NCBI GenBank assembly: GCA_041496705.1
Contig: JBGQFD010000002.1
Location: forward strand, 17,938-81,937
From: Gammaproteobacteria bacterium
GTDB lineage: Bacteria; Pseudomonadota; Gammaproteobacteria; Burkholderiales; SG8-39
Direction of reading: 5' to 3'
DNA length: 64,000 bases
Both the position numbers and the translations under genes were made by a program. Positions 1 through 64,000 of this stretch are shown here, in pieces. How positions within the stretch are numbered: position 1 is the first letter of the stretch; the number at the start of each line of letters is the position of its first letter. The notes under the pieces were generated by a model, which had not been told where the DNA came from, ran no database searches, and saw nothing but the letters and a program-made list of their open reading frames with translations.

Positions 1-226
1 CGGCTGCCGCCTGGAGGGCTGTTTCGGCCTTGCCGAACATCACCATCAGCTCGTCGCCGATCTCCTTGACGACCTGGCCCTGATGCGCGCCCACGATGCT
101 GCGAAGCTCGTTGAGGCAGAGGTCGATCGCCTTCTTGGCGGGCTTGTTGCCGAGCTTCTCGTAGAGCTCGGTGCTGCCGCTGACGTCGGCAAAAAATATG
201 GCGCGCTCTCTTGATACCAGGGTCAT
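1..226 (-). CDS. Class III adenylate/guanylate cyclase domain protein. The N-terminal part is inside the window; the gene runs off the left edge.
   Basis: Reverse-strand ATG at 226..224. The translation MTLVSRERAIFFADVSGSTELYEKLGN...EIGDELMVMF carries the F-x-D-x-x-G-S-T and IGD metal-binding motifs of cyclase homology domains. Confidence 0.6.
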   Translation of the reverse strand, partial: MTLVSRERAIFFADVSGSTELYEKLGNKPAKKAIDLCLNELRSIVGAHQGQVVKEIGDELMVMFGKAETALQAAA

Positions 227-321
227 GGCAGTTATGCGTTGCGGAGTTCACCCGCTTTTTTGTAGAGTATCCCTTATTTCCCCCGGTCTGACTACTGCCG
301 GCACCGCCTCTGGAGAACATC

Positions 322-1794
322 ATGAACGCCAACGTCAAGGTCCTCGAGCGCAAGTGCTACATCAACGGCCAGTTCGTCGCCGGAAAAAAACAGTTCACCA
401 AGATCAACCCGGTGGACGGCAGCGTGGTCGCGCAGGTGCACGAGGCCGACCGGGACATGGTCGACGCGGCGGTGCGCGCCGCAAAGGCCGCCCTGCACGG
501 CCCCTGGGGCAGGATGGCGCTGCAGGCGCGCGTCGACCTGCTGCGCAAGGTGGCCGAGGGCATCGAAAAGCGCTTCGACGATTTCCTCGCCGCCGAAGTC
601 GCCGACACCGGCAAGCCCGTGTCGCTCGCGAGCCACCTCGACATCCCGCGCGGTGCCGCCAATTTCCGTGTGTTCGCCGACATCGTGCGCACCTACGGCA
701 CCGAGTCGTACTTCCTCGACACGCCCGACGGCAAGGGCGCGGTCAACTACGCGGTGCGCAAACCCCTGGGCGTGGTCGGAGTAATCGCGCCTTGGAACCT
801 GCCGCTGCTGCTCCTCACCTGGAAGCTCGCTCCGGCGCTCGCCTGCGGCAATACCATCGTGGCAAAGCCTTCGGAGGAGACGCCTTCCACTGCAACGCTG
901 CTCGCCGAGGTGATGCACGAAGCCGGCGTGCCCCCGGGCGTCTACAACGTGGTGCACGGCTTCGGGCCCGACTCGGCCGGCGAGTTCATCACCACGCACC
1001 CGCACGTGAACGGCGTCACTTTCACCGGCGAGACCGCCACGGGCTCCGCGATCATGAAGGCGGTCGCGCCGACGGTGAAGCCGATCTCCTTCGAACTCGG
1101 GGGCAAGAATCCCGGCATCGTCTTCGCCGATTGCGATTTCGACGCCGCGGTCGCCGGTATGTCGAACGCGATCTTCTCCAACGCCGGCCAGGTGTGCCTC
1201 GCGCCGGAGCGCGTCTACATCGAGCGGCCGATCTTCGATCGCTTCGTGGCGGCGCTGAAGGCGAGGGCCGAGGCGCTGGTGTTGGGCTTCCCGCAGGACA
1301 AGAACACCAGCATGGGGCCACTCATCTCGAAGCAGCACCGCGAGAAAGTCCTCTCCTATTACGATCTGGCGACGAAGGAAGGCGCAAAGGTGGTCACTGG
1401 CGGCGGCGTGCCGAAATTCGGCGATGCGCGCGACAACGGCTGCTACATCCAGCCCACGCTGTGGACCGGACTATCTGAGACCGCGCGGACTGTGAAGGAG
1501 GAGATCTTCGGTCCGTGCGCGCACCTCGCCCCTTTCGACAAGGAGGAGGACGCGATCGCCATGGCCAACGACACGCGCTACGGCCTCGCATCCACAGTCT
1601 GGACCACGAACCTGTCGCGCGGCCACCGCGTCGGACAAGCGATGGAGGTGGGCGTCTCCTGGGTGAACTGCTGGTTCCTGCGCGACCTGCGCACGCCCTT
1701 CGGCGGCACCAAGCTCTCCGGCATCGGCCGCGAGGGTGGGTTGCATTCGCTGAATTTCTATTCCGAGCCCAGCAACGTCTGCATCAAGCTCTGA
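322..1794 (+). CDS. NAD+-dependent aldehyde dehydrogenase, 2-aminomuconate/2-hydroxymuconate semialdehyde dehydrogenase type
   Basis: 490-aa ORF with a GGAGA RBS before the ATG. ALDH motifs FELGGKNP (catalytic Glu) and NAGQVCLAPERVYI (catalytic Cys) are present. It lies immediately upstream of a 3-hydroxyanthranilate dioxygenase gene. Confidence 0.9.
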   Translation: MNANVKVLERKCYINGQFVAGKKQFTKINPVDGSVVAQVHEADRDMVDAAVRAAKAALHGPWGRMALQARVDLLRKVAEGIEKRFDDFLAAEVADTGKPVSLASHLDIPRGAANFRVFADIVRTYGTESYFLDTPDGKGAVNYAVRKPLGVVGVIAPWNLPLLLLTWKLAPALACGNTIVAKPSEETPSTATLLAEVMHEAGVPPGVYNVVHGFGPDSAGEFITTHPHVNGVTFTGETATGSAIMKAVAPTVKPISFELGGKNPGIVFADCDFDAAVAGMSNAIFSNAGQVCLAPERVYIERPIFDRFVAALKARAEALVLGFPQDKNTSMGPLISKQHREKVLSYYDLATKEGAKVVTGGGVPKFGDARDNGCYIQPTLWTGLSETARTVKEEIFGPCAHLAPFDKEEDAIAMANDTRYGLASTVWTTNLSRGHRVGQAMEVGVSWVNCWFLRDLRTPFGGTKLSGIGREGGLHSLNFYSEPSNVCIKL

Positions 1795-2322
<528 letters not shown>

Positions 2323-2327
2323 AGTCT

Positions 2328-3398
2328 GTGGGATCGCCGCGCATAGAGGAACATCGCAAGGCAGCGGTGCGCGCCGGACTCGACTACGTCACCGACGGTC
2401 TCGCCGGCATCCGCAGGCAGCGCGCCGGCAAGGGCTGGGCGTTCTACGCTCCCGACGGCACGAAGATCGACGACAAGGCGGAGCGCAAGCGCATCAGTGC
2501 GCTGGTGATTCCGCCCGCCTGGACCGACGTCTGGATCTGCCCCGATGCCAAGGGCCACATCCAGGCCACCGCCCGCGACGCGCGCGGACGCAAGCAGTAC
2601 CGCTACCATCCCCGTTACCGTGAGACACGCGACAAATCGAAGTTCCGCCGCATGCTGGAATTCAGCGAAATCCTCCCGGAAATCCGCGAGCGCGTCGAGC
2701 GCGACCTGCGCGCTCGCGACCTGACGCGACGCCAGATCCTCGCCACCGTGGTGATGCTCCTCGACAAGACGCTGATCCGTGTCGGCAATGACGAGTACGC
2801 GCGCGAGAACCGCTCCTTCGGGCTGACGACGCTGCGCGGCCGGCACGTCGAGGTCACGGGCGCAAAGCTGCGCTTCTCCTTCCGCGGCAAGAGCGGCGTC
2901 GACCATTCGATCGCCATCACCGACCGGCGGCTCGCGCGCATCATCCAGCAGTGCCAGGATCTTCCGGGGTATGAACTCTTCAAGTACATCGACACCCACG
3001 GCAAGCGCCAGACGATTTCCTCCGACGACGTCAATGCGTACCTGCGCGAGACCACCGGCCGCGACATCACCGCCAAGGACTTCCGCACCTGGGCGGGCAC
3101 CATGCTCGCCGCGAGGGAACTGTGCGCCATGGGCCCGGCGAAAAGCCAGCGCGAAGCCGAAAGAAACATGATCCGCGCCATCGACGCCGTCGCCGAGCGC
3201 CTCGGCAACACCCGCACCGTGTGCCGCAAGTACTACGTCCACCCGGGCCTGGTGCGCACGTACCTGCAGGGACTCACCGCCGCCCTGCCCTCGGCGCCGC
3301 CGCCGCAGAAGGCGCGGAGGGAGCATCCGTCGGCGGCGCTGCGGCGCGACGAGGTGGCGGTGCTGCAGTTTTTGCAGGAGGATGCGCGGGAGGGTTGA
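2328..3398 (+). CDS. DNA topoisomerase IB (bacterial, poxvirus-like)
   Basis: The ORF 2115..3398 is trimmed to the in-frame GTG at 2328, just after the HAO stop. The sequence IPPAWTDVWICPDAKGHIQATARDARGRKQYRYHP...FRGKSGV...TAKDFRTWAGT...CRKYYVHP matches the conserved TopIB blocks, including the catalytic Tyr context. Confidence 0.85.
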   Translation: MGSPRIEEHRKAAVRAGLDYVTDGLAGIRRQRAGKGWAFYAPDGTKIDDKAERKRISALVIPPAWTDVWICPDAKGHIQATARDARGRKQYRYHPRYRETRDKSKFRRMLEFSEILPEIRERVERDLRARDLTRRQILATVVMLLDKTLIRVGNDEYARENRSFGLTTLRGRHVEVTGAKLRFSFRGKSGVDHSIAITDRRLARIIQQCQDLPGYELFKYIDTHGKRQTISSDDVNAYLRETTGRDITAKDFRTWAGTMLAARELCAMGPAKSQREAERNMIRAIDAVAERLGNTRTVCRKYYVHPGLVRTYLQGLTAALPSAPPPQKARREHPSAALRRDEVAVLQFLQEDAREG

Positions 3399-3468
3399 TG
3401 CGAGAAGCAGCGCACTTCGGTTTATCGATTCGTACGCCCGCGCGCGGGCGCGAACGTTGGACGGACGG

Positions 3469-4074
3469 ATGAGATCGGGCAGCGAGTCGGGAGGCACGCT
3501 CGTCCTGGCGGGGTTCGAACCCTTCGACGGGCGGTCGCAAAACCGATCGTGGGAGGTGGTTCGACGGGTCCGCGCCCGGGCGGGTCTGGAAACGATTCAG
3601 CTGCCAGTCGACTTCGCAAAGCTCAAGGCGGCGGTAGTTCGGCTGACCAGCCGGAATCCACGGGGATTGCTGCTTCTCGGAGAATCTCCGACCAAGTGCG
3701 TATGCGTCGAACAGGTGGCTCTCAATGTCCTCGACTCCGATACGCCCGACAACGGCGGATCAAAACCCCAGGGAGAGGCGCTCGTCCCTGATGGTCCACT
3801 GGCGCTCCCGGCGGCGTGGAACGCGCGGATGGTCGCGCAGAAGCTGAATGAGAGCGGAATACCGGCCGCGCATTCCTTTCACGCCGGTACATTCGCTTGC
3901 AACGCCGCCCTGTACTTGGCCCTTCATGCCTTGCCCAATCTGCCTTCAGTGGGATTCGTTCACGTCCCCCATCGGCGCTGGCCGTTCGGGTTGAGACTCG
4001 GTGTTCTACTCCGGGCTGTAGACATCTGTATCGATGCGCTGCTCGGTCAGGACGGGGCTTCTCCCCGCCGCTGA
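3469..4074 (+). CDS. Pyroglutamyl-peptidase I (peptidase C15) family protein
   Basis: LVLAGFEPFDG...VEQVALN...DTPDNGG...HAGTFACNAALY...VGFVHVP contains the Glu / Cys / His triad contexts of Pcp. The start was chosen at the ATG at 3469; the upstream ORF part overlaps the TopIB end. Confidence 0.75.
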   Translation: MRSGSESGGTLVLAGFEPFDGRSQNRSWEVVRRVRARAGLETIQLPVDFAKLKAAVVRLTSRNPRGLLLLGESPTKCVCVEQVALNVLDSDTPDNGGSKPQGEALVPDGPLALPAAWNARMVAQKLNESGIPAAHSFHAGTFACNAALYLALHALPNLPSVGFVHVPHRRWPFGLRLGVLLRAVDICIDALLGQDGASPRR

Positions 4075-4146
4075 ACGGCAGGCTCGCTGGATTCACGCAA
4101 GAGAACGCCGTCGATAGCACATGGCCGGTTTCCGACGTATCCCTCC

Positions 4147-4533
4147 GTGACCATCCGAATCGTCCGGCTCGGCACGAAGCGCCTCCGCGGCGAAGGCCTG
4201 CGCATCGGCACGGTGCGCAAACCGCCGCGCGGGGTGCCGCGCGGCCGGCATGCGTCCGGGAACTGGTACGACGTCTGGTTTCCCGAGCTCGCGCCGAGCG
4301 CGGCGACGGTCAGGATCGGACAGTCCGCCGGAACGGAGCAGGAATGGGCGCGTTTCGCGAGAAGATACCGCGCCGAAATGAATTCGCCGTCCAGCCGTCG
4401 GGCGCTCGACCTGCTCGCCGCCTTGTCGCACCGGACGAACTTCTCTGTGGGTTGCTACTGTGCCGATCCTGCACACTGCCACCGCTCGCTGCTGCGCGAC
4501 TTGCTCCTCGCGCGCGGCGCCGACGTGCGCTGA
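4147..4533 (+). CDS. DUF488 family protein
   Basis: 128 aa. RIGTVRKPPRGV...WFPELAPS...VGCYCADPAHCHRSLL is characteristic of DUF488. Confidence 0.8.
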   Translation: MTIRIVRLGTKRLRGEGLRIGTVRKPPRGVPRGRHASGNWYDVWFPELAPSAATVRIGQSAGTEQEWARFARRYRAEMNSPSSRRALDLLAALSHRTNFSVGCYCADPAHCHRSLLRDLLLARGADVR

Positions 4534-4537
4534 AGCC

Positions 4538-5410
4538 CTACTTCCTCGCCTTCAGGTACCAGTCGAGAATCTCCTCGCCGTTCCAGTGCACCACGCCCTT
4601 GAACCCGGCGATGTGCGCGTACACCTGCTCCAGGTACTTGATGCGGAACGGCTGGCCGCTGATATAGGGATGGATGGCGATCGCCATGATCTTCGGCCGC
4701 TCGGCGCCTTCTTCGTAGAGCCGATCGAAGCAGTCGACGCATTTCTGCCTCCAGTACGCCGCCTCGTGGTGCTGCACGATCATCATCGGGATGTCGTTGC
4801 ATTCCACCGTATACGGCAGCGTGACGAGCGGACCCTTCTTGGTCGAGATCTCGGTCGGCTCGTCGTCGTAGACCCAGTCGCCGATGTACTTGATGCCGGC
4901 GGCGGCGAGGTTTTCGGGCGTCTCGTAGGTCTCGGTGAGTCCCGGCCCGAGCCAGCCGAGGGGTTTCTTTCCGGTGAATTTCTCTAGCGTGTCGAGCGAG
5001 CGCTTGATCATCGCGCGCTGGTTCTTTTCCTTGTGGATCGGGCCCTGCTGGTAGCTGTGGCCCATGAACTCCCAGCCGGAGTCCTTGCAGGCCTGCGCCA
5101 CGCGCGGATAGTCGACGCAGACGCGCGCGTTGATAGCGACGGTCGGCTTGAGGCCCAGGCGCTCGTACAGGGCGTGGAACCGCCAGAAGCCGACGCGCAT
5201 GCCGTACTCGTGCCAGCTCCAGTTGGGCACATCGGGCAAGAGCGGCACGCCGGTGGGCGCGGGCAGCACCTGCCGCGCCATCGGCCCGGCGATGTCCCAG
5301 ACTTCCAGGTTGACGATGGTCCAGACGACGACGCGTTCCCCGCCCGGAAGCCGCAGCTTCGGCCGATCGACGATCGCCGAATACGGGACGCGGTCGCGCG
5401 GGATGGTCAT
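4538..5410 (-). CDS. Polysaccharide deacetylase family protein (PuuE/allantoinase-like)
   Basis: 290 aa. The blocks VWTIVNLEVWD...WHEYGMRVGFWR...GWEFMGHSY...AIAIHPYISGQPFR are typical of this deacetylase subgroup. Its ATG overlaps the stop of the upstream gene (ATGA). Confidence 0.85.
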   Translation of the reverse strand: MTIPRDRVPYSAIVDRPKLRLPGGERVVVWTIVNLEVWDIAGPMARQVLPAPTGVPLLPDVPNWSWHEYGMRVGFWRFHALYERLGLKPTVAINARVCVDYPRVAQACKDSGWEFMGHSYQQGPIHKEKNQRAMIKRSLDTLEKFTGKKPLGWLGPGLTETYETPENLAAAGIKYIGDWVYDDEPTEISTKKGPLVTLPYTVECNDIPMMIVQHHEAAYWRQKCVDCFDRLYEEGAERPKIMAIAIHPYISGQPFRIKYLEQVYAHIAGFKGVVHWNGEEILDWYLKARK

Positions 5411-6504
5411 TTGCGCTTCTTCTTCTTGGAGGGTTTCGGTTTCGCCTTGCGTTCAGCCTTCGGTGCCGTCGGCAGCTCCAGCCGCAGCAGGCGCATGGCG
5501 TTGCCGAAGTAGACCTTGCGCCTGTCGCCATCCTTCAGCCTGAGCGAATCGATCGTCTTGATGATCTCGCGGATGAACAACGGCCCCCCTTCGGGATCGA
5601 AGGGGCAGTCGGTGCCGAAGAGCACGTGATCGGTGCCGAAGAAATCCAGCCCGCAGCGGGTCGCCGAGCGCGAACCGTTGACCGAGGTGTCGGCGTAGAA
5701 CATCCTGAAGTAATCCACTGGGCGCTTCGCCATGCGTTTCAGGATCAGCGTGTAATCCTCGTCCGCGGTGCGCGCGCCCAGCTGGTCCATGCCCAGCCCG
5801 ATGCGCGCGTCGAAAAACGGCGCCATCGCGCCCAGGTGGTGCGTGATGATCTTGAGATCCGGCAGCTTCTCGAGCATCCCCGAGAACACCAGGCGCGCCA
5901 TGAACGCGCTGGTTTCGTACGGCCAGCCGAACAGCCACCAGATTTCGTACTTCGACTTGTCCTCGCCCGGGTAGTCGGCGAATTTCGCCCCGCGCGTGGG
6001 GTGCACCCAGATCGGCAGGTCGTAGTGATTGGCCATGCGCTCGAAGATCGGAAAGAACTCGGGATCGTCGAGCGGCCGTCCGTTCACGTTGGTGAAGATC
6101 TGTATCCCCTTCGCGCCCAACTGGGTGATGGCGCGGTCCATCTCCTTCAGCGCCTCGGGGACGTTGTTCATGGGGAGCGAAGCCACGAACGCGGGAAAGT
6201 ATTGCGGATGCTGCGCCACGATCTCCGCCATGCCGTCGTTGGCGAGCCTGGCGAGCGCCGGCGACTGGTCGTACGGGGCGAGGAACTCTATAGCCGGCAG
6301 CGACAGCGTGAGGACCTGCCGATAGCCCTTGAAGCGGTCCATCATCCTCAACCGCGCGTCCAGGTCCCACAGCACCGGAATGTGCAGCCAGCGCTTGATC
6401 TGCCCGGCGAGCGAGGGATTCTGCTCGGCGATGGCCTTCATGCGATCGAAGAAGGCCTTGGGGAAGATGTGCGGGAAGATGTCGAGTTTGAGATCGGGTG
6501 TCAT
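5407..6504 (-). CDS. Amidohydrolase_2 (COG2159, ACMSD-like decarboxylase/hydrolase superfamily) protein with a Lys-rich C-terminal tail
   Basis: 365 aa. It begins KLDIFPHIFP (D-x-F-x-H, not the ACMSD D-x-H-x-H), then IWVHP...ITHHLGAM...YADTSV...VLFGTDCPFD. The tail is PKAERKAKPKPSKKKKRK. Confidence 0.85.
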   Translation of the reverse strand: MTPDLKLDIFPHIFPKAFFDRMKAIAEQNPSLAGQIKRWLHIPVLWDLDARLRMMDRFKGYRQVLTLSLPAIEFLAPYDQSPALARLANDGMAEIVAQHPQYFPAFVASLPMNNVPEALKEMDRAITQLGAKGIQIFTNVNGRPLDDPEFFPIFERMANHYDLPIWVHPTRGAKFADYPGEDKSKYEIWWLFGWPYETSAFMARLVFSGMLEKLPDLKIITHHLGAMAPFFDARIGLGMDQLGARTADEDYTLILKRMAKRPVDYFRMFYADTSVNGSRSATRCGLDFFGTDHVLFGTDCPFDPEGGPLFIREIIKTIDSLRLKDGDRRKVYFGNAMRLLRLELPTAPKAERKAKPKPSKKKKRK

Positions 6505-6594
6505 TCGGTTTCGGCCCTCTGGATTCAGGGCGCAAGGATAGCGTCAAACCCGCGCGGCTCCAAGATCTTGCGCGCGGTAAAGTCGCGGGGCCGC

Positions 6595-7383
6595 TCAGAG
6601 GTCCTCGCCGAGCCGATCGACGAAGCGCGTCATCGCCTCGAGCACGACCTGCGGCTGGTCGCGGTGTGGCGAATGGCGGCAATCGGCGAGGCGCAGCAGT
6701 TCGACCGCCCCGCCCGCCTGGGCGGCGATGGCTTCGAGCTGGGCCATGGTCCCGTACTCGTCGTCGAAACCCTGGATGGCGAGGATCGGGCAGTGGATGC
6801 GCGGCAGGGTTTCCTCGATGTTCCAGGCGCGGAAGGCCGGGTGCAACCAGATGTCGTTCCAGCCGCGGAACGTGTTGCCAGCGTCGGCGTGGTGCCGGGC
6901 AAGCTTCTGCGGCAGGTCGGTGGTCTCGAACGCAAGCTTGGCCGCGGCGATGCTCTTGATGCCCAAGTCCTCGACGAATACGTGCGCCGCCATCACCACC
7001 AGCCCACGCACGTCGCTGCGGCCCGCCGCGTAAATGAGTGCGATCGAGGCGCCGTCGGAATGTCCCACCAGCACCGGATCGGCCACGGCCAGGCGCTCGA
7101 GTAGCTCGGGCAGCACCTCGAGCGCTTCAGTGTGCATGTAGTCGACCGTGCGCGGCTCGCGCAGCCCCTGGGATTGCCCGTAACCGTAGCGCGAGTACAC
7201 CACCGCCTCGCATCCGGTCGCGGCCGCCGCCTGCTGCGGGAAATCGCGCCACATCGACAACGACCCCAAGCCTTCGTGGAGAAATACCAGCGTAGGTCCC
7301 CCGGGTCGCGGCGCGGCGATGCGCCCGACCTCGAGCCTGCGTCCCCGAACGGTGACGAAAGAAATTTCCTGACTGACGGACAA
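6595..7383 (-). CDS. Alpha/beta hydrolase
   Basis: 262 aa with a TTG start preceded by GAGGGAG. Contains LVFLHEGLGS and the nucleophile elbow VGHSDGA. Confidence 0.85.
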   Translation of the reverse strand: MSVSQEISFVTVRGRRLEVGRIAAPRPGGPTLVFLHEGLGSLSMWRDFPQQAAAATGCEAVVYSRYGYGQSQGLREPRTVDYMHTEALEVLPELLERLAVADPVLVGHSDGASIALIYAAGRSDVRGLVVMAAHVFVEDLGIKSIAAAKLAFETTDLPQKLARHHADAGNTFRGWNDIWLHPAFRAWNIEETLPRIHCPILAIQGFDDEYGTMAQLEAIAAQAGGAVELLRLADCRHSPHRDQPQVVLEAMTRFVDRLGEDL

Positions 7384-7458
7384 GAGTTCCGCTCCCTCTC
7401 AATGGCCTCGGGCGCAAGTCTAGCGGAGGTGCAGCGGACGCACGACCCGCGCTGCGAG

Positions 7459-8559
7459 TCAGAACCTTAGCGGTTTCCAGTACCCGGTGAGTTCGAGGTA
7501 TCCCCGGCCCAGCGCCTTCTCGCCCTGCCGCGCGCGCACGGCACCCTCCCAATAGATCGCGCCGGTGCTGGCGCGCGAGTCGAGCTCCTGGTCGTCGATC
7601 AGCGGTTCGAGATCGAGCGCCAACCCGGCCGCCTCCACCCGCAGCGCCACCGGATACGCGGCACCGCTGCGCGGCGAGCGCCAGTGGCGCAAGGGAACAA
7701 ACCGTACTTCTCCGCGCCGAAGGCTGCGCACGCGTCCGTCCGCGGCGCGCAGCGATCCTCCCGACCAGAACGCGCCGCCGTCCCTGCCGCGAATGCGAAA
7801 CGCCATGAGCGCGCCACCGTCGGCGAGATTGATGCCGATCCAGTCCCAGCCGACCGCCTCCTCGGCCAAGTACTCGCTCGACCACTCGTGGTCGAGCCAG
7901 GCTTCGCCCGTCACTTCCACGGCGCGGTTCTCCACGACGACGCTGCCCTTCACCGCGAGCTGCGGCAGACTGTAGTAGTAGCTCGCCTGGGCCGGCCGGG
8001 GACCCTTGCGGCTGAAACCCTGGTCGCCCTGGAGGAACGGTGGCTGCCTCGCTTCGAAGCGCAAGGCATAGCGGAACCCCCGCGCAATGACTTCCGCGGC
8101 ATAACCGCCGTCGGTCGCCTTCAGCGACCAGTCCTCGATGGCGATGTCCATCCTCCCCTCGGCGGCTTCCGCGAGGCCAAACCCGGAACGCGCGGCACGC
8201 TGGTCGCCGAGCAGGCGGCCGGCTTCGGGACGCGAGAGCGCCGCGTGCGCGAACAGCAGCTGCCGCGGCGTGAATCGGCTCGCGCCTTCTTCGGCTACCC
8301 GCGGGCGGTTGCGAAAGAAAGTGATCTGCATGCCCATGTCGCGGCCGTCGGCGGTCCTCAACCATCCGGTGATGTACCACCACTCGGTGCGGAACTGCGG
8401 GTGGCTGCCGTGATCGCGCGGAAATTTCAGCACCGTGCCCGGGCGCACGCGGGCATAGTCTGCCTGCGCGGACGCGACGATCGGCCAGCACGCGATCGAG
8501 AGAACGAGCAGTGCGCTCCCCTTTAGCGGAGTGCCAGATCGGCAGTGGCTCACCGGCAT
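7459..8559 (-). CDS. AttH-like lipocalin/CrtC-domain secreted protein (ABC-transporter-associated)
   Basis: 366 aa with a signal peptide. FPRDHGSHPQFRTEWWYITGWL...WLDHEWSS is the AttH/COG5621 signature. It lies 13 nt downstream of an FtsX permease. Confidence 0.8.
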   Translation of the reverse strand: MPVSHCRSGTPLKGSALLVLSIACWPIVASAQADYARVRPGTVLKFPRDHGSHPQFRTEWWYITGWLRTADGRDMGMQITFFRNRPRVAEEGASRFTPRQLLFAHAALSRPEAGRLLGDQRAARSGFGLAEAAEGRMDIAIEDWSLKATDGGYAAEVIARGFRYALRFEARQPPFLQGDQGFSRKGPRPAQASYYYSLPQLAVKGSVVVENRAVEVTGEAWLDHEWSSEYLAEEAVGWDWIGINLADGGALMAFRIRGRDGGAFWSGGSLRAADGRVRSLRRGEVRFVPLRHWRSPRSGAAYPVALRVEAAGLALDLEPLIDDQELDSRASTGAIYWEGAVRARQGEKALGRGYLELTGYWKPLRF

Positions 8560-8572
8560 GCCGCGCGTTTCA

Positions 8573-11077
8573 TTACCAGTCCTCCTTGACGGCGCGCACC
8601 GCCTCGCCGCTCATCGCCCGCCGCCCGCTCGCCACCGCGGTCAGCGTCGCGACGAAGAGCATCGCGACGACGAACTCCGCCAGCAGCCGCCAGGGCAGGT
8701 ACAGTTCCATGCCCCAGTGGAACGACTGGCGGTTGACCACGTGGATCAGCACCAGGCTGATGAGGCACCCTAGCGCGAGCCCCACCGCAAGTCCCAGCGC
8801 GCTCACCAGCGCGCCTTCCATGGCGAGCATCGCGCCGATCTGGCGGCGCGTCATGCCGAGGTGACGCAGCATGCCGAACTCGCGCCGGCGCGCGAGCACC
8901 AGGGCACCGAAAGCGGACGACAGGCCGCACACGCCGATGACTAGCGCGACGGCCTCGAGCGCATAGGTCACGGCAAAGGTGCGGTCGAAGATTCCGAGCG
9001 AAGCGTCGCGAATCTCGCCGGGAGCGGTGATATCCAGGGACACGCCCGCGCCCGCCCGCGCCTCGATCCCCAGGCGGACGTTTGCCGGATCCGCGCCCGG
9101 CGCGAGCCACAGCGCCAGGTCGTTGGCGTTGGGATCGCCGCTGTAACGGACGTATTCGTAGCGTTCGATCAGCACCGCCCCCTGCTGACGCGCATAGTCG
9201 CGCCACACCCCGGCGACGCTGAAACGCGCCTCGCGTCCGCCCAGTGGCAGCACGATCACGTCGCCGGGGCGCCACCCGTAGACGTCGGCGGCGATCTCGC
9301 TCACCCAGGCAGGCGGCGCATCGCCCGGTCGGCGTGCGTGCGCCGCCCCGAGCATGGGCGGCAGCCGGCCCTCGGCCCCGACGACCCGGGCGAGCAGCGT
9401 GATCGCCGGCCGGTCCGGCGCCAAGATCAAGCGCTGGCTGCGCATGAACTCGGCGCGCCGTACGCCGGGCAGTGCCGCGATGGCCTGCTGGTCGGCGGGC
9501 GAGAAGAACGCGGTATTGCCGCCGGACCCTGCGCGCACGTAGAGATCGGCGGGGAGCACCCGCTCCAGCCACTGGTCGAGCGACTGGCGAAACGACGCGA
9601 CCATGATGGCCATCGACACGATCAGACTGACGCTCGCGACGATCGCCGCCAGGCTGACGCCCACCGCCCCGGCCGAGCCACGCAACTGCGCGAGACCGAC
9701 CTGTGCTACGACCGGCCCCCTCGCGGGCAGCGCGTGAAAGCAAGCGAGCGCGATGCGCGGCATGAGAAGCACCGTGCCGATAAGGAGCAAAGCGATCGCC
9801 GCATAGCCGAACAGCGGCAGCCCGCCCACTGGGCCGGCCTGCGTGAGCGCGGCCCCGGCGAGGAGCGCGGCGATGCCGGGCCACGCCGACCGCAGCCGAT
9901 CGAACGCATGCACCTCGTCTCCGGCGCGCAGGGCTTTCGCCGGATCGGCGCGCGCGGCCTCCAGGGCCGGCGCCAGACTGCCCAGAACCGCCGCGGTCAC
10001 TCCGAGACAGAAAAACAGAGCCAGCGCCGGCGCGTCGGGCACCAGCACCGGGTTGATACCGCGGAAATATCCCGCGCCGAGTTCCGCGCCGAACCGACGC
10101 AGCACCGCCGCGGCAACGACGTAGCCGAGCAGGACTCCAAGGAGCGAACCCGCCACGCCGACGCTGGCGGCCTCGGCGAGCAACATCGCCACCAGCCCGC
10201 GCCGCGTCAAACCGAGCGCGCGCAGCAGGGCAAGCTGGGCGCGCCGCCGCACCACCGCGAGCGCCTGCGCCGAGAACACCAGGAGCCCTCCGGTGAACAG
10301 CGCGACCAGCGCGAGCACGTTGAGATTCACCCGGTAGGCGCGCGACAGCGACGCGTTGCGATCCACCTCCGCATCCGGGCGTTCCACGAGCAGACCGGCC
10401 GGCAACCCGGCGCGCAGCTGCCCGGCGAACCGTTCGGGATCGGTTCCGGGAAGCAGTCGCAGATCGATGCGGTTCAGCAAGCCGGGCCGGGCGAACAACA
10501 CTTGAGCGGCGCCGATATCGATGACACCGAAGCGCTCCCGGCCCGCGCCTTCCAGGATCCCGGCAACGCGCAGCGAAATCACGTTCAGTCCGACCTGCAC
10601 GGGCAGCGCGTCACCGGTTTTCAATCCCAGCGACCCGGCTGCGGCGGCGGAAAGGAAAAGCCGGTCGGGCCGCAGGAGATCCAGCCGGTCGGCGACCTCA
10701 GCGGCGGCTAGGAACGGCTGGATCCGGGACGCGCGGAAGACATCGAGTCCGAGAATTCTCAGCGAATCGCGCTGGCCGGGAATTCTCGCTTCCACCTCGA
10801 GCACAGGACTGGCCACCGCTACTTCGGGGAGCCTGGCCACGCGCGGGTACAAGGCTTCGTCGAACCCGGAATGGGAACCGCCGATGGTGAGATCGGCCTC
10901 TCCCGAAAGCAGCTGGACCGCCGTCCGGAATTCTCCGAGGGCGGCGCCGTTGACCAGCTGCACGGCATAGCCGAGCGCCACGCCCAGTGCTATGGCGGCG
11001 AGCGACAACGCCAGCCGCCCAGGGTTCTGGAGCGACGGCGCGATCAGCAGGTTGAAGCGGATGCCGGAGAGCGGCAT
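8573..11077 (-). CDS. ABC transporter permease, double FtsX-domain (MacB/AttFG-like)
   Basis: 834 aa with two repeated 4-TM FtsX modules. It is flanked downstream by the AttH-like gene. Confidence 0.9.
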   Translation of the reverse strand: MPLSGIRFNLLIAPSLQNPGRLALSLAAIALGVALGYAVQLVNGAALGEFRTAVQLLSGEADLTIGGSHSGFDEALYPRVARLPEVAVASPVLEVEARIPGQRDSLRILGLDVFRASRIQPFLAAAEVADRLDLLRPDRLFLSAAAAGSLGLKTGDALPVQVGLNVISLRVAGILEGAGRERFGVIDIGAAQVLFARPGLLNRIDLRLLPGTDPERFAGQLRAGLPAGLLVERPDAEVDRNASLSRAYRVNLNVLALVALFTGGLLVFSAQALAVVRRRAQLALLRALGLTRRGLVAMLLAEAASVGVAGSLLGVLLGYVVAAAVLRRFGAELGAGYFRGINPVLVPDAPALALFFCLGVTAAVLGSLAPALEAARADPAKALRAGDEVHAFDRLRSAWPGIAALLAGAALTQAGPVGGLPLFGYAAIALLLIGTVLLMPRIALACFHALPARGPVVAQVGLAQLRGSAGAVGVSLAAIVASVSLIVSMAIMVASFRQSLDQWLERVLPADLYVRAGSGGNTAFFSPADQQAIAALPGVRRAEFMRSQRLILAPDRPAITLLARVVGAEGRLPPMLGAAHARRPGDAPPAWVSEIAADVYGWRPGDVIVLPLGGREARFSVAGVWRDYARQQGAVLIERYEYVRYSGDPNANDLALWLAPGADPANVRLGIEARAGAGVSLDITAPGEIRDASLGIFDRTFAVTYALEAVALVIGVCGLSSAFGALVLARRREFGMLRHLGMTRRQIGAMLAMEGALVSALGLAVGLALGCLISLVLIHVVNRQSFHWGMELYLPWRLLAEFVVAMLFVATLTAVASGRRAMSGEAVRAVKEDW

Positions 11078-11103
11078 CCGGCAATGTTATCGCGTCGGCG
11101 TGC

Positions 11104-11742
11104 TCACGCAACCAGACCGTGTCGCATGGCGAACTTGACGAGTTCGACGGTGTCGTGAACCTTGAGCTTCTTCATGATGCGCGCCCGGTAGGTCTCGATC
11201 GTCTTGGGGGAAAGCGACAGCGCTTGGGCGATTGCGGCGTTGGTGCGGCCTTCGACCACGTGCTGCAGCACGTCGCGCTCGCGCAGGCTGAGGCTGTCCA
11301 GAGGGCTGAGGCTCGCGCCCTCGCGCAGATAGCCGTCGATGACCGTCTCGGTGATCCTGTGACTCAGGTAGCGCTTGCCCGCACGCAGTGCACGGATCGC
11401 CTCGACCACTTCATCCCCTGCAGACTCCTTTAGAACGTAGCCCTGCGCGCCTGCCTGCAGCGCCCGGTAGATATGTTCTGCGCTGAGGTACATCGAGAGG
11501 ATCAGCACGCGCGTGTCCGGGCACTTTTCGGTAATGCGGCGCGTCGCTTCGACGCCGTCGATCTCGGGCATGGCAATGTCCATGATGACGATGTCCGGCC
11601 GCAGGCGTTGCGCCTCGGTAACGGCGTCGCGACCGTTTCCCGCTACCCCGACCACCTTGAGATCCTGGGTGCCGTCGATGAGCGCCCGCAGGCCGTCCCG
11701 CACCACCGCGTGATCGTCTACGAGAAGGATCGTGACCGGCAC
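11104..11742 (-). CDS. NarL/LuxR-family response regulator
   Basis: Receiver domain (ILLVDDH...DIVIMDIAMPEIDG) plus LuxR HTH (LSLRERDVLQHVVEGRTNAAIAQALSLSPKTIETY). The GTG start at 11742 sits 1 nt after the kinase stop. Confidence 0.9.
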   Translation of the reverse strand: MPVTILLVDDHAVVRDGLRALIDGTQDLKVVGVAGNGRDAVTEAQRLRPDIVIMDIAMPEIDGVEATRRITEKCPDTRVLILSMYLSAEHIYRALQAGAQGYVLKESAGDEVVEAIRALRAGKRYLSHRITETVIDGYLREGASLSPLDSLSLRERDVLQHVVEGRTNAAIAQALSLSPKTIETYRARIMKKLKVHDTVELVKFAMRHGLVA

Positions 11743-11743
11743 T

Positions 11744-14713
11744 TCAGATCTCCGCTGCTGTGCGATATTCGACCAGCACCTCGACGCCCACATCGGGCTG
11801 CGCCCTCAGGACAAATTGCGCCCCGACGGCCTCGGCTCGCTCGCGCATGATCAGCAGCCCCCAGCCTGATCCTTCCGTGGATCCTACCCTGCTGGGGTCG
11901 AAGCCCACGCCGTTGTCTTGCACCGACAGAGTCGCCCGCCCGTCGCGGCGCCGGATCGCGATCTCGACCCGGTCGGCACTCGAGTGCTTGGCAATGTTGG
12001 TGAGCGCCTCTTGGGCGATTCTGAACATGGCCAGATCGACAGTCTTGGGGAAATCGGTGCGCGTCGAATCTCCGTCGAAAGCGACCTGGATCCCGGTTCT
12101 TCGCGAGAACCCGGCCGCGAGCGAGCGCAGCGCCGCCGGCAGTCCATACTCGTCGAGGGTGTGTGGACGCAGCTCCGTCATGAGGTTGCGTATCGCATCG
12201 ACCATGTCCCGGACCAGCATGCTGCAGTCATCCAGGCGCGCCGCCAGCTCCGGCTTTGTTTTTGCCGGCAGGCCGCCTGCAACGATGCTGAGATTCAGCC
12301 CGAGCCCGGTCAGATTCTGCCCGACGAGATCGTGCAGCTCGCGCGCGATGAGCCGGCGCTCCGACTCCTGGATCTCCACGAGACGACGCGAGGTCACCCT
12401 CAACCGGTCGGCGTAGTTGTGCAGATCTTCCTCGTCGCGCTTGCGCTCGGTGATGTCGTGGCTGATCTCCGAAAACCCGCGGAGCTTTCCATCGGCGTCC
12501 CGGAGCGGTGTGGCAATCACGTGAGCCCAGAAGCGCGACCCATCCTTGCGCACGCGCCAGCCCTCGCTCTCGTATCTGCCCTGCAGCGCGGCGAACTCGA
12601 GCTGGATGCCAGCGTCCCCGCGGATGGCGTGATCCGGAAGGAAGAAGCACGAGTAATGCCTGCCGATGATCTCCTCGGCGCGGTAACCCGCGATGCGCTC
12701 CGCCCCGAGGTTCCAGCTCGTCACGTGGCCTTTGGTGTCGAGCATGTAGATCGCGTAGTCGCGCACGTTTTCCACCATCATGCGAAAGCGCTCCTGGGAG
12801 ACCTTCGCCTGCTCTTCGGCGCGTTTCCGCTCCGTGATGTCTTGGCAGGTACCGAGCACCCGCACGGCTCGGCCCGACGCATCACGGTCCACGCGCGCTT
12901 TGCTATGAATCTCGCGAATCTCTCCGTCCGGCCGCACGATGCGAAACTGGCATTCGTAGGCGTTACCGTCGTGCAGGGCTTTGCGCGCCGCCCGTGCGGT
13001 GCGCTCTCGATCTTCCGGGTGGACGAACGGGTAGAAGCCGTAGAAAGCCGAGGGCAGGTGATCGCGAGCGACACCGAAGATCCTGGACAGCTGTTCCGAC
13101 CACTGGCGCGAATCGTCGAGCATGTCCCATTCCCAGCTGCCCAGATTGGCGAGCGCCTGCGCTTCCTGCAATTGCACTTCGCGCGCCTGCAGCGCCTCGT
13201 TCTTTTGCCGTTGCTCCGTGACGTCGCGCGAAACCTTGATGACGCTCACGACGTTGCCTTTCGAATCGGAGACCGAGCTGACCTGACTTTCCATGTAGCG
13301 AGCCTCCCCGCTCGGCAGCAGGAAGCGAAACTCGGCTCGCCGCGCCACTCCGTCGCGGACGGTATCGAAAAAAGTCTTGCGGACCCGCTCCCGGTCTTCC
13401 GGATGTACGCTCTGGAACGATTCAGTGCCCACCAGGGCCTTGTAGTTCTCGATCAATCCAGCGTACGCCGGATTGAGGTACACCAGCCGCCCCTCTGGGC
13501 TCAGCAGGGCGATCATGTCATATGCGTTCTCGGCGATCAGGCGGAAGCGCTCTTCGCTTTCCCGCAGATCTTTGGTGATTTGGTCGGCGATCTTTACTGC
13601 CCGGGTTCGGGAGGAAGATAGAGAATAGAGAATCCCAAACAGAAGGAAGCTCGAGAGCAGTCCGCCTGCCAACACGATAGACGGGAACAACCTATTGACC
13701 TGATCGACAAACACCTTCTCTGGGGCGCTGAAGTGTATCTCCCATTTCCGCCCGCCGACTTCGATTGGAAGGTTCTGACTGAGACCATAGCCGAGGCCAT
13801 CCTCCTGGGACTGTGTGTTCGAGTTCCGTATCAGCTGATTGCTGTCGAATAGCAATCTTTCGTTGTCGAGGCTCAGACCGCGCCGATCCGAAGCAGGTCC
13901 GGTATCGTAGAGTCGAAATCGCAAGAATTGCAGCGTTTGTTCATCGAGCGCGCCCCTCATCAGATTCTCAACGTTGAACCCCGCGCCAACCGAACCCACG
14001 TATGCGGCACGCCGATCTTCTTTGGTGACTAGGGGAACTCCCTGCCGGTAAACAGGTAATCGCATCGAAAGTCCAACAAATGCCTTCTCGCGCATCACTC
14101 GAATAAGCCGTCCGGATGCCGTCAGGCGCCCCGAATCTCGAGCGGATTGTAGAGCTTCCAATGCGGCAGCGTGATTACTAGCTGCAGCGTTGGCGGAAGA
14201 AATGTCGAGACCCAAGGCAAACTTATTGGCGGCCATGGGCTCAAGGTATACCAACACGTGATACTCGGATCGGTCGCCAGGGGGCTTGATTGTGAATTCG
14301 GGGTAGCCTCCAGGTTCGATGCTGGTGTCGCGACGCACCTCGTCCTCGAATCGCTTCTTGTCCTCAGCCCGAATTGGAATCGCGAAATTCACCACCTCAA
14401 AACCGGGAAATCGATTCTTTAGATCCAGGGATTCGACATACCTGTGAAATTGCGCTCGGCTAACCGTTCTTTGAGTGCCGAACAGCGCCCGCACACCGTG
14501 CAGAACACCCGCGTACGACTGAATGCGTGCCTCAATCACCCGCCTTGCTTCCGCAGCTTGGTGGTCGAATCGCTCCCTTGCGGCGCCTTCGATATTGCCC
14601 CGAATTACCGCATACAGGATCAGCGAGAATAGGCTGCCGGTCACCAATACCAACCCTGGCAAGACGACGCCTAGCCGCACACGAGAGGCAACGGAGTCAG
14701 AGGCCTCGGTCAT
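11744..14713 (-). CDS. Sensor histidine kinase: TM - CHASE - TM - 3x PAS - HisKA_3 - HATPase
   Basis: 989 aa with a CHASE-like periplasmic block (FHRYVESLDLKNRFPGFEVVNFA...YLEPMAANKFALGLD). Three PAS modules each end in ITERK-type motifs. The H-box is ARELHDLVGQNLTGL and a GxG ATPase end is present. Confidence 0.9.
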   Translation of the reverse strand: MTEASDSVASRVRLGVVLPGLVLVTGSLFSLILYAVIRGNIEGAARERFDHQAAEARRVIEARIQSYAGVLHGVRALFGTQRTVSRAQFHRYVESLDLKNRFPGFEVVNFAIPIRAEDKKRFEDEVRRDTSIEPGGYPEFTIKPPGDRSEYHVLVYLEPMAANKFALGLDISSANAAASNHAAALEALQSARDSGRLTASGRLIRVMREKAFVGLSMRLPVYRQGVPLVTKEDRRAAYVGSVGAGFNVENLMRGALDEQTLQFLRFRLYDTGPASDRRGLSLDNERLLFDSNQLIRNSNTQSQEDGLGYGLSQNLPIEVGGRKWEIHFSAPEKVFVDQVNRLFPSIVLAGGLLSSFLLFGILYSLSSSRTRAVKIADQITKDLRESEERFRLIAENAYDMIALLSPEGRLVYLNPAYAGLIENYKALVGTESFQSVHPEDRERVRKTFFDTVRDGVARRAEFRFLLPSGEARYMESQVSSVSDSKGNVVSVIKVSRDVTEQRQKNEALQAREVQLQEAQALANLGSWEWDMLDDSRQWSEQLSRIFGVARDHLPSAFYGFYPFVHPEDRERTARAARKALHDGNAYECQFRIVRPDGEIREIHSKARVDRDASGRAVRVLGTCQDITERKRAEEQAKVSQERFRMMVENVRDYAIYMLDTKGHVTSWNLGAERIAGYRAEEIIGRHYSCFFLPDHAIRGDAGIQLEFAALQGRYESEGWRVRKDGSRFWAHVIATPLRDADGKLRGFSEISHDITERKRDEEDLHNYADRLRVTSRRLVEIQESERRLIARELHDLVGQNLTGLGLNLSIVAGGLPAKTKPELAARLDDCSMLVRDMVDAIRNLMTELRPHTLDEYGLPAALRSLAAGFSRRTGIQVAFDGDSTRTDFPKTVDLAMFRIAQEALTNIAKHSSADRVEIAIRRRDGRATLSVQDNGVGFDPSRVGSTEGSGWGLLIMRERAEAVGAQFVLRAQPDVGVEVLVEYRTAAEI

Positions 14714-14850
14714 GATCCGTGCAATGAGCTCATCTGCTGGTCAAGGCAGTCAAGTGTACTGCAAGAGCATCAAACGGAATCAATGGCTCTGCGGAATACG
14801 TCCGCGAAGACTTCCCGAAATATCCATTTCGATTACGTACGACAGAAGAC

Positions 14851-14878
14851 AGAAAGACCGGATCGCTCCGGTCTTTCT
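14851..14878 (-). terminator. Rho-independent-type terminator hairpin downstream of the GRDP/WC-repeat gene
   Basis: Perfect 12-bp inverted repeat AGAAAGACCGGA-tcgc-TCCGGTCTTTCT, 33 nt after the stop at 14911. On the minus strand it is followed by GTCTTCTGTC. Confidence 0.6.
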
Positions 14879-14910
14879 TGAATGATGCCGCTACCACCAC
14901 CGGTTGCAGC

Positions 14911-15621
14911 TCAGATGCTGGCTGCCTTCGCCAGCTTCGGCCTTACCGAGAGACTAAGCTTGTTCACGGCAGGCCGGGCTGCAGCGCGCCAAGCAGCCCC
15001 TTCGGGTTCGCCGGCTGCCGCACACCAGGATGGGTCATCGGCTCTGGCGGCGGCAGCGCACCATGCCGCGCCTTCGGGCTGAGCCGCCGCCGCGCACCAA
15101 GCTGCGTCCTGAGCCTTAACGGCGGCTGCACACCAAGCGACTCCTTCAGGCTGAGCCGCTGCCGCGCACCATGCCGCATCCTTAGCGTTGATCGCGGCGG
15201 CGCACCACGCTTCGTCACCGTGCTTTGGCTCGCCGAACTCCCGTTCATACAATCGCTTCATGTTTTCGGAGGCTACTTTGAGATTCGCCCTATCTTCGGC
15301 GCCACGCATTCCAAAATACGGGAAATGGTGTAAAAAATATCCGAATACATTCTGGCAGTCGTCTGCGTACTTGAGCGTGTCCAAGATATGCCCATGCCAG
15401 AACTTGTCCACATCCTTGCTCGGCGCAATGGTCTCCTCAGGATGGGTTACTAAGAGAGCAAGAAACCGCTTGTACAACAGCTCTACACGGTCGACGTATT
15501 CACGAGACCAGCCCTGCCCCTCCTCTGCGTCCATGAGTTTCAGCTTGATGGGATCCAAATCTAGGGCTTGAATTCCAGCTACTACCTGCTCACCGGACCG
15601 GTTCATCAACTTTGTGTGCAT
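14911..15621 (-). CDS. GRDP/DUF1399-like His-rich domain fused to 7 x 12-aa W-C-A-A-A repeats (function unknown)
   Basis: 236-aa ORF with a GAGGAG RBS. Residues about 20-130 carry FWHGHILDT...FLHHFPYFGMRG. Residues 137-216 are exact-period repeats. It has its own terminator. There is no signal peptide or TM segment. Confidence 0.8.
   Translation of the reverse strand: MHTKLMNRSGEQVVAGIQALDLDPIKLKLMDAEEGQGWSREYVDRVELLYKRFLALLVTHPEETIAPSKDVDKFWHGHILDTLKYADDCQNVFGYFLHHFPYFGMRGAEDRANLKVASENMKRLYEREFGEPKHGDEAWCAAAINAKDAAWCAAAAQPEGVAWCAAAVKAQDAAWCAAAAQPEGAAWCAAAARADDPSWCAAAGEPEGAAWRAAARPAVNKLSLSVRPKLAKAASI
14974..15213 (-). repeat. In-frame imperfect tandem repeat: 36-nt unit, 72-nt super-unit, about 6.7 copies
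   Basis: GCN-TGG-TGC-GCN-GCN-GC cores recur every 36 nt. The encoded Trp residues fall at 139, 151, 163, 175, 187, 199 and 211. Confidence 0.85.
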
Positions 15622-16149
15622 GGTTCTTACTCCTCTGTCATTCGTTGGTAATCAATATGGAAACCGGCTTGAAAGAAGGTCGCTCTTCGAGCTGTTTCCG
15701 CGAGTCGTTTCGATCAAGAGAGTGATCGGGAATCAGGATTCGAAAAGCATTTCACCTCCCCCTGTCGAGGCGGTTCGAAAAGCTGCACTGAGGTATCGGG
15801 TGCGGGCGCTCATGCTCAAGAGCAGCACTGCCCATCGGTCTCGACTTCCCAACAGGCCATAGCCCACAGACTGCGGCGGGCGTGACTACGAACTTCATCC
15901 GACGATCTGTAACGGAACGTTCCCCAGCGCTCATTTGTCGGCGCGGTCGTCTGCCAAAGGCCCTTCGCACTAAGGGAATCTAATCAGGAGCAGCGGAAAG
16001 ATGCTGTCAGGCAAGACCGACAACCGATGTAGGGCTTTCCCTTACAGGGCCACGCAGAGTAAGCCGGCAGCCTTGCATGCGCCGCCGGCCCGGCTTGGCG
16101 CCGGGCAGGCATCGCCGCCCCTGCCGGCGGCGATAGCGCGACGGAGGTG

Positions 16150-16599
16150 TTACGAGCCGGCCACGATCACCAGCTCGTTCCGGACTGACGTGACGCCCGG
16201 GACATCGGCCGCCACCCGGGCGGCCTGTTCGCGATGCGCCCGCGAGTCCGCCGTTCCGTACAAGGTGACGACCCCGCTCGAGGAACCCGCGTCTATCGCG
16301 AGCAGCTTCAGCCGCGGGTCGGATCCCAGCGCGGACTTCACCCTGGCTGCCAAGGCCTTGTCCTCGTCGACCTTCGCTGCTTGCGCAGGCTTGGCCGCGG
16401 CGACCGGCCTTATCGGTTCGGTCTTTTCTTCCGTCGGCCTGGGCGCCAGCTGCACCTGGGATACCGGCCCGGTTTCCTTCTCGCTCTTCCACAGCGATGC
16501 GATCTGGTCGCACGCGACCAATCCGATTGCCAGTACACTTGCGCCCAAGGCGGGATAAACGCGATGTGCCTTCCTGCCAGATTTCATGATCTTCTCCAT
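16150..16599 (-). CDS. BON-domain lipoprotein
   Basis: Lipobox LAIGLVAC, a Pro/Ala/Lys-rich linker, and a C-terminal BON block (VKSALGSDPRLKLLAIDAGSSSGVVTLYGTADS...VPGVTSVRNEL). The start is either 16599 or 16587. Confidence 0.8.
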   Translation of the reverse strand: MEKIMKSGRKAHRVYPALGASVLAIGLVACDQIASLWKSEKETGPVSQVQLAPRPTEEKTEPIRPVAAAKPAQAAKVDEDKALAARVKSALGSDPRLKLLAIDAGSSSGVVTLYGTADSRAHREQAARVAADVPGVTSVRNELVIVAGS

Positions 16600-16754
16600 T
16601 TCCGGACAATACTGCCCTAGGACACGTCGCGATTCCGGTAGTTGCATCCCGCCATGCAAATTCCCGAGTGCTGTCGCTCCGCGGCGACGGGTCTCGCGCA
16701 GAAACTCTGCATGCGCGCCGATCGCGTTGATTCACGCATCCCATTGGTTCGCCC

Positions 16755-17936
16755 ATGACCCGTCCCTTGACGCTCGAACCCAGACTCGCCGCAATCCACG
16801 CGGCGGAAACCCCGCGTTTTTCCAACGCCGAAATGGCGCGCCGCCGCGCCGCGCTGCTCGCGGTCATGCAAACCGCGGAAGTCGACCACCTGCTCGTGTG
16901 CGGCGAGCAGCGCGCCGGTTCCGGAGTCGCCTGGCTCACCGCCTGGCCTGCGACCGTGGAGGCCTATGCAATCGTGGCAGCCGACGAGCCGCAGGTCATG
17001 TATGTGGAGTGGTACAACCACTGGCCTCAGGCAAAGCAGCTCGCCCACGACACCGAGGTGCACTGGGGCGAGCACCAGGGCATCGAAAAGGTCATCCGCG
17101 ATCTAAAGTCCAGGGGTGCGAAACGCGTCGGAATGATGGGAACGCTCGGCTACGCAAAGTGCAGGAAGCTCGAGGCGACGTTCGGTTCTCTGGTCGACCT
17201 GAACCGCGAGTACGTGCGGCTGCGGCTACTGAAGTCACCCGAGGAGATAGACTGGATGCGCATCGGCGCGGCGCTTACCGACCTTGCCATCGAAGGCTTG
17301 CGGCGCGAAGCGCGACCGGGCATGACCGAACGCGAACTGGGCGCGATCTGCGAGGCCGCCTACCATCCTCACGGCGGCGTGACCTACATCCACTACTTCC
17401 TCGCCACGCCGATGGCGAATCCTGAATACTGCGTGCCGCGCCAGTTCGCCTCCGGCCGCAGGATCCAGCCGGGCGACGTGGTCGCCACCGAGATCACCGC
17501 CCAGTTCTGCGAGTACCCGGGCCAGATTCTCAGGACTTTCACGGTGGCCGCGGAACCGACGCCGCTCTTCCGGCGCCTTCACGAAACGGCAGAGGCCGCG
17601 TACGACGCCGTCACCCGGGTCGTCCGTCACGGCACGACTATGCAGGAGATTCTCGACGCGGCCGGGGTGATCGAGCAAGCCGGCTTCTCAGTCTACGACG
17701 ACCTGATGCACGGATTCGGGGGAGGTTATTTCCCACCGGTGCTCGGATCGAAAAGCCGCCCTGCCGGTCCCCTTCCGGACATGAAGCTCGAAGCAGGCAT
17801 GACCTGCGTGGTGCAGCCCAACGTCATCACCAAGGACCAGAAAGCCGGAGTGCAGGTCGGCGAGCTGGTGCTGGTGACAAAGACGGGATTCGAGAGGTTG
17901 CACGGCGCCGGGCGCGGCCTTTTCCGCATCGGCTGA
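16755..17936 (+). CDS. M24 family peptidase (Xaa-Pro aminopeptidase/creatinase-like)
   Basis: 393 aa with a creatinase-like N-domain and a pita-bread C-domain (GDVVATEITAQF...MHGFGGGY...MTCVVQPNV...GELVLVT). Confidence 0.85.
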   Translation: MTRPLTLEPRLAAIHAAETPRFSNAEMARRRAALLAVMQTAEVDHLLVCGEQRAGSGVAWLTAWPATVEAYAIVAADEPQVMYVEWYNHWPQAKQLAHDTEVHWGEHQGIEKVIRDLKSRGAKRVGMMGTLGYAKCRKLEATFGSLVDLNREYVRLRLLKSPEEIDWMRIGAALTDLAIEGLRREARPGMTERELGAICEAAYHPHGGVTYIHYFLATPMANPEYCVPRQFASGRRIQPGDVVATEITAQFCEYPGQILRTFTVAAEPTPLFRRLHETAEAAYDAVTRVVRHGTTMQEILDAAGVIEQAGFSVYDDLMHGFGGGYFPPVLGSKSRPAGPLPDMKLEAGMTCVVQPNVITKDQKAGVQVGELVLVTKTGFERLHGAGRGLFRIG

Positions 17937-18020
17937 TGCGGGATCGCCCGCGTCGCCTCCCCTTCGGCGACATTATGGCCGCGGGCCGCAACGCCCACCG
18001 CCGCGGGCGCATGCGCGTGG

Positions 18021-18698
18021 CTACGCGGGACGCAATCCGTGCTGCGTCAGCGTGTAGGCACGGTCGGCCGTTGCCGCCGCTGTCGGGGAGTGCGTGACCA
18101 GGATGCCCGCCGTTCCCCCCGCCTTGACGCAATCGCGAAGGAGCGAAAGGACCTCGCGCGCGCTTTCCGGATCGAGGTTGCCCGTCGGTTCATCGGCGAA
18201 AACCAGGCGCGGCCCATGCACGAGCGCCCGCGCGACCGCAACGCGCTGCATTTCTCCACCCGATAACTCACGCGGCAGGCTTTCGCCGCGGTCCTGAAGC
18301 CTCACGGCCTGCAGCAGCGCCGCCACGCGCGCTTTCGCGGCGTCCCTCGGCGTCCGGTTCAATGCCAGCGGCAGCGCCACGTTTTGCGCCACGCTGAGGT
18401 ACGGCAGCAGGTGGTACGCCTGAAACACGAAACCCATGTGCCTGCGGCGCAGCAGCGTCAGCGCTTCGTCCCCGAGCGCGCACAGGTCGGCGCCGTCGAG
18501 AACCACTTGGCCCGAATCGGCACGCTCGAGCCCGGCGAGCAGGTTTAGCAGCGTCGACTTGCCGATTCCGGATTCGCCCATGATAGCGACGTACTCACCG
18601 GCGGCAAGGTCGAAGCTGATGTCGTTCAGCACCGCCTTGGCGCGTGGGCCGGAAAAAGCCTTGCTCAGGTTGCGTACTGCAAGCACGGGTACGTTCAT
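18021..18698 (-). CDS. ABC transporter ATP-binding protein, LolD/MacB (AttE-like) class
   Basis: Trimmed to MNVPVLAVRNL. Walker A GESGIGKST, FVFQAYHLLP, signature LSGGEMQR and Walker B LVFADEPTGNLD are present. Confidence 0.9.
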   Translation of the reverse strand: MNVPVLAVRNLSKAFSGPRAKAVLNDISFDLAAGEYVAIMGESGIGKSTLLNLLAGLERADSGQVVLDGADLCALGDEALTLLRRRHMGFVFQAYHLLPYLSVAQNVALPLALNRTPRDAAKARVAALLQAVRLQDRGESLPRELSGGEMQRVAVARALVHGPRLVFADEPTGNLDPESAREVLSLLRDCVKAGGTAGILVTHSPTAAATADRAYTLTQHGLRPA

Positions 18699-18729
18699 CT
18701 GCGCGCAGAGGTCGCCACGCTGGTGCCCG

Positions 18730-19494
18730 TCATGCATGCCCCGATTGCTGCGCCACACCGAGGTAGGCCTCCTGGACGGCCCGACTGGAGCGGATATTGT
18801 CGGGTGTGCCGGACTCGAGTACCTCGCCATTCACCATGACAGTGAGGATGTCGGCGACAGCGAACACCGCGTCCATGTCGTGCTCGACCAGCAGTATCGC
18901 GTGCTTTGAAACCAGTTCCTTCAATAGCGCAACGATTCGGGCAGACTCCTCCGCTCCCATTCCCGCGAGAGGCTCATCGAGCAGGAGCACGGCGGGACGC
19001 GTCGCCAGCGCCATCGCGATCTCCACCTGCCGCTGCTCGCCGTGCGACAACGCCTCGACCGCGATTCCGGCTCTGTCCTGGAGTCCCACCGCCGCCAGCG
19101 CCCGCTCGGCGGCTGCATTCACTTCCCGAAGCGTCGGCGCCGGACGGAAAAACCGCATCGAGCTCTTGAGCCTGGACTGAGCCGCGATCCTGCAGTTCTC
19201 CAAGGCCGTGAACGGAAGAAACACGTTGGTCCGCTGGTAGCTGCGCCCCACGCCGAGCCTGGACAAACGCTGCGGCGGAAATCCGGTCACGTCCCGCTCG
19301 CCGAGGACCACGCGACCGGAGCTCGGGCGCAGGTCTCCGGAGAGCAGGTTGATCAGGGTGGTCTTGCCCGCCCCGTTCGGGCCGATGACCGCGTGCACCT
19401 CGCCGGTTCGGCATTCCAGCGAGACGTCGCGCACCGCGACGAGGCCGCCGAAGCGCCGCGTCAGGCCTTGCGTGCGCAACACCGCGCTGCTCAC
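18730..19494 (-). CDS. livG: Branched-chain amino acid/amide ABC transporter ATP-binding protein, LivG type
   Basis: RFGGLVAV, GPNGAGKTT, GVGRSYQRTNVF, the LivG-specific insertion, LSHGEQRQ and LLLDEPLAGM. GTG start. Confidence 0.9.
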   Translation of the reverse strand: MSSAVLRTQGLTRRFGGLVAVRDVSLECRTGEVHAVIGPNGAGKTTLINLLSGDLRPSSGRVVLGERDVTGFPPQRLSRLGVGRSYQRTNVFLPFTALENCRIAAQSRLKSSMRFFRPAPTLREVNAAAERALAAVGLQDRAGIAVEALSHGEQRQVEIAMALATRPAVLLLDEPLAGMGAEESARIVALLKELVSKHAILLVEHDMDAVFAVADILTVMVNGEVLESGTPDNIRSSRAVQEAYLGVAQQSGHA

Positions 19495-19533
19495 GCGCTC
19501 ACCCTGCCTGCAACGGAGTGAGGTTACACACCT

Positions 19534-20520
19534 TCAATCACGCTTGTGACCTCGGCCGCGCAGCACCTGCGCCAGCCCGGCCAGCCCGTGGGGCAGCAGC
19601 AGTGTCGCGAGCACGACAAAGCCGCCCATGAACAGCTGCCAGTGCTTGCCGAGATTCACGCCCCCGCTTTCCGGCAGGCCCTGCAACCCGAGTTCGAGCA
19701 GCATCCAGATCGCCGCCCCAAGCGCCGGCCCGACGAGCGTCCCCATGCCACCGAGGATCACCATCATCATCAGCGCCGCCGACAGATGCCAGCCGAGCAT
19801 TTCCGGATTCACGACCCCGTACTGCACCGCCGACAGGTATCCGGCGACCCCGGCGACCGCCCCCGCGATGACGAAGCACGCGAGCTTGTAGCTGAACGTC
19901 GGGTAGCCGAGCGACAGCATGCGGTGCTCGTTCACCCGAATGCCCGCGAGCACCCGGCCGAAGGGCGAGTTCAGGATCGTGCGCAGCAGCCAATAGGTGA
20001 GCGCCAGGAAAGCGAGGGCGAGGTAGTAGACATGCACGAAGTTTTCCAGATTGAAGACCTGCCACCCGCCGATCCTCGCCACCGGCCTCACGTCGATGTA
20101 GATGCCGTCGCTGCCACCAGCGATCTTGGTGTCGAAAAAGAGGAAAAACAGCATCTGCGCGAACGCCAGCGTCACCATGATGAAATAGATGCCGCGGGTG
20201 CGCACCACGAAGAAGCCGATCACCAGCGCCAGCGCGGCGCTGGCGGCGACTGCCAACGGCAGCGACGTCCAGAAGCTCGCCGCCTGATACTGGGGCGTGA
20301 GCAGCGCCAGCGCGTACCCGGCGGCGCCGTAGAACGCCGCGTGCCCGAAGGAAACGAGCCCGGTGTAGCCGAGCAGCAGATCCAGACTCATCGCCAGGAT
20401 CGCCATGATCATGATCTTGGTGAAGATCTGCACGGTGAATTTCTCGCCGAAAAGCGGCAGCAGCGCCAGAGCGGCGAGCGTTGCAAGGACGGCGGCAACG
20501 GTTATCCGCGTCGCGCTCAT
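19534..20520 (-). CDS. livM: Branched-chain amino acid ABC transporter permease, LivM type
   Basis: Trimmed to MSATRITV. Its ATG overlaps the LivH stop (ATGA). Polytopic membrane protein. Confidence 0.9.
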   Translation of the reverse strand: MSATRITVAAVLATLAALALLPLFGEKFTVQIFTKIMIMAILAMSLDLLLGYTGLVSFGHAAFYGAAGYALALLTPQYQAASFWTSLPLAVAASAALALVIGFFVVRTRGIYFIMVTLAFAQMLFFLFFDTKIAGGSDGIYIDVRPVARIGGWQVFNLENFVHVYYLALAFLALTYWLLRTILNSPFGRVLAGIRVNEHRMLSLGYPTFSYKLACFVIAGAVAGVAGYLSAVQYGVVNPEMLGWHLSAALMMMVILGGMGTLVGPALGAAIWMLLELGLQGLPESGGVNLGKHWQLFMGGFVVLATLLLPHGLAGLAQVLRGRGHKRD

Positions 20521-21413
20521 GGCCGCCGTCCGAAGACGCCTTCGGGCCGCCACAGCAGCACGATCGCCATCAGCAGGTAGACCGTCATGCTGGAAAGCTC
20601 CGGAAGCAGCTTCACGCCGGCGACCTCCAGGTGCAGCACTTTGCCGAAGGTATCCACCAGCCCGATCAGGAGCGAGGCGAGCATCGCGCCTTTTACCGAT
20701 CCCATGCCGCCGATAACGATGACGACGAAGCACACGATCAGCACCTGGTTGCCCATTCCGGGAAAAACGGCAGACACCGGGGAGGCGATCATCCCGGCCA
20801 GAGCCGCCAGGGTGATGCCCGCGGCGAACACCAGCCGGTAGACGAGCCGCACGTCGATGCCCAGCGATTGCACCATTTCGCGGTTGGCCGAGCCGGCGCG
20901 GATGATCATTCCCAGTCGCGTCTTCTGGATGACCCACACCATCAGCCCGGCGACGACCAGGCACACCGCGGAGATCCACAGACGATACACCGGGTAGCTT
21001 TGCGTCTCGGTGAGCGGGATGGAGGCCGACAGGACCTCCGGTATCGGCACGCCGCGCACGTCATCCCCCCAGAGCAGGCTGCGCAGCTCCTCGAAAATAA
21101 GGATGAGGCCGTAGGTCAGCAGCACCTGGTACAGGTGGTCGCGATCGTAGAGTTTCCGGATGAGCAGGACCTCCAGCAGCAGGCCGAGGACGAGGGTGAT
21201 CGCGATCCCCGCCGGGAGCGCGATCCAGAAGCTCCCGAGCCCTCCGACGAGCGACCAGGCGAGATACGCCCCGATCATGTAGAAGCTGCCGTGCGCGACG
21301 TTGATGATTCCCATGATGCCGAACACCAGCGTCAGTCCGCTCGACACGAGGAAGAGCAGCAGTCCGTACTGCACCCCGTTCAGCAGCTGGATGAGGAAAG
21401 TATGGAAATCCAT
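20517..21413 (-). CDS. livH: Branched-chain amino acid ABC transporter permease, LivH type
   Basis: 298 aa. MDFHTFLIQLLNGVQYGLLLFLVSSGLTLVFG is the classic LivH N-terminus. Confidence 0.9.
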   Translation of the reverse strand: MDFHTFLIQLLNGVQYGLLLFLVSSGLTLVFGIMGIINVAHGSFYMIGAYLAWSLVGGLGSFWIALPAGIAITLVLGLLLEVLLIRKLYDRDHLYQVLLTYGLILIFEELRSLLWGDDVRGVPIPEVLSASIPLTETQSYPVYRLWISAVCLVVAGLMVWVIQKTRLGMIIRAGSANREMVQSLGIDVRLVYRLVFAAGITLAALAGMIASPVSAVFPGMGNQVLIVCFVVIVIGGMGSVKGAMLASLLIGLVDTFGKVLHLEVAGVKLLPELSSMTVYLLMAIVLLWRPEGVFGRRP

Positions 21414-21508
21414 GCGCGCCGACCGCCGCTATGCTGCACCCATGCTCGCGCGGCCGGCAGCGTGGCTCGCCGGTTGCGCCAGCTCGGGCCAAACCGCCCC
21501 CTACCGGC

Positions 21509-22708
21509 TCAGCCGATCTTGCAGGCCGCCATCGCCGCCGGGTCGTCGTCGAGCGCCTTGACCGCCACGCCCGAAACCTTGTTGTCGGTCCCGCTCACCT
21601 TGCGCAGATAGATGTCCTGGACCGGGTTGTGCGCCCGGGACAGGCGCCACTTGCCGCGCGGACTGTCCACGGTGGTCTTTTCCATGGCGGCAATGAGTTC
21701 CTTCTTCCTCGAAGCGTCGCCGTTGACCGCCTTGAGCCCGGCGGCGAGCAGCAGGCCGCTGTCGTAGCCCTGAACGGCGTATACGTCGGGCTGCAACTTG
21801 TAGGTCTTGGCGTAGGCGAGCCGGAATTCATTGTCGCGCTTGGTGTTCAGATTGTCGGCGTAGTGAAGCGCCGTCTCTACGCCCTGCGCGGAGCTGCCCA
21901 CCGCCTCCAGCACCCCGTCGGTGAGAAAACCCGTGCCGGTGAGCGGGATCTTGTCCTTCAGGCCCGCCTGCGCGTAGTCCCTCAAGAATTTCGCCGCGCC
22001 GCCGCCGGCAAAAAAAGCGAACACGGCGTCGGGCTTGGCCGCCGCAATCTCGGTCAGCAGGGGCTGAAACTCCACGTTCGGGAACGGCAGCCAGATCTCC
22101 TTCGCGATCTTGCCGGCGCCCTTGCCAAACCCGTCCTTGAAGCCCTTCACCATCTCTTCACCGGCGGCGTAGCGCCAGGTGATCGTCACGACGCTCTTGA
22201 CGTTCTTGCGCTGCGCGAGCGCCACGCCCATCCCGTAGCCGTTCTGCCAGTTGGAGAACGAAGTGCGGAAGATGTTAGGCGCGCACAGGGCCCCGGTCGC
22301 GACGCCAACGCCGGCGTTGGGGATGATGTGCAGGGTGCCGGATTCCCGTGTCACGCGGATCATGGCCGCGGCGACCCCCGAATGCACCGTGCCGAGCACC
22401 ACGTCGACCTTGTCGCGGTTCACCAGGCGATTGACGTTATCGGTCGCCTTGGCCGGCTCGGATTCGTCGTCCACTTTGAAAAACTCGACTTCCCGCCCGC
22501 CGAACTTTCCGCCGGCCTCCTGGAGCGCGAGGCGGAACCCGTTCTCGATGGCGACGCCGAGCGGCGCGAACGTACCGGTGTAGGGCAGCATCAGCCCGAT
22601 CTTGATTTTCGCACCCTGCGCGAACGCCAGTGCGGGAACAACCAACTCCGCTCCCGCGACTGCGGCGCCGGCCGCGGCCCCCTTGAGAAACCTGCGACGC
22701 TTGATCAT
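21509..22708 (-). CDS. Liv/amide-type periplasmic substrate-binding protein with a twin-arginine signal
   Basis: 399 aa with an N-terminal MIKRRRFLKGAAAGAAVAGA...ALAFA. The fold is type I PBP (IKIGLMLPYTGTFA...). Confidence 0.9.
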   Translation of the reverse strand: MIKRRRFLKGAAAGAAVAGAELVVPALAFAQGAKIKIGLMLPYTGTFAPLGVAIENGFRLALQEAGGKFGGREVEFFKVDDESEPAKATDNVNRLVNRDKVDVVLGTVHSGVAAAMIRVTRESGTLHIIPNAGVGVATGALCAPNIFRTSFSNWQNGYGMGVALAQRKNVKSVVTITWRYAAGEEMVKGFKDGFGKGAGKIAKEIWLPFPNVEFQPLLTEIAAAKPDAVFAFFAGGGAAKFLRDYAQAGLKDKIPLTGTGFLTDGVLEAVGSSAQGVETALHYADNLNTKRDNEFRLAYAKTYKLQPDVYAVQGYDSGLLLAAGLKAVNGDASRKKELIAAMEKTTVDSPRGKWRLSRAHNPVQDIYLRKVSGTDNKVSGVAVKALDDDPAAMAACKIG

Positions 22709-22985
22709 CGTTCCCTCCTTGTTTAGAGCGTTGCGTTCATTCTACGGAAATAAGCTCCCATCAGCGAGCCCGCAGAATCCGAGTTCAGCCCTCACTGCGC
22801 CTCTCCGACAGGATCGCTCATCCTACAAGGACAGGCCCCTGATAGGACAGCGACGTTTCGATCGCCAGCCCCACAGAGAGCACGCGCTCGTCCTCGCCGG
22901 AAAACCCCACGACCATGAACCCGACCGGAGCCTCGCGGGCAGGCTGGATCGGCAGGGTGATGTAGTCGGCCGCAAGGACGGACTT
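22684..22985. repeat. Direct repeat copy A: binding-protein 5' end + intergenic + amidase 3' remnant
   Basis: 22693-22720 is identical to 26620-26647. 22761-22960 matches 26652-26851 with 3 mismatches in 200 nt. 22959-22985 equals 27051-27077. Confidence 0.9.
22818..22985 (-). pseudogene. Remnant of the amidase 3' end (copy of 26709-26851 joined to 27051-27077, internal about 199-nt deletion)
   Basis: Encodes ...PVGFMVVGFSGEDERVLSVGLAIETSLSYQGPVLVG* like the intact amidase C-terminus. There is no start codon, and it diverges abruptly at 22986. Confidence 0.75.
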
Positions 22986-23230
22986 ATTTATCACTAGACT
23001 CGCTCCGATCGCCCCCGCTCGGGCGTGCGCAGGGGCGCGGAACTAAGCATAAGACCGATTGCGCACCGCACAGGACAGCTTCGAGCACCGGATTGCCGCG
23101 CCCCGGCGAGCCATCCCGGCTTCGGCAGTGAATTGATTCTGGTATCCGTAGGCAGCTGAGGGATGTGGGCGAGCTGGCATGCACAGCGTGGTACGCCGTG
23201 CATGTCCGCTTATCTCCCAATGCGACAACC

Positions 23231-23265
23231 GCGACGCAGCACGGCTGCGCGCCGTGCCGCGTCGC
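23231..23265 (-). terminator. Possible terminator hairpin after the tannase-family gene
   Basis: Inverted repeat GCGACGC-AGCACGGC...GCCGTGC-GCGTCGC directly downstream of the stop at 23272. There is no clear U-tract. Confidence 0.4.
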
Positions 23266-23271
23266 GTTTCC

Positions 23272-25212
23272 TCAGTCAGCGCACACGTAGCTCGAAGCGA
23301 CGTTAATGTCGCCGCTGACCCACTCTGCCTTCTTGGGATAGAGACAGATAGGTCTCGACTTGGCCACCGGGAATGTCGGCGTGACGGCGGATGAAATGTC
23401 GATCCGCGTCGGAGCGATACCCTTTTCCACCCAATTGGTAAGCACGTCGTAAAGCTGCTGCGTACCGGCTGCCGCGGTACCTGGCAGCGGGGGATTGGCG
23501 GTCGGATTGGTCGTCCCGTTGCCCAAGCCGTGCGTCATTCCGGGCACCAGGAAGAAGCGATAGAACTTCTGGACCGCTCTCAAGCCGCCCATCTCCCTCA
23601 CCACCCGGTGGTAGTAGTTGATCGATCCCTGGGGCATGATCAGGATATCAGCCAGGCCATGGTAGAGCAGCATCTTCCCACCCGCGTCCCTGAACCGCCT
23701 GAGGTCGGGATTGTCGGTGTTGATGTCGGCAAAGCTCGGCTGCAACAACACCCCCTCATCATAGGCGGCGGCCAACTGGGCGTAAGACAGGTTCATCCAG
23801 CCATTGGCGCCGTTGCCCGTTGGATTGATGAACGAGGGCGTCGCCAGGGTCGGATTCTGCATTTCCAGCGCTACCATGTCGGTCGAGATAGGGAATGGAC
23901 CGAAAGGGAACGGAGCGAAAGAACTACCCGCCAGAAGCCCCGCGTTCGTACCCCGGGTGAGCCCGTACCAGAGCTGATGGCCGTTGATAGTCAGCGACCA
24001 GCTATTGTCCACATCCGGCGAGGGAGCAGTGCCGTTTCTGGTCTGCCCATACCAGATCTTGTTCATGGCCTCGGCTTGCACCGACGTCACGCAGTTCGCG
24101 GTCGTATTGTTTCCCCCGCTCGCCGTGCACAGCACGTTCGCGTCGTGCGCCGGGCCGTAGCGGCACTCCGACGGGTCCGGGATGTAGCCGAGATGCTGGC
24201 CATTCACCAGGTCGCAGGCATTGATTGCGGCGTTGCCGAGCAGCGTGAGCTGGCCCGAGGTGAGCGGAACGCCACCCAGGTCGCGCTGGTACACGATCTG
24301 CGGATACAGCTCGTTGGTGATGAATCGCGTCCAGTTGATGGCCGGCGCCCCCGCGAGGATCCCGTCGAAGTCGGTCGGATGCTCCTGCGCTTCCTTGTGA
24401 CCCTGCCGGCCACCGGTTGAGAAGCCGTCCCAATAGGCGTATTTCGCATGCCTGCCGTAATAGGCTTTGGTGAGCGCCTTCGTCTTCACGGCCATCTCAT
24501 GGATGCCGCGCTGCGCGAAGTCGTTCCACAACACCCTGTTGATCGTGCCATCCGGATTCATGGCGAACGATCCGCCGTTCGCGGCGTTGGTGTGGCCCGT
24601 GTCCGCGGATGCCGAGACAGCACCTTCGAGCGTCGCGGCGATCATAGGAGTGGATGTCGGGCCGCCCGCGCCTCCGGCCCCGGCCAGCAGCGTCACTGAC
24701 GATTGCACGCCACCCGCCCAGCCGCCGCCGCCGATTACGTGAATGCGATGGTTCCAGTTCGCCGGCGAGGGTAACCACACCTCGATGCCGATACCTGCAG
24801 AGGTCGACGGTGCGCCCGCCGGACCCGGATTTCCCGGTCCCACCAGCAGCTTCACGACGCATACATCGTTTGCCGCCGTCGGCGGCGGAGGCGTTGCCGG
24901 CGTGCCTGAAAGCGCGAGTGCGTCCCCCTTCTTGAAAGCCTTGACAAGCAGCACGGTGGTGAGCGAGTCGGGCTGGAACTCGGTCTTCATCGTGTCGTCA
25001 CATACCAGCAGCTTATGCTTATGTTTGTGGCTGTCTTTGTCCCCGTCTCTGTCCCCATCGCTCTGCGCCTTACCGTCGTCGTACTTCATGTCATCAGCAA
25101 GGGCGTGAACCGGAACACAGGCAAAGGCGGCCGCCGCGAGCATTGCCAGAATCTTCTTCGCTGTGGTGCTCCGCTCAGATAAAAGACTCAACTGCTTGAT
25201 CCCAGCATCCAT
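23272..25212 (-). CDS. Tannase/feruloyl esterase family protein, secreted
   Basis: Start set at the ATG at 25212, with an AAGGAG RBS 6 nt upstream. A signal peptide ...VPVHALA is followed by a D/K/H-rich linker. WLPSPANWNHRIHVIGGGGWAG...WDGFSTGGRQGHKEAQ is the tannase-family nucleophile context. Confidence 0.85.
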   Translation of the reverse strand: MDAGIKQLSLLSERSTTAKKILAMLAAAAFACVPVHALADDMKYDDGKAQSDGDRDGDKDSHKHKHKLLVCDDTMKTEFQPDSLTTVLLVKAFKKGDALALSGTPATPPPPTAANDVCVVKLLVGPGNPGPAGAPSTSAGIGIEVWLPSPANWNHRIHVIGGGGWAGGVQSSVTLLAGAGGAGGPTSTPMIAATLEGAVSASADTGHTNAANGGSFAMNPDGTINRVLWNDFAQRGIHEMAVKTKALTKAYYGRHAKYAYWDGFSTGGRQGHKEAQEHPTDFDGILAGAPAINWTRFITNELYPQIVYQRDLGGVPLTSGQLTLLGNAAINACDLVNGQHLGYIPDPSECRYGPAHDANVLCTASGGNNTTANCVTSVQAEAMNKIWYGQTRNGTAPSPDVDNSWSLTINGHQLWYGLTRGTNAGLLAGSSFAPFPFGPFPISTDMVALEMQNPTLATPSFINPTGNGANGWMNLSYAQLAAAYDEGVLLQPSFADINTDNPDLRRFRDAGGKMLLYHGLADILIMPQGSINYYHRVVREMGGLRAVQKFYRFFLVPGMTHGLGNGTTNPTANPPLPGTAAAGTQQLYDVLTNWVEKGIAPTRIDISSAVTPTFPVAKSRPICLYPKKAEWVSGDINVASSYVCAD

Positions 25213-25432
25213 ACACTTCTCCTTTTCGTTGTATTGCCGCTGCATGATGTGGCCTCCGACGGCTCCATGTTTGTTATGCGTCCGTGCGGCCGAGAACTTC
25301 CTGCCGTCGTGTCCCCAGCGTATGATAAGCAGGGAACGCATAGGTAGATGGCGTCGCGGCAAAGATTGGCGATAAGTGAAATCCACGCATGTCGATTTCG
25401 GTTATGGCCAGCGGAGACGGGAGGTCGCCAAT

Positions 25433-26359
25433 ATGGATCGCCAGCCCCCAGAACCTTCGGCTTTCAGTCATTTTCTCACGACAAACTATCCGGCAGAACC
25501 CGATTACGTCGTGCACGGCCCGGGTGGCAACGTCATCGCTGCCAAGTGGCATCGCCCGGCCTCGCGCAACGCGATGCAAGTGGTATTGGCGCAAAACACG
25601 CTGATGTATCACGTCGGGGGGTCGACTTCGGTCGCAAAAACCGTGGACGGTCGTTGCATCGGCACGCGCTCGCAACACCGATCGGTGACCTTCAGTCCGA
25701 GAGACGAGCCCAGTGAATGGGTCCGAGGCGGCGTCTGCGAGGTGATGCACGTCTACATCGCGCCGTCACTCATACAACGATACGCCGACGAGAATCTCGC
25801 CTGCTCGGCCCCGCCGGAGATCGATCCCATATTCGCCGTCCGCGATCCCTGGCTGCAGAGCTATTTCATGATGCTGCAGAGCGAATTCGAAACATTTGGT
25901 GGAAGCAGCAAGGACCCCGAGGCGCTGCTCCTGACGCAGTCGACGGAGCTGTTGATACGACATCTGGTCTGCTGGCATTCGAACGTGTCGCAGAATGGCC
26001 GAAGACGGGTGGTGACGGCGGCCGCGCCACATCCCCTGGCGCCGCGGCACCTGGCGCGAGTCCTCGCCTACATCGACGCCGACATCGGCCGCGACATCGC
26101 GCTTGCCGATCTCGCGCAGCTTGTCGGCGTTTCCAGAGATCATTTCATTCGAAGCTTTCGCGCCGCTACTCAGCGAACGCCTTATGCTTATCTGGTCGAG
26201 CGCCGCCTCGCCCATGCCGTCGACGCGCTGAGGCACAGCACGATGTCAGTCGAGCGAATCGCGCGCGATGCGGGCTTCAAGAGCGCACCCGGATTCTCCA
26301 ACGCATTCAAAAAACACTATGGAATGTCCCCAAGCATGTTCAGAGCCCGGTCACACTGA
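25433..26359 (+). CDS. AraC family transcriptional regulator
   Basis: GGGAGG RBS before the ATG at 25433. C-terminal double HTH (LADLAQLVGVSRDHFIRSF...IARDAGFKSAPGFSNAFKKHYGMSP). Divergent from the tannase gene. Confidence 0.85.
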   Translation: MDRQPPEPSAFSHFLTTNYPAEPDYVVHGPGGNVIAAKWHRPASRNAMQVVLAQNTLMYHVGGSTSVAKTVDGRCIGTRSQHRSVTFSPRDEPSEWVRGGVCEVMHVYIAPSLIQRYADENLACSAPPEIDPIFAVRDPWLQSYFMMLQSEFETFGGSSKDPEALLLTQSTELLIRHLVCWHSNVSQNGRRRVVTAAAPHPLAPRHLARVLAYIDADIGRDIALADLAQLVGVSRDHFIRSFRAATQRTPYAYLVERRLAHAVDALRHSTMSVERIARDAGFKSAPGFSNAFKKHYGMSPSMFRARSH

Positions 26360-26527
26360 CGGCGCTCGATTTAGCTATGTCCTTTGCCCGAGGGGGCGTT
26401 GCGTTGTAGTCGCGGGGGATCTTGACGCTCGGCAGGCTGACCGAAATGGTCGGCGATGCTTCAGGACGGCACGGCGGCCCTTCCCTGTTCGCGCTGACCG
26501 GCATTGTTCGCTTCCGGGCGCCGAGCG

Positions 26528-26635
26528 TCAAGAAGCTCCGAAACTCGCTTGCCCCGGTGCTCTCTCCAGACGACGAAACAGGAGTGCACAAACGATCGCC
26601 AGACCGGGTAGCTGAAACTTGCGACGCTTGATCAT
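26528..26635 (-). pseudogene. Truncated 5' fragment of a Liv-type binding-protein gene (35 codons then stop)
   Basis: MIKRRKF... shares the first 7 codons and the upstream RBS region with the intact gene at 22708. It continues as a signal-peptide-like LPGLAIVCALLF and stops after 35 aa. Confidence 0.55.
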
Positions 26636-26851
26636 CGTTCCCTCCTTCCTATCAGCGAGCCCGCAGAATCCGAGTTCAGCCCTCACTACGCCTCTCCGAC
26701 AGGATCGCTCATCCTACAAGGACAGGCCCCTGATAGGACAGCGACGTTTCGATCGCCAGCCCCACAGAGAGCACGCGCTCGTCCTCGCCGGAAAACCCCA
26801 CGACCATGAGCCCGACCGGAGCCTCGCGGGCGGGCTGGATCGGCAGGGTGA
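26612..26851. repeat. Direct repeat copy B (partner of 22684-22985)
   Basis: See copy A. This copy is contiguous with the intact amidase gene. Confidence 0.9.
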
Positions 26852-28085
26852 GCGCGCAGCCGTCCAGGAAGTTGATCAGGCTGGTATTGCGTAGCATGTT
26901 GCCATTCGCGAGGCGAAACGTGTCCGCGTCCTTGTCCAGTTGCGCGATGGGCGGCGCGATGCGCGGCACGGTGGGCATGAGGAGCGCGTCGACCGCGTAG
27001 TTCTCCCTGGAAAAGCTGTGCGCGAGGCGCGCCCGGGTCGCCAGCAACTCGATGTAGTCGGCCGCAAGGACGGACTTCCCCTTCAGGATCCGTTCGAACA
27101 CCCTCGGGTCGAACTCCCGCTCTCGCGCGAGGCGGTCGCGGTGAACCGTGTAGGCTTCCGGCGGCAAGATCCCCCCGAGGCGGTTGGCCTTCGCCGCCTC
27201 GTCGAATTCCGGCACCCGGATCTCCACGATCTTTGCGCCGCTTCGCGAGAGGCGCTGCATCGCGGACTGGAAGGCCTCGGCGACCTCGGTGTCGAGATCC
27301 TCGAGCACGTAATTCTTCGGGACACCCAGCCGCAGGCCGGGAAGCGCAGCCGCCTGAAGCGGGCGCGGCAGTTCGCCGGCGAGGACCTGGAATACGGTTG
27401 CGCAGCAACCGACCGTGGGCCCGAGAGGCCCGACCGAATCCAGCGTGGTCGACAGCGGAAACACCCCTTCGAGCGGAACGCGCGTTCGAGTCGGTTTGAA
27501 TCCCGCGATCCCGCACAGAGCTGCCGGGATGCGCACCGAGCCGCCGGTATCGGTGCCGAGCGCGAGCGCCGCCATCCCGTCGGTGACCGACACCGCGGCC
27601 CCGGAGGACGACCCGCCCGGAATTCTGCGAGTCTTCCGATCGTACGCATTCGCCGGCGTGCCGTAGTGCGGATTGATGCCGATTCCGGAAAAGGCGAACT
27701 CGGTCATGTTGCTGCGTCCGATGATGATGGCGCCCGCGGCGCGCAGCCGCGCGACTGCCGCCGCGTCCGCGCTCGCCGGCGGCGCCTCGCGCAGGATCTT
27801 CGATCCGGCCGTGGTCACGTCGCCGGAGATATCGAAAAGATCCTTGATCGAAACCGGCAATCCGGCGAGCGGAGAAGGCACGATGCTTTCTCTTCGCAGC
27901 CGGTCCGACGTATCGGCTGCAAGTCGCGCGTCCTGCGCGTGCACCTTGGTGAAGACGCGCACGCCCTCGCCGCCCGCGTCGGCGATCCGCGCGAGCGCCG
28001 CCTCGACGAGCTTGCGGCTGGTGGTTTTCCCCTCGGAAAGATCGCGCGCCAGTGCCGCGACCGGGCGGACAATCGCTTCAGCCAC
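26709..28085 (-). CDS. Amidase (amidase-signature family)
   Basis: 458 aa with a GTG start. AS motif IPGGSSSGAAVSVTDGMAALALGTDTGGSVRIPAALCG. Confidence 0.9.
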   Translation of the reverse strand: MAEAIVRPVAALARDLSEGKTTSRKLVEAALARIADAGGEGVRVFTKVHAQDARLAADTSDRLRRESIVPSPLAGLPVSIKDLFDISGDVTTAGSKILREAPPASADAAAVARLRAAGAIIIGRSNMTEFAFSGIGINPHYGTPANAYDRKTRRIPGGSSSGAAVSVTDGMAALALGTDTGGSVRIPAALCGIAGFKPTRTRVPLEGVFPLSTTLDSVGPLGPTVGCCATVFQVLAGELPRPLQAAALPGLRLGVPKNYVLEDLDTEVAEAFQSAMQRLSRSGAKIVEIRVPEFDEAAKANRLGGILPPEAYTVHRDRLAREREFDPRVFERILKGKSVLAADYIELLATRARLAHSFSRENYAVDALLMPTVPRIAPPIAQLDKDADTFRLANGNMLRNTSLINFLDGCALTLPIQPAREAPVGLMVVGFSGEDERVLSVGLAIETSLSYQGPVLVG

Positions 28086-28096
28086 GTCGATGCGCG

Positions 28097-28486
28097 CTAG
28101 GGCTTGGCGCTCTCATCGTAATAGTGCAACTCGAGCAGGAGACACCCCTTCTCCGACCTGAACGGGCCATGCGGCGTGCCCGGCGGGCGGCACGCGTAGG
28201 TGTTCGGACCGAACTTCGTGCCGCCTTTCCCGTTCTTGTCGCTGCCGACGATCAGGTCGCCGGAGACGAGGTAGACCTCCTCCCAGTATTCGTGTACGAA
28301 CGGCTCGGTCGTGTACACGCCCGGTGCGAAACGCAGGTGCCGAGTGCGGAAGCCGCGCCGGTTCTTCTCGTCGAGGAAACCCGACAGGATCTGCTGTTCG
28401 ATCCCGTCCGGATAGTCGGGAAGCGTCTCCCATCCAGCGTCCAGGTCAATCCGGTGGAACTCCTTGTGTTCCTTGTGAATCGTCAT
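28097..28486 (-). CDS. Cupin domain protein
   Basis: 129 aa. The cupin-like core is HEYWEEVYLVSGDL...PPGTPHGPF. It is tightly packed between the DUF2848 and amidase genes. Confidence 0.8.
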   Translation of the reverse strand: MTIHKEHKEFHRIDLDAGWETLPDYPDGIEQQILSGFLDEKNRRGFRTRHLRFAPGVYTTEPFVHEYWEEVYLVSGDLIVGSDKNGKGGTKFGPNTYACRPPGTPHGPFRSEKGCLLLELHYYDESAKP

Positions 28487-28495
28487 GTCTCTCTC

Positions 28496-29164
28496 TCAAT
28501 CTGCGATCGCAAGACAACGGGTCCAATAGCCATGCGTCAGGCTGCGATTCTTCAGCGCGTCGTGCAATTCAATTTCGAACCGCTCGCCCCCGCCGATTTC
28601 GCCGTGAACCGCGAGCGTGCCGCAGAACATTGCGCTCCCGACCGGGAGATCCCCGCCCGACTGCGCGAGACGCGCAAGCAGATCGCGCGGTGCCAGCATC
28701 CTGCTCACCGGGCCCTCCTGGTACAGGACGCGTTTGCCCTTGCGCGTCACATGGGAGCGCAGCACCAGAGCGTCCCAGCGATCTTCCACGTCGTCCAGTC
28801 GCCACAACGCCCGCCCCACGGGCTTGGGGCACATCTGCTTGGACACGGTGACGCCGTACGCTTCCACCTTCCGGTCGGTATGATCTGATCCCACGCCCAC
28901 GTAAAGGCCGTCGGGTGCGGAGATGAGCACGAACTCGACTTCACCGCTGGAATCCCCGCCCACGACCTCCAGATCCGTTTCCGTGGTGAGCAGGTTGGCC
29001 CCCAACCGATAGAAGCACGGCACGCTTCGCGGGCGCTTTACCCCGATCGCTGCGAGCTCCGCGATATGCTGTTCCACCGAGGCCGGATCGCGTCCGGTCC
29101 ATCCGGCGATGATAAGGGAGGAGATGCCGATATTTCGGGCCGCGTCTGCGACGGTGAATTCCAT
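28496..29164 (-). CDS. DUF2848 domain protein
   Basis: Start at MEFTV, with an AGGAAGGCAGGAA RBS region. SLIIAGWTGRD...GSDHTDRKVEAYGV...MFCGTL is typical of DUF2848. Confidence 0.75.
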   Translation of the reverse strand: MEFTVADAARNIGISSLIIAGWTGRDPASVEQHIAELAAIGVKRPRSVPCFYRLGANLLTTETDLEVVGGDSSGEVEFVLISAPDGLYVGVGSDHTDRKVEAYGVTVSKQMCPKPVGRALWRLDDVEDRWDALVLRSHVTRKGKRVLYQEGPVSRMLAPRDLLARLAQSGGDLPVGSAMFCGTLAVHGEIGGGERFEIELHDALKNRSLTHGYWTRCLAIAD

Positions 29165-29269
29165 TTCCTGCCTTCCTGAATCGTTCAGGTTTCGCTTGCA
29201 CGGCAACTCTAACCGAGGGCCGAGCAATGTCAACTGCGCATCGCGTTCGAACCCTGCACCGTCTGAGCG

Positions 29270-30169
29270 TCAGTCCCGCGCCTTGCCACCCAGTTCCGCG
29301 GCCAGGAAGTCCACGAAGGCTTTGCGGGTGACTGAGGCGAAGCGCCCGGGCGGAAAGACCGCATACAGTCCGGAAGGTTCGGGCCGGCGGTCCTCCAGTA
29401 TCACGCGCAGCCGTCGGCGCTTCAGGTAGGGCTCGAACATGAGATCGGGGCCGACGACGATGCCCTGGCCCGCCAGCAGCGCGTGGGTGAGCAGCACCGC
29501 GCTGTTCGTACCCAGATTTCCGGAGAGCAGTACCGGTTTGCCTCGCGTGCCTTCGCTGCCAAACGGCCAGCGTGCACGCGACTGGAACTCCGAGTAGCTC
29601 AGACAGTTGTGGTTTCTGAGTTCTTTGGGTGTGCGAGGGCAGCCGTGGCGCTTCAGGTAGGCGGGCGAAGCCACCGCCTGGAAGCGCACGTCGCGCAGTT
29701 TGCGGCACATGAGGCTGGAGTCGTTGAGGTTGCCGATTCTGAGTGCGAGGTCAAAGCCCTCTTCGATGGGGTCCACCTGCAGGCTGGTGACGCGCACATC
29801 GAGCTGCACGTCGGGATACTTTTCCTGGAAACGCGAGATGAGCCGCCCTACCGGTGAGACCACCAGGGTCTGCGGCAGGGTGACGCGCAGCAGGCCCCGC
29901 GCCCGTTCCGGCGCCGAAGTCGCGAACGCGGCTGCGCGCTCCGCTACGTGCTCCAGGTCCTTGCAATGCACATGGAAGCGCTCGCCCGCCTCGGTGAGGG
30001 ACAAGCTGTGGGTGGAGCGGTAGAGCAGCTGCTGGCCGAGCTCGCTCTCAAGTGCCGAGACGTGCCGGCTCACCACCGACTTGGACAGTTGCAGGCGAGC
30101 CGCCGCCTTGGTGAAGCTGCCGGTCTTGACGACCTCGGCAAAGCTCGACATGAGTTCGAGCAGGTTCAT
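29270..30169 (-). CDS. LysR family transcriptional regulator
   Basis: MNLLELMSSFAEVVKTGSFTKAAARLQLSKSVVSRHVSALE is the wHTH. Divergent from the CMD-family operon. Confidence 0.9.
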   Translation of the reverse strand: MNLLELMSSFAEVVKTGSFTKAAARLQLSKSVVSRHVSALESELGQQLLYRSTHSLSLTEAGERFHVHCKDLEHVAERAAAFATSAPERARGLLRVTLPQTLVVSPVGRLISRFQEKYPDVQLDVRVTSLQVDPIEEGFDLALRIGNLNDSSLMCRKLRDVRFQAVASPAYLKRHGCPRTPKELRNHNCLSYSEFQSRARWPFGSEGTRGKPVLLSGNLGTNSAVLLTHALLAGQGIVVGPDLMFEPYLKRRRLRVILEDRRPEPSGLYAVFPPGRFASVTRKAFVDFLAAELGGKARD

Positions 30170-30277
30170 GGGGACAGATCCGGTAATGAAGATTTTGCAA
30201 CAACGAGTTCCTTTGACGCAGGATACCAAGTTTTCACGCAACGCTCATAATGTCCCCGACTGACACAGGAGGGTGGC

Positions 30278-30931
30278 ATGACCAAGCAGCGCATCAGCTA
30301 TGTTCCCCTGGACAAGATGAGCCCGGAAATGCAGAACGAGATGGAGCGCTGCGCGCGCGAAGGCACCCCGCGTCCGGAAAGCAGTGCCGTTCGCGCCCAC
30401 GTGCCGGACTGTTTCTGGTTCTTCGCCGACTCTTGGAACAAGGTCTTCCGGAACGGCGTGCTCGACCATGCCATCAAGGAGTTGTGCCGCGTCTATGTAT
30501 CGCGCTCGGTAGTCTGCGAGTTCTGCGGCAACCAGCGCTCGATCAAGGGCGCGAACCAGGGCCTGAAGGAAACCCATTACGACGACTTGGTGAACTTCGA
30601 AAAGTCGCTCAAGTACGATGCCCGCCAGAAAGCCGCGCTCGCCTATGCCGAGGCCATCGTCTGGCGCACCGAGACTGACGACGCGTTCTGGGAGAGGATG
30701 GCCAGGCATTTCAGCGAACCCGAACTGGTCGAACTGGGCTGCGCGGTTGGCCTCACCTTCGGCCAGCAAAGCTGGCTGCGCCTCTTGAACATCGACCACC
30801 ACCAGGTGATGGCCGGGCACTCGGGTTCCATGGCCCCGGGCTTCGAGACCCCCGAGGCGCTCACGAAGGCCAAATCCGCGCCGGACTACTGGGCGAAAAA
30901 ACAATCGGCATCGAGGAAGAACGCTGCCTGA
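30278..30931 (+). CDS. Carboxymuconolactone decarboxylase (AhpD-like) family protein
   Basis: 217 aa with a CAGGAGG RBS. Contains a CMD-type CxxC context (VVCEFCGNQR). Confidence 0.8.
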   Translation: MTKQRISYVPLDKMSPEMQNEMERCAREGTPRPESSAVRAHVPDCFWFFADSWNKVFRNGVLDHAIKELCRVYVSRSVVCEFCGNQRSIKGANQGLKETHYDDLVNFEKSLKYDARQKAALAYAEAIVWRTETDDAFWERMARHFSEPELVELGCAVGLTFGQQSWLRLLNIDHHQVMAGHSGSMAPGFETPEALTKAKSAPDYWAKKQSASRKNAA

Positions 30932-30959
30932 TCTGTCGTTCCACGACAAGGAGGATGCC

Positions 30960-31838
30960 ATGCCGAAATTCGTCATCTCGCCGCACTTCCGGCTGCAGGA
31001 ATGGGTGGCCGAGGAAAAGGGATACTTCAAGGCGGAAGGCCTCGACTACGAGTTCCGCGACAACTACGGGCCCGGCGACGTAGCGAAAAAGCACGCTACA
31101 CCGAACAAGATCGGCGCCTTCCAGAGCATCGAGCAGGGCCGCGCATGCGACGTGAGCGGCGCCTGCCACTGGACGGTCAACGTGGCCGCATCGACCGGGC
31201 ACGGCAAGCTCTACGCCGACGCCTACTCGGTGGCGCCCTGCGGCGTCTTCGTGCCGCCGGAATCGGATATCCGGCACCCCGGCGATCTGAAAGGCGTGCC
31301 GATCTCGGTCGGCTACCAGTCGGGCAGCCACTATTCGACCATCCAGGGCCTGGAGCAGTATCTGTCGCTCGACGACATCAAGCTATCCTTTGCCGACGGC
31401 CTCTTGTTCAGCCGCCTGGAGAAGCTCGTCGACCGCACGGTGCCGGCGGCGTCACTGTTCAGTGGCCCGTACTATTTTCTCGAACAGCTCGGGTTTCGCA
31501 AGCTCATCGACACGACCTTCATGATGGCAACCTCCATCTCGGGCAACCCGGACCCGGAGGACCTGCGCAAGTATTTCCGGGCCTTGCGTCGCGCGCAGCG
31601 CGACATCGACCTGAGGCCGGAGCTCTTCACGCACTACTACAAGAAGGAGTTCCCGGCGCGGTTCATCCCGCAGATGGATACCCGGCGCTGGGGCCCGGGC
31701 GAGCGCATCGTGTTCGAACCCTACACGAAGGAAGTGTTCGATCAATCGTTCAAGTGGATCGCCGAGCGCGGCATCTTCGCCGACGGCGATATGGGTCCGG
31801 GCAAGTACGAGGATTCGGTCATTTCTCTGGCGGCCTAG
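30960..31838 (+). CDS. Leaderless NMT1/THI5-like PBP-fold protein, paralog A
   Basis: 292 aa with an AGGAGG RBS and no signal peptide. It shares blocks with 32876..33775 (GACHW/CACLWG; VPISVGYQSGSHY/VPIAVGMRAGSHF; GERIVFEPY/GERFVYKPI). Confidence 0.8.
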   Translation: MPKFVISPHFRLQEWVAEEKGYFKAEGLDYEFRDNYGPGDVAKKHATPNKIGAFQSIEQGRACDVSGACHWTVNVAASTGHGKLYADAYSVAPCGVFVPPESDIRHPGDLKGVPISVGYQSGSHYSTIQGLEQYLSLDDIKLSFADGLLFSRLEKLVDRTVPAASLFSGPYYFLEQLGFRKLIDTTFMMATSISGNPDPEDLRKYFRALRRAQRDIDLRPELFTHYYKKEFPARFIPQMDTRRWGPGERIVFEPYTKEVFDQSFKWIAERGIFADGDMGPGKYEDSVISLAA

Positions 31839-31840
31839 GC

Positions 31841-32749
31841 CTACTCGAAGTTCATCCCGAACGCTTCCGGCGGCTTTGGCCCCCAGACGTACAGCGAATC
31901 CTCGGCCGGATAGTTCGTCGGCTTCCAGCCCGAGTCCGCCGGGATGTAGTCGATGTCGCAGAAGTATTCGGCCATGCTGCCCCAGGGATCGCGGATGTAG
32001 TGGAAGAAGTTCGAGCCTATGACGTGCCGGCCGAAACCCCAGCCGTCTTTGTAGCCTTTGTCGAGCAGCTTGCACGCACCCATGCCGATCTCGTCGACGT
32101 TGCCGACCTCGAAGCTCGCGTGATGGAAGCCGGGCCGGTCCGAGGTGATGAAGCCGAAGATGTGATGGTCGCTGCCGCCGTGGCCGCGCATGAAGGCGAC
32201 GATGTCCTGCGCGCGATCCGACAGCTGCAAGCCGACCGCACGCGTGTAGAAGTCGAGCATCTTCTCGAACTGCGGTGTGAAGCGTAGCGTGTGGCCAAGG
32301 CGGGTCGGCCGGACGGGGACGTCGCGCTTTGGATGACCCGGGACGCCAGACCGATTCAAGTGGCCGGGATTGTTGATCTTCCATTCCGGAGCCGTGAGCC
32401 ATGGCTTGGGTTCGGCAACACGCATGTTAACGAGCAGTCCATCCGGGTCGCGAAACCAGACCCCATCCGAGGGCGTCTCTTTCGGCGCGTCGACGAGCTT
32501 CACGCCGTTCTGCTCGAGCCGCTTCTTTGTCGCCTCCATGTCCTCGGCGCGTGTGCCGAAGCACACGTGATGCATGTGCTTCTTCGTTGCCTCCACGAGG
32601 ATCATCTGGTCCTGGTCGCGGCCATGGCAGCGCATCACGATACGCTTGTCGAATTCACGGCCTTCCATTCCGAAATCGGTGTAGAACTTCCTGCCGACCG
32701 CGGGATCGGGCACTCCCAGCGCCACGTGCTGCAAATTACGGACCGTCAT
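31841..32749 (-). CDS. VOC-superfamily extradiol ring-cleavage dioxygenase (two-domain, type I)
   Basis: Start at MTVRNLQHVALGV, with a GAGGAGGAGGG RBS. Two glyoxalase-like repeats, then HHASFEV...HYIRDPWG. Confidence 0.85.
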   Translation of the reverse strand: MTVRNLQHVALGVPDPAVGRKFYTDFGMEGREFDKRIVMRCHGRDQDQMILVEATKKHMHHVCFGTRAEDMEATKKRLEQNGVKLVDAPKETPSDGVWFRDPDGLLVNMRVAEPKPWLTAPEWKINNPGHLNRSGVPGHPKRDVPVRPTRLGHTLRFTPQFEKMLDFYTRAVGLQLSDRAQDIVAFMRGHGGSDHHIFGFITSDRPGFHHASFEVGNVDEIGMGACKLLDKGYKDGWGFGRHVIGSNFFHYIRDPWGSMAEYFCDIDYIPADSGWKPTNYPAEDSLYVWGPKPPEAFGMNFE

Positions 32750-32875
32750 TGCCTGCCCTCCTCCTCGATACGATTTGCCCTGGACAATTGTAACGCCAAG
32801 CAAGGCCCATCCGGTTCCGACTCCACCGCTGACATCGCCTATACTTGAACGGCTATTTCATTGCGCGAGGTAACT

Positions 32876-33775
32876 ATGCCGACCGCCTCCACTCTCCTGC
32901 ACGTCAAAGTCGCGCCGAAAGGCATGGGGCTCAACGATTTCGTCGCCCACGAGGAAGGGTTCTACGCCGACGAAGGCATCGACGTCGAGCTCGACTGGAA
33001 AACTTTCCGCGGCACCCAGTCGAGCTGGAAGAAATACGACTACTTCCAGCGGCCGCAGGACAAACCCTATGCCGCCGGTGCGAGCGAACAGGTCGTGCAG
33101 TGCGCCTGTCTTTGGGGAACGATCAGCAACGCTAGCGCCGGCATGGGCCGCATGGTGGCCGACTGCCACGGCGTTTCGCCCTGGGCGATCTTCGTTCGCC
33201 CGGAATCGAAAGTCCGCAAGCCCGAGGATCTGAGCGACGTTCCCATCGCCGTCGGCATGCGCGCCGGAAGCCACTTCAACGTGCCCTTCCGCCTGGAGAA
33301 GGTCATGCCTCTCGAGCACGTCAAGACGGTCAACGTCGGCGGCTTCGGCGCGCGCCTCGCGGCACTCCTCAACAAGGAGATCGAAGCGGCGAGCCTCCTG
33401 CCGCCGCAGATCGACATGGCAAAGGAGCTCGGGCTCCGCGAAATCATCGCCGACGAATTCCACACGCTTTGGTGGGTGCCGGAATCGGCCCCGGCCGATG
33501 GTGTGCGAGGGTATCTCCGGGCGCTTGACCGCGCCGAACGCGCGCTCGAGGCCGATCTGCCGAAGTACCTGCCGTTATGGAAGCACTGCGTGCCGCCCGA
33601 ATTCCAGGACCGCGAATGGGACTACAGCCGATTCTCCCGCGGCGAGCGCTTCGTCTACAAGCCGATCTCACGTGAGGAGTTCGAAGGCGTGTTCGAGCAG
33701 GTGAAACGCTGGGGGCTCGATCAGCACCTCAAGGAGCGCTCCTTCGACAAGCTGATCTACCACGCCGCGTCCTGA
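32876..33775 (+). CDS. Leaderless NMT1/THI5-like PBP-fold protein, paralog B
   Basis: See paralog A. No signal peptide. Confidence 0.8.
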   Translation: MPTASTLLHVKVAPKGMGLNDFVAHEEGFYADEGIDVELDWKTFRGTQSSWKKYDYFQRPQDKPYAAGASEQVVQCACLWGTISNASAGMGRMVADCHGVSPWAIFVRPESKVRKPEDLSDVPIAVGMRAGSHFNVPFRLEKVMPLEHVKTVNVGGFGARLAALLNKEIEAASLLPPQIDMAKELGLREIIADEFHTLWWVPESAPADGVRGYLRALDRAERALEADLPKYLPLWKHCVPPEFQDREWDYSRFSRGERFVYKPISREEFEGVFEQVKRWGLDQHLKERSFDKLIYHAAS

Positions 33776-33787
33776 CCACGATCTCCC

Positions 33788-34558
33788 ATGGCGACGAGGG
33801 ATCAACGCCCTTCACACACCGCGCTGGTCACCGGTGCCGGCCGCGGAATCGGCTTGGCGACTGCCGAGGCGCTACTCGCGGCTGGGCATCACGTCGCCAT
33901 CATCGACCGTGATGCTGAAACCCTGCGCGCCGCGGCAGCGCGGCTGCCCTCGGACCGGGTGCTCGCGCTCGTCCAGGACATCGCTCATCCCGACGCAGGA
34001 AAAAAGCTTGACGAGGCGATACGCGCGCGCTGGGAGCCGGTGACCATCCTCATCAACAACGCGGGCATCCCTTCGCCGCGCCGCGGCGGCCGCACTGCGG
34101 GCCTACTCGAAATGACGGTGGAGGAATGGAACGCCGTTCTGGAGGTCAATCTGTCCGCGGCGCTTCGATTGTGCCGCGCCTTCATTCCGTTCATGCGCGA
34201 GCGGCGCTGGGGACGCATCGTCAACGTGTCGTCCCTCGCCGGGCGCTCGCGAACCTATGTCTCGGGCGTGAGCTACATGGCGGCCAAGGCCGGCCTGCTA
34301 GCACTCTCGCGCTCGATCGCTGGCGAGTTCGGCCGGGACGGCATCACCGCGAATTGCGTTGCGCCCGGCTACATCGATACGGCGATGGCGGCGCTGCACG
34401 GCTCGGAAAAGAACGTGGAGATTGCAAAGAATATTCCGCTCGGTCGCGCCGGCACCCCGCAGGAGGTGGCGGCCGCCATCGCGTTTCTCGCCTCGGAGGA
34501 GGCGGGCTACATGACCGGCGCGGTCATCGACGTGAACGGCGGCATTTTCATGGCCTAG
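33788..34558 (+). CDS. SDR family oxidoreductase (FabG-like)
   Basis: TGAGRGIG, NNAG and the YMAAK catalytic YxxxK. Confidence 0.9.
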   Translation: MATRDQRPSHTALVTGAGRGIGLATAEALLAAGHHVAIIDRDAETLRAAAARLPSDRVLALVQDIAHPDAGKKLDEAIRARWEPVTILINNAGIPSPRRGGRTAGLLEMTVEEWNAVLEVNLSAALRLCRAFIPFMRERRWGRIVNVSSLAGRSRTYVSGVSYMAAKAGLLALSRSIAGEFGRDGITANCVAPGYIDTAMAALHGSEKNVEIAKNIPLGRAGTPQEVAAAIAFLASEEAGYMTGAVIDVNGGIFMA

Positions 34559-34651
34559 CGGCGCGAGAGTTGGGATCCTGCCCACCTCGATTTCGGCGCA
34601 TTCTCTGGCAGAATGACGCAAACTCGAACGAACCGACAAAGGAGACAAGCC

Positions 34652-35604
<953 letters not shown>

Positions 35605-35617
<13 letters not shown>

Positions 35618-37536
35618 CGCAGGGTGCCGCCAAGAGCGCGCAAAGCGCGCTGGCCGCTCTTCTCATCGCCGGCTCGATCGCCTGGTCGCTCGACCTGTTC
35701 CGGGCGGTCGGGCTGGTGCTGTTCGCCGAGCAGTTCGCCGCCGCCGCCTACGGCATCGGTCTCTCGCTCACCTTCCTGCGCTTCGGGTTCAGGAGCCAGG
35801 CGATTGCCGAGGCAGAGCAGTCCGGGGGCGTTTTGCCGGCGCCGTGGTACGACTGGGCGTGCGCGGCGGTCTCCTTCATCGCCTGCGCCTATGTCACGGT
35901 CAAGTTCCCGCAGCTGACCGCGCTCGCGAGCAGCCTGACGGCCGAGACGCTGATCCTGTCGGTGGTATTGACGGTTCTGACGATCGAGGCGGTGCGCCGC
36001 ACGATCGGCTGGTCGCTCGTCATCATCCTGCTCGCGATCGGCGGCTACTGCCTCATCGGATACTTGGTCCCGGGTCAGCTGCAGACGCGCAAGGTCGATC
36101 TGTCCGAGCTCCTGATCTACCTCAACCTCGACAACAATGGCCTGCTCGGAGTGATCCTGCAGATCACCGTGATCATCATCATCCCGTTCGTGCTGATGGG
36201 GCAGCTGCTGATGCGCTCGGGCGGCTCGGGTTTCTTCAACGACGCCGCGATCGCGCTGATGGGGCGCTACCGCGGCGGCGCGGCGAAGATGGCGGTGATC
36301 GGCTCGAGCCTGTTCGGCATGATCTCCGGTATCGCCGCGGCCAACGCCGTGGCGGTCGGCGTCGTGACCATTCCGCTCATGAAGCGCTCGGGGATGCCGG
36401 CGCGCCTCGCCGGCGCGATCGAGGCCTGCGCCTCCAACGGCGGCCAGCTGATGCCGCCGGTGATGGGTGCGGTCGCGTTTGTGATGGCCGATTTCCTGCA
36501 GATACCCTACAAGGAAGTCGCGATCGCGGCGATCCTGCCCTCGGTGCTGTACTACGCGGCGCTCTTCATCCAGGCCGACCTCGAGGCGGCGCGCTACGGC
36601 TTCGGCAAGGTCGAAGCTCAGAAGATCCCTCGCATCTCGACCGTGCTCGTCGGCGGTTGGCTGTTCCTCGCGCCGTTCGCGGCCCTGGTCTACACGATGT
36701 TCGTGCTCAACCTCGAGCCCGAGTACGCGGCGATGGCGGCGAGCGCGGTGATCATCGTGCTCGGCTTCGCCGTCGGCTACGCCGGCCATCGCATGAAGCT
36801 CAAGGACATCTGGGAGGCGATCGTCGAGACCGGCGGTGGGCTGTGCGAGATCCTCGTGATCTCGGCCGCGGCGGGGTTCATCATGGGCCTGTTCCAGGTG
36901 AGCGGCCTCGCCTTCGCCTTCGCCGCCTATCTCGTGAATCTCGGCGGGCAGAGCCTGATCCTGCTGCTGCTGCTCGCCGCGGTGGTCAGCATCATTCTGG
37001 GCATGGGGCTGCCGACGCTCGGCGTCTACGTGCTGCTCGCGATTCTTGTCGCCCCGGCGCTGGTGAAGGTCGGCGTGCCGCCGCTCGCCGCGCACATGTT
37101 CATCCTGTACTTCGGCATGATGTCGCTGATTACGCCGCCGGTGGCGCCCGCGGCCTACGTCGCCGCGGCGATTGCCGGCTCGCCCTCGATGGCTACCGGC
37201 TGGACGGCGATGCGTTTCGGCTGGAGCGCCTATATCGTGCCGTTCCTCTTCGTCTATTCACCCGCGATTCTCTTCATGGGCGACCTTGCCGATATCGTCA
37301 TCGTCACAGCCACCTCGCTGACCGGAATCTGGCTCATCTGCGCGGCGATGACGGGCTACTTCGTCCGTGTGCTCGATCTTCCGATGCGCCTCGGTTTTGT
37401 CTCTGCGGGGATCATGCTCATGCTCCCGCACCAGGTGTCGACCGCAATGCTCTGGGTCAACGCCGCGGGGGGCGCGCTGGGCGTTGCCCTCGTGGTCCTC
37501 GAGCTGAAGGCGCGGCGCGGGCCGGCGCTCGCTTGA
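35605..37536 (+). CDS. TRAP transporter fused permease (TAXI-type)
   Basis: 643-aa polytopic membrane protein overlapping the end of the TAXI gene. The start is uncertain; TTG at 35605 is the first in-frame candidate. Confidence 0.85.
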
Positions 37537-37540
37537 ATCT

Positions 37541-38710
37541 TCAGCCCGCGACCGCGGCGGCTCCGACCGACTTGAAGGCCTTCACAGCGGGCATCACCTC
37601 GCGGGCGAAGAGCTCCATGTTCTTTCGCGTGAGATCCGCGGGGAGCGTCCCGAACTGGCACAGCACGAGCAGGTTCCCGAAGCGCATGTCCTTCCAGTAG
37701 GACTCGAACCCCTGGCGCGCCGTCGCGGGGCTGCCGCAGACGATCAGCCCCAGCTCCATCGATTTCTCGAGCGTGATGTCGCCGAATATCGCGGCCTTTG
37801 CCTTCATTACGTTCTTCAGCGACTCGCGCGAGGTATAGCCGGGAGGCAGGAGCATCTCGACCGGCATCTTGAGAAACACGTTGCGGAAAGCCTCGAAGTG
37901 CGGCTTCGCTTCTCGCCGCGCAAGCTCATCCGTTTCGGCAATGTAGACAGGCACCGCCCATCCGAGCTGCCGGTCCCCCGCCTCGTAGCCGAAGGCCTTG
38001 CAGGTGTCGCGATACATTTTCAGATAGCGCTGCACCACGTTTGCCGGGCTGAAGGTCTGCAGATACGTGTAGCGCCGATCCGGGTGCGCCGCCCAGTCGA
38101 TCGTCTCCTTGCTGCCCTGCGACGGGATCCAGATCGGCGGATGGGGCTTCTGGAACGGCCGCGGCCAGAGGTTCACATACTGAACCTTGTAGTGTCTTCC
38201 CTGGAAAGCGAACGGGCCGGGCTCGGTCCAGGCGCGCACGATGAGGTCGTGCGCTTCGTGAAAGCGGTCGTGAGAGAAGGTCGGATTCACGCCGAAAGTA
38301 TGGTACTCGGCGCCGATGCCGCGAACGAAACCGGAAATCAGCCGGCCACCCGAGATGACGTCGATCATCGCGTGTTCCTCGGCCACCATAAGCGGGTGCT
38401 CGCGCAGCGGCAGTGCGCTGCCGAGAATGGCGATCTTCGCGCGCTTGGTCCGACGCGCGAGCGCCGAAGCGGTGACGATGGGTGAAGGCATGAGCCCGTA
38501 CGCGGTCTGATGGTGCTCGTTCACCGCGAGCGCGTCGAAGCCCAGCTCCTCGCCGTACTCCAGCTCGTCGAGATAGCGGTTGTAGAGCTTGTGACCTCTG
38601 ACCGGATCGAAATTCGAGTTCGGCAGATTGACCCACACCGTGCCGTTGTCGCGCCCGGCCTTGAGATCCAGATCGGCATACGGCATCAAGTGGAAGAGGA
38701 CGATTTCCAA
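37541..38710 (-). CDS. LLM-class (luciferase-like) flavin-dependent oxidoreductase
   Basis: TTG start at 38710 after a GAGG RBS, 2 nt after the upstream stop. LEIVLFHLMPY...FDALAVNEHHQTAYGLMPSP...SGGRLISGFVRG. Confidence 0.85.
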   Translation of the reverse strand: MEIVLFHLMPYADLDLKAGRDNGTVWVNLPNSNFDPVRGHKLYNRYLDELEYGEELGFDALAVNEHHQTAYGLMPSPIVTASALARRTKRAKIAILGSALPLREHPLMVAEEHAMIDVISGGRLISGFVRGIGAEYHTFGVNPTFSHDRFHEAHDLIVRAWTEPGPFAFQGRHYKVQYVNLWPRPFQKPHPPIWIPSQGSKETIDWAAHPDRRYTYLQTFSPANVVQRYLKMYRDTCKAFGYEAGDRQLGWAVPVYIAETDELARREAKPHFEAFRNVFLKMPVEMLLPPGYTSRESLKNVMKAKAAIFGDITLEKSMELGLIVCGSPATARQGFESYWKDMRFGNLLVLCQFGTLPADLTRKNMELFAREVMPAVKAFKSVGAAAVAG

Positions 38711-38712
38711 GC

Positions 38713-39492
38713 TTACCTCTTGGCGCCGGTAAAGCCGAACACGATATCGCAGAACAAGTCCGGCTTCTCCGCTTGCGGCAGGTGCCCGCAACGCGGAATG
38801 ATCTCGACCTGCGCCTTGGGCATGAGCTTGCCGAACTCGCGCGCGTAAGCGACCGGCAGGATCCTGTCTTCCTCTCCCCAGACGATCTGCACCGGCACAT
38901 CGATCCGGTGCAGCCACTTGGGCAGGAACGGATCGTGCAGCCGCGGCTCCCAGCCGAGCCGCGCCACGGTGTGCCGGTTCTTGAGCGCGATATCGACCAA
39001 CTCCGGCGTCATCGGTTCGGCCAGTCTCTGCTCCGCGAGTTTCTGATCGAAGAAGAGATTGCGCACGATCTGTTCCGGAGACCAGAGAAAAATGTCGCCC
39101 GGCTGGATTCCCGGAACCGAAATGCCGGCGGGTCCGACCAGCACGAGCGAGTCGATGCGTGAAGTATCGCGCACCGCCATCTCCAGCGCGAGCCATCCTC
39201 CGAGGGAGCTGCCGATCAGGCGCGTGCCTTTCAGGTCGAGGGCGCGCAGCAGATCCAGATAGAAATACGCGAGGTCGTGGATGTTTTCCAGCCATGCCGG
39301 CTCATCCGACAAACCGAAGCCCGGATGCTCGGGCACGAGCACGTCGAAGCGTTCCGCGAGCGCTTCCATGAAAGGCATCACCGCCGGCGCACCGCTCGCC
39401 CCATGCAGGTAAAGGAGCGGCGCGCCTGATCCGCCGCGTCGCAGGTTGACCCTGCAGCCGTCAAGTTCAAGCGCGCTCTGACTGAATGCCAT
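38713..39492 (-). CDS. Alpha/beta hydrolase (meta-cleavage-product hydrolase-like)
   Basis: LLYLHGASG and the nucleophile elbow IGSSLGG. The C-terminal His context is RCGHLPQAEKP. Confidence 0.85.
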   Translation of the reverse strand: MAFSQSALELDGCRVNLRRGGSGAPLLYLHGASGAPAVMPFMEALAERFDVLVPEHPGFGLSDEPAWLENIHDLAYFYLDLLRALDLKGTRLIGSSLGGWLALEMAVRDTSRIDSLVLVGPAGISVPGIQPGDIFLWSPEQIVRNLFFDQKLAEQRLAEPMTPELVDIALKNRHTVARLGWEPRLHDPFLPKWLHRIDVPVQIVWGEEDRILPVAYAREFGKLMPKAQVEIIPRCGHLPQAEKPDLFCDIVFGFTGAKR

Positions 39493-39501
39493 GACGCGGG
39501 G

Positions 39502-40467
39502 CTAGGCGACTTGTCTCGCGCCGGCGCGCGGTTTTCCCTTCACGCCGGCTGCAGCGATGACCTCGGCAAGCGCGGAATGGAGCTGCGGAGCCATCACGTG
39601 CGCGCCGGCGATGCCGGGTATCTCCGCAAGCTGCTGCATCAGTTCGACGCAGATTTTCTTCCCCTCCTGCTTCGGGTCCGCGGATCTCTCGAGTCGCCCG
39701 ATGACTTCATCCGGGATCAGCGTTCCGAAGAGCTTGTCCTTCATCCAGCGGGCAGAGCGCGCCGAAGGAATCGGCGCAACCCCGATGAGGATCGGCAGCT
39801 TCTGCGCAATGCCCAGATCCAGCAGTCGTGCGGCGTAGCGGCGCACGACCTGCGCATCCATGCAGAATTGCGTCTGGATGAAATCGGCGCCCGCTTGCAT
39901 TTTTGCCACCAGGCCGGCCGGGTGCCAGCCTGCCGGCGGGTCGACCGGGACCTCGGCCGCGCCGAGCACCAATTTCACCGCGCCGCCGATCTGCGTACCG
40001 GACGGCAGCCTGCCTTGCGAGCGCATGCGATCGGCCATCGCGAGCAAGCCCACCGTGTCCAGGTCGAAGACCGGCTTCGCGTCCGGCTGATCGCCCGCTC
40101 TGGGATCGTCTCCGCGCAGTGCGAGAATGTTGCCGATGCCGAGCGCCACTGCGCCGAGCAACTCTCCCTGCAGGGCGATGCGGTTTCGGTCGCGACAAGT
40201 AAGCTGCAGGATGGGCTCGATCCCGTTACGGACGAGGAAATGCGCGGCGGCGAGACTCGACATATGCGCCTTGGAGCCCGCGCCGTCGGTGACGTTCACG
40301 GCAGTAACAAGAGTGCGCAGCGCGAGCGCGCGATTGATGAATTCGGCGGGATCGGTCGAGACTGGCGGTGAGAGTTCTGCGGTAACAACGAATCTGCCGC
40401 AGCGAAGTTCATCTTGCAGCTCGCTTGTGGCGTCAGTCGATGATTCTTCCTTCGCAGCCAAGGCCAT
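39502..40467 (-). CDS. Methylenetetrahydrofolate reductase family protein
   Basis: VVTAELSPP...VNVTDGAGSKAHMSSL...LQLTCRDRNR...NILALRGDDP...IQTQFCMD are MTHFR TIM-barrel blocks. Confidence 0.85.
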   Translation of the reverse strand: MALAAKEESSTDATSELQDELRCGRFVVTAELSPPVSTDPAEFINRALALRTLVTAVNVTDGAGSKAHMSSLAAAHFLVRNGIEPILQLTCRDRNRIALQGELLGAVALGIGNILALRGDDPRAGDQPDAKPVFDLDTVGLLAMADRMRSQGRLPSGTQIGGAVKLVLGAAEVPVDPPAGWHPAGLVAKMQAGADFIQTQFCMDAQVVRRYAARLLDLGIAQKLPILIGVAPIPSARSARWMKDKLFGTLIPDEVIGRLERSADPKQEGKKICVELMQQLAEIPGIAGAHVMAPQLHSALAEVIAAAGVKGKPRAGARQVA

Positions 40468-40510
40468 TTGGTTCGAATCCCGTCTCAACGGCGAGTTTAG
40501 CACGGCGCGC

Positions 40511-41671
40511 CTATGCTCCCGCGCTTCCGGAGCTTCTTTCCGTTTCGACTTTCGCCATGAATTTTGGCGCCAGCTGCCTGAGACGTTCGTCTGGCATCCG
40601 CCCGCTGCGCGTCATGTAGTCGTAGGCGAGACGCCACGGTTCGAGCGCCATTTTTTCGGAAAATTTCTCGTACCAGTACGAGCTCGCGTTGGCCGCGGTG
40701 AGCAGCTTTTCGACCACCGGCCTGCGTTCGCGCACAAAAACCTCGAGCGCGCGCGGCACGTCCTCTCCGCATTCGGCAAACGCGCGGTCCAGCGCAATCG
40801 CGTCCTCGAAGGCGAGACGTGTCCCGGAGCCGATCGAGAAGTGCACCGTGCGCAGAGCATCGCCCAGGAGCACGGTATGTCCCGAGGACGACCGCCGTGC
40901 CGTCCAGCAGTCGTTTCGCAGGAGCGGAAACTGTCGCCACACCGACTTGTTCGAGACTAGGGTGTGCTCGCCCAGGTCGGCTGCAAACACGCGCTCGCAA
41001 TAGGCCCGCGAATCGGCATCGCCTGAGGCGTCCAGGCCCGCGCGAACCCAGGTGAGGGCGTCGCACTCGACGACGAACGTGCTCATCGACGGCGCGTGCC
41101 GATAGTGGTGCGCGACAAAGGCCCCATGCTCGCCCTGGCGAAACGTCAAAGTGAGGCAATCGAACGGCTGCGAGGTGCCGTACCATGCGAATCGGTTGCC
41201 GAGGAATTCAATCCGGGGCAGGAACTGCGCGGCCAGCGTGCGCCTAACCAGCGAGTTGGCTCCGTCGGCGCCGATCACGAGTTCCGCCCCGGCGAAATCG
41301 TCGAGGGTGTCGACGGCGCGGCCATGGGCGATGCTCACACCCGCGTCGCGGCACAATCCCTGAAGAATCTCCAGGAGCGGCAGGCGACCGATCGCCGAAA
41401 ACCCGCTGCCGTCCACGTCCACGGCCTCGCCGCGGTGCACGATGCGCTGCATCGGCCAGCGCTGCATCGCCGCCTGGAGGCGGCGCGACAGCTCCGGTTC
41501 GTCGCGCTCGAGAAAGGCCAGCGCGCCGTCGGAAAACACCACGCCAAACCCGTACGTAGCCCCTTGCGGATTCTGCTCGAACACCTCCACCCGCCACGCC
41601 GGAGAGCGGCGCTTGAGCAGCAGCGCCGCAAGCAGGCCTGCCGCACCGGCGCCGACTACGACGATACGCAC
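40511..41671 (-). CDS. FAD-dependent aromatic-ring-type monooxygenase
   Basis: GTG start. VVVGAGAAGL (GxGxxG), VIGADGANS (DG motif) and LGDALRTVHFSIGSGTRLAFEDA (GD motif). Confidence 0.85.
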   Translation of the reverse strand: MRIVVVGAGAAGLLAALLLKRRSPAWRVEVFEQNPQGATYGFGVVFSDGALAFLERDEPELSRRLQAAMQRWPMQRIVHRGEAVDVDGSGFSAIGRLPLLEILQGLCRDAGVSIAHGRAVDTLDDFAGAELVIGADGANSLVRRTLAAQFLPRIEFLGNRFAWYGTSQPFDCLTLTFRQGEHGAFVAHHYRHAPSMSTFVVECDALTWVRAGLDASGDADSRAYCERVFAADLGEHTLVSNKSVWRQFPLLRNDCWTARRSSSGHTVLLGDALRTVHFSIGSGTRLAFEDAIALDRAFAECGEDVPRALEVFVRERRPVVEKLLTAANASSYWYEKFSEKMALEPWRLAYDYMTRSGRMPDERLRQLAPKFMAKVETERSSGSAGA

Positions 41672-41712
41672 GGCGTCACGGCTGAGAGCGGTTTGAGTAA
41701 ATCAGAGCTTCC

Positions 41713-42318
41713 TTATGCGTTCGTAAAATCGAGGCGATCGTCGAGGAGCACGCCGAAGAGCTTTATCGGGTCACGCCGGGCGAGTTCCAGAGGAGGCAGT
41801 TCCTCTGCCTCTATCGCCACACCCATCTCGCGGGCGAGTTCTATCAGCGGCTCCGAAAGGACGAACTCCCCCGCCCGCGCGCGATGCAACAGCCGGTTGG
41901 CCACGCTGACGCAGTCGCCGAACACGAACAGCTGTTCCGGGGTGGGGTTGTTTTCGGCAAAGCCGACCACGGCGTCGCCGCAGTGCAGGCCCATCGAAAC
42001 CGCTGCCCGCACCCCGAAATCACGATGCCAGGCTGCGGCAAGCTCGGCGAATCCCGCCTGGATCGCCTGCGCCGCCCCCACCGCGTGCTGCGCATCGTCC
42101 TGGCCGGTGAAGGTCGCCATCACCGTGTCGCTGAGGACGTTCACCACGGCGCCTTCGTGTTCCGCCACCGCCTGCGCGACCAAGCCGACGAATTCGACCA
42201 CGCGCCCGAGCACCACCGCCGGGTCGAGCATGTCCGACATCCCGGTGAAACCTCGCGTCTCGGCGAACAGGATCACCGTCGGCGAGCGTTCCGGCTTGTC
42301 CGTTTCAGTGGCCGCCAC
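41713..42318 (-). CDS. Stand-alone class III nucleotidyl cyclase homology domain protein
   Basis: 201 aa with a GTG start after GGAGA. ILFAETRGFTGMS...VLSDTVMATF...GLHCGDAVVG is a cyclase fold with Glu in place of the first metal Asp. Confidence 0.75.
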   Translation of the reverse strand: MAATETDKPERSPTVILFAETRGFTGMSDMLDPAVVLGRVVEFVGLVAQAVAEHEGAVVNVLSDTVMATFTGQDDAQHAVGAAQAIQAGFAELAAAWHRDFGVRAAVSMGLHCGDAVVGFAENNPTPEQLFVFGDCVSVANRLLHRARAGEFVLSEPLIELAREMGVAIEAEELPPLELARRDPIKLFGVLLDDRLDFTNA

Positions 42319-42487
42319 CTGCCAGTCTCCAGTCTTGGAATGGGGGGCATTCTACACAGACCCGGCAGGCGCGGCAGGCGTGGCTATCCTTTCTCCTCGA
42401 ACGCCGCGTAAGGTCCGGTTGCGTAGCTTCATCCGCTCCCCATTTGGATATTCTCAAATGTCATTAGTTTAAACCTCCCGCCGAGAC

Positions 42488-42493
42488 TATAAT
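42488..42493 (+). promoter_or_regulatory. Candidate -10 hexamer (TATAAT) upstream of the peroxiredoxin gene
   Basis: An exact TATAAT lies inside a locally AT-rich patch (42441-42495), about 108 nt upstream of the ATG at 42602. No convincing -35 element was seen. Confidence 0.25.
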
Positions 42494-42601
42494 TCCTCCC
42501 GCCCCGGAAATGCTCTGAGCGGGATCCCTCAACTTAGTGCCGGACGCTCCACCACGCAGTCTCCCGAGCCATCCGGCACGCTGTCGACATGGAGGTTGCA
42601 T

Positions 42602-43255
42602 ATGCCAGTACGCATCGGCGACGAAGCGCCGGATTTCACCGCGGAAACCACGGAAGGCACGATCCATTTCCACGACTGGATCGGCGACAAGTGGGCGATC
42701 CTGTTCTCTCACCCCAAGGATTTCACCCCCGTCTGCACGACCGAACTCGGCTACATGGCCAAACTCAAGCCCGAGTTCGACAAGCGCAACACCAGGATCA
42801 TCGGGCTGTCGGTCGATCCGGTGAGCGACCACAACCGCTGGGTCGGCGACATCAAGGAAACGCAGGGTACCGCGGTCAACTATCCGATGATCGGCGACGC
42901 GGACCTCAACGTCGCGAAGCTCTACGACATGATCCACCCCAACGCCAGCGGCGGCAAGCGCACTGCAGCCGACAACGCCACGGTGCGCTCCGTTTTCATC
43001 GTCGGTCCCGACAAGAAGATCAAGGCCATGCTCATCTATCCGATGACGGCGGGGCGCAATTTCGACGAAGTCCTGCGGCTGCTCGACTCGCTGCAACTCT
43101 CGGCGAAGTTCACGGTGGCCACGCCGGTCAACTGGAAGCCCGGGCAGGACGTGATCATCCCCACCTCGGTGTCCGACGAGGACGCGAAGAAAAAGTATCC
43201 CCAGGGCTTCAAGACCCACAAGCCGTACCTGCGCACCGTTACCCTGCCGAAGTAG
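42602..43255 (+). CDS. 1-Cys peroxiredoxin (Prx6-like)
   Basis: GGAGG RBS. APDFTAETTEG...WAILFSHPKDFTPVCTTELG. Confidence 0.9.
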   Translation: MPVRIGDEAPDFTAETTEGTIHFHDWIGDKWAILFSHPKDFTPVCTTELGYMAKLKPEFDKRNTRIIGLSVDPVSDHNRWVGDIKETQGTAVNYPMIGDADLNVAKLYDMIHPNASGGKRTAADNATVRSVFIVGPDKKIKAMLIYPMTAGRNFDEVLRLLDSLQLSAKFTVATPVNWKPGQDVIIPTSVSDEDAKKKYPQGFKTHKPYLRTVTLPK

Positions 43256-43269
43256 GCCAGGCGGAGTCG

Positions 43270-43713
43270 ATGAAACGGTTTGCGATGTGGTTTGCGTGCG
43301 CGTGCATCGGTGCGACTGCTCTGCTGGGCGGATGCAAGACGCCGCCCACGCAGGAGGAGATGAAGGCTCGTGACTACGGCACGCAGCCGGCAAACCACGA
43401 GCAGCTGATTCGCGACTATCTGAAGGTCAGGCTCACCGACCCGGTCAGTGCCATCGTCGAGTTCCGCGCCGGCCCGAAGCAGCTTTTCCAGCAGCAGACT
43501 TCGCTGCGGGACCTGCAGTGGGGCTGGGGCGTGTGCGTGTGGATCAACGACAAGAACACGCGGGGGGCCTACGACGGGTTCTATCCCATGGTGTTCTTCA
43601 TACGCGAAGGCAAGATCGTCGCGGTCAACGGCGGGGAGCAGGACAACATCATCGGCGCGCGCTACGCCCGTGCCGGCTGCAATGAGCTGGGAGCGCCGTT
43701 TACTACGCGTTGA
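43270..43713 (+). CDS. Lipoprotein of unknown function
   Basis: 147 aa with lipobox ALLGGC. It lies 15 nt after the peroxiredoxin stop. Confidence 0.7.
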   Translation: MKRFAMWFACACIGATALLGGCKTPPTQEEMKARDYGTQPANHEQLIRDYLKVRLTDPVSAIVEFRAGPKQLFQQQTSLRDLQWGWGVCVWINDKNTRGAYDGFYPMVFFIREGKIVAVNGGEQDNIIGARYARAGCNELGAPFTTR

Positions 43714-43791
43714 CGCCCCGCGAAGAATTCGCGCCGTCTCCAGGTGTACAATCGGTCGAAAATCCGACAAGATTCGACGGAGGAGAGACCG

Positions 43792-44754
43792 ATGCTTCGA
43801 CTGACGTTGCTCGCTGCTGCGCTCGCGGCGGCTGTTCCCCTGACCGCTTTTTCGCAGGACTACCCACGCAAGCCCATAAGAATGATCATGCCCAACGCCG
43901 CCGGGGCTTCGGTCGACATTCTCGGGCGCATCGTGGCGATCAAGATGAGCGAGGCGCTCGGCGAACAGATGATCGTCGAGAACCGCGCCGGGGCGGGCGG
44001 CGCGATCGGCATGGAGGGGCTGAAGAACGCGGCCCCGGACGGTTACACGGTGCTCGGCGCCTCGACCGCGGCCATGTCCATCATCCCGAACCTGCGAAAG
44101 AACCTTCCCTACGATCCGCTCAAGGATTTCGGCTTCGTGTCGCTTTACGCGATCACGCCCAATGCCCTAGTGGTGAATCCGAACGTGCCGGTCGGCTCGA
44201 CCCGCGAACTGATCGACTACCTGAAGACGCGCGGGCCGCAGACCAACATGGCATCCGCCGGCCCCGGCTCGCAAAGCCACCTGGCGGGCATCCTGTTCCA
44301 GCAGATGACCGGCGTGCAGTCGGTGCACGTGCCCTACAAGGGCGGCGGTCCCTCGGTCGCCTCGGTGATGGCGAATGAATCGCAGTGGACCATCACGCCC
44401 GCGCCGGCAGTTTTTTCCTTTCTCAAGCAGAACCGGCTGAAGATGCTGGCGCACACCCTGCCGGCGCGCTCGCCTCTCTTCCCGGGCGTTCCGACAATTT
44501 CGGAAACGGTCCCCGGCTACACCTACAGCGGCTGGACCGGCCTGATGGTGCCCAGGGGAACGCCGCAGCCCATCGTCGACAAGCTGCGCGGTACGCTGCT
44601 CAAGCTCGCCGCGGCGCCGGAGTTCAGGGAACTGATCGCCAACCAGGGCGCCGTCGTGCAGACCAGCACTCCCGAGGAGTTCGAAAAGTTGGTCATCAGC
44701 GAGATCGACGCCATGGGCAAGGCGGTGAAGGCCGCCAACCTGAGCATCGAATGA
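43792..44754 (+). CDS. Bug/TctC-family tripartite tricarboxylate transporter substrate-binding protein (orphan)
   Basis: GGAGGAGA RBS and a signal peptide. DYPRKPIRMIMPNAAGASVD...PYKGGGPS is the Bug family signature. No tctA/tctB is nearby. Confidence 0.85.
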   Translation: MLRLTLLAAALAAAVPLTAFSQDYPRKPIRMIMPNAAGASVDILGRIVAIKMSEALGEQMIVENRAGAGGAIGMEGLKNAAPDGYTVLGASTAAMSIIPNLRKNLPYDPLKDFGFVSLYAITPNALVVNPNVPVGSTRELIDYLKTRGPQTNMASAGPGSQSHLAGILFQQMTGVQSVHVPYKGGGPSVASVMANESQWTITPAPAVFSFLKQNRLKMLAHTLPARSPLFPGVPTISETVPGYTYSGWTGLMVPRGTPQPIVDKLRGTLLKLAAAPEFRELIANQGAVVQTSTPEEFEKLVISEIDAMGKAVKAANLSIE

Positions 44755-45842
44755 GCGCTGCCGCCCCGGTCAAGCTGGGCATCATTGGCCTGGGACGCTG
44801 GGCCCGGGTGCTCGCCCGGGCGGCGCAGCGCTCGTCGAAGCTGAAAATCGTCTCGGCCTACAGCAGAACGGCCGACAAGCGCGAGGCATTCGCGAAGGAA
44901 TTCGGCGTCACCGCCGCGTCCGATCTGCGCCAGATGCTCTCCGACCCGGAGATCCGCGGCGTGATTCTCACCGTGCCGAACGAGCAGCATTACGCGGTCG
45001 CCGAGCAGGCCGCGCGCGCCGGCAAGCATGTGTATACCGAGAAGCCTATCGCCCATACGCTGGAGGACGGCGTGCGCATCTGCGAGCTGGAGGAGCGGCA
45101 CGGCATCCACGTCGTCGTCGGCCACTCCGCGCGCCTGCTCGCCGGCACCCGCTCGATGAAGGCCGCGATCGGACGCGGCGAGCTGGGGCGCCTTGCCTGC
45201 ATCGAGGCCAACTTCTCCAACGAGCGCGCCCTGGAGTTGACGCCGCAGAACTGGCGCTGGTACCGCGCACAGTGCCCGGGCGGACCGCTGTCGCAACTCG
45301 CCATCCACCAGTTCGACGCCCTCGCCTGCCTCGGCGGGGAAATCGCCGAAGTCATGTCGATGGCCGCGAAGCTCTCGCCGGTGGGCGCCGAGGTGGACGA
45401 CCAGTCGCTGACGCTGGTGAAGTTCGCCGACGGCAAGCTCGGCTACGTCGGTTCCAGCTGGACCTCGCCCGGCATCTATTCGATCCGCTGCTTCGGCCAG
45501 AAGGGACTGATGCACTACGAAGTCGATTTCGGCGCCTGGGACACGCCCGATCGCCTGCACGAGTCCTCCGCGCTCTACCTGCAGCGCGGCAAGGACGGCT
45601 ACGGCAAGCGCGAAGCGCTGGCGCTGCCGCAGTCCAACATGTTCGTCGACGAGCTGGAGAGCTTCGCCGAAGCCATCGCCAGCGATACCCGCCCCGAGCT
45701 GAGCGCGGCCAACGGACTCGCCGCCGCGGCGGCGGTCAACGCCGCCTTACTCTCGATCGAACGCGGCGGCCAGGCGGTCGCGCTCGCCGAAGTGATCGAC
45801 GAAGCGCGCGCGTGTGTCCGCCGACAGCCCAAAGCCGCCTAG
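44751..45842 (+). CDS. Gfo/Idh/MocA family oxidoreductase
   Basis: The ATG overlaps the upstream stop (ATGA). VKLGIIGLGRWA is the Rossmann start, then EKPIA. Confidence 0.85.
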   Translation: MSAAAPVKLGIIGLGRWARVLARAAQRSSKLKIVSAYSRTADKREAFAKEFGVTAASDLRQMLSDPEIRGVILTVPNEQHYAVAEQAARAGKHVYTEKPIAHTLEDGVRICELEERHGIHVVVGHSARLLAGTRSMKAAIGRGELGRLACIEANFSNERALELTPQNWRWYRAQCPGGPLSQLAIHQFDALACLGGEIAEVMSMAAKLSPVGAEVDDQSLTLVKFADGKLGYVGSSWTSPGIYSIRCFGQKGLMHYEVDFGAWDTPDRLHESSALYLQRGKDGYGKREALALPQSNMFVDELESFAEAIASDTRPELSAANGLAAAAAVNAALLSIERGGQAVALAEVIDEARACVRRQPKAA

Positions 45843-45860
45843 CCAGCGCGAGGAGGCCCC

Positions 45861-46661
45861 ATGCAAACGCGTCAATTCATCGAGCTCACCCAGCCGGAGA
45901 TCGCGGCGCAGTTGAAGAAGAATCCGCTCGTGATCTTTCCCGCGGGAAGCGTCGAACAGCACGGTCCACACCTGCCCGCCGGCACCGACATCTTTGCCAG
46001 CATCGCTATCGGTGAGGAAGTCGCCAGGCGCATGGACGGGCTGGTGCTGCCCGCAGTTCCCTTCGGCGTGACGCCGATGCACATGCCCTTCGAGGGCACG
46101 ATCACGTTCACGCCCGATACCTATATCCGCGTGGTGAAGGAAGTCTGCGAGTCCACCGCGCGGCACGGCGCACGCTACCTCCTCATCGTCAACTGGCACG
46201 AAGGCAACATACCATCGCTCGCCATCGCCGCCGAATCCCTGCACCGCGACCACGGCATGACCGTCCTCACCGCGCAGGCCTGCTACGTCGCTGCGGAGAT
46301 CTACGGCAAGGACATGGGCGGACTCACCCACGGGGGCGAGATCGAGGCGCACGCGGTGCTCGCCTGCCGTCCCGACCTGGTGCATCTGGACCGGATCGAC
46401 CAATCCTCCGACCACGGCCAGGGCCGCAAGTGGGACAAGCTGCGCAGGACGCGCGCGTTCCAGCCGGTGCTCACCGATATCCGCACCATCGCGCCGACGG
46501 GCTGGTACGGGACTCCTGAGCAGGCGACCGTCGAAAAGGGGCGGAGGATGCTCGAGGGCGTGGCCGAGGCGATCGCCCGCGAGGCCGGCGAGATCTTCAA
46601 ACAGCTCGACGAAGTCCAGGGCGGGACTGCCGAGCTGCGCCACCTGCGCAAGGTCAAGTAG
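45861..46661 (+). CDS. Creatininase family amidohydrolase
   Basis: GAGGAGG RBS. PAGSVEQHGPHLPAGTD...LIVNWHEGN...GGEIEAH. Confidence 0.85.
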   Translation: MQTRQFIELTQPEIAAQLKKNPLVIFPAGSVEQHGPHLPAGTDIFASIAIGEEVARRMDGLVLPAVPFGVTPMHMPFEGTITFTPDTYIRVVKEVCESTARHGARYLLIVNWHEGNIPSLAIAAESLHRDHGMTVLTAQACYVAAEIYGKDMGGLTHGGEIEAHAVLACRPDLVHLDRIDQSSDHGQGRKWDKLRRTRAFQPVLTDIRTIAPTGWYGTPEQATVEKGRRMLEGVAEAIAREAGEIFKQLDEVQGGTAELRHLRKVK

Positions 46662-46670
46662 ACGGGCCCG

Positions 46671-47045
46671 ATGGCGCGCATCTTCAGTCAGGCCGACGCA
46701 AAGTCGATGGGACTTCCAGGGCGCAAGTCGCTCGAGATTGCATCCGGGGAGCGCGGCACGCAGAACGTCACCCTGAGACTCGTGGAGATACCCGTCGCGA
46801 ATCCTGCCGACAAGCCGCGCGGCCGACACCGCCACGAAGGCTTCGAGGAATGCATCCACGTCCTCTCCGGCGAAGGCCGCACCGAAGCCGACAGCGGCGA
46901 GTTTCCGCTGAAAGCCGGCGACACGCTGGTGATCCCGCCGGGCGAGATGCACGTGACGCGCAACACGGGAAAGGAGCCGCTCGTGCTGCTTTGCTTCTTT
47001 CCCGTCGGCAACGTCGCCGCCCGCACGCGCGAGCCCGCTGCCTGA
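46671..47045 (+). CDS. Cupin domain protein
   Basis: 124 aa. RHRHEGFEECIHVLSGEG...GEMHVTRN. Confidence 0.8.
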   Translation: MARIFSQADAKSMGLPGRKSLEIASGERGTQNVTLRLVEIPVANPADKPRGRHRHEGFEECIHVLSGEGRTEADSGEFPLKAGDTLVIPPGEMHVTRNTGKEPLVLLCFFPVGNVAARTREPAA

Positions 47046-48017
47046 ATGGCGTTCGACGTTGTTTGCCTCAGACCCGAGGCGGATTTCCTGCGGGTCGGCG
47101 TCACCCCTCCCGCAACCCTGAAGATCGCCTACCGCGCGCCGGCTGATCCCGATCTCCCGGCGTTGATCCACGAAACGCGCGCCCTGGTCATGCCCGCGGT
47201 CGGCCCCAAGCTTCCCGCTGCGCCGATGGAGAACAGCAAACTCAAGCTCGTGCAAGTCACCGGAGCGGGTGTCGATCGTCTCGACGAGCCGGCGCTGAAG
47301 CGCCTCGGCATCCCGGTCGCGAACGTCCCGGGAGGCAGCAACGACGCGGTCGCGGAATACGTGGTTGCCGCCGCCTCGCTGCTGCTTCGGCGCCTGGCGT
47401 GGAGCGGCGAGGAGGTGCGCGCCGGGCGCTACAAGGAGTTCCGCGCGGCCATGCTCGCCGAGAACCTCGCCGGTCTGCACGGCTTGACGGTCGGCATCGT
47501 CGGCCTGGGAACGATAGGCTTAGCTGTCGCAAAGGCGCTGCGCGCCCACGACTGCGAGATCCTCTACTACGATCCTGCGCCGCGCGATGCTTCTCAGTTC
47601 GGCGCGAAGTCAGTCACCCTTGACGAACTGCTCGCTGCATCCGATGTGGTGACGGTCCACGTGCCGCTCATTCCCGCCACGCAAGGCATGATCGGCACAG
47701 CCCAGCTCGCGAAAATGAGAAAGGACGCGATCCTCGTCAACGCAGCGCGAGGCGGCATCGTCGACGAGGTGGCGCTTGCCGCGGCCTTGCGCAGCAGCGC
47801 GATCGGCGGCGCCGCGGTCGACGTCTATTCGGTCGAGCCTCCCGAGGATTCGAACCCCTTACTGTCGCTCGAAGGCGAGGCAGCGCACCGGCTGTTGCTC
47901 ACGCCCCACATCGCCGGCGTCACGCGGCAGGCCTACGCGATTCTGTTCCGCTCGGCGTGGGAAAACGTCGAGCGCGTGTTGCTGCGGGGACTCGCGCCGC
48001 TCAACCGCGTTTATTGA
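47046..48017 (+). CDS. D-isomer-specific 2-hydroxyacid dehydrogenase
   Basis: GIVGLGTIGLAVA, NAARGGIVDE and PHIAGVT. Confidence 0.9.
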   Translation: MAFDVVCLRPEADFLRVGVTPPATLKIAYRAPADPDLPALIHETRALVMPAVGPKLPAAPMENSKLKLVQVTGAGVDRLDEPALKRLGIPVANVPGGSNDAVAEYVVAAASLLLRRLAWSGEEVRAGRYKEFRAAMLAENLAGLHGLTVGIVGLGTIGLAVAKALRAHDCEILYYDPAPRDASQFGAKSVTLDELLAASDVVTVHVPLIPATQGMIGTAQLAKMRKDAILVNAARGGIVDEVALAAALRSSAIGGAAVDVYSVEPPEDSNPLLSLEGEAAHRLLLTPHIAGVTRQAYAILFRSAWENVERVLLRGLAPLNRVY

Positions 48018-48825
48018 CCGGCAAGTAGCGCCTCGGCTTCCGATCCAGGCGCACCGCGATTCCCTTGAGCACGGCGCTCGCCGCGGGGTAACGCCGCATC
48101 ACCAGCGGATCGTGGCCCGGAACGACGAGTTCCGGCGCATCCCCCAGCTCGCGCAGCCGCCGCCAGCCTTCGACCATGCCACCGGCATCGAAGACGATGG
48201 GAAACGGCCGCTCCTCGTTAATGTTGGCGTAGAGATGCGCCGCATCCGAGGCGAGCACGATCCAGCCGGCCCGGGTATGCACGCGCACCACCTGCAGACC
48301 TCGGGTATGCCCGCCGATCTTGTGCAACGAGAATCCCGGCGCAAGTTCGGCATCGCCGTCGTGAAAATGCACGCGCCCACGGTAGACCTCGCGCACCATC
48401 GCCAAGACTTCATCCACCTCGTAGGCCTGCCGGAAGAACTCGTGCGCCATGTACCGGCCGGTCGCGTACGCCATCTCGTCGTCCTGCAAGTGGAAGGTCG
48501 CAGCGGGGAACAGCGCGAAATTGCCGACGTGGTCGTAGTGCAGGTGCGTGATCACGACGTCTTTCACCTTCTTCGGATCCACTCCCAGACGGAGCAAGGT
48601 CCTGGTCGGGGGCGTCAGCATCCTGCGACCACGGCGCCTGGCTACCTTGGGATCGAACCCCGTGTCGATGACGAAGTTGCGCTGCTTGGAGCGCGCCAGC
48701 CATACGAAATAGTCGAGATTGCTCGCGGTCTCGTGCGGGTCGCCGCCGATGAAATTCTCGGCTGCCTTGCGCTCGAGCGTGGCGTACTTGATCGCGAAGA
48801 CTTCGTACTCTTCCGGTCTGGACAT
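48001..48825 (-). CDS. MBL-fold metallo-hydrolase (lactonase-like)
   Basis: HLHYDHVGN (HxHxDH). The start could be 48825 or 48846. Its 3' end overlaps the convergent dehydrogenase gene by 17 nt. Confidence 0.8.
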   Translation of the reverse strand: MSRPEEYEVFAIKYATLERKAAENFIGGDPHETASNLDYFVWLARSKQRNFVIDTGFDPKVARRRGRRMLTPPTRTLLRLGVDPKKVKDVVITHLHYDHVGNFALFPAATFHLQDDEMAYATGRYMAHEFFRQAYEVDEVLAMVREVYRGRVHFHDGDAELAPGFSLHKIGGHTRGLQVVRVHTRAGWIVLASDAAHLYANINEERPFPIVFDAGGMVEGWRRLRELGDAPELVVPGHDPLVMRRYPAASAVLKGIAVRLDRKPRRYLPVNKRG

Positions 48826-48829
48826 CGAC

Positions 48830-49762
48830 TCAAGCTTTCGTTCCAAGTTCGGTACCGGCGAGCTTCTCCCAGTAGCGCACCACGGCAGTGTGGTCGGCGC
48901 CGGGGCCGAGGCTCGCTTGCGCTTCGCTCCAGGCTTCGAGGCAGGCCTCGCCGAACGGCGCCGGCGAACCGCTCGCGCGCGCCACTTCCAGCGCGGTGTT
49001 CAGGTCCTTCACCATGAGATCGAGCGAAAAACCGGAATTGAAGGCACGCGAGAGGATGTACTGGTGGAACTTGTTGAGAGTCGAGTTGTTCATCCCGGTC
49101 GAGGCGTTGAGAATGTTCACCACGTTCGCCGGGTCGAGGCCGAAGCGCTGTCCCGCGAGCACCGCTTCTGCCGCCGCGGCCAACCCAGCCGCCGAAACGT
49201 AGTTGTTGAGCGCCTTCATTGCATGCCCGGACCCGAGCGGGCCGGTGAGGAAAATCCGCTTGCCCATCGCTTCGAGGAGCGGTCTGCAGCGCGCGATGGT
49301 TGCGGCGTCGCCGCCGACCATGATCGACAGGCTCGCTTCCACGGCCTTCCTTACGCCGCCGGAGACCGGCGCGTCCAGCATGGCGACGCCGCGCCCGGCG
49401 AGCTGCGCGCCGAGTTCGCGCGTCCCGACCGGGGAAGACGAGCTCATGTCGATGAGAATCGCTCCCGCCGGCAGGCCCGCAAGCAGCGAGTCTCCTCCGC
49501 CCTCCGCGCCGAAAACGACGGCCCTGACCGCCTTGCCCTCCGGCAGCATCGTGATGACCGCCTCGCAGCTCGCGCCGATCGCCTTCAGCGATCCTGGCGC
49601 TTCGGCACCGGTTGCATCGCATGCGCGCGCGAGGGTCTCGCGGTTGAGGTCGAGGACGGCGAGGAGAAACCCGGCGCGGGCGAGGCTGCGCGCCATCGGC
49701 AAGCCCATCTGGCCGAGGCCGATGAACCCAATGCGTGCCGGGGGAACGAGGGGATCAGGCAT
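48830..49762 (-). CDS. NAD(P)-dependent 3-hydroxyisobutyrate dehydrogenase family oxidoreductase
   Basis: IGFIGLGQMGLPMA and GSGHAMKALNN. Confidence 0.9.
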   Translation of the reverse strand: MPDPLVPPARIGFIGLGQMGLPMARSLARAGFLLAVLDLNRETLARACDATGAEAPGSLKAIGASCEAVITMLPEGKAVRAVVFGAEGGGDSLLAGLPAGAILIDMSSSSPVGTRELGAQLAGRGVAMLDAPVSGGVRKAVEASLSIMVGGDAATIARCRPLLEAMGKRIFLTGPLGSGHAMKALNNYVSAAGLAAAAEAVLAGQRFGLDPANVVNILNASTGMNNSTLNKFHQYILSRAFNSGFSLDLMVKDLNTALEVARASGSPAPFGEACLEAWSEAQASLGPGADHTAVVRYWEKLAGTELGTKA

Positions 49763-49910
49763 ACGGACAGAACCTGTAATGAGATCGCAAGACTATAGCG
49801 GAAACGATTGGGTATAGTCGCGTACTGGAAGCATCGTACGAGCAAAGACAATTCGTTTTCCAGCACTTTTCCTGGCGCTCACTCTCGTCTCCGGCTTCGC
49901 CGCGACCGCC

Positions 49911-51539
49911 TTGCACAATCCATCGGCGCTCGCGCAGGAGCCGGCCGCGGCTGCGTCGCAGTCCGGGGCTGAGGCCGTGCGGCCAAACGCCGACCTTTCC
50001 TTCGAGAACCTGGAGCTCATCGGCGCGGTCATAGGCGAAATCCGCATCGACGCCCAGAATATTTTCGACCTGAACGATGAGAAAGAGAACGGCTTTTTCT
50101 ATGGTGCGGCGAACACCTTGCACATTCGCACCCAACCGGCGGTGATTCGGCGCCAACTTCTCTTCAAGAGCGGCGAGCGCGTCTCGAAGCGCATCATCGA
50201 GGAAACGGAGCGCCTGCTGCGATTGAACCATTTTCTCTACGACGTCAGCATCCGGGCCACTGCCTACCGCGACGGCCTGGTCGACATCGAAGTCAAAACG
50301 CGGGACACCTGGACCCTGGAACCGGGCGTCAGCGCCAGCCGCTCCGGCGGCACAAACAACAGGGGCATTACGCTGAAGGAAAACAACGCCCTCGGCACTG
50401 GCGCTTTCTTCGGAATCAGCCGCACCTCAGACGCCGAGCGAACCGGAACCGAGTACCGGATATCCCAGCCCCATGCGTTCGACGGCTGGACCAACATCGA
50501 CTACTCGCTCACTCAGCTGAGCGACGGATTGAGCAGATCCGCGTCCGTCACCCGCCCGTTTTACGCCCTGGACACACGCTGGGCTGCGGGTGTTACCGCG
50601 TCCACCGACAATCGCGTCAACTCCCTCTTCACCAACGGCGCGCTCGCCAGCCAGTATCGCCGCTGGGAGGACAAGGCGGAGGCTTTCGGCGGCTGGTCGG
50701 CCGGCCTGGTAGATGGCTGGTCGCAACGATACTCATTGGGCATGACTTACGTGAAGGACACCTACAACCTCGACCCGGGCCTGCCACCTCCGGCTGAAAT
50801 GCCTCCCAACGTTACCCTCGTCGCGCCATTTTTCCGGTACGAGACCGTGGAGGACCAATTCGAGCAGGTCAAGAACAAGGATCTGATCCAGCGACCCGAG
50901 TACTTCGCCATGGGGTTCCAGTCCAAGCTGCAACTGGGCCGCTCGCTCGAGGGACTCGGTTCCACGCAAAGCCTGTGGCTGTACTCTGCCAGCGCCGGCG
51001 ACGGTATCAGGCTTCCACGCGGCCAGACCGTACTCGCTTCGACGTCGATCGGCGGGCAGTCCGGCTACGTCCCGCTCGGTCGCCGGACGCTAAGCGGCTC
51101 GATCCGTTATTACGGGAATCCGAAGGGCGATGCCTTGTTGTTTTCCTCTCTCTCGGGTGATGCCCTCAAGGACCCGACCGGTTCGAGCCAGCTCGTGCTC
51201 GGCGGCGACACCGGTCTGCGCGGCTATCCGCGCAATTACCAGAGCGGCGACCGGCGGGTGCTGTTGAACGTCGAAGAGCGCGTGTATTCCGACTGGTATC
51301 CGTTCCGTCTGTTCCGCGTCGGCGCCGCGGTTTTCTATGACCTCGGTCGCGCCTGGGGCGGGCCGACTCAGAGCACGGCGAACACGGGATGGCTGAACGA
51401 CGTCGGCTTCGGGCTGCGCATCCTGAGCGCCCGCTCGGCCTTCGGCAACGTGCTGCACATCGATCTCGCGTTTCCCCTGAACCGGGACCCGGGCATCAAG
51501 TCGGTGCAGTTCCTGGTGTCCACCAAGATCACCCTGTAG
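49911..51539 (+). CDS. Omp85/BamA-family outer-membrane protein with a single POTRA domain. The true start is probably upstream of 49911.
   Basis: POTRA-like IGEIRIDAQNIFD...VDIEVKTRDTW. The beta-barrel ends in ...VQFLVSTKITL. The in-frame upstream codons 49851-49910 encode a signal peptide. Confidence 0.8.
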   Translation: MHNPSALAQEPAAAASQSGAEAVRPNADLSFENLELIGAVIGEIRIDAQNIFDLNDEKENGFFYGAANTLHIRTQPAVIRRQLLFKSGERVSKRIIEETERLLRLNHFLYDVSIRATAYRDGLVDIEVKTRDTWTLEPGVSASRSGGTNNRGITLKENNALGTGAFFGISRTSDAERTGTEYRISQPHAFDGWTNIDYSLTQLSDGLSRSASVTRPFYALDTRWAAGVTASTDNRVNSLFTNGALASQYRRWEDKAEAFGGWSAGLVDGWSQRYSLGMTYVKDTYNLDPGLPPPAEMPPNVTLVAPFFRYETVEDQFEQVKNKDLIQRPEYFAMGFQSKLQLGRSLEGLGSTQSLWLYSASAGDGIRLPRGQTVLASTSIGGQSGYVPLGRRTLSGSIRYYGNPKGDALLFSSLSGDALKDPTGSSQLVLGGDTGLRGYPRNYQSGDRRVLLNVEERVYSDWYPFRLFRVGAAVFYDLGRAWGGPTQSTANTGWLNDVGFGLRILSARSAFGNVLHIDLAFPLNRDPGIKSVQFLVSTKITL

Positions 51540-52704
51540 AGACGGGTCCGACTCCGGCCGCCGCTGCCGTGGCCGGATGCGCAACACGTTCGTCGGCAAA
51601 CCGGTAACAGCCCTTTCCTGCCCGTTTCGCTTCGTACATCGCACGATCGGCAGCCAGGAGCAATTCGTCGGCGATACGCTCCCGCGCCACCTCGGTGTCG
51701 CTGCAGGCTATGCCGATGCTTGCACTCACGCGCAGACCCTGCACTGCGTACAGGTCGATTTCTGCGATCGCGCTCAGTACCGCCTCTGCGACCGAAATGG
51801 CATCGGAATTGTCGTGCGCGAGTTCCATCAGAACCACGAACTCGTCGCCGCCCAGCCTCGCGAAGGTGTCGGACTGACGCATACGGCCCCCTACCCGCCG
51901 CGCGATTTCCTCGAGCAGTCGATCCCCCGCCTCGTGGCCAAGCGTGTCGTTGACTGCTTTGAAACCATCAATGTCGAAAAGAAGCAGCGCAACCCTGCGC
52001 CCGTTTCGGGCTGCGGCGGCGAGGGTCTGCGACAATCGTTCCTGAAAATAGAGCCTGTTGGGAAGTCGCGTCAGTTGATCCTGTCCGGCAAGCTGTGCGA
52101 CTTCCTCGATCTTTTCAGCAAGACGCCGGTTTGCCGACGCGATTCGACCCAGAAGGATCGACGTGTTGATAGTGTTGGCGACAAGCCCGAAGATGATCGT
52201 TGCCCCGAACAGCTGCTGGTCCTGCCAGTACGGGCTCGCCGCCAGGATCCACACCATGCTGAGCAGGGCGATGGCTGTCGCGAGAAACAGGTAGTGGCGT
52301 CCAAACCTCAGGCCCCATCCCACGGTCGTCAGGAAATTGAACCCGACGTACGCGGCGAACATGCCTCCGAAGGAAGCTACATACCCGCCAACGAGGTTAT
52401 CCATCAGGATTGCGAGCCCCCTGCGGACGTGCGTCGGTGCAGGATTCAGGCGCACATGTATCGAATAGCCGATCGCATAGATGGGGAACACCACGGCAAC
52501 GCCGACGATGCCAGCGGGCAGCTCGGCGAAACGCCCGATGACAATGAAGCCGAGCAGGCTGACCAAGGTACACCAAAGCCGAGTTCCGGCCTGTCCCAGC
52601 TCGAGGCTCTGGGCCGACTCCGGGCCGAGCCAGTGCCCAAGCGGCAGAACCCGATCGAGGATACCTTTGCGCTCGACCCGAATAGCGGTAAGACCGGCTT
52701 CCAT
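51529..52704 (-). CDS. Membrane-anchored diguanylate cyclase (GGDEF)
   Basis: Start at MEAGL. About 6 TM segments. RQSD I-site + GGDEF. The 3' end overlaps the convergent Omp85 gene by 11 nt. Confidence 0.85.
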   Translation of the reverse strand: MEAGLTAIRVERKGILDRVLPLGHWLGPESAQSLELGQAGTRLWCTLVSLLGFIVIGRFAELPAGIVGVAVVFPIYAIGYSIHVRLNPAPTHVRRGLAILMDNLVGGYVASFGGMFAAYVGFNFLTTVGWGLRFGRHYLFLATAIALLSMVWILAASPYWQDQQLFGATIIFGLVANTINTSILLGRIASANRRLAEKIEEVAQLAGQDQLTRLPNRLYFQERLSQTLAAAARNGRRVALLLFDIDGFKAVNDTLGHEAGDRLLEEIARRVGGRMRQSDTFARLGGDEFVVLMELAHDNSDAISVAEAVLSAIAEIDLYAVQGLRVSASIGIACSDTEVARERIADELLLAADRAMYEAKRAGKGCYRFADERVAHPATAAAAGVGPVSTG

Positions 52705-52723
52705 GCTTTCGCGCCTGCCCCGT

Positions 52724-53086
52724 TCAGGGAAGCTGAATCTTGCCGCCGGGGGACTGTGGCACCACGATCGAGGAAGCGGCCTGGCGGCGTAGTTCCTGCA
52801 GTTCCCGGACGGTCCGCTCGATCGCCTCGTTGGCGAGCGAACCAAATTTCTCCGCGGCCTCTTCGAGCGACGCAGCGCCGATCTCGAAGGCGATGGGGAT
52901 CGCGCCCGCGGGCGTCATCACCTGGGTATCACCGACGTAGACGACACCACGTCCGGCCTCCGGTTTGCCGTCGCGGGTCACTGGCGTGAGCCGCCGGATC
53001 GAGCCGATGCGCCGATCGGTAAACATTTCCTCGAGATAGAGTTTGTCGGGATCAAGCTTCAGCTCGGTGGATTTGAGTTCTGCCAT
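52724..53086 (-). CDS. Conserved-looking hypothetical protein (120 aa)
   Basis: Clean ORF of 120 aa with non-shadow composition. It lies 19 nt upstream of the GGDEF gene. I do not recognise any motif in it. Confidence 0.65.
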   Translation of the reverse strand: MAELKSTELKLDPDKLYLEEMFTDRRIGSIRRLTPVTRDGKPEAGRGVVYVGDTQVMTPAGAIPIAFEIGAASLEEAAEKFGSLANEAIERTVRELQELRRQAASSIVVPQSPGGKIQLP

Positions 53087-53155
53087 GTTCCGGCTCCGTG
53101 AATCAAGCGCGCAGTGTAACGCTTTGCGCCGCAGGCGTCGCGCGCGCTGGCAGAC

Positions 53156-53932
53156 TCAGGCGGGACTTTGCGCCACCGCCGAAAGCCGCAGAAGGGTTGC
53201 GCCGATCGTCGTGCGCAGCACCGCGTCCGCAAGACGGTCGAGCGGAGTCGGCTCTGCGTTCACGATGACGATGCGCGCCCCCGCCTGTTTTGCGATCGCG
53301 ACTGCTCCGGCGATCGGGTACACCTGCAGGCTGGTGCCGACCGAAACGAACAGGTCGGCCTCGGCGGCTGCCCGCATCGCCCGGTCGATAACTTCCGGAA
53401 CCAGCGGCTGACCGAAGGATATTGTGTCGCTCTTCAGAACTCCGCCGCACTGCTCGCAGGGCGGATCGGCTTCGCCCGCGCGCACGCGCTCCAGCGTCGC
53501 CTGCATCGGCCCCTTGCAGCCGCAAGACAGGCACACCACTGCGTGCAGCGTGCCGTGCACCTCGATGACGCGTCGGGGCGAATTCCCCGCCTTCTGATGC
53601 AGCCCGTCGATGTTCTGGGTGATGAGCGCATGGAGCTTGCCGCGCCGCTCGATCTCGACGATCGACAGGTGCCCCGCGTTGGGTTGTGCAGTCCACGCCG
53701 GATGCGCAAGGCGCGCCTGCCACGATTTCTTGCGGATTTCGGGGTCGGCAACGTAGTGGCGGATATCGGAGAGCTTCTCCGCCTGCGGGTCCTTCGTCCA
53801 CACCCCCTCGGGTCCGCGGAAATCCGGAATGCCCGACTCGGTGGAAATCCCGGCGCCGGTGAGTACGACGATGTGCCTGGCTTGCTCAACCCAGGCGCAG
53901 ACGGACTCGATCAATGGCCCGTTTGAGTTCAA
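53156..53932 (-). CDS. cobB: NAD-dependent protein deacylase (Sir2/CobB)
   Basis: GAGISTESGIPDFRG, QNIDGLH, and the Zn ribbon CLSCGC...CEQCGG. Confidence 0.9.
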   Translation of the reverse strand: MNSNGPLIESVCAWVEQARHIVVLTGAGISTESGIPDFRGPEGVWTKDPQAEKLSDIRHYVADPEIRKKSWQARLAHPAWTAQPNAGHLSIVEIERRGKLHALITQNIDGLHQKAGNSPRRVIEVHGTLHAVVCLSCGCKGPMQATLERVRAGEADPPCEQCGGVLKSDTISFGQPLVPEVIDRAMRAAAEADLFVSVGTSLQVYPIAGAVAIAKQAGARIVIVNAEPTPLDRLADAVLRTTIGATLLRLSAVAQSPA

Positions 53933-53955
53933 GTCGACGTGGGCGCGCCAGCGCC

Positions 53956-56418
53956 TTAGCCTTTCCGGCTCCGACCTGATCGGCCAGGAAGCGTACCTTC
54001 AATCACTCCCAGGGCCGGCCGCGCGAGGTGATATTTGTTGCGCCCCGCGTGCTTCGCCTTGTAGAGCGCGGCGTCGGCCTGTTTGAGCAGCTCCTCGCCG
54101 GTCGTCTCGCCCCGCGTGAAGGCAATGCCGAAGCTCGTTGTCGCGCGCAGCGCCTTCGACTCGACGTGAAACTCCCTACGCATCGCATCGATGATCTTGT
54201 CGGCGATCGCGCGGGCATCCCCTTCCTCGCGCACGTCTTCGAGCAGAACGACGAATTCGTCCCCGCCCAGGCGCGCCACTGTGTCTGTTTCGCGCACGCA
54301 CGCGTTGAGGCGCTCGGCGAACGCCTTGAGCAAGGCGTCGCCCGCCGCGTGCCCGAGAGCGTCGTTGATTTCCTTGAAATGGTCGAGATCGAGATAGAAG
54401 ATCGAGATCAATTGCGCGTTCCTGCGCGCGCGGGCGAGCGCCTGCTCGAGCCGGTCGCCGAGGAGGTTTCGGTTAGGCAGGCCCGTAAGGCTGTCGTACT
54501 GCGCCGCGCGCTCCAGTTGTGCGCGGCTCTCGGCAAGATCGGCGTCCGCACGCTTGCGCTCGGTCACCTCCGCGTTCGTGCCGATGAGGCGCAGCGCCTG
54601 GCCGTCCGGATCGCGAGCTGTGACCTGCCCGTGGCTCTGGATCCAAATCCATAGGCCATCGTTCGTCATGACGCGATGCTCGGCACGAAAATACGGCGTC
54701 ACGCCCTTGAGGGCATCGCGGATCAGGCGACCGAGATCCGGCTTGTCGTCCAGGTGCACTGATCGCTCCAGCGCTTCGAATGTAGTGCGGGTCGGAGCGG
54801 GCTTCCCGCCACGCATGACCGCCCACCGCTCGCTCAAGAACACTTCACCGGTCGCGATGTTCCAGTCGAACAGCGCGAGCTGCGAGCCTTCCAGCGCGAG
54901 ACTGAGGCGTTGTTCGCTTTCGCGCAGCTTCTGCTCGGTGTGCTTGAGCGGGGTGACGTCACTCGCCAGAACGTAGAAGCCGGCAACGCTGCCGTCGGGG
55001 AGAACATCTGGAACGTAGCGAGCGTGCGTGTGCCGCGGCCGTCCGCCAAAGACGACGGGCAGGTCGAAGCTCACCGCCTTGCCGGCCAGGGCCTCGCGGA
55101 TATATGGTTCGAGCAACGCGTAGGCTTCGCCGAGGACTTCGCGCATGGTGCGTCCCTGGACTTCCTCCGGCGCCATGCCGAACCACTCCCGATAGGTGGC
55201 ATTCGCGTAGCGGTAGCGTTGTTCGGCATCGACGTACGAGATCAGCGCGGGCGTGTTGTCGGTGATCATCTCCAGCCGATGCGCGGTTTCCCGAAGCGCC
55301 GTAGCCGCTTCGTTGCGCTCCCGCATCAGCGCGTTGAAATCGGCAGCGAGATCGCCGATCTCGTTGCCGCCGCCGATCGGGACTTCGGGAACCGCGCCCG
55401 GATCGTTCCGGCTGCGGCGGATGGCTTGGTGTATGGCCAGCAGCGGGGCAAGCACCGAGCGCGCAGCGAGCCATATCAGCGGCGCGAGCACAAACGCCAA
55501 CCCCGCCATGAATTCGAAAATGTGTTTCTGCGCTGCAGCGAACGGCGCGTACGCCTCTTCGACCGGCAGCGCCGCCACGAGCACCCACGGAACGCTCTGC
55601 AGGGACTTGTAGCTGAAAAGCGCGCGCGCGCCGCGGCTGTCGACGCTCTCTTCGGTGCCTTCCGCCTTGGCTGTCGCGTGGTCGAAGAACGGAGACGCGC
55701 CCGGGGCCGGGCCTTTCGTCATGATGCGATCCTTGTCGGCGGACATCACAATCAGTCGACTCCGCGTGAACAGCGCAAAGGATCCGGTCTTGCCGACGGG
55801 TGTCCGGTCGATGCTGCCGAGAAAATTCGATCGGAACAGATTGAGCGTGCCGGTCAGCACGCCCAGGACCTCGCCGCTTGGGCCCAATATGGGCACCCCG
55901 AGAACCACCTGCGGCTCCCCGTTCTGCCGACTGCGGTGCGGAGGCGAGACAACCGGCCGCCCACGGGTTAGCACCTCGCGAATCCAGGGACGGTCCCTCA
56001 AATTGCTTGCATCACGTCCCTTGTCGTAAGGCACCGCGGCGACGGTCATCCCGTTGGCGGCAATCACCGAAAGCGCATCGAACTCGCTGCTCACTCCCGG
56101 GCGGTTCTCGAGGTTTTTCTGCATCAGGCCCGGGCGATTGAGTTCCCGGGCCGGCAGCACTTTCGCCACACCGGCGAGCGCGTTCAACCGCAACAGAAGC
56201 GTCTGATCGAGGGCGTCGGCGACGCGCGACACGAGCGTGAATTGCTGGGATTCGAGTACCTGCCTCAATTCGGTTTTTAAGATACTCAGTTGAATCGCCG
56301 AGACGAGCGCAAACAGCGCGAGCACGGCCGCCGTCGCGATCAGGGTGACTTTCGATTTGATGCTCAGGGGCCTCACGCCGGCTCCGCCAAGCGCATGCGG
56401 TCGCCCCAATTCATGCAC
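53956..56418 (-). CDS. Sensor diguanylate cyclase: TM - dCache-like - TM - HAMP - 2x PAS - GGDEF
   Basis: 820 aa with a periplasmic Cache-like block, two PAS modules, and an RETD I-site + GGDEF. The GTG start overlaps the upstream CoA-ligase stop by 8 nt. Confidence 0.9.
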   Translation of the reverse strand: MHELGRPHALGGAGVRPLSIKSKVTLIATAAVLALFALVSAIQLSILKTELRQVLESQQFTLVSRVADALDQTLLLRLNALAGVAKVLPARELNRPGLMQKNLENRPGVSSEFDALSVIAANGMTVAAVPYDKGRDASNLRDRPWIREVLTRGRPVVSPPHRSRQNGEPQVVLGVPILGPSGEVLGVLTGTLNLFRSNFLGSIDRTPVGKTGSFALFTRSRLIVMSADKDRIMTKGPAPGASPFFDHATAKAEGTEESVDSRGARALFSYKSLQSVPWVLVAALPVEEAYAPFAAAQKHIFEFMAGLAFVLAPLIWLAARSVLAPLLAIHQAIRRSRNDPGAVPEVPIGGGNEIGDLAADFNALMRERNEAATALRETAHRLEMITDNTPALISYVDAEQRYRYANATYREWFGMAPEEVQGRTMREVLGEAYALLEPYIREALAGKAVSFDLPVVFGGRPRHTHARYVPDVLPDGSVAGFYVLASDVTPLKHTEQKLRESEQRLSLALEGSQLALFDWNIATGEVFLSERWAVMRGGKPAPTRTTFEALERSVHLDDKPDLGRLIRDALKGVTPYFRAEHRVMTNDGLWIWIQSHGQVTARDPDGQALRLIGTNAEVTERKRADADLAESRAQLERAAQYDSLTGLPNRNLLGDRLEQALARARRNAQLISIFYLDLDHFKEINDALGHAAGDALLKAFAERLNACVRETDTVARLGGDEFVVLLEDVREEGDARAIADKIIDAMRREFHVESKALRATTSFGIAFTRGETTGEELLKQADAALYKAKHAGRNKYHLARPALGVIEGTLPGRSGRSRKG

Positions 56419-58003
56419 GCAACTTGAATCTTTGGATCTTTCCCGTCGCCGTCTTGGGGAGCTCCGAAATGAATTCGATCCAGCGGGGATACTTGTACGG
56501 CGCGAGCTTGTCCTTGACGCTCTGCTGCAGCGCCTGCTTGAGCGCCTCGTTTCCCGCCCGGCCGGGCTTCAGCACCACGAAGGCCTTGGGCTTGATGAGT
56601 TTGTTCTCGTCCTCGGCGCCGACGACCGCCGCCTCGAGCACCGCCTCGTGCGATACCAGCGCCGCCTCGACCTCGGCGGGGGACACGTAGATTCCGGAGA
56701 CCTTGAGCATATCGTCAGACCGACCGCCGTAGACGAAATACCCGTCGCGGTCCTGGCTGTACTTGTCGCCGCTACGGGTCCAGCCTCCGGCGAAAGTCGT
56801 TCGGCTCTTGTCGCGGTTGTTCCAATACAGCGAGGCACCGGTCGGACCGCTGATCTGGAGTTCGCCCAGCTCGCCTTCCTTGACCGGGTTGCCCTGCTCG
56901 TCCACCAGGCGCAGCGCGTAGCCCGGCACCGCCTTGCCGGTGGTGCCGTAACGCACGTCGCCAGGGCGGTTGGACAGGAAAATATGCAGCATTTCGGTCG
57001 AACCGATGCCGTCCAGAATTTCCAGGCCGGTTCTTTCCTTCCAGGTCTTGGAGATGTGCGGCGGAAGGGCTTCGCCCGCGGAGACGCACAGGCGCAGCGC
57101 CAGGGTTTCCTTGCGCGGAAACTCCGGGTGAGCGAGCATCGCCGCGTAAAGCGTGGGCACGCCATAGAAGAGCGTCGGTTTCTTCTCGGTGAGACGTTTG
57201 AATACCGACGCGGGCGTGGGGCGCTCGGCCATCAGCAAGGCGGTGGCTCCGGTGGCAAGCGTAAAGGACAACGCATTTCCCAGACCGTAAGCGAAGAACA
57301 GCTTTGCTGCGGAGAAGACCACGTCGCTCTCGCGCAGCCCGAGCACGCCACGGGCATAGAGTTCGGCGGTCTCGACCATGCTCGAATGGACGTGTACCGT
57401 GCCCTTGGGCATCCCCGTCGAGCCCGACGAATACAGCCAGAAACAGGCGTCGTCGCACGTGGTGGGCGCGGGGGCAAACTGCCGATTGCCGCTCGCCAGC
57501 ACCTCCCGGAACGCGGTGTGGCCGCCCGCTGCGGAGCCCGAAACGATCACGTGCTTCAGGAACGGCAGCGCCGCGCGCTTTTCGGACAGCAACTTCGCGA
57601 ATTGCGGGAGCAGCGTCTCCGAGACGATCAGCGCCCGTGCGCGGCTGTCCGAGAGCATGTACTCGAAATCCCTGGGCGTGAGCAGCGTGTTCACCGCCAC
57701 GGGCACGATGCCCGCCTTGATGCTGCCGAGAAACGCCGTAGGAAAATCGATGGTGTCGGTGAGCGCGAGCAGCACCCGGTGCTCCATCTCCAGGCCCAAC
57801 GCCCGGAGCCCCGAGCCGAAGCGGTTGACACGCTCGGCGAGTTCACCGAACGTGTACTGCCCCGCGTCGTCGATGTACGCGAGCTTCGCGGCGCGGCCCG
57901 CGGCGAGATTGCGCTCGACGAGGTCGTACGCGGCGTTGTAGTCGCGGGGAATCCTGACTGCGGGCGGACTGGTCGAATGGTCGGCGCTGCTCAAGGACGT
58001 CAC
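56411..58003 (-). CDS. Benzoate-CoA ligase family AMP-binding enzyme
   Basis: AGGAGGAGG RBS and a GTG start. RIPRDYNAAYDLVERN..., the AMP motif WLYSSGSTGMPKG, and a C-terminal PKTATGKIQRFKLR. Confidence 0.9.
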   Translation of the reverse strand: MTSLSSADHSTSPPAVRIPRDYNAAYDLVERNLAAGRAAKLAYIDDAGQYTFGELAERVNRFGSGLRALGLEMEHRVLLALTDTIDFPTAFLGSIKAGIVPVAVNTLLTPRDFEYMLSDSRARALIVSETLLPQFAKLLSEKRAALPFLKHVIVSGSAAGGHTAFREVLASGNRQFAPAPTTCDDACFWLYSSGSTGMPKGTVHVHSSMVETAELYARGVLGLRESDVVFSAAKLFFAYGLGNALSFTLATGATALLMAERPTPASVFKRLTEKKPTLFYGVPTLYAAMLAHPEFPRKETLALRLCVSAGEALPPHISKTWKERTGLEILDGIGSTEMLHIFLSNRPGDVRYGTTGKAVPGYALRLVDEQGNPVKEGELGELQISGPTGASLYWNNRDKSRTTFAGGWTRSGDKYSQDRDGYFVYGGRSDDMLKVSGIYVSPAEVEAALVSHEAVLEAAVVGAEDENKLIKPKAFVVLKPGRAGNEALKQALQQSVKDKLAPYKYPRWIEFISELPKTATGKIQRFKLRA

Positions 58004-58138
58004 GTGACCCTCCTCCTTTCTTGGGGCTGCACGGCATTGTTCGCTCCCACGCGTGGAGCGTCAAGGCGCCCGATATCGAGGCCTCGGGCATAAGCGTGGA
58101 CGGGGAAACCCAACCCTCCTCGCCGCTGGCATTCTTCC

Positions 58139-58948
58139 TCAATCCGGTCCGGCGCGGACCAATCTGCGGTACTGCGCCATGTGTCGAATGGCCTGGCGCG
58201 GCCGATGAAGTTGCTCGCAGAGAAGCGCCAGGTTGTAGTGGCAGTCCGCGAGCAGCGGATCGCGGTGCAGGGCCCGCTCGTACGCTTCAAGCGCCTCGCT
58301 CGGCCGGCCGAGATCTTCAAGGAGCACGCCGAGGTTGAACAGCAGCAGCGGGTCGCTGCCGCACGCCGCGATGGCCTGGCGGTAGACCCCTTCGGCCTCG
58401 GCGAAACGCCGGCCTTCGTGGAGCAGCCGGCCCAGATTGAGCTGTGCGTCCAGGTTTTCGGGCTCCGCCGCGATCGCCCGCCGATAGGCCTCGCGAGCTG
58501 CGGCCGGATCCCTGCTTTCCAGCCCGAGGCCTTGCGCGAACCAGTCAGGCGGCGCTGGAACATGGCGCTCCATCACTCTCAGGTCGCCCTCGGCCGGATT
58601 CCCGCCGAACGCGAGCAGGTACTGCCCGGAATCGGCCTGCCAGCGGCTGGCCCCTTCCTTCACCACGACACGATCGCCTTCGGCGCTAATTGCCAGCCCA
58701 GACAGCGGCATGGTCCCTGGGAGATGCCGCCGCAGTTCCTTGAGCGAGCGCGCGATGCGTTTCGGCGGCACCTTGGCCACCGCCAGCGCCTGGGCGGTGC
58801 GCAGAACGATCAGATCCTGGAACGAGAAGAGGTAGGTTCTGCGCGGACCGCGCGCCGGCGTGACGAACCCGGCCTTAACCAGGCTATGGATCGTGCTGCG
58901 CGGCAGGCCGAGCAGCCGCTCGACGTCTTGCACGCCGTACTGGTGCAT
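58139..58948 (-). CDS. MerR-type HTH protein fused to TPR repeats
   Basis: The N-terminus YGVQDVERLLGLPRSTIHSLVKAGF is a MerR-like HTH. The C-terminus has about 4 TPR units (EAYRRAIAAEPENLDAQLNLGRLL...). It lies 23 nt after the Ku stop. Confidence 0.8.
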   Translation of the reverse strand: MHQYGVQDVERLLGLPRSTIHSLVKAGFVTPARGPRRTYLFSFQDLIVLRTAQALAVAKVPPKRIARSLKELRRHLPGTMPLSGLAISAEGDRVVVKEGASRWQADSGQYLLAFGGNPAEGDLRVMERHVPAPPDWFAQGLGLESRDPAAAREAYRRAIAAEPENLDAQLNLGRLLHEGRRFAEAEGVYRQAIAACGSDPLLLFNLGVLLEDLGRPSEALEAYERALHRDPLLADCHYNLALLCEQLHRPRQAIRHMAQYRRLVRAGPD

Positions 58949-58971
58949 GGCGGGCGGGACGGGCCTGCGGG

Positions 58972-59847
58972 CTACTTCCTTGCGGCCTTTTTCGCGGCAG
59001 GCTGGGGAGTTTCTGCCGCGCGCTTCGCCACCTTGCGCGTTTCAGCTTGCGCCTGCGGCGCACTCACCGGCGTCGATCTTTTCTCCAGGCTCGCGCGCAG
59101 CGCCTCCATGAGATCGATGACCTGCCCCGTGCCCTCGGGCTCCTCGGGCATCGTGATCTCCTGCCCTTCGACTTTCTTCTGCACCGCGGCTTCGATGCGC
59201 TCGCGCACGTCGTCCTTGTAGGCGTCCGGATCGAACTTCTCCGAGGCCTGCTGCTCGATTAACTGCTGGGCGAGCTTGAGCTCCGCGTCCTTCACTTCGG
59301 TCTTCGGGATCTCGATCTCCTTGATCGACCTGACCTCGCCGGCGTAGAGCAGCTGCTGCATGACCAGGCCGTCTTCCACCGGACGGATCATCACGATGTA
59401 CTGCTTGCCGCGCGCCGCCCAGCGGCCGAGCGCGCAACGGTTTGTCTCGCGCAGCGCCTTGGTCAGGAGCGCATAGGGCTTGGCGCCACCTTTGTCCGGT
59501 GCGAGGTAGTAGGCCTTGTCGAAGTACACCGGGTCGATCGAGTCGATCGGCACGAACTCCGCGATTTCGGCGGTGTGCGTGCCGGCCTCCTCCAGCGCCT
59601 TCAGCTCCTCGGGGGTGAACATCACGTACTGGTCCTTTGCGAATTCATAGCCCTTCGCCATGTCCTCGCGGGCGACCGCGACCTCTTCCTTCACGCACAG
59701 GTACTGCTGCTTGAGCCGCGATCCGCAGCCCTTGTGCAGCAGGTTGAACGAAATCGCGCGGCTCGCCTCGGTGGCGGAAAAAAGCTTCACCGGAATGGAC
59801 ACGAGTCCGAACGAAACCGTCAGCGATGCGATCGATCGAGCAGCCAT
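58972..59847 (-). CDS. ku: Ku protein (bacterial NHEJ)
   Basis: GGAGG RBS 5 nt before the ATG at 59847. SLTVSFGLVSIPVKLFSAT and a basic Lys/Ala-rich C-terminal tail. Confidence 0.9.
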   Translation of the reverse strand: MAARSIASLTVSFGLVSIPVKLFSATEASRAISFNLLHKGCGSRLKQQYLCVKEEVAVAREDMAKGYEFAKDQYVMFTPEELKALEEAGTHTAEIAEFVPIDSIDPVYFDKAYYLAPDKGGAKPYALLTKALRETNRCALGRWAARGKQYIVMIRPVEDGLVMQQLLYAGEVRSIKEIEIPKTEVKDAELKLAQQLIEQQASEKFDPDAYKDDVRERIEAAVQKKVEGQEITMPEEPEGTGQVIDLMEALRASLEKRSTPVSAPQAQAETRKVAKRAAETPQPAAKKAARK

Positions 59848-59980
59848 GCGAGCCTCCAATAGTCGGTCATTCCCAGGGCGGCGAGGGATCCGCTCATCGA
59901 TCTGCCCACGCAGAAGCGGATACTTCGCACTCCAGCTTCGAAATCCCGGTTAAGCCCTTGTTGTCAAAGGGGGGTCGATT

Positions 59981-62749
59981 CTACGCTTTCGCGCGCCCGA
60001 GCGCACCTTCCAGGCTCTGCTTGCGGCTCAAGGCGTCGCCCCAGCGGTCGCCCCCGGCCAGTCGCCCGGCGAAATTCGCGATCCTGAAATCGAGCGGGTG
60101 CGCCTGGGCAAGCTCTTCCCAGGTGAGCGGCATCGATATAGGGGCCCCGGGCGCGCCTCTCGGCGAGTAGGCGGCATTCAGGGTCTTGCCGCGAACGTTC
60201 ATGTTGTAGTCCATGAAAATCTTCCCGGTCCGCTTGGGAACGCTCCACTCCACGGTGACATCCTTCGGGTACTGGCGCACCAGATGCCGCCCGACCAGCT
60301 CGCTCACCTTGCGTGCCGCTTCGAAGTCGAGCGTGCGCTTGACGGGCACGAAGACGTGCAGCCCGGTCTTGCCCGAAGTCTTCACGATGGGTTCGAGTTT
60401 CATGCTCTGCAATACCTCGCGCAGGTGAAACGCGACTTCCTTTCCTTTCTCGAAGGCGACCGTGTTCAGCTCGGGCTCCTCTCCGGGGGCTTCCTTGCCC
60501 GAATAGATGTAGGGATCGATGTCGAATACGACGTAGTCGGGGTAGTTGAGCACCGAGCTCTCGAGAGCCGCGAGCGAGCTCGAAAAATCCGTGCTCGAGC
60601 TTGCGGCGTCCGAGCCCGGCTTCGCGCGCGAGTGCCAGACGTGGAACTCGAGCGTGCCCGACTGGGCGAGCCACAGAAGCGTCGCGAGGTTGTTGCACAC
60701 AAGGTAGTCCTGTCGCTCGTCCTTGTGCTCCGAGAAGATCGTGATCGATTCGGTGAACTCCGGCAGCTCGTGATCCCAGTGCTTCTGGTAGAAGCGCTCG
60801 CCGCCTATGCCCGCGGGCATCCGGATCATGGTGAGCGGCCGGTCCGCGAGGTGCGGGAGCATCAAGGGCGAGACCCAGGCGAGATAGCGCAGCAGGTCGC
60901 GCTTGGTCACCGCGGGCTGCTTGAGCGCAATGTCGGCGGGCCAATACACGCGATCCAGGTTGGTAAGCCGAATCTGGTGCGCGCCCACCGCGATCGGGAA
61001 AGCGGCCCTCTTGTTGTCGAGCTGCTGCAGAACCTGATCGACCGGCGTGTTGGCGGGCCGGCTCGCGGCGGCGACCTTGCGGTTGGGCTCTGTTCGCCGC
61101 ACGCTCTTCGGGTCGACATCCTCTCGCAGCCGGAGGAACACCGGGGCGCGAAGCATTCCATCGGCGGTCCACTCCTGGAATTTCACTTCGGCGACGAGCT
61201 CAGGTCTGACCCAGGTCGTCGGGCTGTGGAGATCGGGCTTTTCGTCGAAGGGACAATCGGTGATTTTCAGGGCGTCGCAGCGCTCCGTGACCTGCGCGAG
61301 GGTGCGCTCGTCGAATCCGGAGCCCACGTGCCCGCAATAGTGGAGCTTTGCCCCGCTCCAAGTGCCGAGGAGCAGCGCCCCGAGCGGCTCGCGCGAGCCC
61401 TTGCCACTCGTCACACCGCCGACGACGAACTCGCCGCTTTGCGTGGACTTGACCTTCACCCACGCCGCCGAGCGTCGGCCGGCCTCGTATCTTCCGTCCT
61501 TGCGCTTGGCAATGACGCCTTCGAAGCCGCTCGCGAGCGCCGCCTTGTAAAGCGCTTCGCCGTCCTCTTCGGCGTGGACCAGCTGAACGTGCGGAGTCGG
61601 AAGCAGGCACTGGGCGAGCCAGCGCCGCCGCTCTAGGTACGTCGCCCCGCGCACGCCGACCCCGGCGAAGTGCAGGAGGTCGAAGCAGTAGAGCACCACC
61701 GGCGTTTTCCGGTCGGCGAGCGCGATCTCGCGCTCCGTTTTCAGCTGGACGCGATTCTGGAGCTCGTTGAAAGACGGCCTCCCCGTCTCGTCGAAAGCGA
61801 CGATCTCTCCGTCGAGCACCATGCCCTTCACCATCTGCAGCGCGAGCTCCGAGACGAGCTGCGGGAACGAGGGCGTCAGATCGAGCCCGCGCCGCGAGCG
61901 GAGCTTGACCTCCTTGCCGTCGATGAATGCGAGCACCCGGTAGCCGTCGAGTTTCGGCTCCCACATCCAGTCGGCATGATTGAAGGGCGCCTCGCGCAGT
62001 TCGGCGAGCATGGGCGCAAGTTTGGCAGGCATCGCCTCCGGCTCGCCCGCGGGCGTGAGCCGCGCGGCCGGAATCCGGCGCACCGGCATGGCCTTGAGAT
62101 CCGCGACCGCCATGCCGGAGAGGACCGAGCGGTTCTGCACGGTCACGTCCGTTTCCGTCGCGAACCGGTCCTTGTGCTTGATGAGGAGCCAGTTCTTCTT
62201 GTCCGACATTCGAACCAGGGCAAACGAACCCTTCAGCTTCTCTCCGCGAAGGAGCACGCTGAGCTTGCCCTTTTCCAGTTCCTCCCTCACACGGCGCTCG
62301 GCCCCGGCCCGGTCGTGGAACCAGTGTTCGCTGCCCTCGTCGGGCGTGTACACGCCGCAATCCCAGACGATCACTTCGCCCGCGCCGTACTGCTTGGGCG
62401 GAATCACGCCCTCGAACGATGCGTACTCGTAGGGGTGGTCCTCGGTCTGCGCCGCCAGGCGCTTTTGACCGCGGTCGAGCGACGGGCCCTTCGGAACGGC
62501 CCAAGACTTGAGGACTCCGTCGCATTCGAGCCGGAAGTCGTAGTGAAGCTGGCGCGCCGAATGCTGCTGGACGACGAAGAGCAAGGGCCCCGTGCCCGGG
62601 GCGGGGGCAGGCGCGGGCGCAGGCTCGGGGGTCGCGTCGAATACGCGCTTTTCGCTGTATTCGCGCAGGGCCGCTTCAGCCCCCGCTGCCTGAACTCCAG
62701 CCTTGGCGGGACGACGGGTGCGTTTGATTATGGATGAGGGAGGAGCCAA
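59981..62749 (-). CDS. ligD: DNA ligase D (phosphoesterase - ligase - polymerase order)
   Basis: PE domain FVVQQHSARQLHYDFRLE. Ligase motif I EPKLDGYR. C-terminal primase-polymerase domain (VVFDIDP...GKTGLHVFVP). TTG start. Confidence 0.9.
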   Translation of the reverse strand: MAPPSSIIKRTRRPAKAGVQAAGAEAALREYSEKRVFDATPEPAPAPAPAPGTGPLLFVVQQHSARQLHYDFRLECDGVLKSWAVPKGPSLDRGQKRLAAQTEDHPYEYASFEGVIPPKQYGAGEVIVWDCGVYTPDEGSEHWFHDRAGAERRVREELEKGKLSVLLRGEKLKGSFALVRMSDKKNWLLIKHKDRFATETDVTVQNRSVLSGMAVADLKAMPVRRIPAARLTPAGEPEAMPAKLAPMLAELREAPFNHADWMWEPKLDGYRVLAFIDGKEVKLRSRRGLDLTPSFPQLVSELALQMVKGMVLDGEIVAFDETGRPSFNELQNRVQLKTEREIALADRKTPVVLYCFDLLHFAGVGVRGATYLERRRWLAQCLLPTPHVQLVHAEEDGEALYKAALASGFEGVIAKRKDGRYEAGRRSAAWVKVKSTQSGEFVVGGVTSGKGSREPLGALLLGTWSGAKLHYCGHVGSGFDERTLAQVTERCDALKITDCPFDEKPDLHSPTTWVRPELVAEVKFQEWTADGMLRAPVFLRLREDVDPKSVRRTEPNRKVAAASRPANTPVDQVLQQLDNKRAAFPIAVGAHQIRLTNLDRVYWPADIALKQPAVTKRDLLRYLAWVSPLMLPHLADRPLTMIRMPAGIGGERFYQKHWDHELPEFTESITIFSEHKDERQDYLVCNNLATLLWLAQSGTLEFHVWHSRAKPGSDAASSSTDFSSSLAALESSVLNYPDYVVFDIDPYIYSGKEAPGEEPELNTVAFEKGKEVAFHLREVLQSMKLEPIVKTSGKTGLHVFVPVKRTLDFEAARKVSELVGRHLVRQYPKDVTVEWSVPKRTGKIFMDYNMNVRGKTLNAAYSPRGAPGAPISMPLTWEELAQAHPLDFRIANFAGRLAGGDRWGDALSRKQSLEGALGRAKA

Positions 62750-62853
62750 GAGAACCTTCCCGCTATGCTTGGTCGACGCAATTCTAGGAGCAAACTCAAC
62801 ACCGCTGTTGGCGTGCTATCGTGGAGCGGTCGAACGGCACCAAGTATCTTCGC

Positions 62854-63564
62854 ATGCGCCTGCTGGCGGGAACGAGCGGCTTTTCCTACAAGGAATGGCT
62901 GGGCAAGTTCTACCCGGAGAAGCTCCCGGGAGACGCGATGCTGCGCTACTACGCCGAGCGCTTCGCGACGGTCGAGATCAACAACACGTTTTATCGCATG
63001 CCGGCGGAGGCGATGCTGTCCAACTGGGTGAAGGAGGTGCCCGCTCATTTCACCTTCACCCTCAAGGCGCCCCGCCGAATCACGCACGAAAAACGCCTGC
63101 GCGAAGCCGATCAGGACGTGGCCGAGTTCCTGCGGCGGGCGCAGGCGCTCGGGGACAAGCTCGGTGTGATCCTTTTCCAGCTGCCGCCTTTTCTCAAGAA
63201 GGACCTGCCCCGGCTGAAGAGCTTTCTCGCCCTGCTGGCGCCCGGCGCGCGCGTCGCTTTCGAGTTCCGCAACGAGTCATGGCAGGACACCGAAGTGCAC
63301 GAGACCCTTCGGGGCCACGGAGCAATGCTGTGCGTCACCGACACCGACCAAGGCGACACACCGTTCGTTTCCACCTCGGACCACGGCTACCTGCGCCTGC
63401 GGCGGACCTGCTACGACGACGCCGACCTGCGCGCCTGGGTCGGCAAGATCGCGGCGCAGCCTTTGACCCGCGCATACGTCTATTTCATGCACGAAGACGA
63501 CGCACTGGGCACTCGCTGGGCGGCGCGCCTGAACGAGCTGTGGCGCGAAGCGCAAGGATCGTGA
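62854..63564 (+). CDS. DUF72 family protein
   Basis: MRLLAGTSGFSYKEWLGKFYPEKL...VEINNTFYRMP. Divergent from ligD. Confidence 0.85.
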   Translation: MRLLAGTSGFSYKEWLGKFYPEKLPGDAMLRYYAERFATVEINNTFYRMPAEAMLSNWVKEVPAHFTFTLKAPRRITHEKRLREADQDVAEFLRRAQALGDKLGVILFQLPPFLKKDLPRLKSFLALLAPGARVAFEFRNESWQDTEVHETLRGHGAMLCVTDTDQGDTPFVSTSDHGYLRLRRTCYDDADLRAWVGKIAAQPLTRAYVYFMHEDDALGTRWAARLNELWREAQGS

Positions 63565-63583
63565 TGGTCGGGAACTCCGCCGT

Positions 63584-64000
63584 TCAATAGCCGACCGCGG
63601 CCCCGTCGCTGCGCGGATCGGCGCCGCCGATTCGCATCCCGGAGACGGGATCGATCGTGATTCCGTGCGCATGCCCCGCGAGCTCGCACCAGTCGGGCCA
63701 GCGATTTACGGCGTGCCCGCGCCGCCCGAGCTCGCGCAGCGTGGCCTCGGGGTAGCGTCCCTCGATGTTGAGCAGGTCGCGCGGCTCCCCAATGGCGAAG
63801 CGCCCGGACAGCCAGCGGGGCAATTCGAGCGTTTCCTGGATGTCGAAGCCGAAGTCGATCAGCCGCACGTAGCTCTGCAGGTGAATCTGCGGCTGGCCGT
63901 CGGCGCCCATGCAGCCCAGCACCTGCCAGGGCTCGCCGTCGCGCAGGGCAATCGACGCAATCAGCGTGTGCATCGGACGCTTGCCCGGCTCGAGCCGGTT
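63584..64000 (-). CDS. Gamma-glutamyltransferase family protein. Only the C-terminal part is present; the gene runs off the right edge.
   Basis: GCMGADGQPQ...GGADPRSDGAAVGY* is typical of the GGT small-subunit end. Confidence 0.85.
   Translation of the reverse strand, partial: NRLEPGKRPMHTLIASIALRDGEPWQVLGCMGADGQPQIHLQSYVRLIDFGFDIQETLELPRWLSGRFAIGEPRDLLNIEGRYPEATLRELGRRGHAVNRWPDWCELAGHAHGITIDPVSGMRIGGADPRSDGAAVGY

Follow-up and report, generated by a model that had tools for sequence, protein, structure and literature searches.

We describe a gene of Pfam family PF27765 that joins a conserved helical domain to a tandem array of short Cys- or Ser-centred repeats, and that in Betaproteobacteria nearly always adjoins a CHASE-domain sensor histidine kinase. 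The repeat architecture, a C-terminal RPxL motif and the kinase linkage are absent from the PF27765 annotations that we found. Our preferred, tentative reading, towards which we lean without holding it to be probable, is that the product is a self-contained pro-protein whose repeat units would give a signal read by the neighbouring kinase, in a layout resembling comX-comP-comA. The features concerned lie within a 64-kb stretch of DNA, referred to as the window:

14911..15621, minus strand: complete coding sequence (ATG start, 236 aa plus stop), a PF27765 (UCP032817-like) member, from the open reading frame list and the sequence
15630..15635, minus strand: GAGGAG as ribosome-binding site, with 8 nt between it and the ATG, taken from the sequence itself
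15217..15621, minus strand: conserved all-helical N-terminal domain, residues 1-135, from alignments and AF2 models
14962..15213, minus strand: seven 12-aa repeat units, residues 137-220, each x-A-W-C-A-A-A plus a 5-aa spacer
14932..14943, minus strand: R-P-x-L motif (R227-P228-K229-L230) in the tail K221-I236, from family alignments
14851..14878, minus strand: perfect stem-loop with a 12-bp stem, terminator- or attenuator-like, separating the repeat gene from the kinase gene
11744..14713, minus strand: sensor histidine kinase of 989 aa (TM, CHASE, TM, three PAS, HisKA_3, HATPase), from a Pfam scan
13886..14467, minus strand: periplasmic CHASE sensor domain, kinase residues 83-276, from a Pfam scan
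11104..11793, minus strand: LuxR/NarL-type response regulator (REC plus GerE), from a Pfam scan

Gene and expression signals

An earlier note, made from the letters of the sequence, had described the 236-aa reading frame and its translation, the GAGGAG ribosome-binding site, a 528-bp gap upstream and the 12-bp hairpin, and all of these are confirmed. The gap separates the repeat gene from a BON gene. The 78-nt stretch that contains the hairpin (14835-14912) folds with -34.5 kcal/mol (z = -3.85), and similar stem-loops follow the stop codon at two related loci, with 11 bp at L001 and AAGACCGG...CCGGTCTT at L002. A stem-loop stands between repeat gene and kinase in the window, L001 and L002, which we count in favour of the signalling model. 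Upstream of the gene, conservation across homologues is limited to short clade-specific blocks, and Rfam and tRNA searches of the window gave no match.

The protein has no signal peptide, which counts against the signalling model, and no hydrophobic segment, its Kyte-Doolittle 19-residue mean peaking at 0.99; both agree with what had been read from the sequence. The low-GC islet noted beside the kinase is also real (0.51-0.56 versus approximately 0.65), and continues past the repeat gene and into the kinase gene where CHASE is encoded.

The repeat array

Trp occurs at residues 139, 151, 163, 175, 187, 199 and 211, an exact period of 12, and is followed by Cys in units 1-6 and by Arg (CGC) in the degenerate unit 7, just as the note had it. 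The 24-aa super-repeat that it proposed is recovered by Tandem Repeats Finder as a 72-nt period over 14977-15207, the sole strong tandem repeat of the window. Between units, codon differences within A-W-C-A-A-A are mostly synonymous (63 versus 12 non-synonymous) and those within spacers mostly non-synonymous (98 versus 18 synonymous). The motif is under purifying selection, and the spacers are free to vary. This codon pattern, together with the in-frame RPxL that follows the repeats in most homologues, argues against a recent origin by untranslated slippage or read-through, the case that the note had named as fatal to its own reading.

In Burkholderiales the unit x-A-[W/Y/F/L/M]-[C/S]-small-[A/V]-A is repeated 3-17 times; the motif is not specific to Trp-Cys as had been supposed. 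Across homologues, the Trp position also holds Y, F, L, M or V, and 42 of 429 sampled proteins have Ser in place of Cys in all their repeats; in whole clades (Janthinobacterium, Massilia, Pseudoduganella) every repeat Cys is Ser and the remaining motif is kept. The central residue is Cys or Ser, and almost never Ala, Gly or Thr, a strictness that speaks against cleavage requiring just a 'small residue'. Resemblances to CaaX-like C-A-A-X, nucleophile-elbow-like Sm-X-Nu-X-Sm and signal-peptidase A-X-A motifs were set aside as curiosities.

Copy number is polymorphic, since alleles that share 90% identity or more can have either 7 or 9 units, and tandem paralogues bear differing repeat motifs. 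Taken with the selection on the motif and its Cys/Ser centre, this behaviour looks payload-like, and we count it for the signalling model. AF2 predicts the repeat region of the window protein to be disordered (pLDDT approximately 30-38).

The conserved domain and its family

The domain had been likened to the GRDP/DUF1399 family (PF07173); the resemblance is weaker than that implied, although a distant relation does stand. PF07173 is matched by 54 of 64 diverse PF27765 members at E <= 0.01 (best E = 2.9e-7), but the window protein misses the gathering threshold of 22.7 bits both at full length (20.5 bits, E = 8e-4) and as the N-domain alone (22.0 bits), and its match pairs residues 42-88 with the end of the profile (positions 93-143 of 143). 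Thus, we regard it as a distant relative of GRDP/DUF1399 and not as a member; its proper family is PF27765. The precomputed PF27765.1 tag is carried by P0001, a sequence with 100% identity to the window protein, as well as by all of the best 120 homologues listed, and an exhaustive search puts the family at 6967 representative clusters at 50% identity. In a literature search on the family and GRDP/DUF1399 names, matches were limited to plant or fungal GRDP papers and PF27765 was unmentioned.

Invariant residues of the domain include D72, W75, H76, H78, I79, L80, D81, T82, Y85, D88 and C89, as well as G94, H98, H99, P101, Y102 and G104. All invariant columns of the resulting core, D-xx-WHxHILDT-xx-Y-xx-DC...HH-x-PY-x-G, are present in the window protein, and they look like an active or metal site, which we count towards self-containment. 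The AF2 domain models have six helices, with pLDDT of 70-90 for the window protein and >90 for a short homologue. Foldseek searches of the PDB with two AF2 models returned noise alone (best E = 1.6-1.7, TM < 0.3), phmmer and profile searches of PDB sequences gave nothing real (a poly-Ala match and MMP2 at E of about 1), and NCBIfam and PADLOC searches gave no match. These fold and sequence searches detected no enzyme relative for the domain of about 130 aa, which weighs against the signalling model.

The C-terminus, which had been thought unlike anything placeable, belongs to a design that is standard in thousands of homologues. From sequence comparison, the general PF27765 plan is a helical domain of about 130 aa, a hypervariable Cys/Ser insert that is probably disordered, and a C-terminal RPxL. 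RPx[LFVIM] occurs within the last 30 aa in 62-83% of members of every tail type. In the short member P0153, AF2 gives a mean pLDDT of 84 over the final residues 171-179 and approximately 50 in the Cys-rich segment before them; this is consistent with a predicted-ordered RPxL docking on the N-domain. Most members overall have Cys-rich tails, and non-repeat relatives carry 4-6 clustered Cys. Members from Patescibacteria, Bacteroidota, Chloroflexi and Cyanobacteria have such non-repeat Cys-rich tails and no adjoining kinase; kinase signalling as such cannot have been the ancestral function, a further point against the signalling model.

Pairing with a CHASE kinase

The window runs from the repeat gene through the hairpin to the kinase and then the GerE regulator, and the regulator adjoins in the same order at L001, L002, L007, L009, L092 and L093. 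The kinase has TM segments at residues ~14-38 and ~343-365, on either side of CHASE. At 42 of 56 loci, covering essentially all Burkholderiales loci on long-enough contigs, the family gene has a CHASE-HisKA_3 kinase no more than 3 kb away, in any orientation, and a reverse look-up from the kinase side found the family gene in three of three loci. The earlier description of a monocistronic gene beside a kinase was therefore right in anatomy, and understated the kinase as a conserved partner. At kinase-paired loci the response regulator is often absent nearby, so the pair consists of the gene and a sensor kinase, and is not merely a target gene beside its regulator. The family gene is absent from two CHASE-GGDEF relatives; this speaks against the signalling model, and contradicts the idea that the gene follows the CHASE sensor regardless of output domain.

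No radical-SAM, YcaO, LanM, MNIO, C39-ABC or other maturase cluster, and no protease or exporter, is shared within +/-10 kb across the 56 loci, nor was any found in Pfam-annotated contexts or in the window, where the earlier note had likewise seen no radical-SAM, DUF692/MNIO, YcaO, protease or exporter gene within 5 kb. The want of a conserved exporter or protease counts against the signalling model, and that of a conserved maturase counts for self-containment. Of the three readings offered originally, the self-contained precursor survives best, since every lineage, Patescibacteria with their tiny genomes among them, lacks a conserved maturase nearby; any modification is hypothetical.

An alpha/beta-hydrolase recurs beside the family gene in Patescibacteria and at three proteobacterial loci, and at one locus MsrA and MsrB lie directly upstream of it. 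A theme of proline-specific peptidases, suggested by M24 in the window, by S9/S15/S33-like hydrolases elsewhere and by RPxL, was dropped, since NCBIfam scores were far below cutoffs and the hydrolase subtypes are unrelated. The Burkholderia 'BiofilmReg' operon, considered as related literature, has to do with CHASE2 and is not connected.

Divergence of the repeat motif is tracked better by the periplasmic CHASE domain than by the kinase core, in a test that shared descent inflates. The partial Mantel correlation of CHASE with motif given the kinase core is r = 0.43 (p = 2e-4; not phylogeny-corrected) and falls to 0.35 when the N-domain is also controlled, and that of core with motif given CHASE is r = 0.18; the N-domain, too, is correlated with CHASE (r = 0.40). 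Shared phylogeny inflates partial Mantel tests, and CHASE distance may simply be the better clock. Between the window and L001, identity is 51% for CHASE, 65% for the kinase core and 84% for the regulator. Base composition is mosaic as well: GC3 in the window is 0.59 for CHASE, 0.62-0.64 for the repeat gene and 0.80-0.81 for the PAS region, kinase core and regulator. The low CHASE GC3 is repeated in the closest clade (L001, L007, L009), and is a feature of that clade rather than a general one (23 of 36 loci, mean difference 0.02), which counts against the signalling model. As nucleotide identity between the window and L001 is only 71-78% throughout, and low CHASE GC3 is clade-wide, the idea that this genome recently acquired a horizontal cassette is unsupported.

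A tentative signalling model and its alternatives

In the model that we prefer, PF27765 proteins of this type would be leaderless, self-contained pro-proteins whose function would lie in the repeat units as payload. In each unit, the Cys/Ser nucleophile would be modified or used for cleavage, helped by the protein's own N-domain given that no separate enzyme is conserved nearby. Peptides derived from the units, or their derivatives, would then reach the periplasm as the ligand of the neighbouring CHASE kinase, which would act on the LuxR-type regulator. The whole would be a Gram-negative counterpart of comX-comP-comA-type pheromone modules, with multiple copies per precursor. In its favour we count the orientation-independent adjacency to a CHASE kinase, the partial Mantel association of CHASE with the motif and the low GC3 that CHASE shares with the repeat gene, both with the caveats given above, the comX-comP-comA layout, and the precedent of a peptide-reading CHASE kinase in Dictyostelium. 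A more far-reaching version, which we consider doubtful, is a kin-specific signalling system of Betaproteobacteria, in which a self-maturing PF27765 pro-protein would release many short, possibly modified peptides to a co-evolving CHASE kinase, and the N-domain would be a new self-acting enzyme fold common to eukaryotic GRDP/DUF1399. In that version, the system might play, in Gram-negative cells and with multiple copies, the part of comQXPA or agr pherotype systems.

The strongest competitor, which we think unlikely, is a cytoplasmic self-modifying or acceptor protein that is the output of the two-component system, kinase and regulator merely controlling its expression. Here the N-domain, as a small metal-dependent module for catalysis or binding, would load, oxidise or otherwise modify Cys/Ser in the looped tail of the same protein, as in acyl or thio-ester carriage or the scavenging of electrophiles or oxidants. 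The absence of a signal peptide, the invariant His, Asp and Cys of the domain and the strict selection of a Cys/Ser nucleophile at the motif centre all fit, as does the predicted-ordered C-terminal motif next to a low-confidence tail, which would present the tail as a loop. Kinase-free members in other phyla, including reduced Patescibacteria genomes, point to a basic stand-alone activity. The recurring hydrolase, a possible de-acylase, and MsrA and MsrB at one locus are further points for it; the hydrolases, however, comprise at least three unrelated subtypes, none of which reaches a curated cutoff. Nor does such a protein account for why the periplasmic CHASE domain, and not the cytoplasmic core, co-diverges with the motif, or for the many loci with a kinase but no regulator beside the gene, and extreme motif diversification and copy-number variation would be unusual in an enzyme's internal acceptor. 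Another alternative is an accessory partner that would bind the PAS or DHp part of the kinase in the cytoplasm and modulate signalling, its Cys repeats serving as a thiol, redox or metal switch. The tight pairing in any orientation, often without a regulator, the cytoplasmic character of the protein and the Cys-rich tails of most members are in keeping with this; we nevertheless judge it improbable, because Ser-only repeats cannot be thiol switches, many partner kinases are short (approximately 600 aa) and PAS-free, the motif correlates more with the CHASE sensor than with the cytoplasmic core, and the family has kinase-free members in other phyla.

We give little credence to a conventional multi-core RiPP precursor, in which a large leader of NHLP/Nif11 type, the 130-aa domain, would be recognised by maturases, a protease and an exporter encoded elsewhere in the genome, the product being an antimicrobial or a metallophore. 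A conserved N-terminal region followed by hypervariable Cys/Ser-bearing cores, tandem paralogous genes, variable copy number, and the resemblance of non-repeat Cys-rich tails to ranthipeptide- or SCIFF-like cores recall such precursors. Against them stand the lack of a shared maturase cluster, the invariant domain residues, which suggest catalysis or metal binding more than a leader, the occurrence of the gene in Patescibacteria with their minimal biosynthetic capacity, and the lack of a Gly-Gly or other conserved cleavage motif between domain and cores. Very improbable, finally, is a metallothionein-like Cu/Zn or redox buffer, akin to the thiol-based buffer that had been suggested from the sequence, with metal bound by repeat thiolates and domain His. 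The window protein does have six repeat Cys and a His-rich domain, and non-repeat relatives cluster 4-6 Cys. The reading is weakened by the variable Trp position and the Ser variants, which in three clades replace every repeat Cys; moreover, a disordered, Ala-rich chain with a Cys at only every twelfth residue would chelate poorly, and no metal-resistance genes are conserved near the family gene at the 56 loci.

Implications

If the signalling model is true, it would establish ribosomal peptide signalling with a cognate kinase in soil and rhizosphere Betaproteobacteria such as Variovorax, Massilia, Janthinobacterium and Noviherbaspirillum, in which group cell-cell signalling has mainly been framed as acyl-homoserine lactones. 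It would also provide the first ligand class for bacterial CHASE-domain kinases. The conserved domain spans approximately 7000 clusters at 50% identity, found no structural relative in our searches, and has an invariant His/Asp/Cys site common to plant GRDP/DUF1399. Thus, an activity assigned here would extend to the eukaryotic family, which has been connected with seed size and tolerance of stress. Should signalling prove wrong, a domain combined with hypervariable nucleophile repeats of polymorphic copy number and a predicted docking motif is still an unusual architecture, and the system is testable in cultured strains.

Comparison with known systems

The family shares with GRDP/DUF1399 (PF07173; AtGRDP1/2, GhGRDP1) a W-H-x-H-x-L...Y-x-x-D-C core. 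Plant GRDPs are described, in a report on these proteins, as joining the domain to a low-complexity Gly-rich region (PMC4299439). The tails differ, being Gly-rich in GRDP and composed of Ala/Cys/Ser repeats in PF27765, and only the last third of the profile is matched; the likeness supplies no mechanism for PF27765.

NHLP/Nif11-type precursors combine a long conserved leader with hypervariable Cys-rich C-terminal cores in side-by-side paralogous genes, and their loci encode maturases and C39-peptidase ABC exporters that go with Gly-Gly cleavage sites in the precursors. In the window family, maturases, C39 exporters and Gly-Gly sites were not found, and NCBIfam gave no match. More generally, the same-locus maturation enzyme, protease or exporter by which RiPPs are recognized is missing from the 56 loci, the Pfam contexts and the window. 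Metallothioneins are marked by indispensable, densely clustered Cys, and here Ser variants make up 42 of 429 sampled proteins and repeat Cys occur once per 8-13 residues.

Plant BURP-domain cyclases, with tandem core repeats, and the fungal borosin OphMA are fused autocatalytic RiPP precursors. The window family is like them in placing a His-containing conserved domain and short tandem cores with an aromatic residue in one polypeptide, with no separate maturase. It differs in its candidate reactive residue, Cys/Ser, whose modification is hypothetical. Pfam gave no match to BURP (PF03181) or a methyltransferase, with BURP found in neither the window protein nor 64 members; the predicted fold is all-helical, and there was no PDB fold match.

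A CHASE-domain histidine kinase that recognizes a peptide is known from Dictyostelium, where DhkA responds to SDF-2 (PMC1863423), whose precursor AcbA is described as a leaderless protein with unconventional secretion (PMC2828925). That system is eukaryotic, its precursor is non-homologous, its genes are unlinked and it has no repeats.

A parallel in layout is the Bacillus quorum-sensing locus comQXPA. ComX and ComQ have no homology to the window protein: ComX is a single-core pre-peptide of approximately 55 aa served by a separate isoprenyl transferase, whereas the window family has a 130-aa domain with 3-17 cores and no separate enzyme. ComP senses through a multi-TM domain, and the window kinase through a periplasmic CHASE domain in a Gram-negative envelope. 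The secretion and processing functions expected of comXPA/comCDE-type systems have no counterpart here: the protein lacks a signal peptide, and its loci share neither an exporter nor a peptidase. Their arrangement of putative signal gene, kinase and regulator is present in the window and, in the same order, at six further loci. The window also has in common with comQXPA that these genes lie on one strand, and that the kinase is of PF07730 (HisKA_3) plus PF02518 type and the regulator of REC plus GerE type. In ComP, the sensor part changes together with the signal gene and varies far more than the rest of the kinase in the cytoplasm (PMC4008528).

Results

The minus-strand open reading frame at 14911..15621 is genuine, and its 236-aa product matches the sequence in the earlier note exactly, with Trp at residues 139, 151, 163, 175, 187, 199 and 211 and Cys after Trp in six of the seven 12-aa units (the seventh has Arg, encoded by CGC, one base from TGC). 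The proposed 24-aa super-repeat appears in Tandem Repeats Finder as a 72-nt period over 14977-15207, the sole strong tandem repeat of the whole 64-kb window. The GAGGAG ribosome-binding site (15630-15635, 8 nt 5' of the ATG), the 528-bp upstream gap and the 12-bp stem of a stem-loop at 14878..14851 were also borne out, and the 78-nt stretch containing the stem-loop folds at -34.5 kcal/mol (z = -3.85). As claimed, the protein has no transmembrane (TM) segment (maximum 19-residue Kyte-Doolittle mean 0.99, no hydrophobic segment). The description of the gene stood; its interpretation is supported in part.

Genes around the repeat gene in the window
7459-8559, minus strand: CrtC/lipocalin-like protein, next after the permease
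8573-11077, minus strand: 834-aa permease directly downstream of the regulator, combining two FtsX domains with a MacB-like periplasmic core domain
11104-11793, minus strand: REC and GerE regulator
11744-14713, minus strand: 989-aa kinase
14911-15621, minus strand: repeat gene, 236 aa
16150-16659, minus strand: BON-domain gene, co-directional with the repeat gene and upstream of it
16755-17936, plus strand: divergent M24-family peptidase, with weak Xaa-Pro peptidase-like NCBIfam matches far below cutoffs

Codon changes among the seven units number 63 synonymous against just 12 non-synonymous at A-W-C-A-A-A positions, and 18 synonymous against 98 non-synonymous at spacer positions. The repeats are therefore translated and constrained, which disposes of a recent untranslated read-through, the scenario named in the earlier note as refuting its reading. 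Two further open reading frames over the tract, at 14878-15333 (plus strand, 151 aa) and 14964-15248 (minus strand, 94 aa), were rejected as by-products of the GC-rich repeat, as homologues conserve only the 236-aa frame.

The repeat gene belongs, as a typical member, to a family that has been catalogued and not studied: the precomputed Pfam tag PF27765 ('UCP032817-like') is carried by an identical protein and by >1000 close homologues, publicly named 'hypothetical protein' or 'glycine-rich domain-containing protein-like'. With the N-domain (residues 1-135) as query, an exhaustive HMMER search returned 6967 representative clusters (50% identity) at E <= 1e-3 and 2157 at E <= 1e-10. The suggested resemblance to GRDP/DUF1399 (PF07173) proved genuine but distant. 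That model is matched by 54 of 64 diverse family members (best E = 2.9e-7); the window protein, matching profile positions 93-143 only, scores 20.5-22.0 bits, under the 22.7-bit cutoff, and so falls outside PF07173. It has no match in NCBIfam or PADLOC, and profile scans gave no homology to BURP or NHLP/Nif11 families.

The N-domain (~130 aa) is strongly conserved. Columns invariant among the 64 diverse members are L22, W38, Y50, D72, W75, H76, H78, I79, L80, D81, T82, Y85, D88, C89, G94, H98, H99, P101, Y102 and G104, a constellation that appears active-site-like. AlphaFold2 predicts six helices, at pLDDT 70-90 in the window protein and >90 in a short natural member (57-sequence alignment; mean 82.5, pTM 0.78). 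Foldseek of both models against the PDB found no relative (best E = 1.6-1.7, TM < 0.3), and sequence-profile searches found no N-domain relative of solved structure. Near the C-terminus, an R-P-x-[L/F] motif occurs in 62-83% of every tail type (429 members sampled; R227-P228-K229-L230 in the window protein). As the last residues of the short member (171-179) reach pLDDT 84 and the Cys-rich stretch before them ~50, values of confidence and not coordinates, we infer that the C-terminal motif may dock back onto the N-domain, which would make the variable segment a presented loop.

Other architectures occur in P0271, P0272, P0127 and P0141, with either two tandem N-domains, as seen in some family members, or an N-domain, a TM segment and a Gly/Cys tail. 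P0271 and P0272 are 345-351 aa long, and the cluster of P0271 holds 127 member sequences; in P0141 the TM segment is followed by a Gly/Cys-only tail (GCGASGGDCGDGGGGCGCGGCGGCGG...).

The tail is hypervariable across the family and predicted to be disordered (pLDDT ~30-50).

Tail types among 429 distinct family members
Hydrophobic-Cys repeats: 234 members
Same repeat with Ser replacing Cys: 42 members
Non-repeat, at least 3 Cys, mostly 4-6 (e.g. KCDGSNCSSKDCSKCGKSCSGGKC): 112 members
Other or short: 34 members

Among sampled members the repeat reads [A/P/S/T]-A(86-89%)-[Y/W/M/F/L]-[C/S]-[G/S/A]-[A/V]-A, with a modal period of 12 (range 7-14) and 3-17 copies. For the residue after A-[WYFLM] the counts are Cys 1669 and Ser 375, against Ala 104, Gly 39 and Thr 16. 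As Ala makes up 22% of tail residues, selection acts here for a primary thiol or hydroxyl, beyond mere small size. Between alleles of at least 90% identity the sole differences are whole units: 7 in the window allele and 9 in homologue P0369, which has one additional 24-aa super-repeat. Another cluster carries AAYCGEIRAET in 2, 3, 4, 5 or 6 copies. Many genomes hold two or three tandem paralogues with unlike motifs, such as AWSARA beside AFSSxA or AWCGA beside AYCGA. A betaproteobacterial member with Val-Ser repeats (AAVSGVAIR; L093, 2789-3625) has ~60 C-terminal residues that look frame-shifted (Arg/Gly-rich) and lack the RPxL motif; misassembly or decay of this copy could account for it.

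On the minus strand of the window, the order is BON gene, repeat gene, hairpin, kinase (TM, CHASE, TM, three PAS, HisKA_3, HATPase) and regulator; the two TM segments flank CHASE, which places this sensor domain in the periplasm. We sampled 80 loci from named genomes, and the family gene was callable in 56. In 42 of these it has a CHASE kinase no more than 3 kb away, and they include essentially all Burkholderiales loci with a long enough contig. The gene precedes the kinase in the window's clade, follows it in Variovorax, Massilia, Janthinobacterium and Pseudoduganella, and is divergent in Noviherbaspirillum; a regulator is adjacent in some loci only. Approached from the kinase side, the family gene stands beside all three CHASE-HisKA_3 relatives inspected (55%, 47% and 43% identity; one gene was previously unannotated) and is absent beside both CHASE-GGDEF relatives (42% identity). 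In Patescibacteria, Bacteroidota, Verrucomicrobia, Chloroflexi and Cyanobacteria, family members lack the neighbouring kinase, and their Cys-rich tails are not built of repeats.

The absence of a maturase or exporter, noted earlier for the 5 kb around the gene, extends across the 56 loci, where no radical-SAM, YcaO, MNIO, LanM, protease or exporter gene, nor any further neighbour cluster, is shared across clades. The putative MacB-type exporter beside the module is not conserved in L001 or L002, two related loci. L001 keeps both the BON gene and the M24 peptidase gene in synteny, and matching DNA for the two is present in L005.

The stem-loop of the window (14851-14878) recurs just 3' of the stop codon in same-order relatives (L001 10953-10978, L002 10721-10746). 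Its arms are similar (AAGACCGG...CCGGTCTT), and the recurrence points to a conserved element between gene and kinase, such as a terminator, an attenuator or a determinant of RNA stability. Upstream, a short block TCAAGG(A/T)TTCCTGACAGAC is common to L002, L009 and L003 ~100 nt before the family gene (alignment columns ~250-275), and another, GAGGAGGTCA, to the window's clade; either block could be a site for a promoter or a regulator.

In composition the kinase gene is a mosaic: its CHASE part resembles the adjacent repeat gene in GC3, both lying within 13400-16000.

GC3 in the window
Repeat gene: 0.62-0.64
CHASE segment of the kinase (13886-14467): 0.59
PAS region and kinase core (together 11744-13390), and regulator: 0.80-0.81
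Flanking genes: 0.76-0.85

A like contrast between CHASE and core is found in the closest clade (L001 0.60/0.80; L007 0.62/0.78; L009 0.52/0.64); the mosaic is not general, as CHASE falls below the core in just 23 of 36 loci. In partial Mantel tests on 35 loci, uncorrected for phylogeny, CHASE distance tracks repeat-motif distance given the kinase core (r = 0.43, p = 2e-4) and given core plus N-domain (r = 0.35, p = 2e-4), and the core tracks the motif given CHASE at r = 0.18 (p = 0.011). Sensor and repeats may thus have co-evolved; since shared ancestry inflates Mantel tests, we count the result as no more than supportive.

In the patescibacterial and betaproteobacterial loci listed below, an alpha/beta-hydrolase (Pfam Peptidase_S9/S15/DLH or Abhydrolase_1/6) directly adjoins the family gene.

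Loci with an adjoining hydrolase
Patescibacteria, convergent with the family gene and 3' of it: L050, L072, L084/L085, L086/L087, L088, L089
Betaproteobacteria, divergent or co-directional: L092 2298-3179, L093 1538-2398, L094 6519-7274

The patescibacterial hydrolase recurs although other flanking genes differ. The hydrolases comprise at least three unrelated subtypes, none at an NCBIfam curated cutoff, and we treat the adjacency as a lead, not as evidence. In the Patescibacteria-type locus L089, co-directional msrA and msrB (4736-5674) lie directly upstream of the family gene, which hints at an oxidative-stress context there.

Discussion

Purifying selection on the units, a strict nucleophile, free copy number and fast motif divergence suggest that the units are the functional payload, with their Cys or Ser as a site of chemistry. 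With no enzyme conserved nearby in any lineage and an active-site-like N-domain, the protein is most simply self-contained. Our best model, a tentative one, is a leaderless multi-copy pro-protein that would supply unit-derived, possibly modified peptides, which the neighbouring CHASE kinase of Betaproteobacteria would bind as its ligand. We prefer it for its comX-comP-comA-like layout, the precedent of one peptide-reading CHASE kinase and the co-divergence of the sensor. Against it stand the lack of a route out of the cytoplasm and of an evident processing protease, the kinase-less relatives in other phyla, and statistics uncorrected for phylogeny.

Among the rivals, a cytoplasmic self-modifying or acceptor protein under two-component control is rather unlikely. 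That it is a cytoplasmic accessory partner of the kinase beside which it so often lies seems improbable. A conventional RiPP precursor with unlinked enzymes would accommodate repeated Cys-bearing units, but RiPP-defining locus features are missing at the repeat gene, and we consider this distinctly unlikely. The Cys-rich tails would suit a metal or redox buffer, a reading weakened by the all-Ser repeat clades and very improbable.

As the fold has no solved relative, our literature search found no paper on the bacterial PF27765 family, and the literature searched does not describe the pairing of gene and kinase, we rate the system as outside known kinds, with a function that we infer. Pheromone modules and fused autocatalytic precursors resemble it in layout only. 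Peptide reading by a CHASE kinase has one known case, DhkA with SDF-2 (PMC1863423). The likeness to comX-comP-comA, whose kinase joins a variable sensor to a conserved core, lies in that same pattern, in the kinase and regulator families, and in gene order, the window running gene, hairpin, HisKA_3 kinase, GerE regulator (PMC4008528).

Follow-up and report, generated by a model that had tools for sequence, protein, structure and literature searches.

A tannase and AraC gene pair inserted beside a solo IS91-family end into a duplicated amidase/binding-protein junction of a gammaproteobacterium

In a 64,000-nt stretch of gammaproteobacterial DNA (the window, whose positions are used throughout unless a contig is named), a secreted tannase gene and a divergent regulator lie between two copies of the junction of an amidase gene and a binding-protein gene, which raises the question of how the pair came to be there and how the junction came to be doubled. 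Both neighbours are intact and on the minus strand. The gene at 21509..22708 encodes a periplasmic binding protein with an RRRFLK Tat-like signal (Pfam Peripla_BP_6, E = 3e-72) and is the first of a Liv-type ABC transporter operon, while the amidase gene at 26709..28085 (Pfam Amidase, E = 1e-85) is the last of a DUF2848-cupin-amidase set. The order DUF2848-cupin-amidase-binding protein is kept in eight relatives, and in three same-genus genomes (G011, G019, G014) binding-protein orthologues of 85–95% amino acid identity directly follow the amidase gene. Empty sites at this locus were found in these three and in G001 and G010, with both flanks of the insert syntenic with G010 over >22 kb. Since the amidase gene is directly followed by the binding-protein gene in other species of the genus, the tannase and AraC block (22986-26613) is an insertion into the ancestral amidase/binding-protein junction, of which ~0.5 kb is duplicated. 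This bears out the first-pass annotation, which had assigned the genes involved (Peripla_BP_6 binding protein, Tannase, AraC, Amidase, cupin and DUF2848, all recovered by Pfam), placed an insertion at this junction and expected relatives without it to have the amidase gene followed directly by the binding-protein gene. In some relatives a different binding-protein paralogue (about 30% amino acid identity) follows the amidase gene, and amidase-region alleles in G011 stand at 81.5% and at 96–100% identity, a sign of allele swapping among relatives.

The duplicated junction consists of three matching blocks on the minus strand, a result on which repeat search, sequence inspection and whole-genome BLAST agree. 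The ribosome-binding site and first 22 nt of the binding-protein gene (22687..22720) match 26614-26647 at 33/34 positions. A dead amidase 3' tail with its 60-nt downstream spacer (22756..22960) matches 26647-26851 at 201/205 positions, with mismatches at 22759, 22797, 22919 and 22941, and a 27-nt amidase piece (22959..22985) is identical to 27051-27077 (27/27). A 205-nt match at 98% identity rules out chance, confirming that the repeat is real, and its coordinates and counts had been given correctly to within a few bases at first pass. The right copy (26614..27077, minus strand) comprises 22 nt of the binding-protein 5' end with its ribosome-binding site, then the spacer and the 3'-terminal 369 nt of the intact amidase gene, including 199 nt (26852-27050) that are missing from the left copy, where a 2-nt GA overlap marks the deletion joint. 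Conversely, the left copy has 35 extra nt (22721..22755, minus strand) that include CCGTAGAATGA, a sequence similar to the amidase 3' end of relatives; because the right copy of a diverged relative, L050, retains this segment, the indel is a secondary loss from the right copy (26647/26648). In sister MAGs the dead tail is annotated merely as a 58-aa hypothetical ORF, and a promoter scan of the dead left copy gave no match. Whole-genome BLAST detected no third copy of the junction in the 3.6-Mb genome.

Comparison with L050 indicates that the insertion event is old. Every junction is the same in that relative, including the 199-nt deletion, which does not bear out the earlier description of a "recombination scar" in the sense of a fresh event. 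The insert is 93–96% identical between the two genomes and the amidase tail only 79%, the corresponding values at third codon positions being 87–90% and 62%. The two junction copies differ at 1/95 sites in the present genome and at 0/95 in L050 but at 20–21/95 between genomes, so that gene conversion keeps the copies alike within each lineage; this concerted evolution is observed against one relative, L050, on a 3.9-kb contig that ends inside the repeat. Exact-protein look-ups returned only insert-bearing contigs, with neither a circle nor an empty-site variant among them.

The first-pass annotation had reported no visible IS ends, yet the insert begins with one. Its left edge is, to the exact base, the inner end of a 168-nt sequence, element A (22986..23153, plus strand). 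Element A corresponds to the final ~160 nt of an IS91-family insertion sequence, on the oriIS side, and stands alone, without a transposase gene. The inner end, abutted by the dead amidase tail through its 27-nt piece, reads ATTTATCACTAGACTCGCTCC, and homology of >25 fetched copies begins at 22986-22988; the outer end reads ...GAATTGATTCTGGTATCC, then GTAG, with which the cargo starts at 23154. More than 50 solo homologues, sharp at both ends and with the same two boundaries, occur in 19 of the 31 genomes of the genus. In full elements, element A lies directly downstream of a transposase with Zn_Tnp_IS91 and Y2_Tnp domains (G012:C336, 4e-18 and 3e-15, respectively; a second full copy is in G021:C50). 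More specifically, homology among full copies begins ~90 nt or further upstream of tnpA and ends with ...CCTATCC ~250 nt downstream of it, and element A is the last ~162 nt of this stretch, with two different ends and without terminal inverted repeats. The gene order conserved across the IS91 family identifies its outer end as the probable origin. The tetranucleotide following the outer ...TATCC has T at position 2 in 18/18 other copies, mostly as GT or CT, in agreement with the target rule of IS91, which has a target tetranucleotide next to its origin end, no target duplication and no inverted repeats (PMC13181058).

In the present genome the element is a fossil: the 86%-complete assembly yielded no intact transposase and only a broken fragment (C25:10404-10655), and tblastn with the transposase against 22600-27200 gave no match. 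An imperfect stem (CGCTCC...GGAGCG, inner CCC...GGG) is predicted and conserved on 22 element A copies, with compensatory change in only two pairs, and the fold of the window copy is no more stable than that of shuffled sequences (z = -0.7 to -1.4). An IS200/IS605 or REP/RAYT identity was considered because the flanks are TTAC-like and contig C25 has a Y1 transposase, and was ruled out given that the Y1 gene shares nothing with element A, which is of the IS91 family; clustered copies were likewise dropped as integron attC sites because they have no core sites. No empty site was found for a solo copy, the flanks of that in G021:C18 not being conserved in other genomes. Exact-pattern scans of genome contigs and of metagenome contigs for the junction of element A with the amidase gene gave no match, and no donor locus with element A beside the tannase gene was found, homology in L051 stopping 12–17 nt before the element.

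The cargo next to element A comprises two genes and two remnants. The gene of the secreted tannase/feruloyl-esterase family (23272..25245, minus strand, alternative start 25211; Pfam Tannase, E = 5e-83) has its closest homologues, 94%, 85% and 83% identical, in various contexts. Divergent from it is the AraC-family regulator (25433..26359, plus strand; Pfam HTH_18/HTH_AraC), whose orthologues in G007-G009 (88–90% nucleotide identity) adjoin a different tannase paralogue. Beyond lies fragment B (26401..26543, minus strand), with a promoter (TTGACG-17-AACAAT, a promoter scan match), a near-palindrome and ~25 broken codons of a benzoate-CoA-ligase-like gene; compared with CoA-ligase 5' regions, the fragment is 82–84% identical to those in other species, against 76% to the genome's own gene at 56411-58066. 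Fragment B is a pseudogene piece brought in with the cargo, and its reading as a mobile repeat ("element B") was rejected in view of its origin in a conserved CoA-ligase gene, whose promoter and 5' end it represents. An Rfam search of 22500-27200 gave no match, so that neither A nor B is a known RNA. A 70-nt segment (26544..26613) completes the insert; it has no match elsewhere in the genome, is 94% identical in L050 and makes up most of a 35-codon stub ORF noticed earlier (MIKRRKF... and then a stop), which translation recovers on the minus strand from 26635 to 26531. The insert had also been called visibly AT-richer, which holds only mildly: it has 61.6% G+C against 65–66% in the flanks, with GC3 of 0.71–0.78 in its genes compared to 0.83–0.88 in the binding-protein and amidase genes.

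The same layout recurs at a second, independent locus in another species. In G023:C23, a 162-nt direct repeat (8892-9053 and 11206-11367, 99.4% identical) brackets element A and ~2 kb holding methyltransferase genes; the first repeat copy abuts the element's inner end, and its outer end is followed by CTCA. The corresponding empty site is contiguous in a third species (G009:C435). Among about 45 element A loci examined, only these two, the window and G023, have the duplication-flanked layout.

We hypothesise, at roughly even odds, that 22986-26613 is cargo captured beside an IS91-family end that entered the junction in the manner of ISCR1, via a circle and homologous recombination. The circle, the order of the steps and the recombination are what we infer from the layout, as follows. 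The tannase gene, the AraC gene, the dead CoA-ligase promoter piece and the 70-nt segment (26544-26613) would have come to lie beside element A, at which an HUH/Y2 transposase of the family, acting in trans on this non-autonomous end, may have set off aberrant (one-ended) rolling-circle events producing a circular molecule. Such a circle would have contained element A, the cargo and ~0.5 kb of the amidase/binding-protein junction, through which RecA-type homologous recombination would have inserted it at the resident copy of that junction. The outcome would be junction copy, element A, cargo, junction copy, with the amidase and binding-protein genes both intact, which is the topology that the first-pass annotation had rightly recognised as that of a single-crossover integration of a circle with a junction fragment. 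Later, the left copy would have lost 199 nt and the right copy 35 nt, gene conversion keeping the remaining blocks nearly identical within each lineage. Against this route, element A must earlier have lain directly beside amidase position 27077, and what follows that position on its right (CCCC in the window, GCAT at the equivalent point in G023) is not a canonical IS91-type target. The duplicated segments do not end distally in canonical termination tetranucleotides either (GAAA..., CGGC...), although CTTG and CTCA lie 3–4 nt further in, and several steps are required at each of two separate loci.

A tentative and rather unlikely further reading is that the miniature IS91 end acts together with the cargo and with a short stretch of homology to the target as a "homing" cassette. 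By recombination into this one operon junction the cassette would spread between species, and it would remain excisable through the gene conversion that homogenises the repeats on either side. Homing would account for the insert being 93–96% identical between this genome and L050 while the amidase tail is only 79% identical.

An alternative, possible although we consider it improbable, is insertion in one step with duplication in situ and neither a circle nor homologous recombination. The incoming DNA, linear or in the course of replication, would begin exactly at the inner end of element A, for example through a replication fork breaking at a transposase nick, and could have been copied or ligated in by two template switches of the microhomology-mediated, break-induced type or by end joining, with a return switch ~0.5 kb behind the point of departure duplicating the junction. 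This would be more economical (one event per locus rather than five), agrees with the non-canonical boundaries of the duplicated segments at both loci, and could draw on the Ku and LigD-like protein encoded in the genome. It would also yield near-identical copies by construction, although their likeness is uninformative given that gene conversion occurs anyway. Microhomology, however, shows no direct sign at the junctions except for the GA at the later deletion, template-switch insertions of such size are undocumented for this group of bacteria, and there is no natural reason for the piece to begin at the inner (termination-side) end of element A and run out through the origin end.

The position of element A also bears on a more doubtful explanation, that the locus took up the cargo from foreign DNA, which also held a fragment of the junction, through a generic Campbell-type or homology-facilitated integration unrelated to the insertion sequence, element A being a passenger or a later arrival. 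The topology fits, the element, with the dead tail on one side and GTAG on the other, looks like a canonical simple insertion, and the alleles of the G011 amidase region are consistent with such exchange; yet element A lies exactly at the boundary of repeat and cargo at two independent loci, for which the chance is about one in several hundred per locus.

The alternative offered by the first-pass annotation, in which two paralogous amidase-transporter loci recombined unequally, is close to refuted. The stub continues with a signal-peptide-like sequence and, as mentioned above, a different binding-protein paralogue follows the amidase gene in some relatives, but whole-genome BLAST found no second amidase or junction copy, which leaves this reading without support, and both flanks belong to a single native locus. 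The stub itself was rejected as a paralogous binding-protein 5' end, its continuation matching nothing in L084 and no binding-protein gene in the relatives examined. Finally, a mis-joined or collapsed repeat is barely credible, even for a 168-contig MAG with short Logan contigs breaking within the repeats, since eight independent assemblies, obtained from different samples by different pipelines (this one, three other NCBI MAGs and four contigs of JGI metagenomes), carry the same arrangement and the same five copy-specific differences without gaps, the diverged L050 has the same junctions, and the longest exact stretch common to the copies is only 120 nt.

To our knowledge, gene capture by ISCR and IS91 elements has mostly been inferred from antibiotic-resistance plasmids, and its steps have never been directly observed. 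In the present genus, two separate chromosomal loci serve as examples, and for each of them a sister species has the corresponding site empty. With a parent insertion sequence, of which two transposase genes seem intact, and dozens of solo pieces of its origin end, the genus provides a natural data set and testable substrates for the pickup of neighbouring genes. At the window locus the insertion parts the amidase gene set from its presumed importer, an uncoupling already suggested at first pass, and a secreted tannase/feruloyl esterase, with a regulator, now lies upstream of that presumed importer on the same strand. The near-identical repeats beside a dead gene tail are in addition a clear small case of concerted evolution.

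By comparison with known systems, the locus is instructive but does not represent a new kind of arrangement. Element A resembles the miniature sequences of IS801, right-end pieces of 229–679 nt that are known to move (PMC3189936), in sharing the right (origin) terminus of its parent, without a transposase, and in having a fixed left end and many contexts, and its parent has the zinc-finger and Y2 HUH transposase of IS91/IS1294 one-ended transposition elements (PMC3189936, PMC13181058). Its sequence matches none of the described insertion sequences compared; in contrast to the IS801 miniatures its mobility is putative, and solo copies far outnumber their mostly broken parents. As in Campbell-type integration, direct repeats of a homologous segment flank the insert and the neighbouring genes are intact, but the repeats are homogenised and carry later deletions, unlike the reciprocal donor/host hybrids of a fresh event. 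By analogy, the layout as a whole matches the gene-capture arrangement of ISCR1 "complex integrons", in which 3'CS, ISCR1 (oriIS), a variable region and a partial 3'CS copy follow one another and are explained by aberrant rolling-circle circles rescued by homologous recombination (PMC7707992; PMC6218425). As in those complex class 1 integrons, a host segment is followed by an IS91-family element whose origin end points towards the cargo, by captured genes and by a second host-segment copy, the boundary of origin end and cargo being precise and the second copy starting at an arbitrary point; in the window, the first copy (22687-22985) directly adjoins element A at its inner end and the second runs from 26614. 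In contrast to ISCR1 integrons, the repeats enclose a 168-nt end piece in place of a complete insertion sequence with its transposase gene, an ordinary operon junction of the chromosome serves as host segment rather than a conserved integron segment (with a different host segment at the second locus), the cargo is catabolic (tannase and AraC) instead of conferring antibiotic resistance, and the locus is an old and decayed one in the chromosome of an uncultured environmental bacterium.

Apart from the AraC gene, every gene of the region is encoded on the minus strand. In transcription order, a LysR regulator (29270–30241) is followed by genes for a DUF2848 protein (28496–29233), a cupin (28097–28486) and an amidase (26709–28085), a 35-codon stub (26635 to 26531), the AraC gene (25433–26359, plus strand), the tannase gene (25245 to 23272) and, past a dead amidase tail, a binding-protein gene (22708 to 21509) with two permease and two ATPase genes after it. 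The direct repeats of the amidase/binding-protein junction that the first-pass annotation had described are borne out by repeat search and raw sequence, with 22687–22720 matching 26614–26647 (33/34 nt), 22756–22960 matching 26647–26851 (201/205) and 22959–22985 matching 27051–27077 (27/27). The left copy alone has the 35 nt at 22721–22755 and lacks the equivalent of 26852–27050 (199 nt). This 35-nt segment, with a counterpart in the relative L050 (positions 150–200), includes TTTCCGTAGAATGA, similar to the last amidase codons and stop of relatives (CTCGTAGAATGA/TAA); an earlier replacement of the amidase gene may have left it behind as the remnant of a former amidase 3' end. An ORF at 22818–22994 (minus strand), annotated as a 58-aa 'hypothetical protein' in sister MAGs, is a chimera, starting inside element A (the insert's left end, below) and running on across the dead amidase tail; it is almost certainly no real gene.

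Eight other species of the genus have a binding-protein gene directly after the DUF2848, cupin and amidase genes. The empty site predicted earlier, with the amidase directly before the binding-protein gene, is thus found in relatives, including three genomes (G011, G019, G014) in which the next gene is a binding-protein orthologue (85–95% amino acid identity) 28–110 nt past the amidase stop. Synteny between the window and a further genome, G010, extends >22 kb into the left flank and, on the right, across the amidase set. Taken together, this gene order and flank synteny indicate that the insert (22986–26613), together with the duplication of the junction, is derived. The insert had been called visibly AT-richer; its G+C content is indeed lower (61.6% versus 65–66% in the flanks, with GC3 of 0.71–0.78 versus 0.83–0.88), but only slightly.

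An insertion sequence end, overlooked in the first-pass annotation, which reported none, forms the left edge of the insert. This segment, element A (22986–23153), matches dozens of sites in the genus, with homology always starting at 22986–22988, and a census found >50 copies, sharp at both ends, in 19 of the 31 genomes. At G012:C336, G021:C50 and several decayed loci it lies directly 3' of a gene for a 439-aa Zn_Tnp_IS91 plus Y2_Tnp protein, and comparison of full copies shows the insertion sequence terminating exactly at the element A end (...GAATTGAYTNNCCTATCC). Its position 3' of the transposase and the end shared with full copies identify element A as the terminal ~162 nt, at the origin (oriIS) end, of a rolling-circle element of the IS91 family. 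The tetranucleotide past the outer end has T at position 2 in 18/18 copies, mostly as GTNN or CTNN (GTAG in the window), conforming to the IS91 target rule of T at this position (PMC13181058). IS801 has short right-end pieces whose left end is constant, and these have been caught transposing (PMC3189936). Close to the inner end an imperfect stem is conserved, with hardly any covariation, and shuffled sequence folds just as well as the window copy. In the source genome (G000) the transposase survives only as a broken fragment beside another element A copy on contig C25. Several element A copies (L037, L040, L042 and G000:C25:10920–10990 among the sites concerned) end in 2–4 tandem reiterations of the origin end's last 7–25 nt (as in CCTATCC CTATCC ... 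CTTATCC), and in three copies the first 17–19 nt of the inner end are duplicated in tandem. The genome's sole gene for a Y1 (IS200/RAYT-like) transposase (G000:C25:32841–33179, ~200 aa) was considered as a relative of element A and proved unrelated.

From left to right, the insert consists of element A (inner end on the dead amidase tail, outer end toward the cargo), a 118-nt spacer, the tannase gene, an AT-rich divergent promoter region of 187 nt, the AraC gene, fragment B and 70 nt with no match elsewhere in the genome. Fragment B (26401–26543) comprises a sigma-70-like promoter and a near-palindrome, along with ~25 broken codons from a benzoate-CoA-ligase-like gene. It is 82–84% identical to the CoA-ligase 5' region of other species and only 76% to the genome's own copy (56411–58066), an indication that the cargo is of foreign origin. 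By itself, the tannase-AraC core (23166–26401) recurs at 88–90% nucleotide identity in an unrelated context (L051), and in L084 a tannase (83% amino acid identity) adjoins AraC, binding-protein and CoA-ligase genes. The AraC gene is an orthologue (88–90% nucleotide identity) of one in G007–G009 that is divergent from another tannase paralogue (33% amino acid identity; L017–L019), whose copy in the source genome (G000:C133:1400–3518) is partnered by a LysR regulator; at the divergent promoter, enzymes and their regulators have changed partners. The sole DNA-level tannase orthologue among genus representatives (G017:C219, L020; 73% identity) lies just 3' of an M24 peptidase gene, with no AraC gene there; in the window the same peptidase gene is the neighbour of the transporter operon at its far end. 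Elsewhere in the window, ~5.5 kb (58080–63588) carrying a MerR-TPR gene, a Ku gene and a large LigD-like ORF separates the CoA-ligase gene from the gene that is next to it (~30 nt) in G007, G008 and G022, and has the look of an end-joining repair block acquired by insertion. G010:C71 has no equivalent, at the syntenic position, of the stretch at 11050–16750 (CHASE kinase and Cys-repeat gene).

Self-comparison of ~45 element A loci, searching for repeat-bracketed copies, revealed a second locus with this layout. On G023:C23, element A and ~2 kb with methyltransferase genes lie between direct repeats of 162 nt (99.4% identical); the first repeat copy stops 0–5 nt short of the inner end, CTCA follows the outer end, and an intact gene has the second copy as its 5' portion. 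A search of the joined flanks against the genus found an uninterrupted counterpart on G009:C435, contiguous and 82% identical. One topology at two unrelated loci ties duplication plus insertion to the IS end.

For ISCR1 in complex class 1 integrons, the accepted model has two aberrant rolling-circle events producing a circle that then recombines homologously with a resident segment (PMC7707992; PMC6218425). We consider ISCR1-type capture the best explanation here, at roughly even odds: two such events at the IS end would yield a circle, which would then integrate by homologous recombination with the resident host segment. The Campbell-type integration proposed earlier thus persists in a specific form, with the circle tied to an IS end that had been missed. 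One weak point is the many steps required at each of two loci. Another is that the bases right of the duplicated segment are CCCC here and GCAT in G023, neither a canonical target, so that an earlier element A insertion at that point is hard to explain; the far ends of the duplicated segments are likewise non-canonical as termination sites. The main rival, considerably less likely, is a single-step insertion, through replication or end joining, that duplicated its target in place. Integration bearing no relation to the IS is improbable, given the shared topology of the two loci. Recombination between paralogous loci is very improbable; the suggested BLASTN search for a third junction copy found none in the 3.6-Mb, 168-contig, 86%-complete genome. 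An assembly artefact as the source of the repeats is scarcely credible: exact-protein look-ups recovered the arrangement in three further NCBI MAGs (99.86% identical over 11–17 kb, gapless), on four JGI metagenome contigs and on several short Logan contigs that break within the repeats, with five copy-specific differences identical in all contigs long enough to show them, and no empty site among contigs encoding an identical amidase or binding protein.

Evidence on age comes from L050 (JGI contig, 3,945 nt), which spans the equivalent of 22858–26826 with every junction present, including that of element A with the amidase piece and that of the 199-nt deletion. Its right copy retains the 35-nt segment, so the loss from the right copy in G000 came later. 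Window and L050 are 93–97% identical over the insert (third codon positions: tannase 87%, AraC 90%) versus 79% over the amidase tail (third positions 62%) and 62%, with indels, over the spacer 3' of the amidase stop. Over the 95 nt common to all four copies, copy and copy differ at 1 position in G000 and 0 in L050, versus 20–21 between the two genomes; these 95 nt are exactly where the two ends of L050 overlap, inside the repeat, and there an assembler could have collapsed small copy differences but not 20%. By these counts the dead copy has tracked the live one through gene conversion, whatever built the structure. The insert/flank contrast would reflect either a cassette moved between diverged lineages or a swapped amidase allele. 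The closest species genome, G011, has two versions of the DUF2848-cupin-amidase region (G011:C148 and G011:C345; L022, L021), one 81.5% identical to the window and joined at the empty site to a transporter operon 90% identical, the other 96% identical (100% over 419 nt). Either allele swapping or a mixed MAG could account for the pair; from alleles at 81.5% and 96–100% identity we take swapping to occur in the region.

We infer that the insertion severed the amidase set from the importer that comes next in relatives. Because tannase gene, element A, dead tail and transporter operon are co-directional, transcription of the importer may now come from the tannase promoter; a promoter scan of the dead junction copy found no promoter-like site. 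The insert is the decayed relic of an ISCR-like capture, built on a miniature origin end of the IS91 family and of a kind already known: its order of host segment, IS (termination side to origin end), cargo and host segment again is that of ISCR1 complex class 1 integrons.
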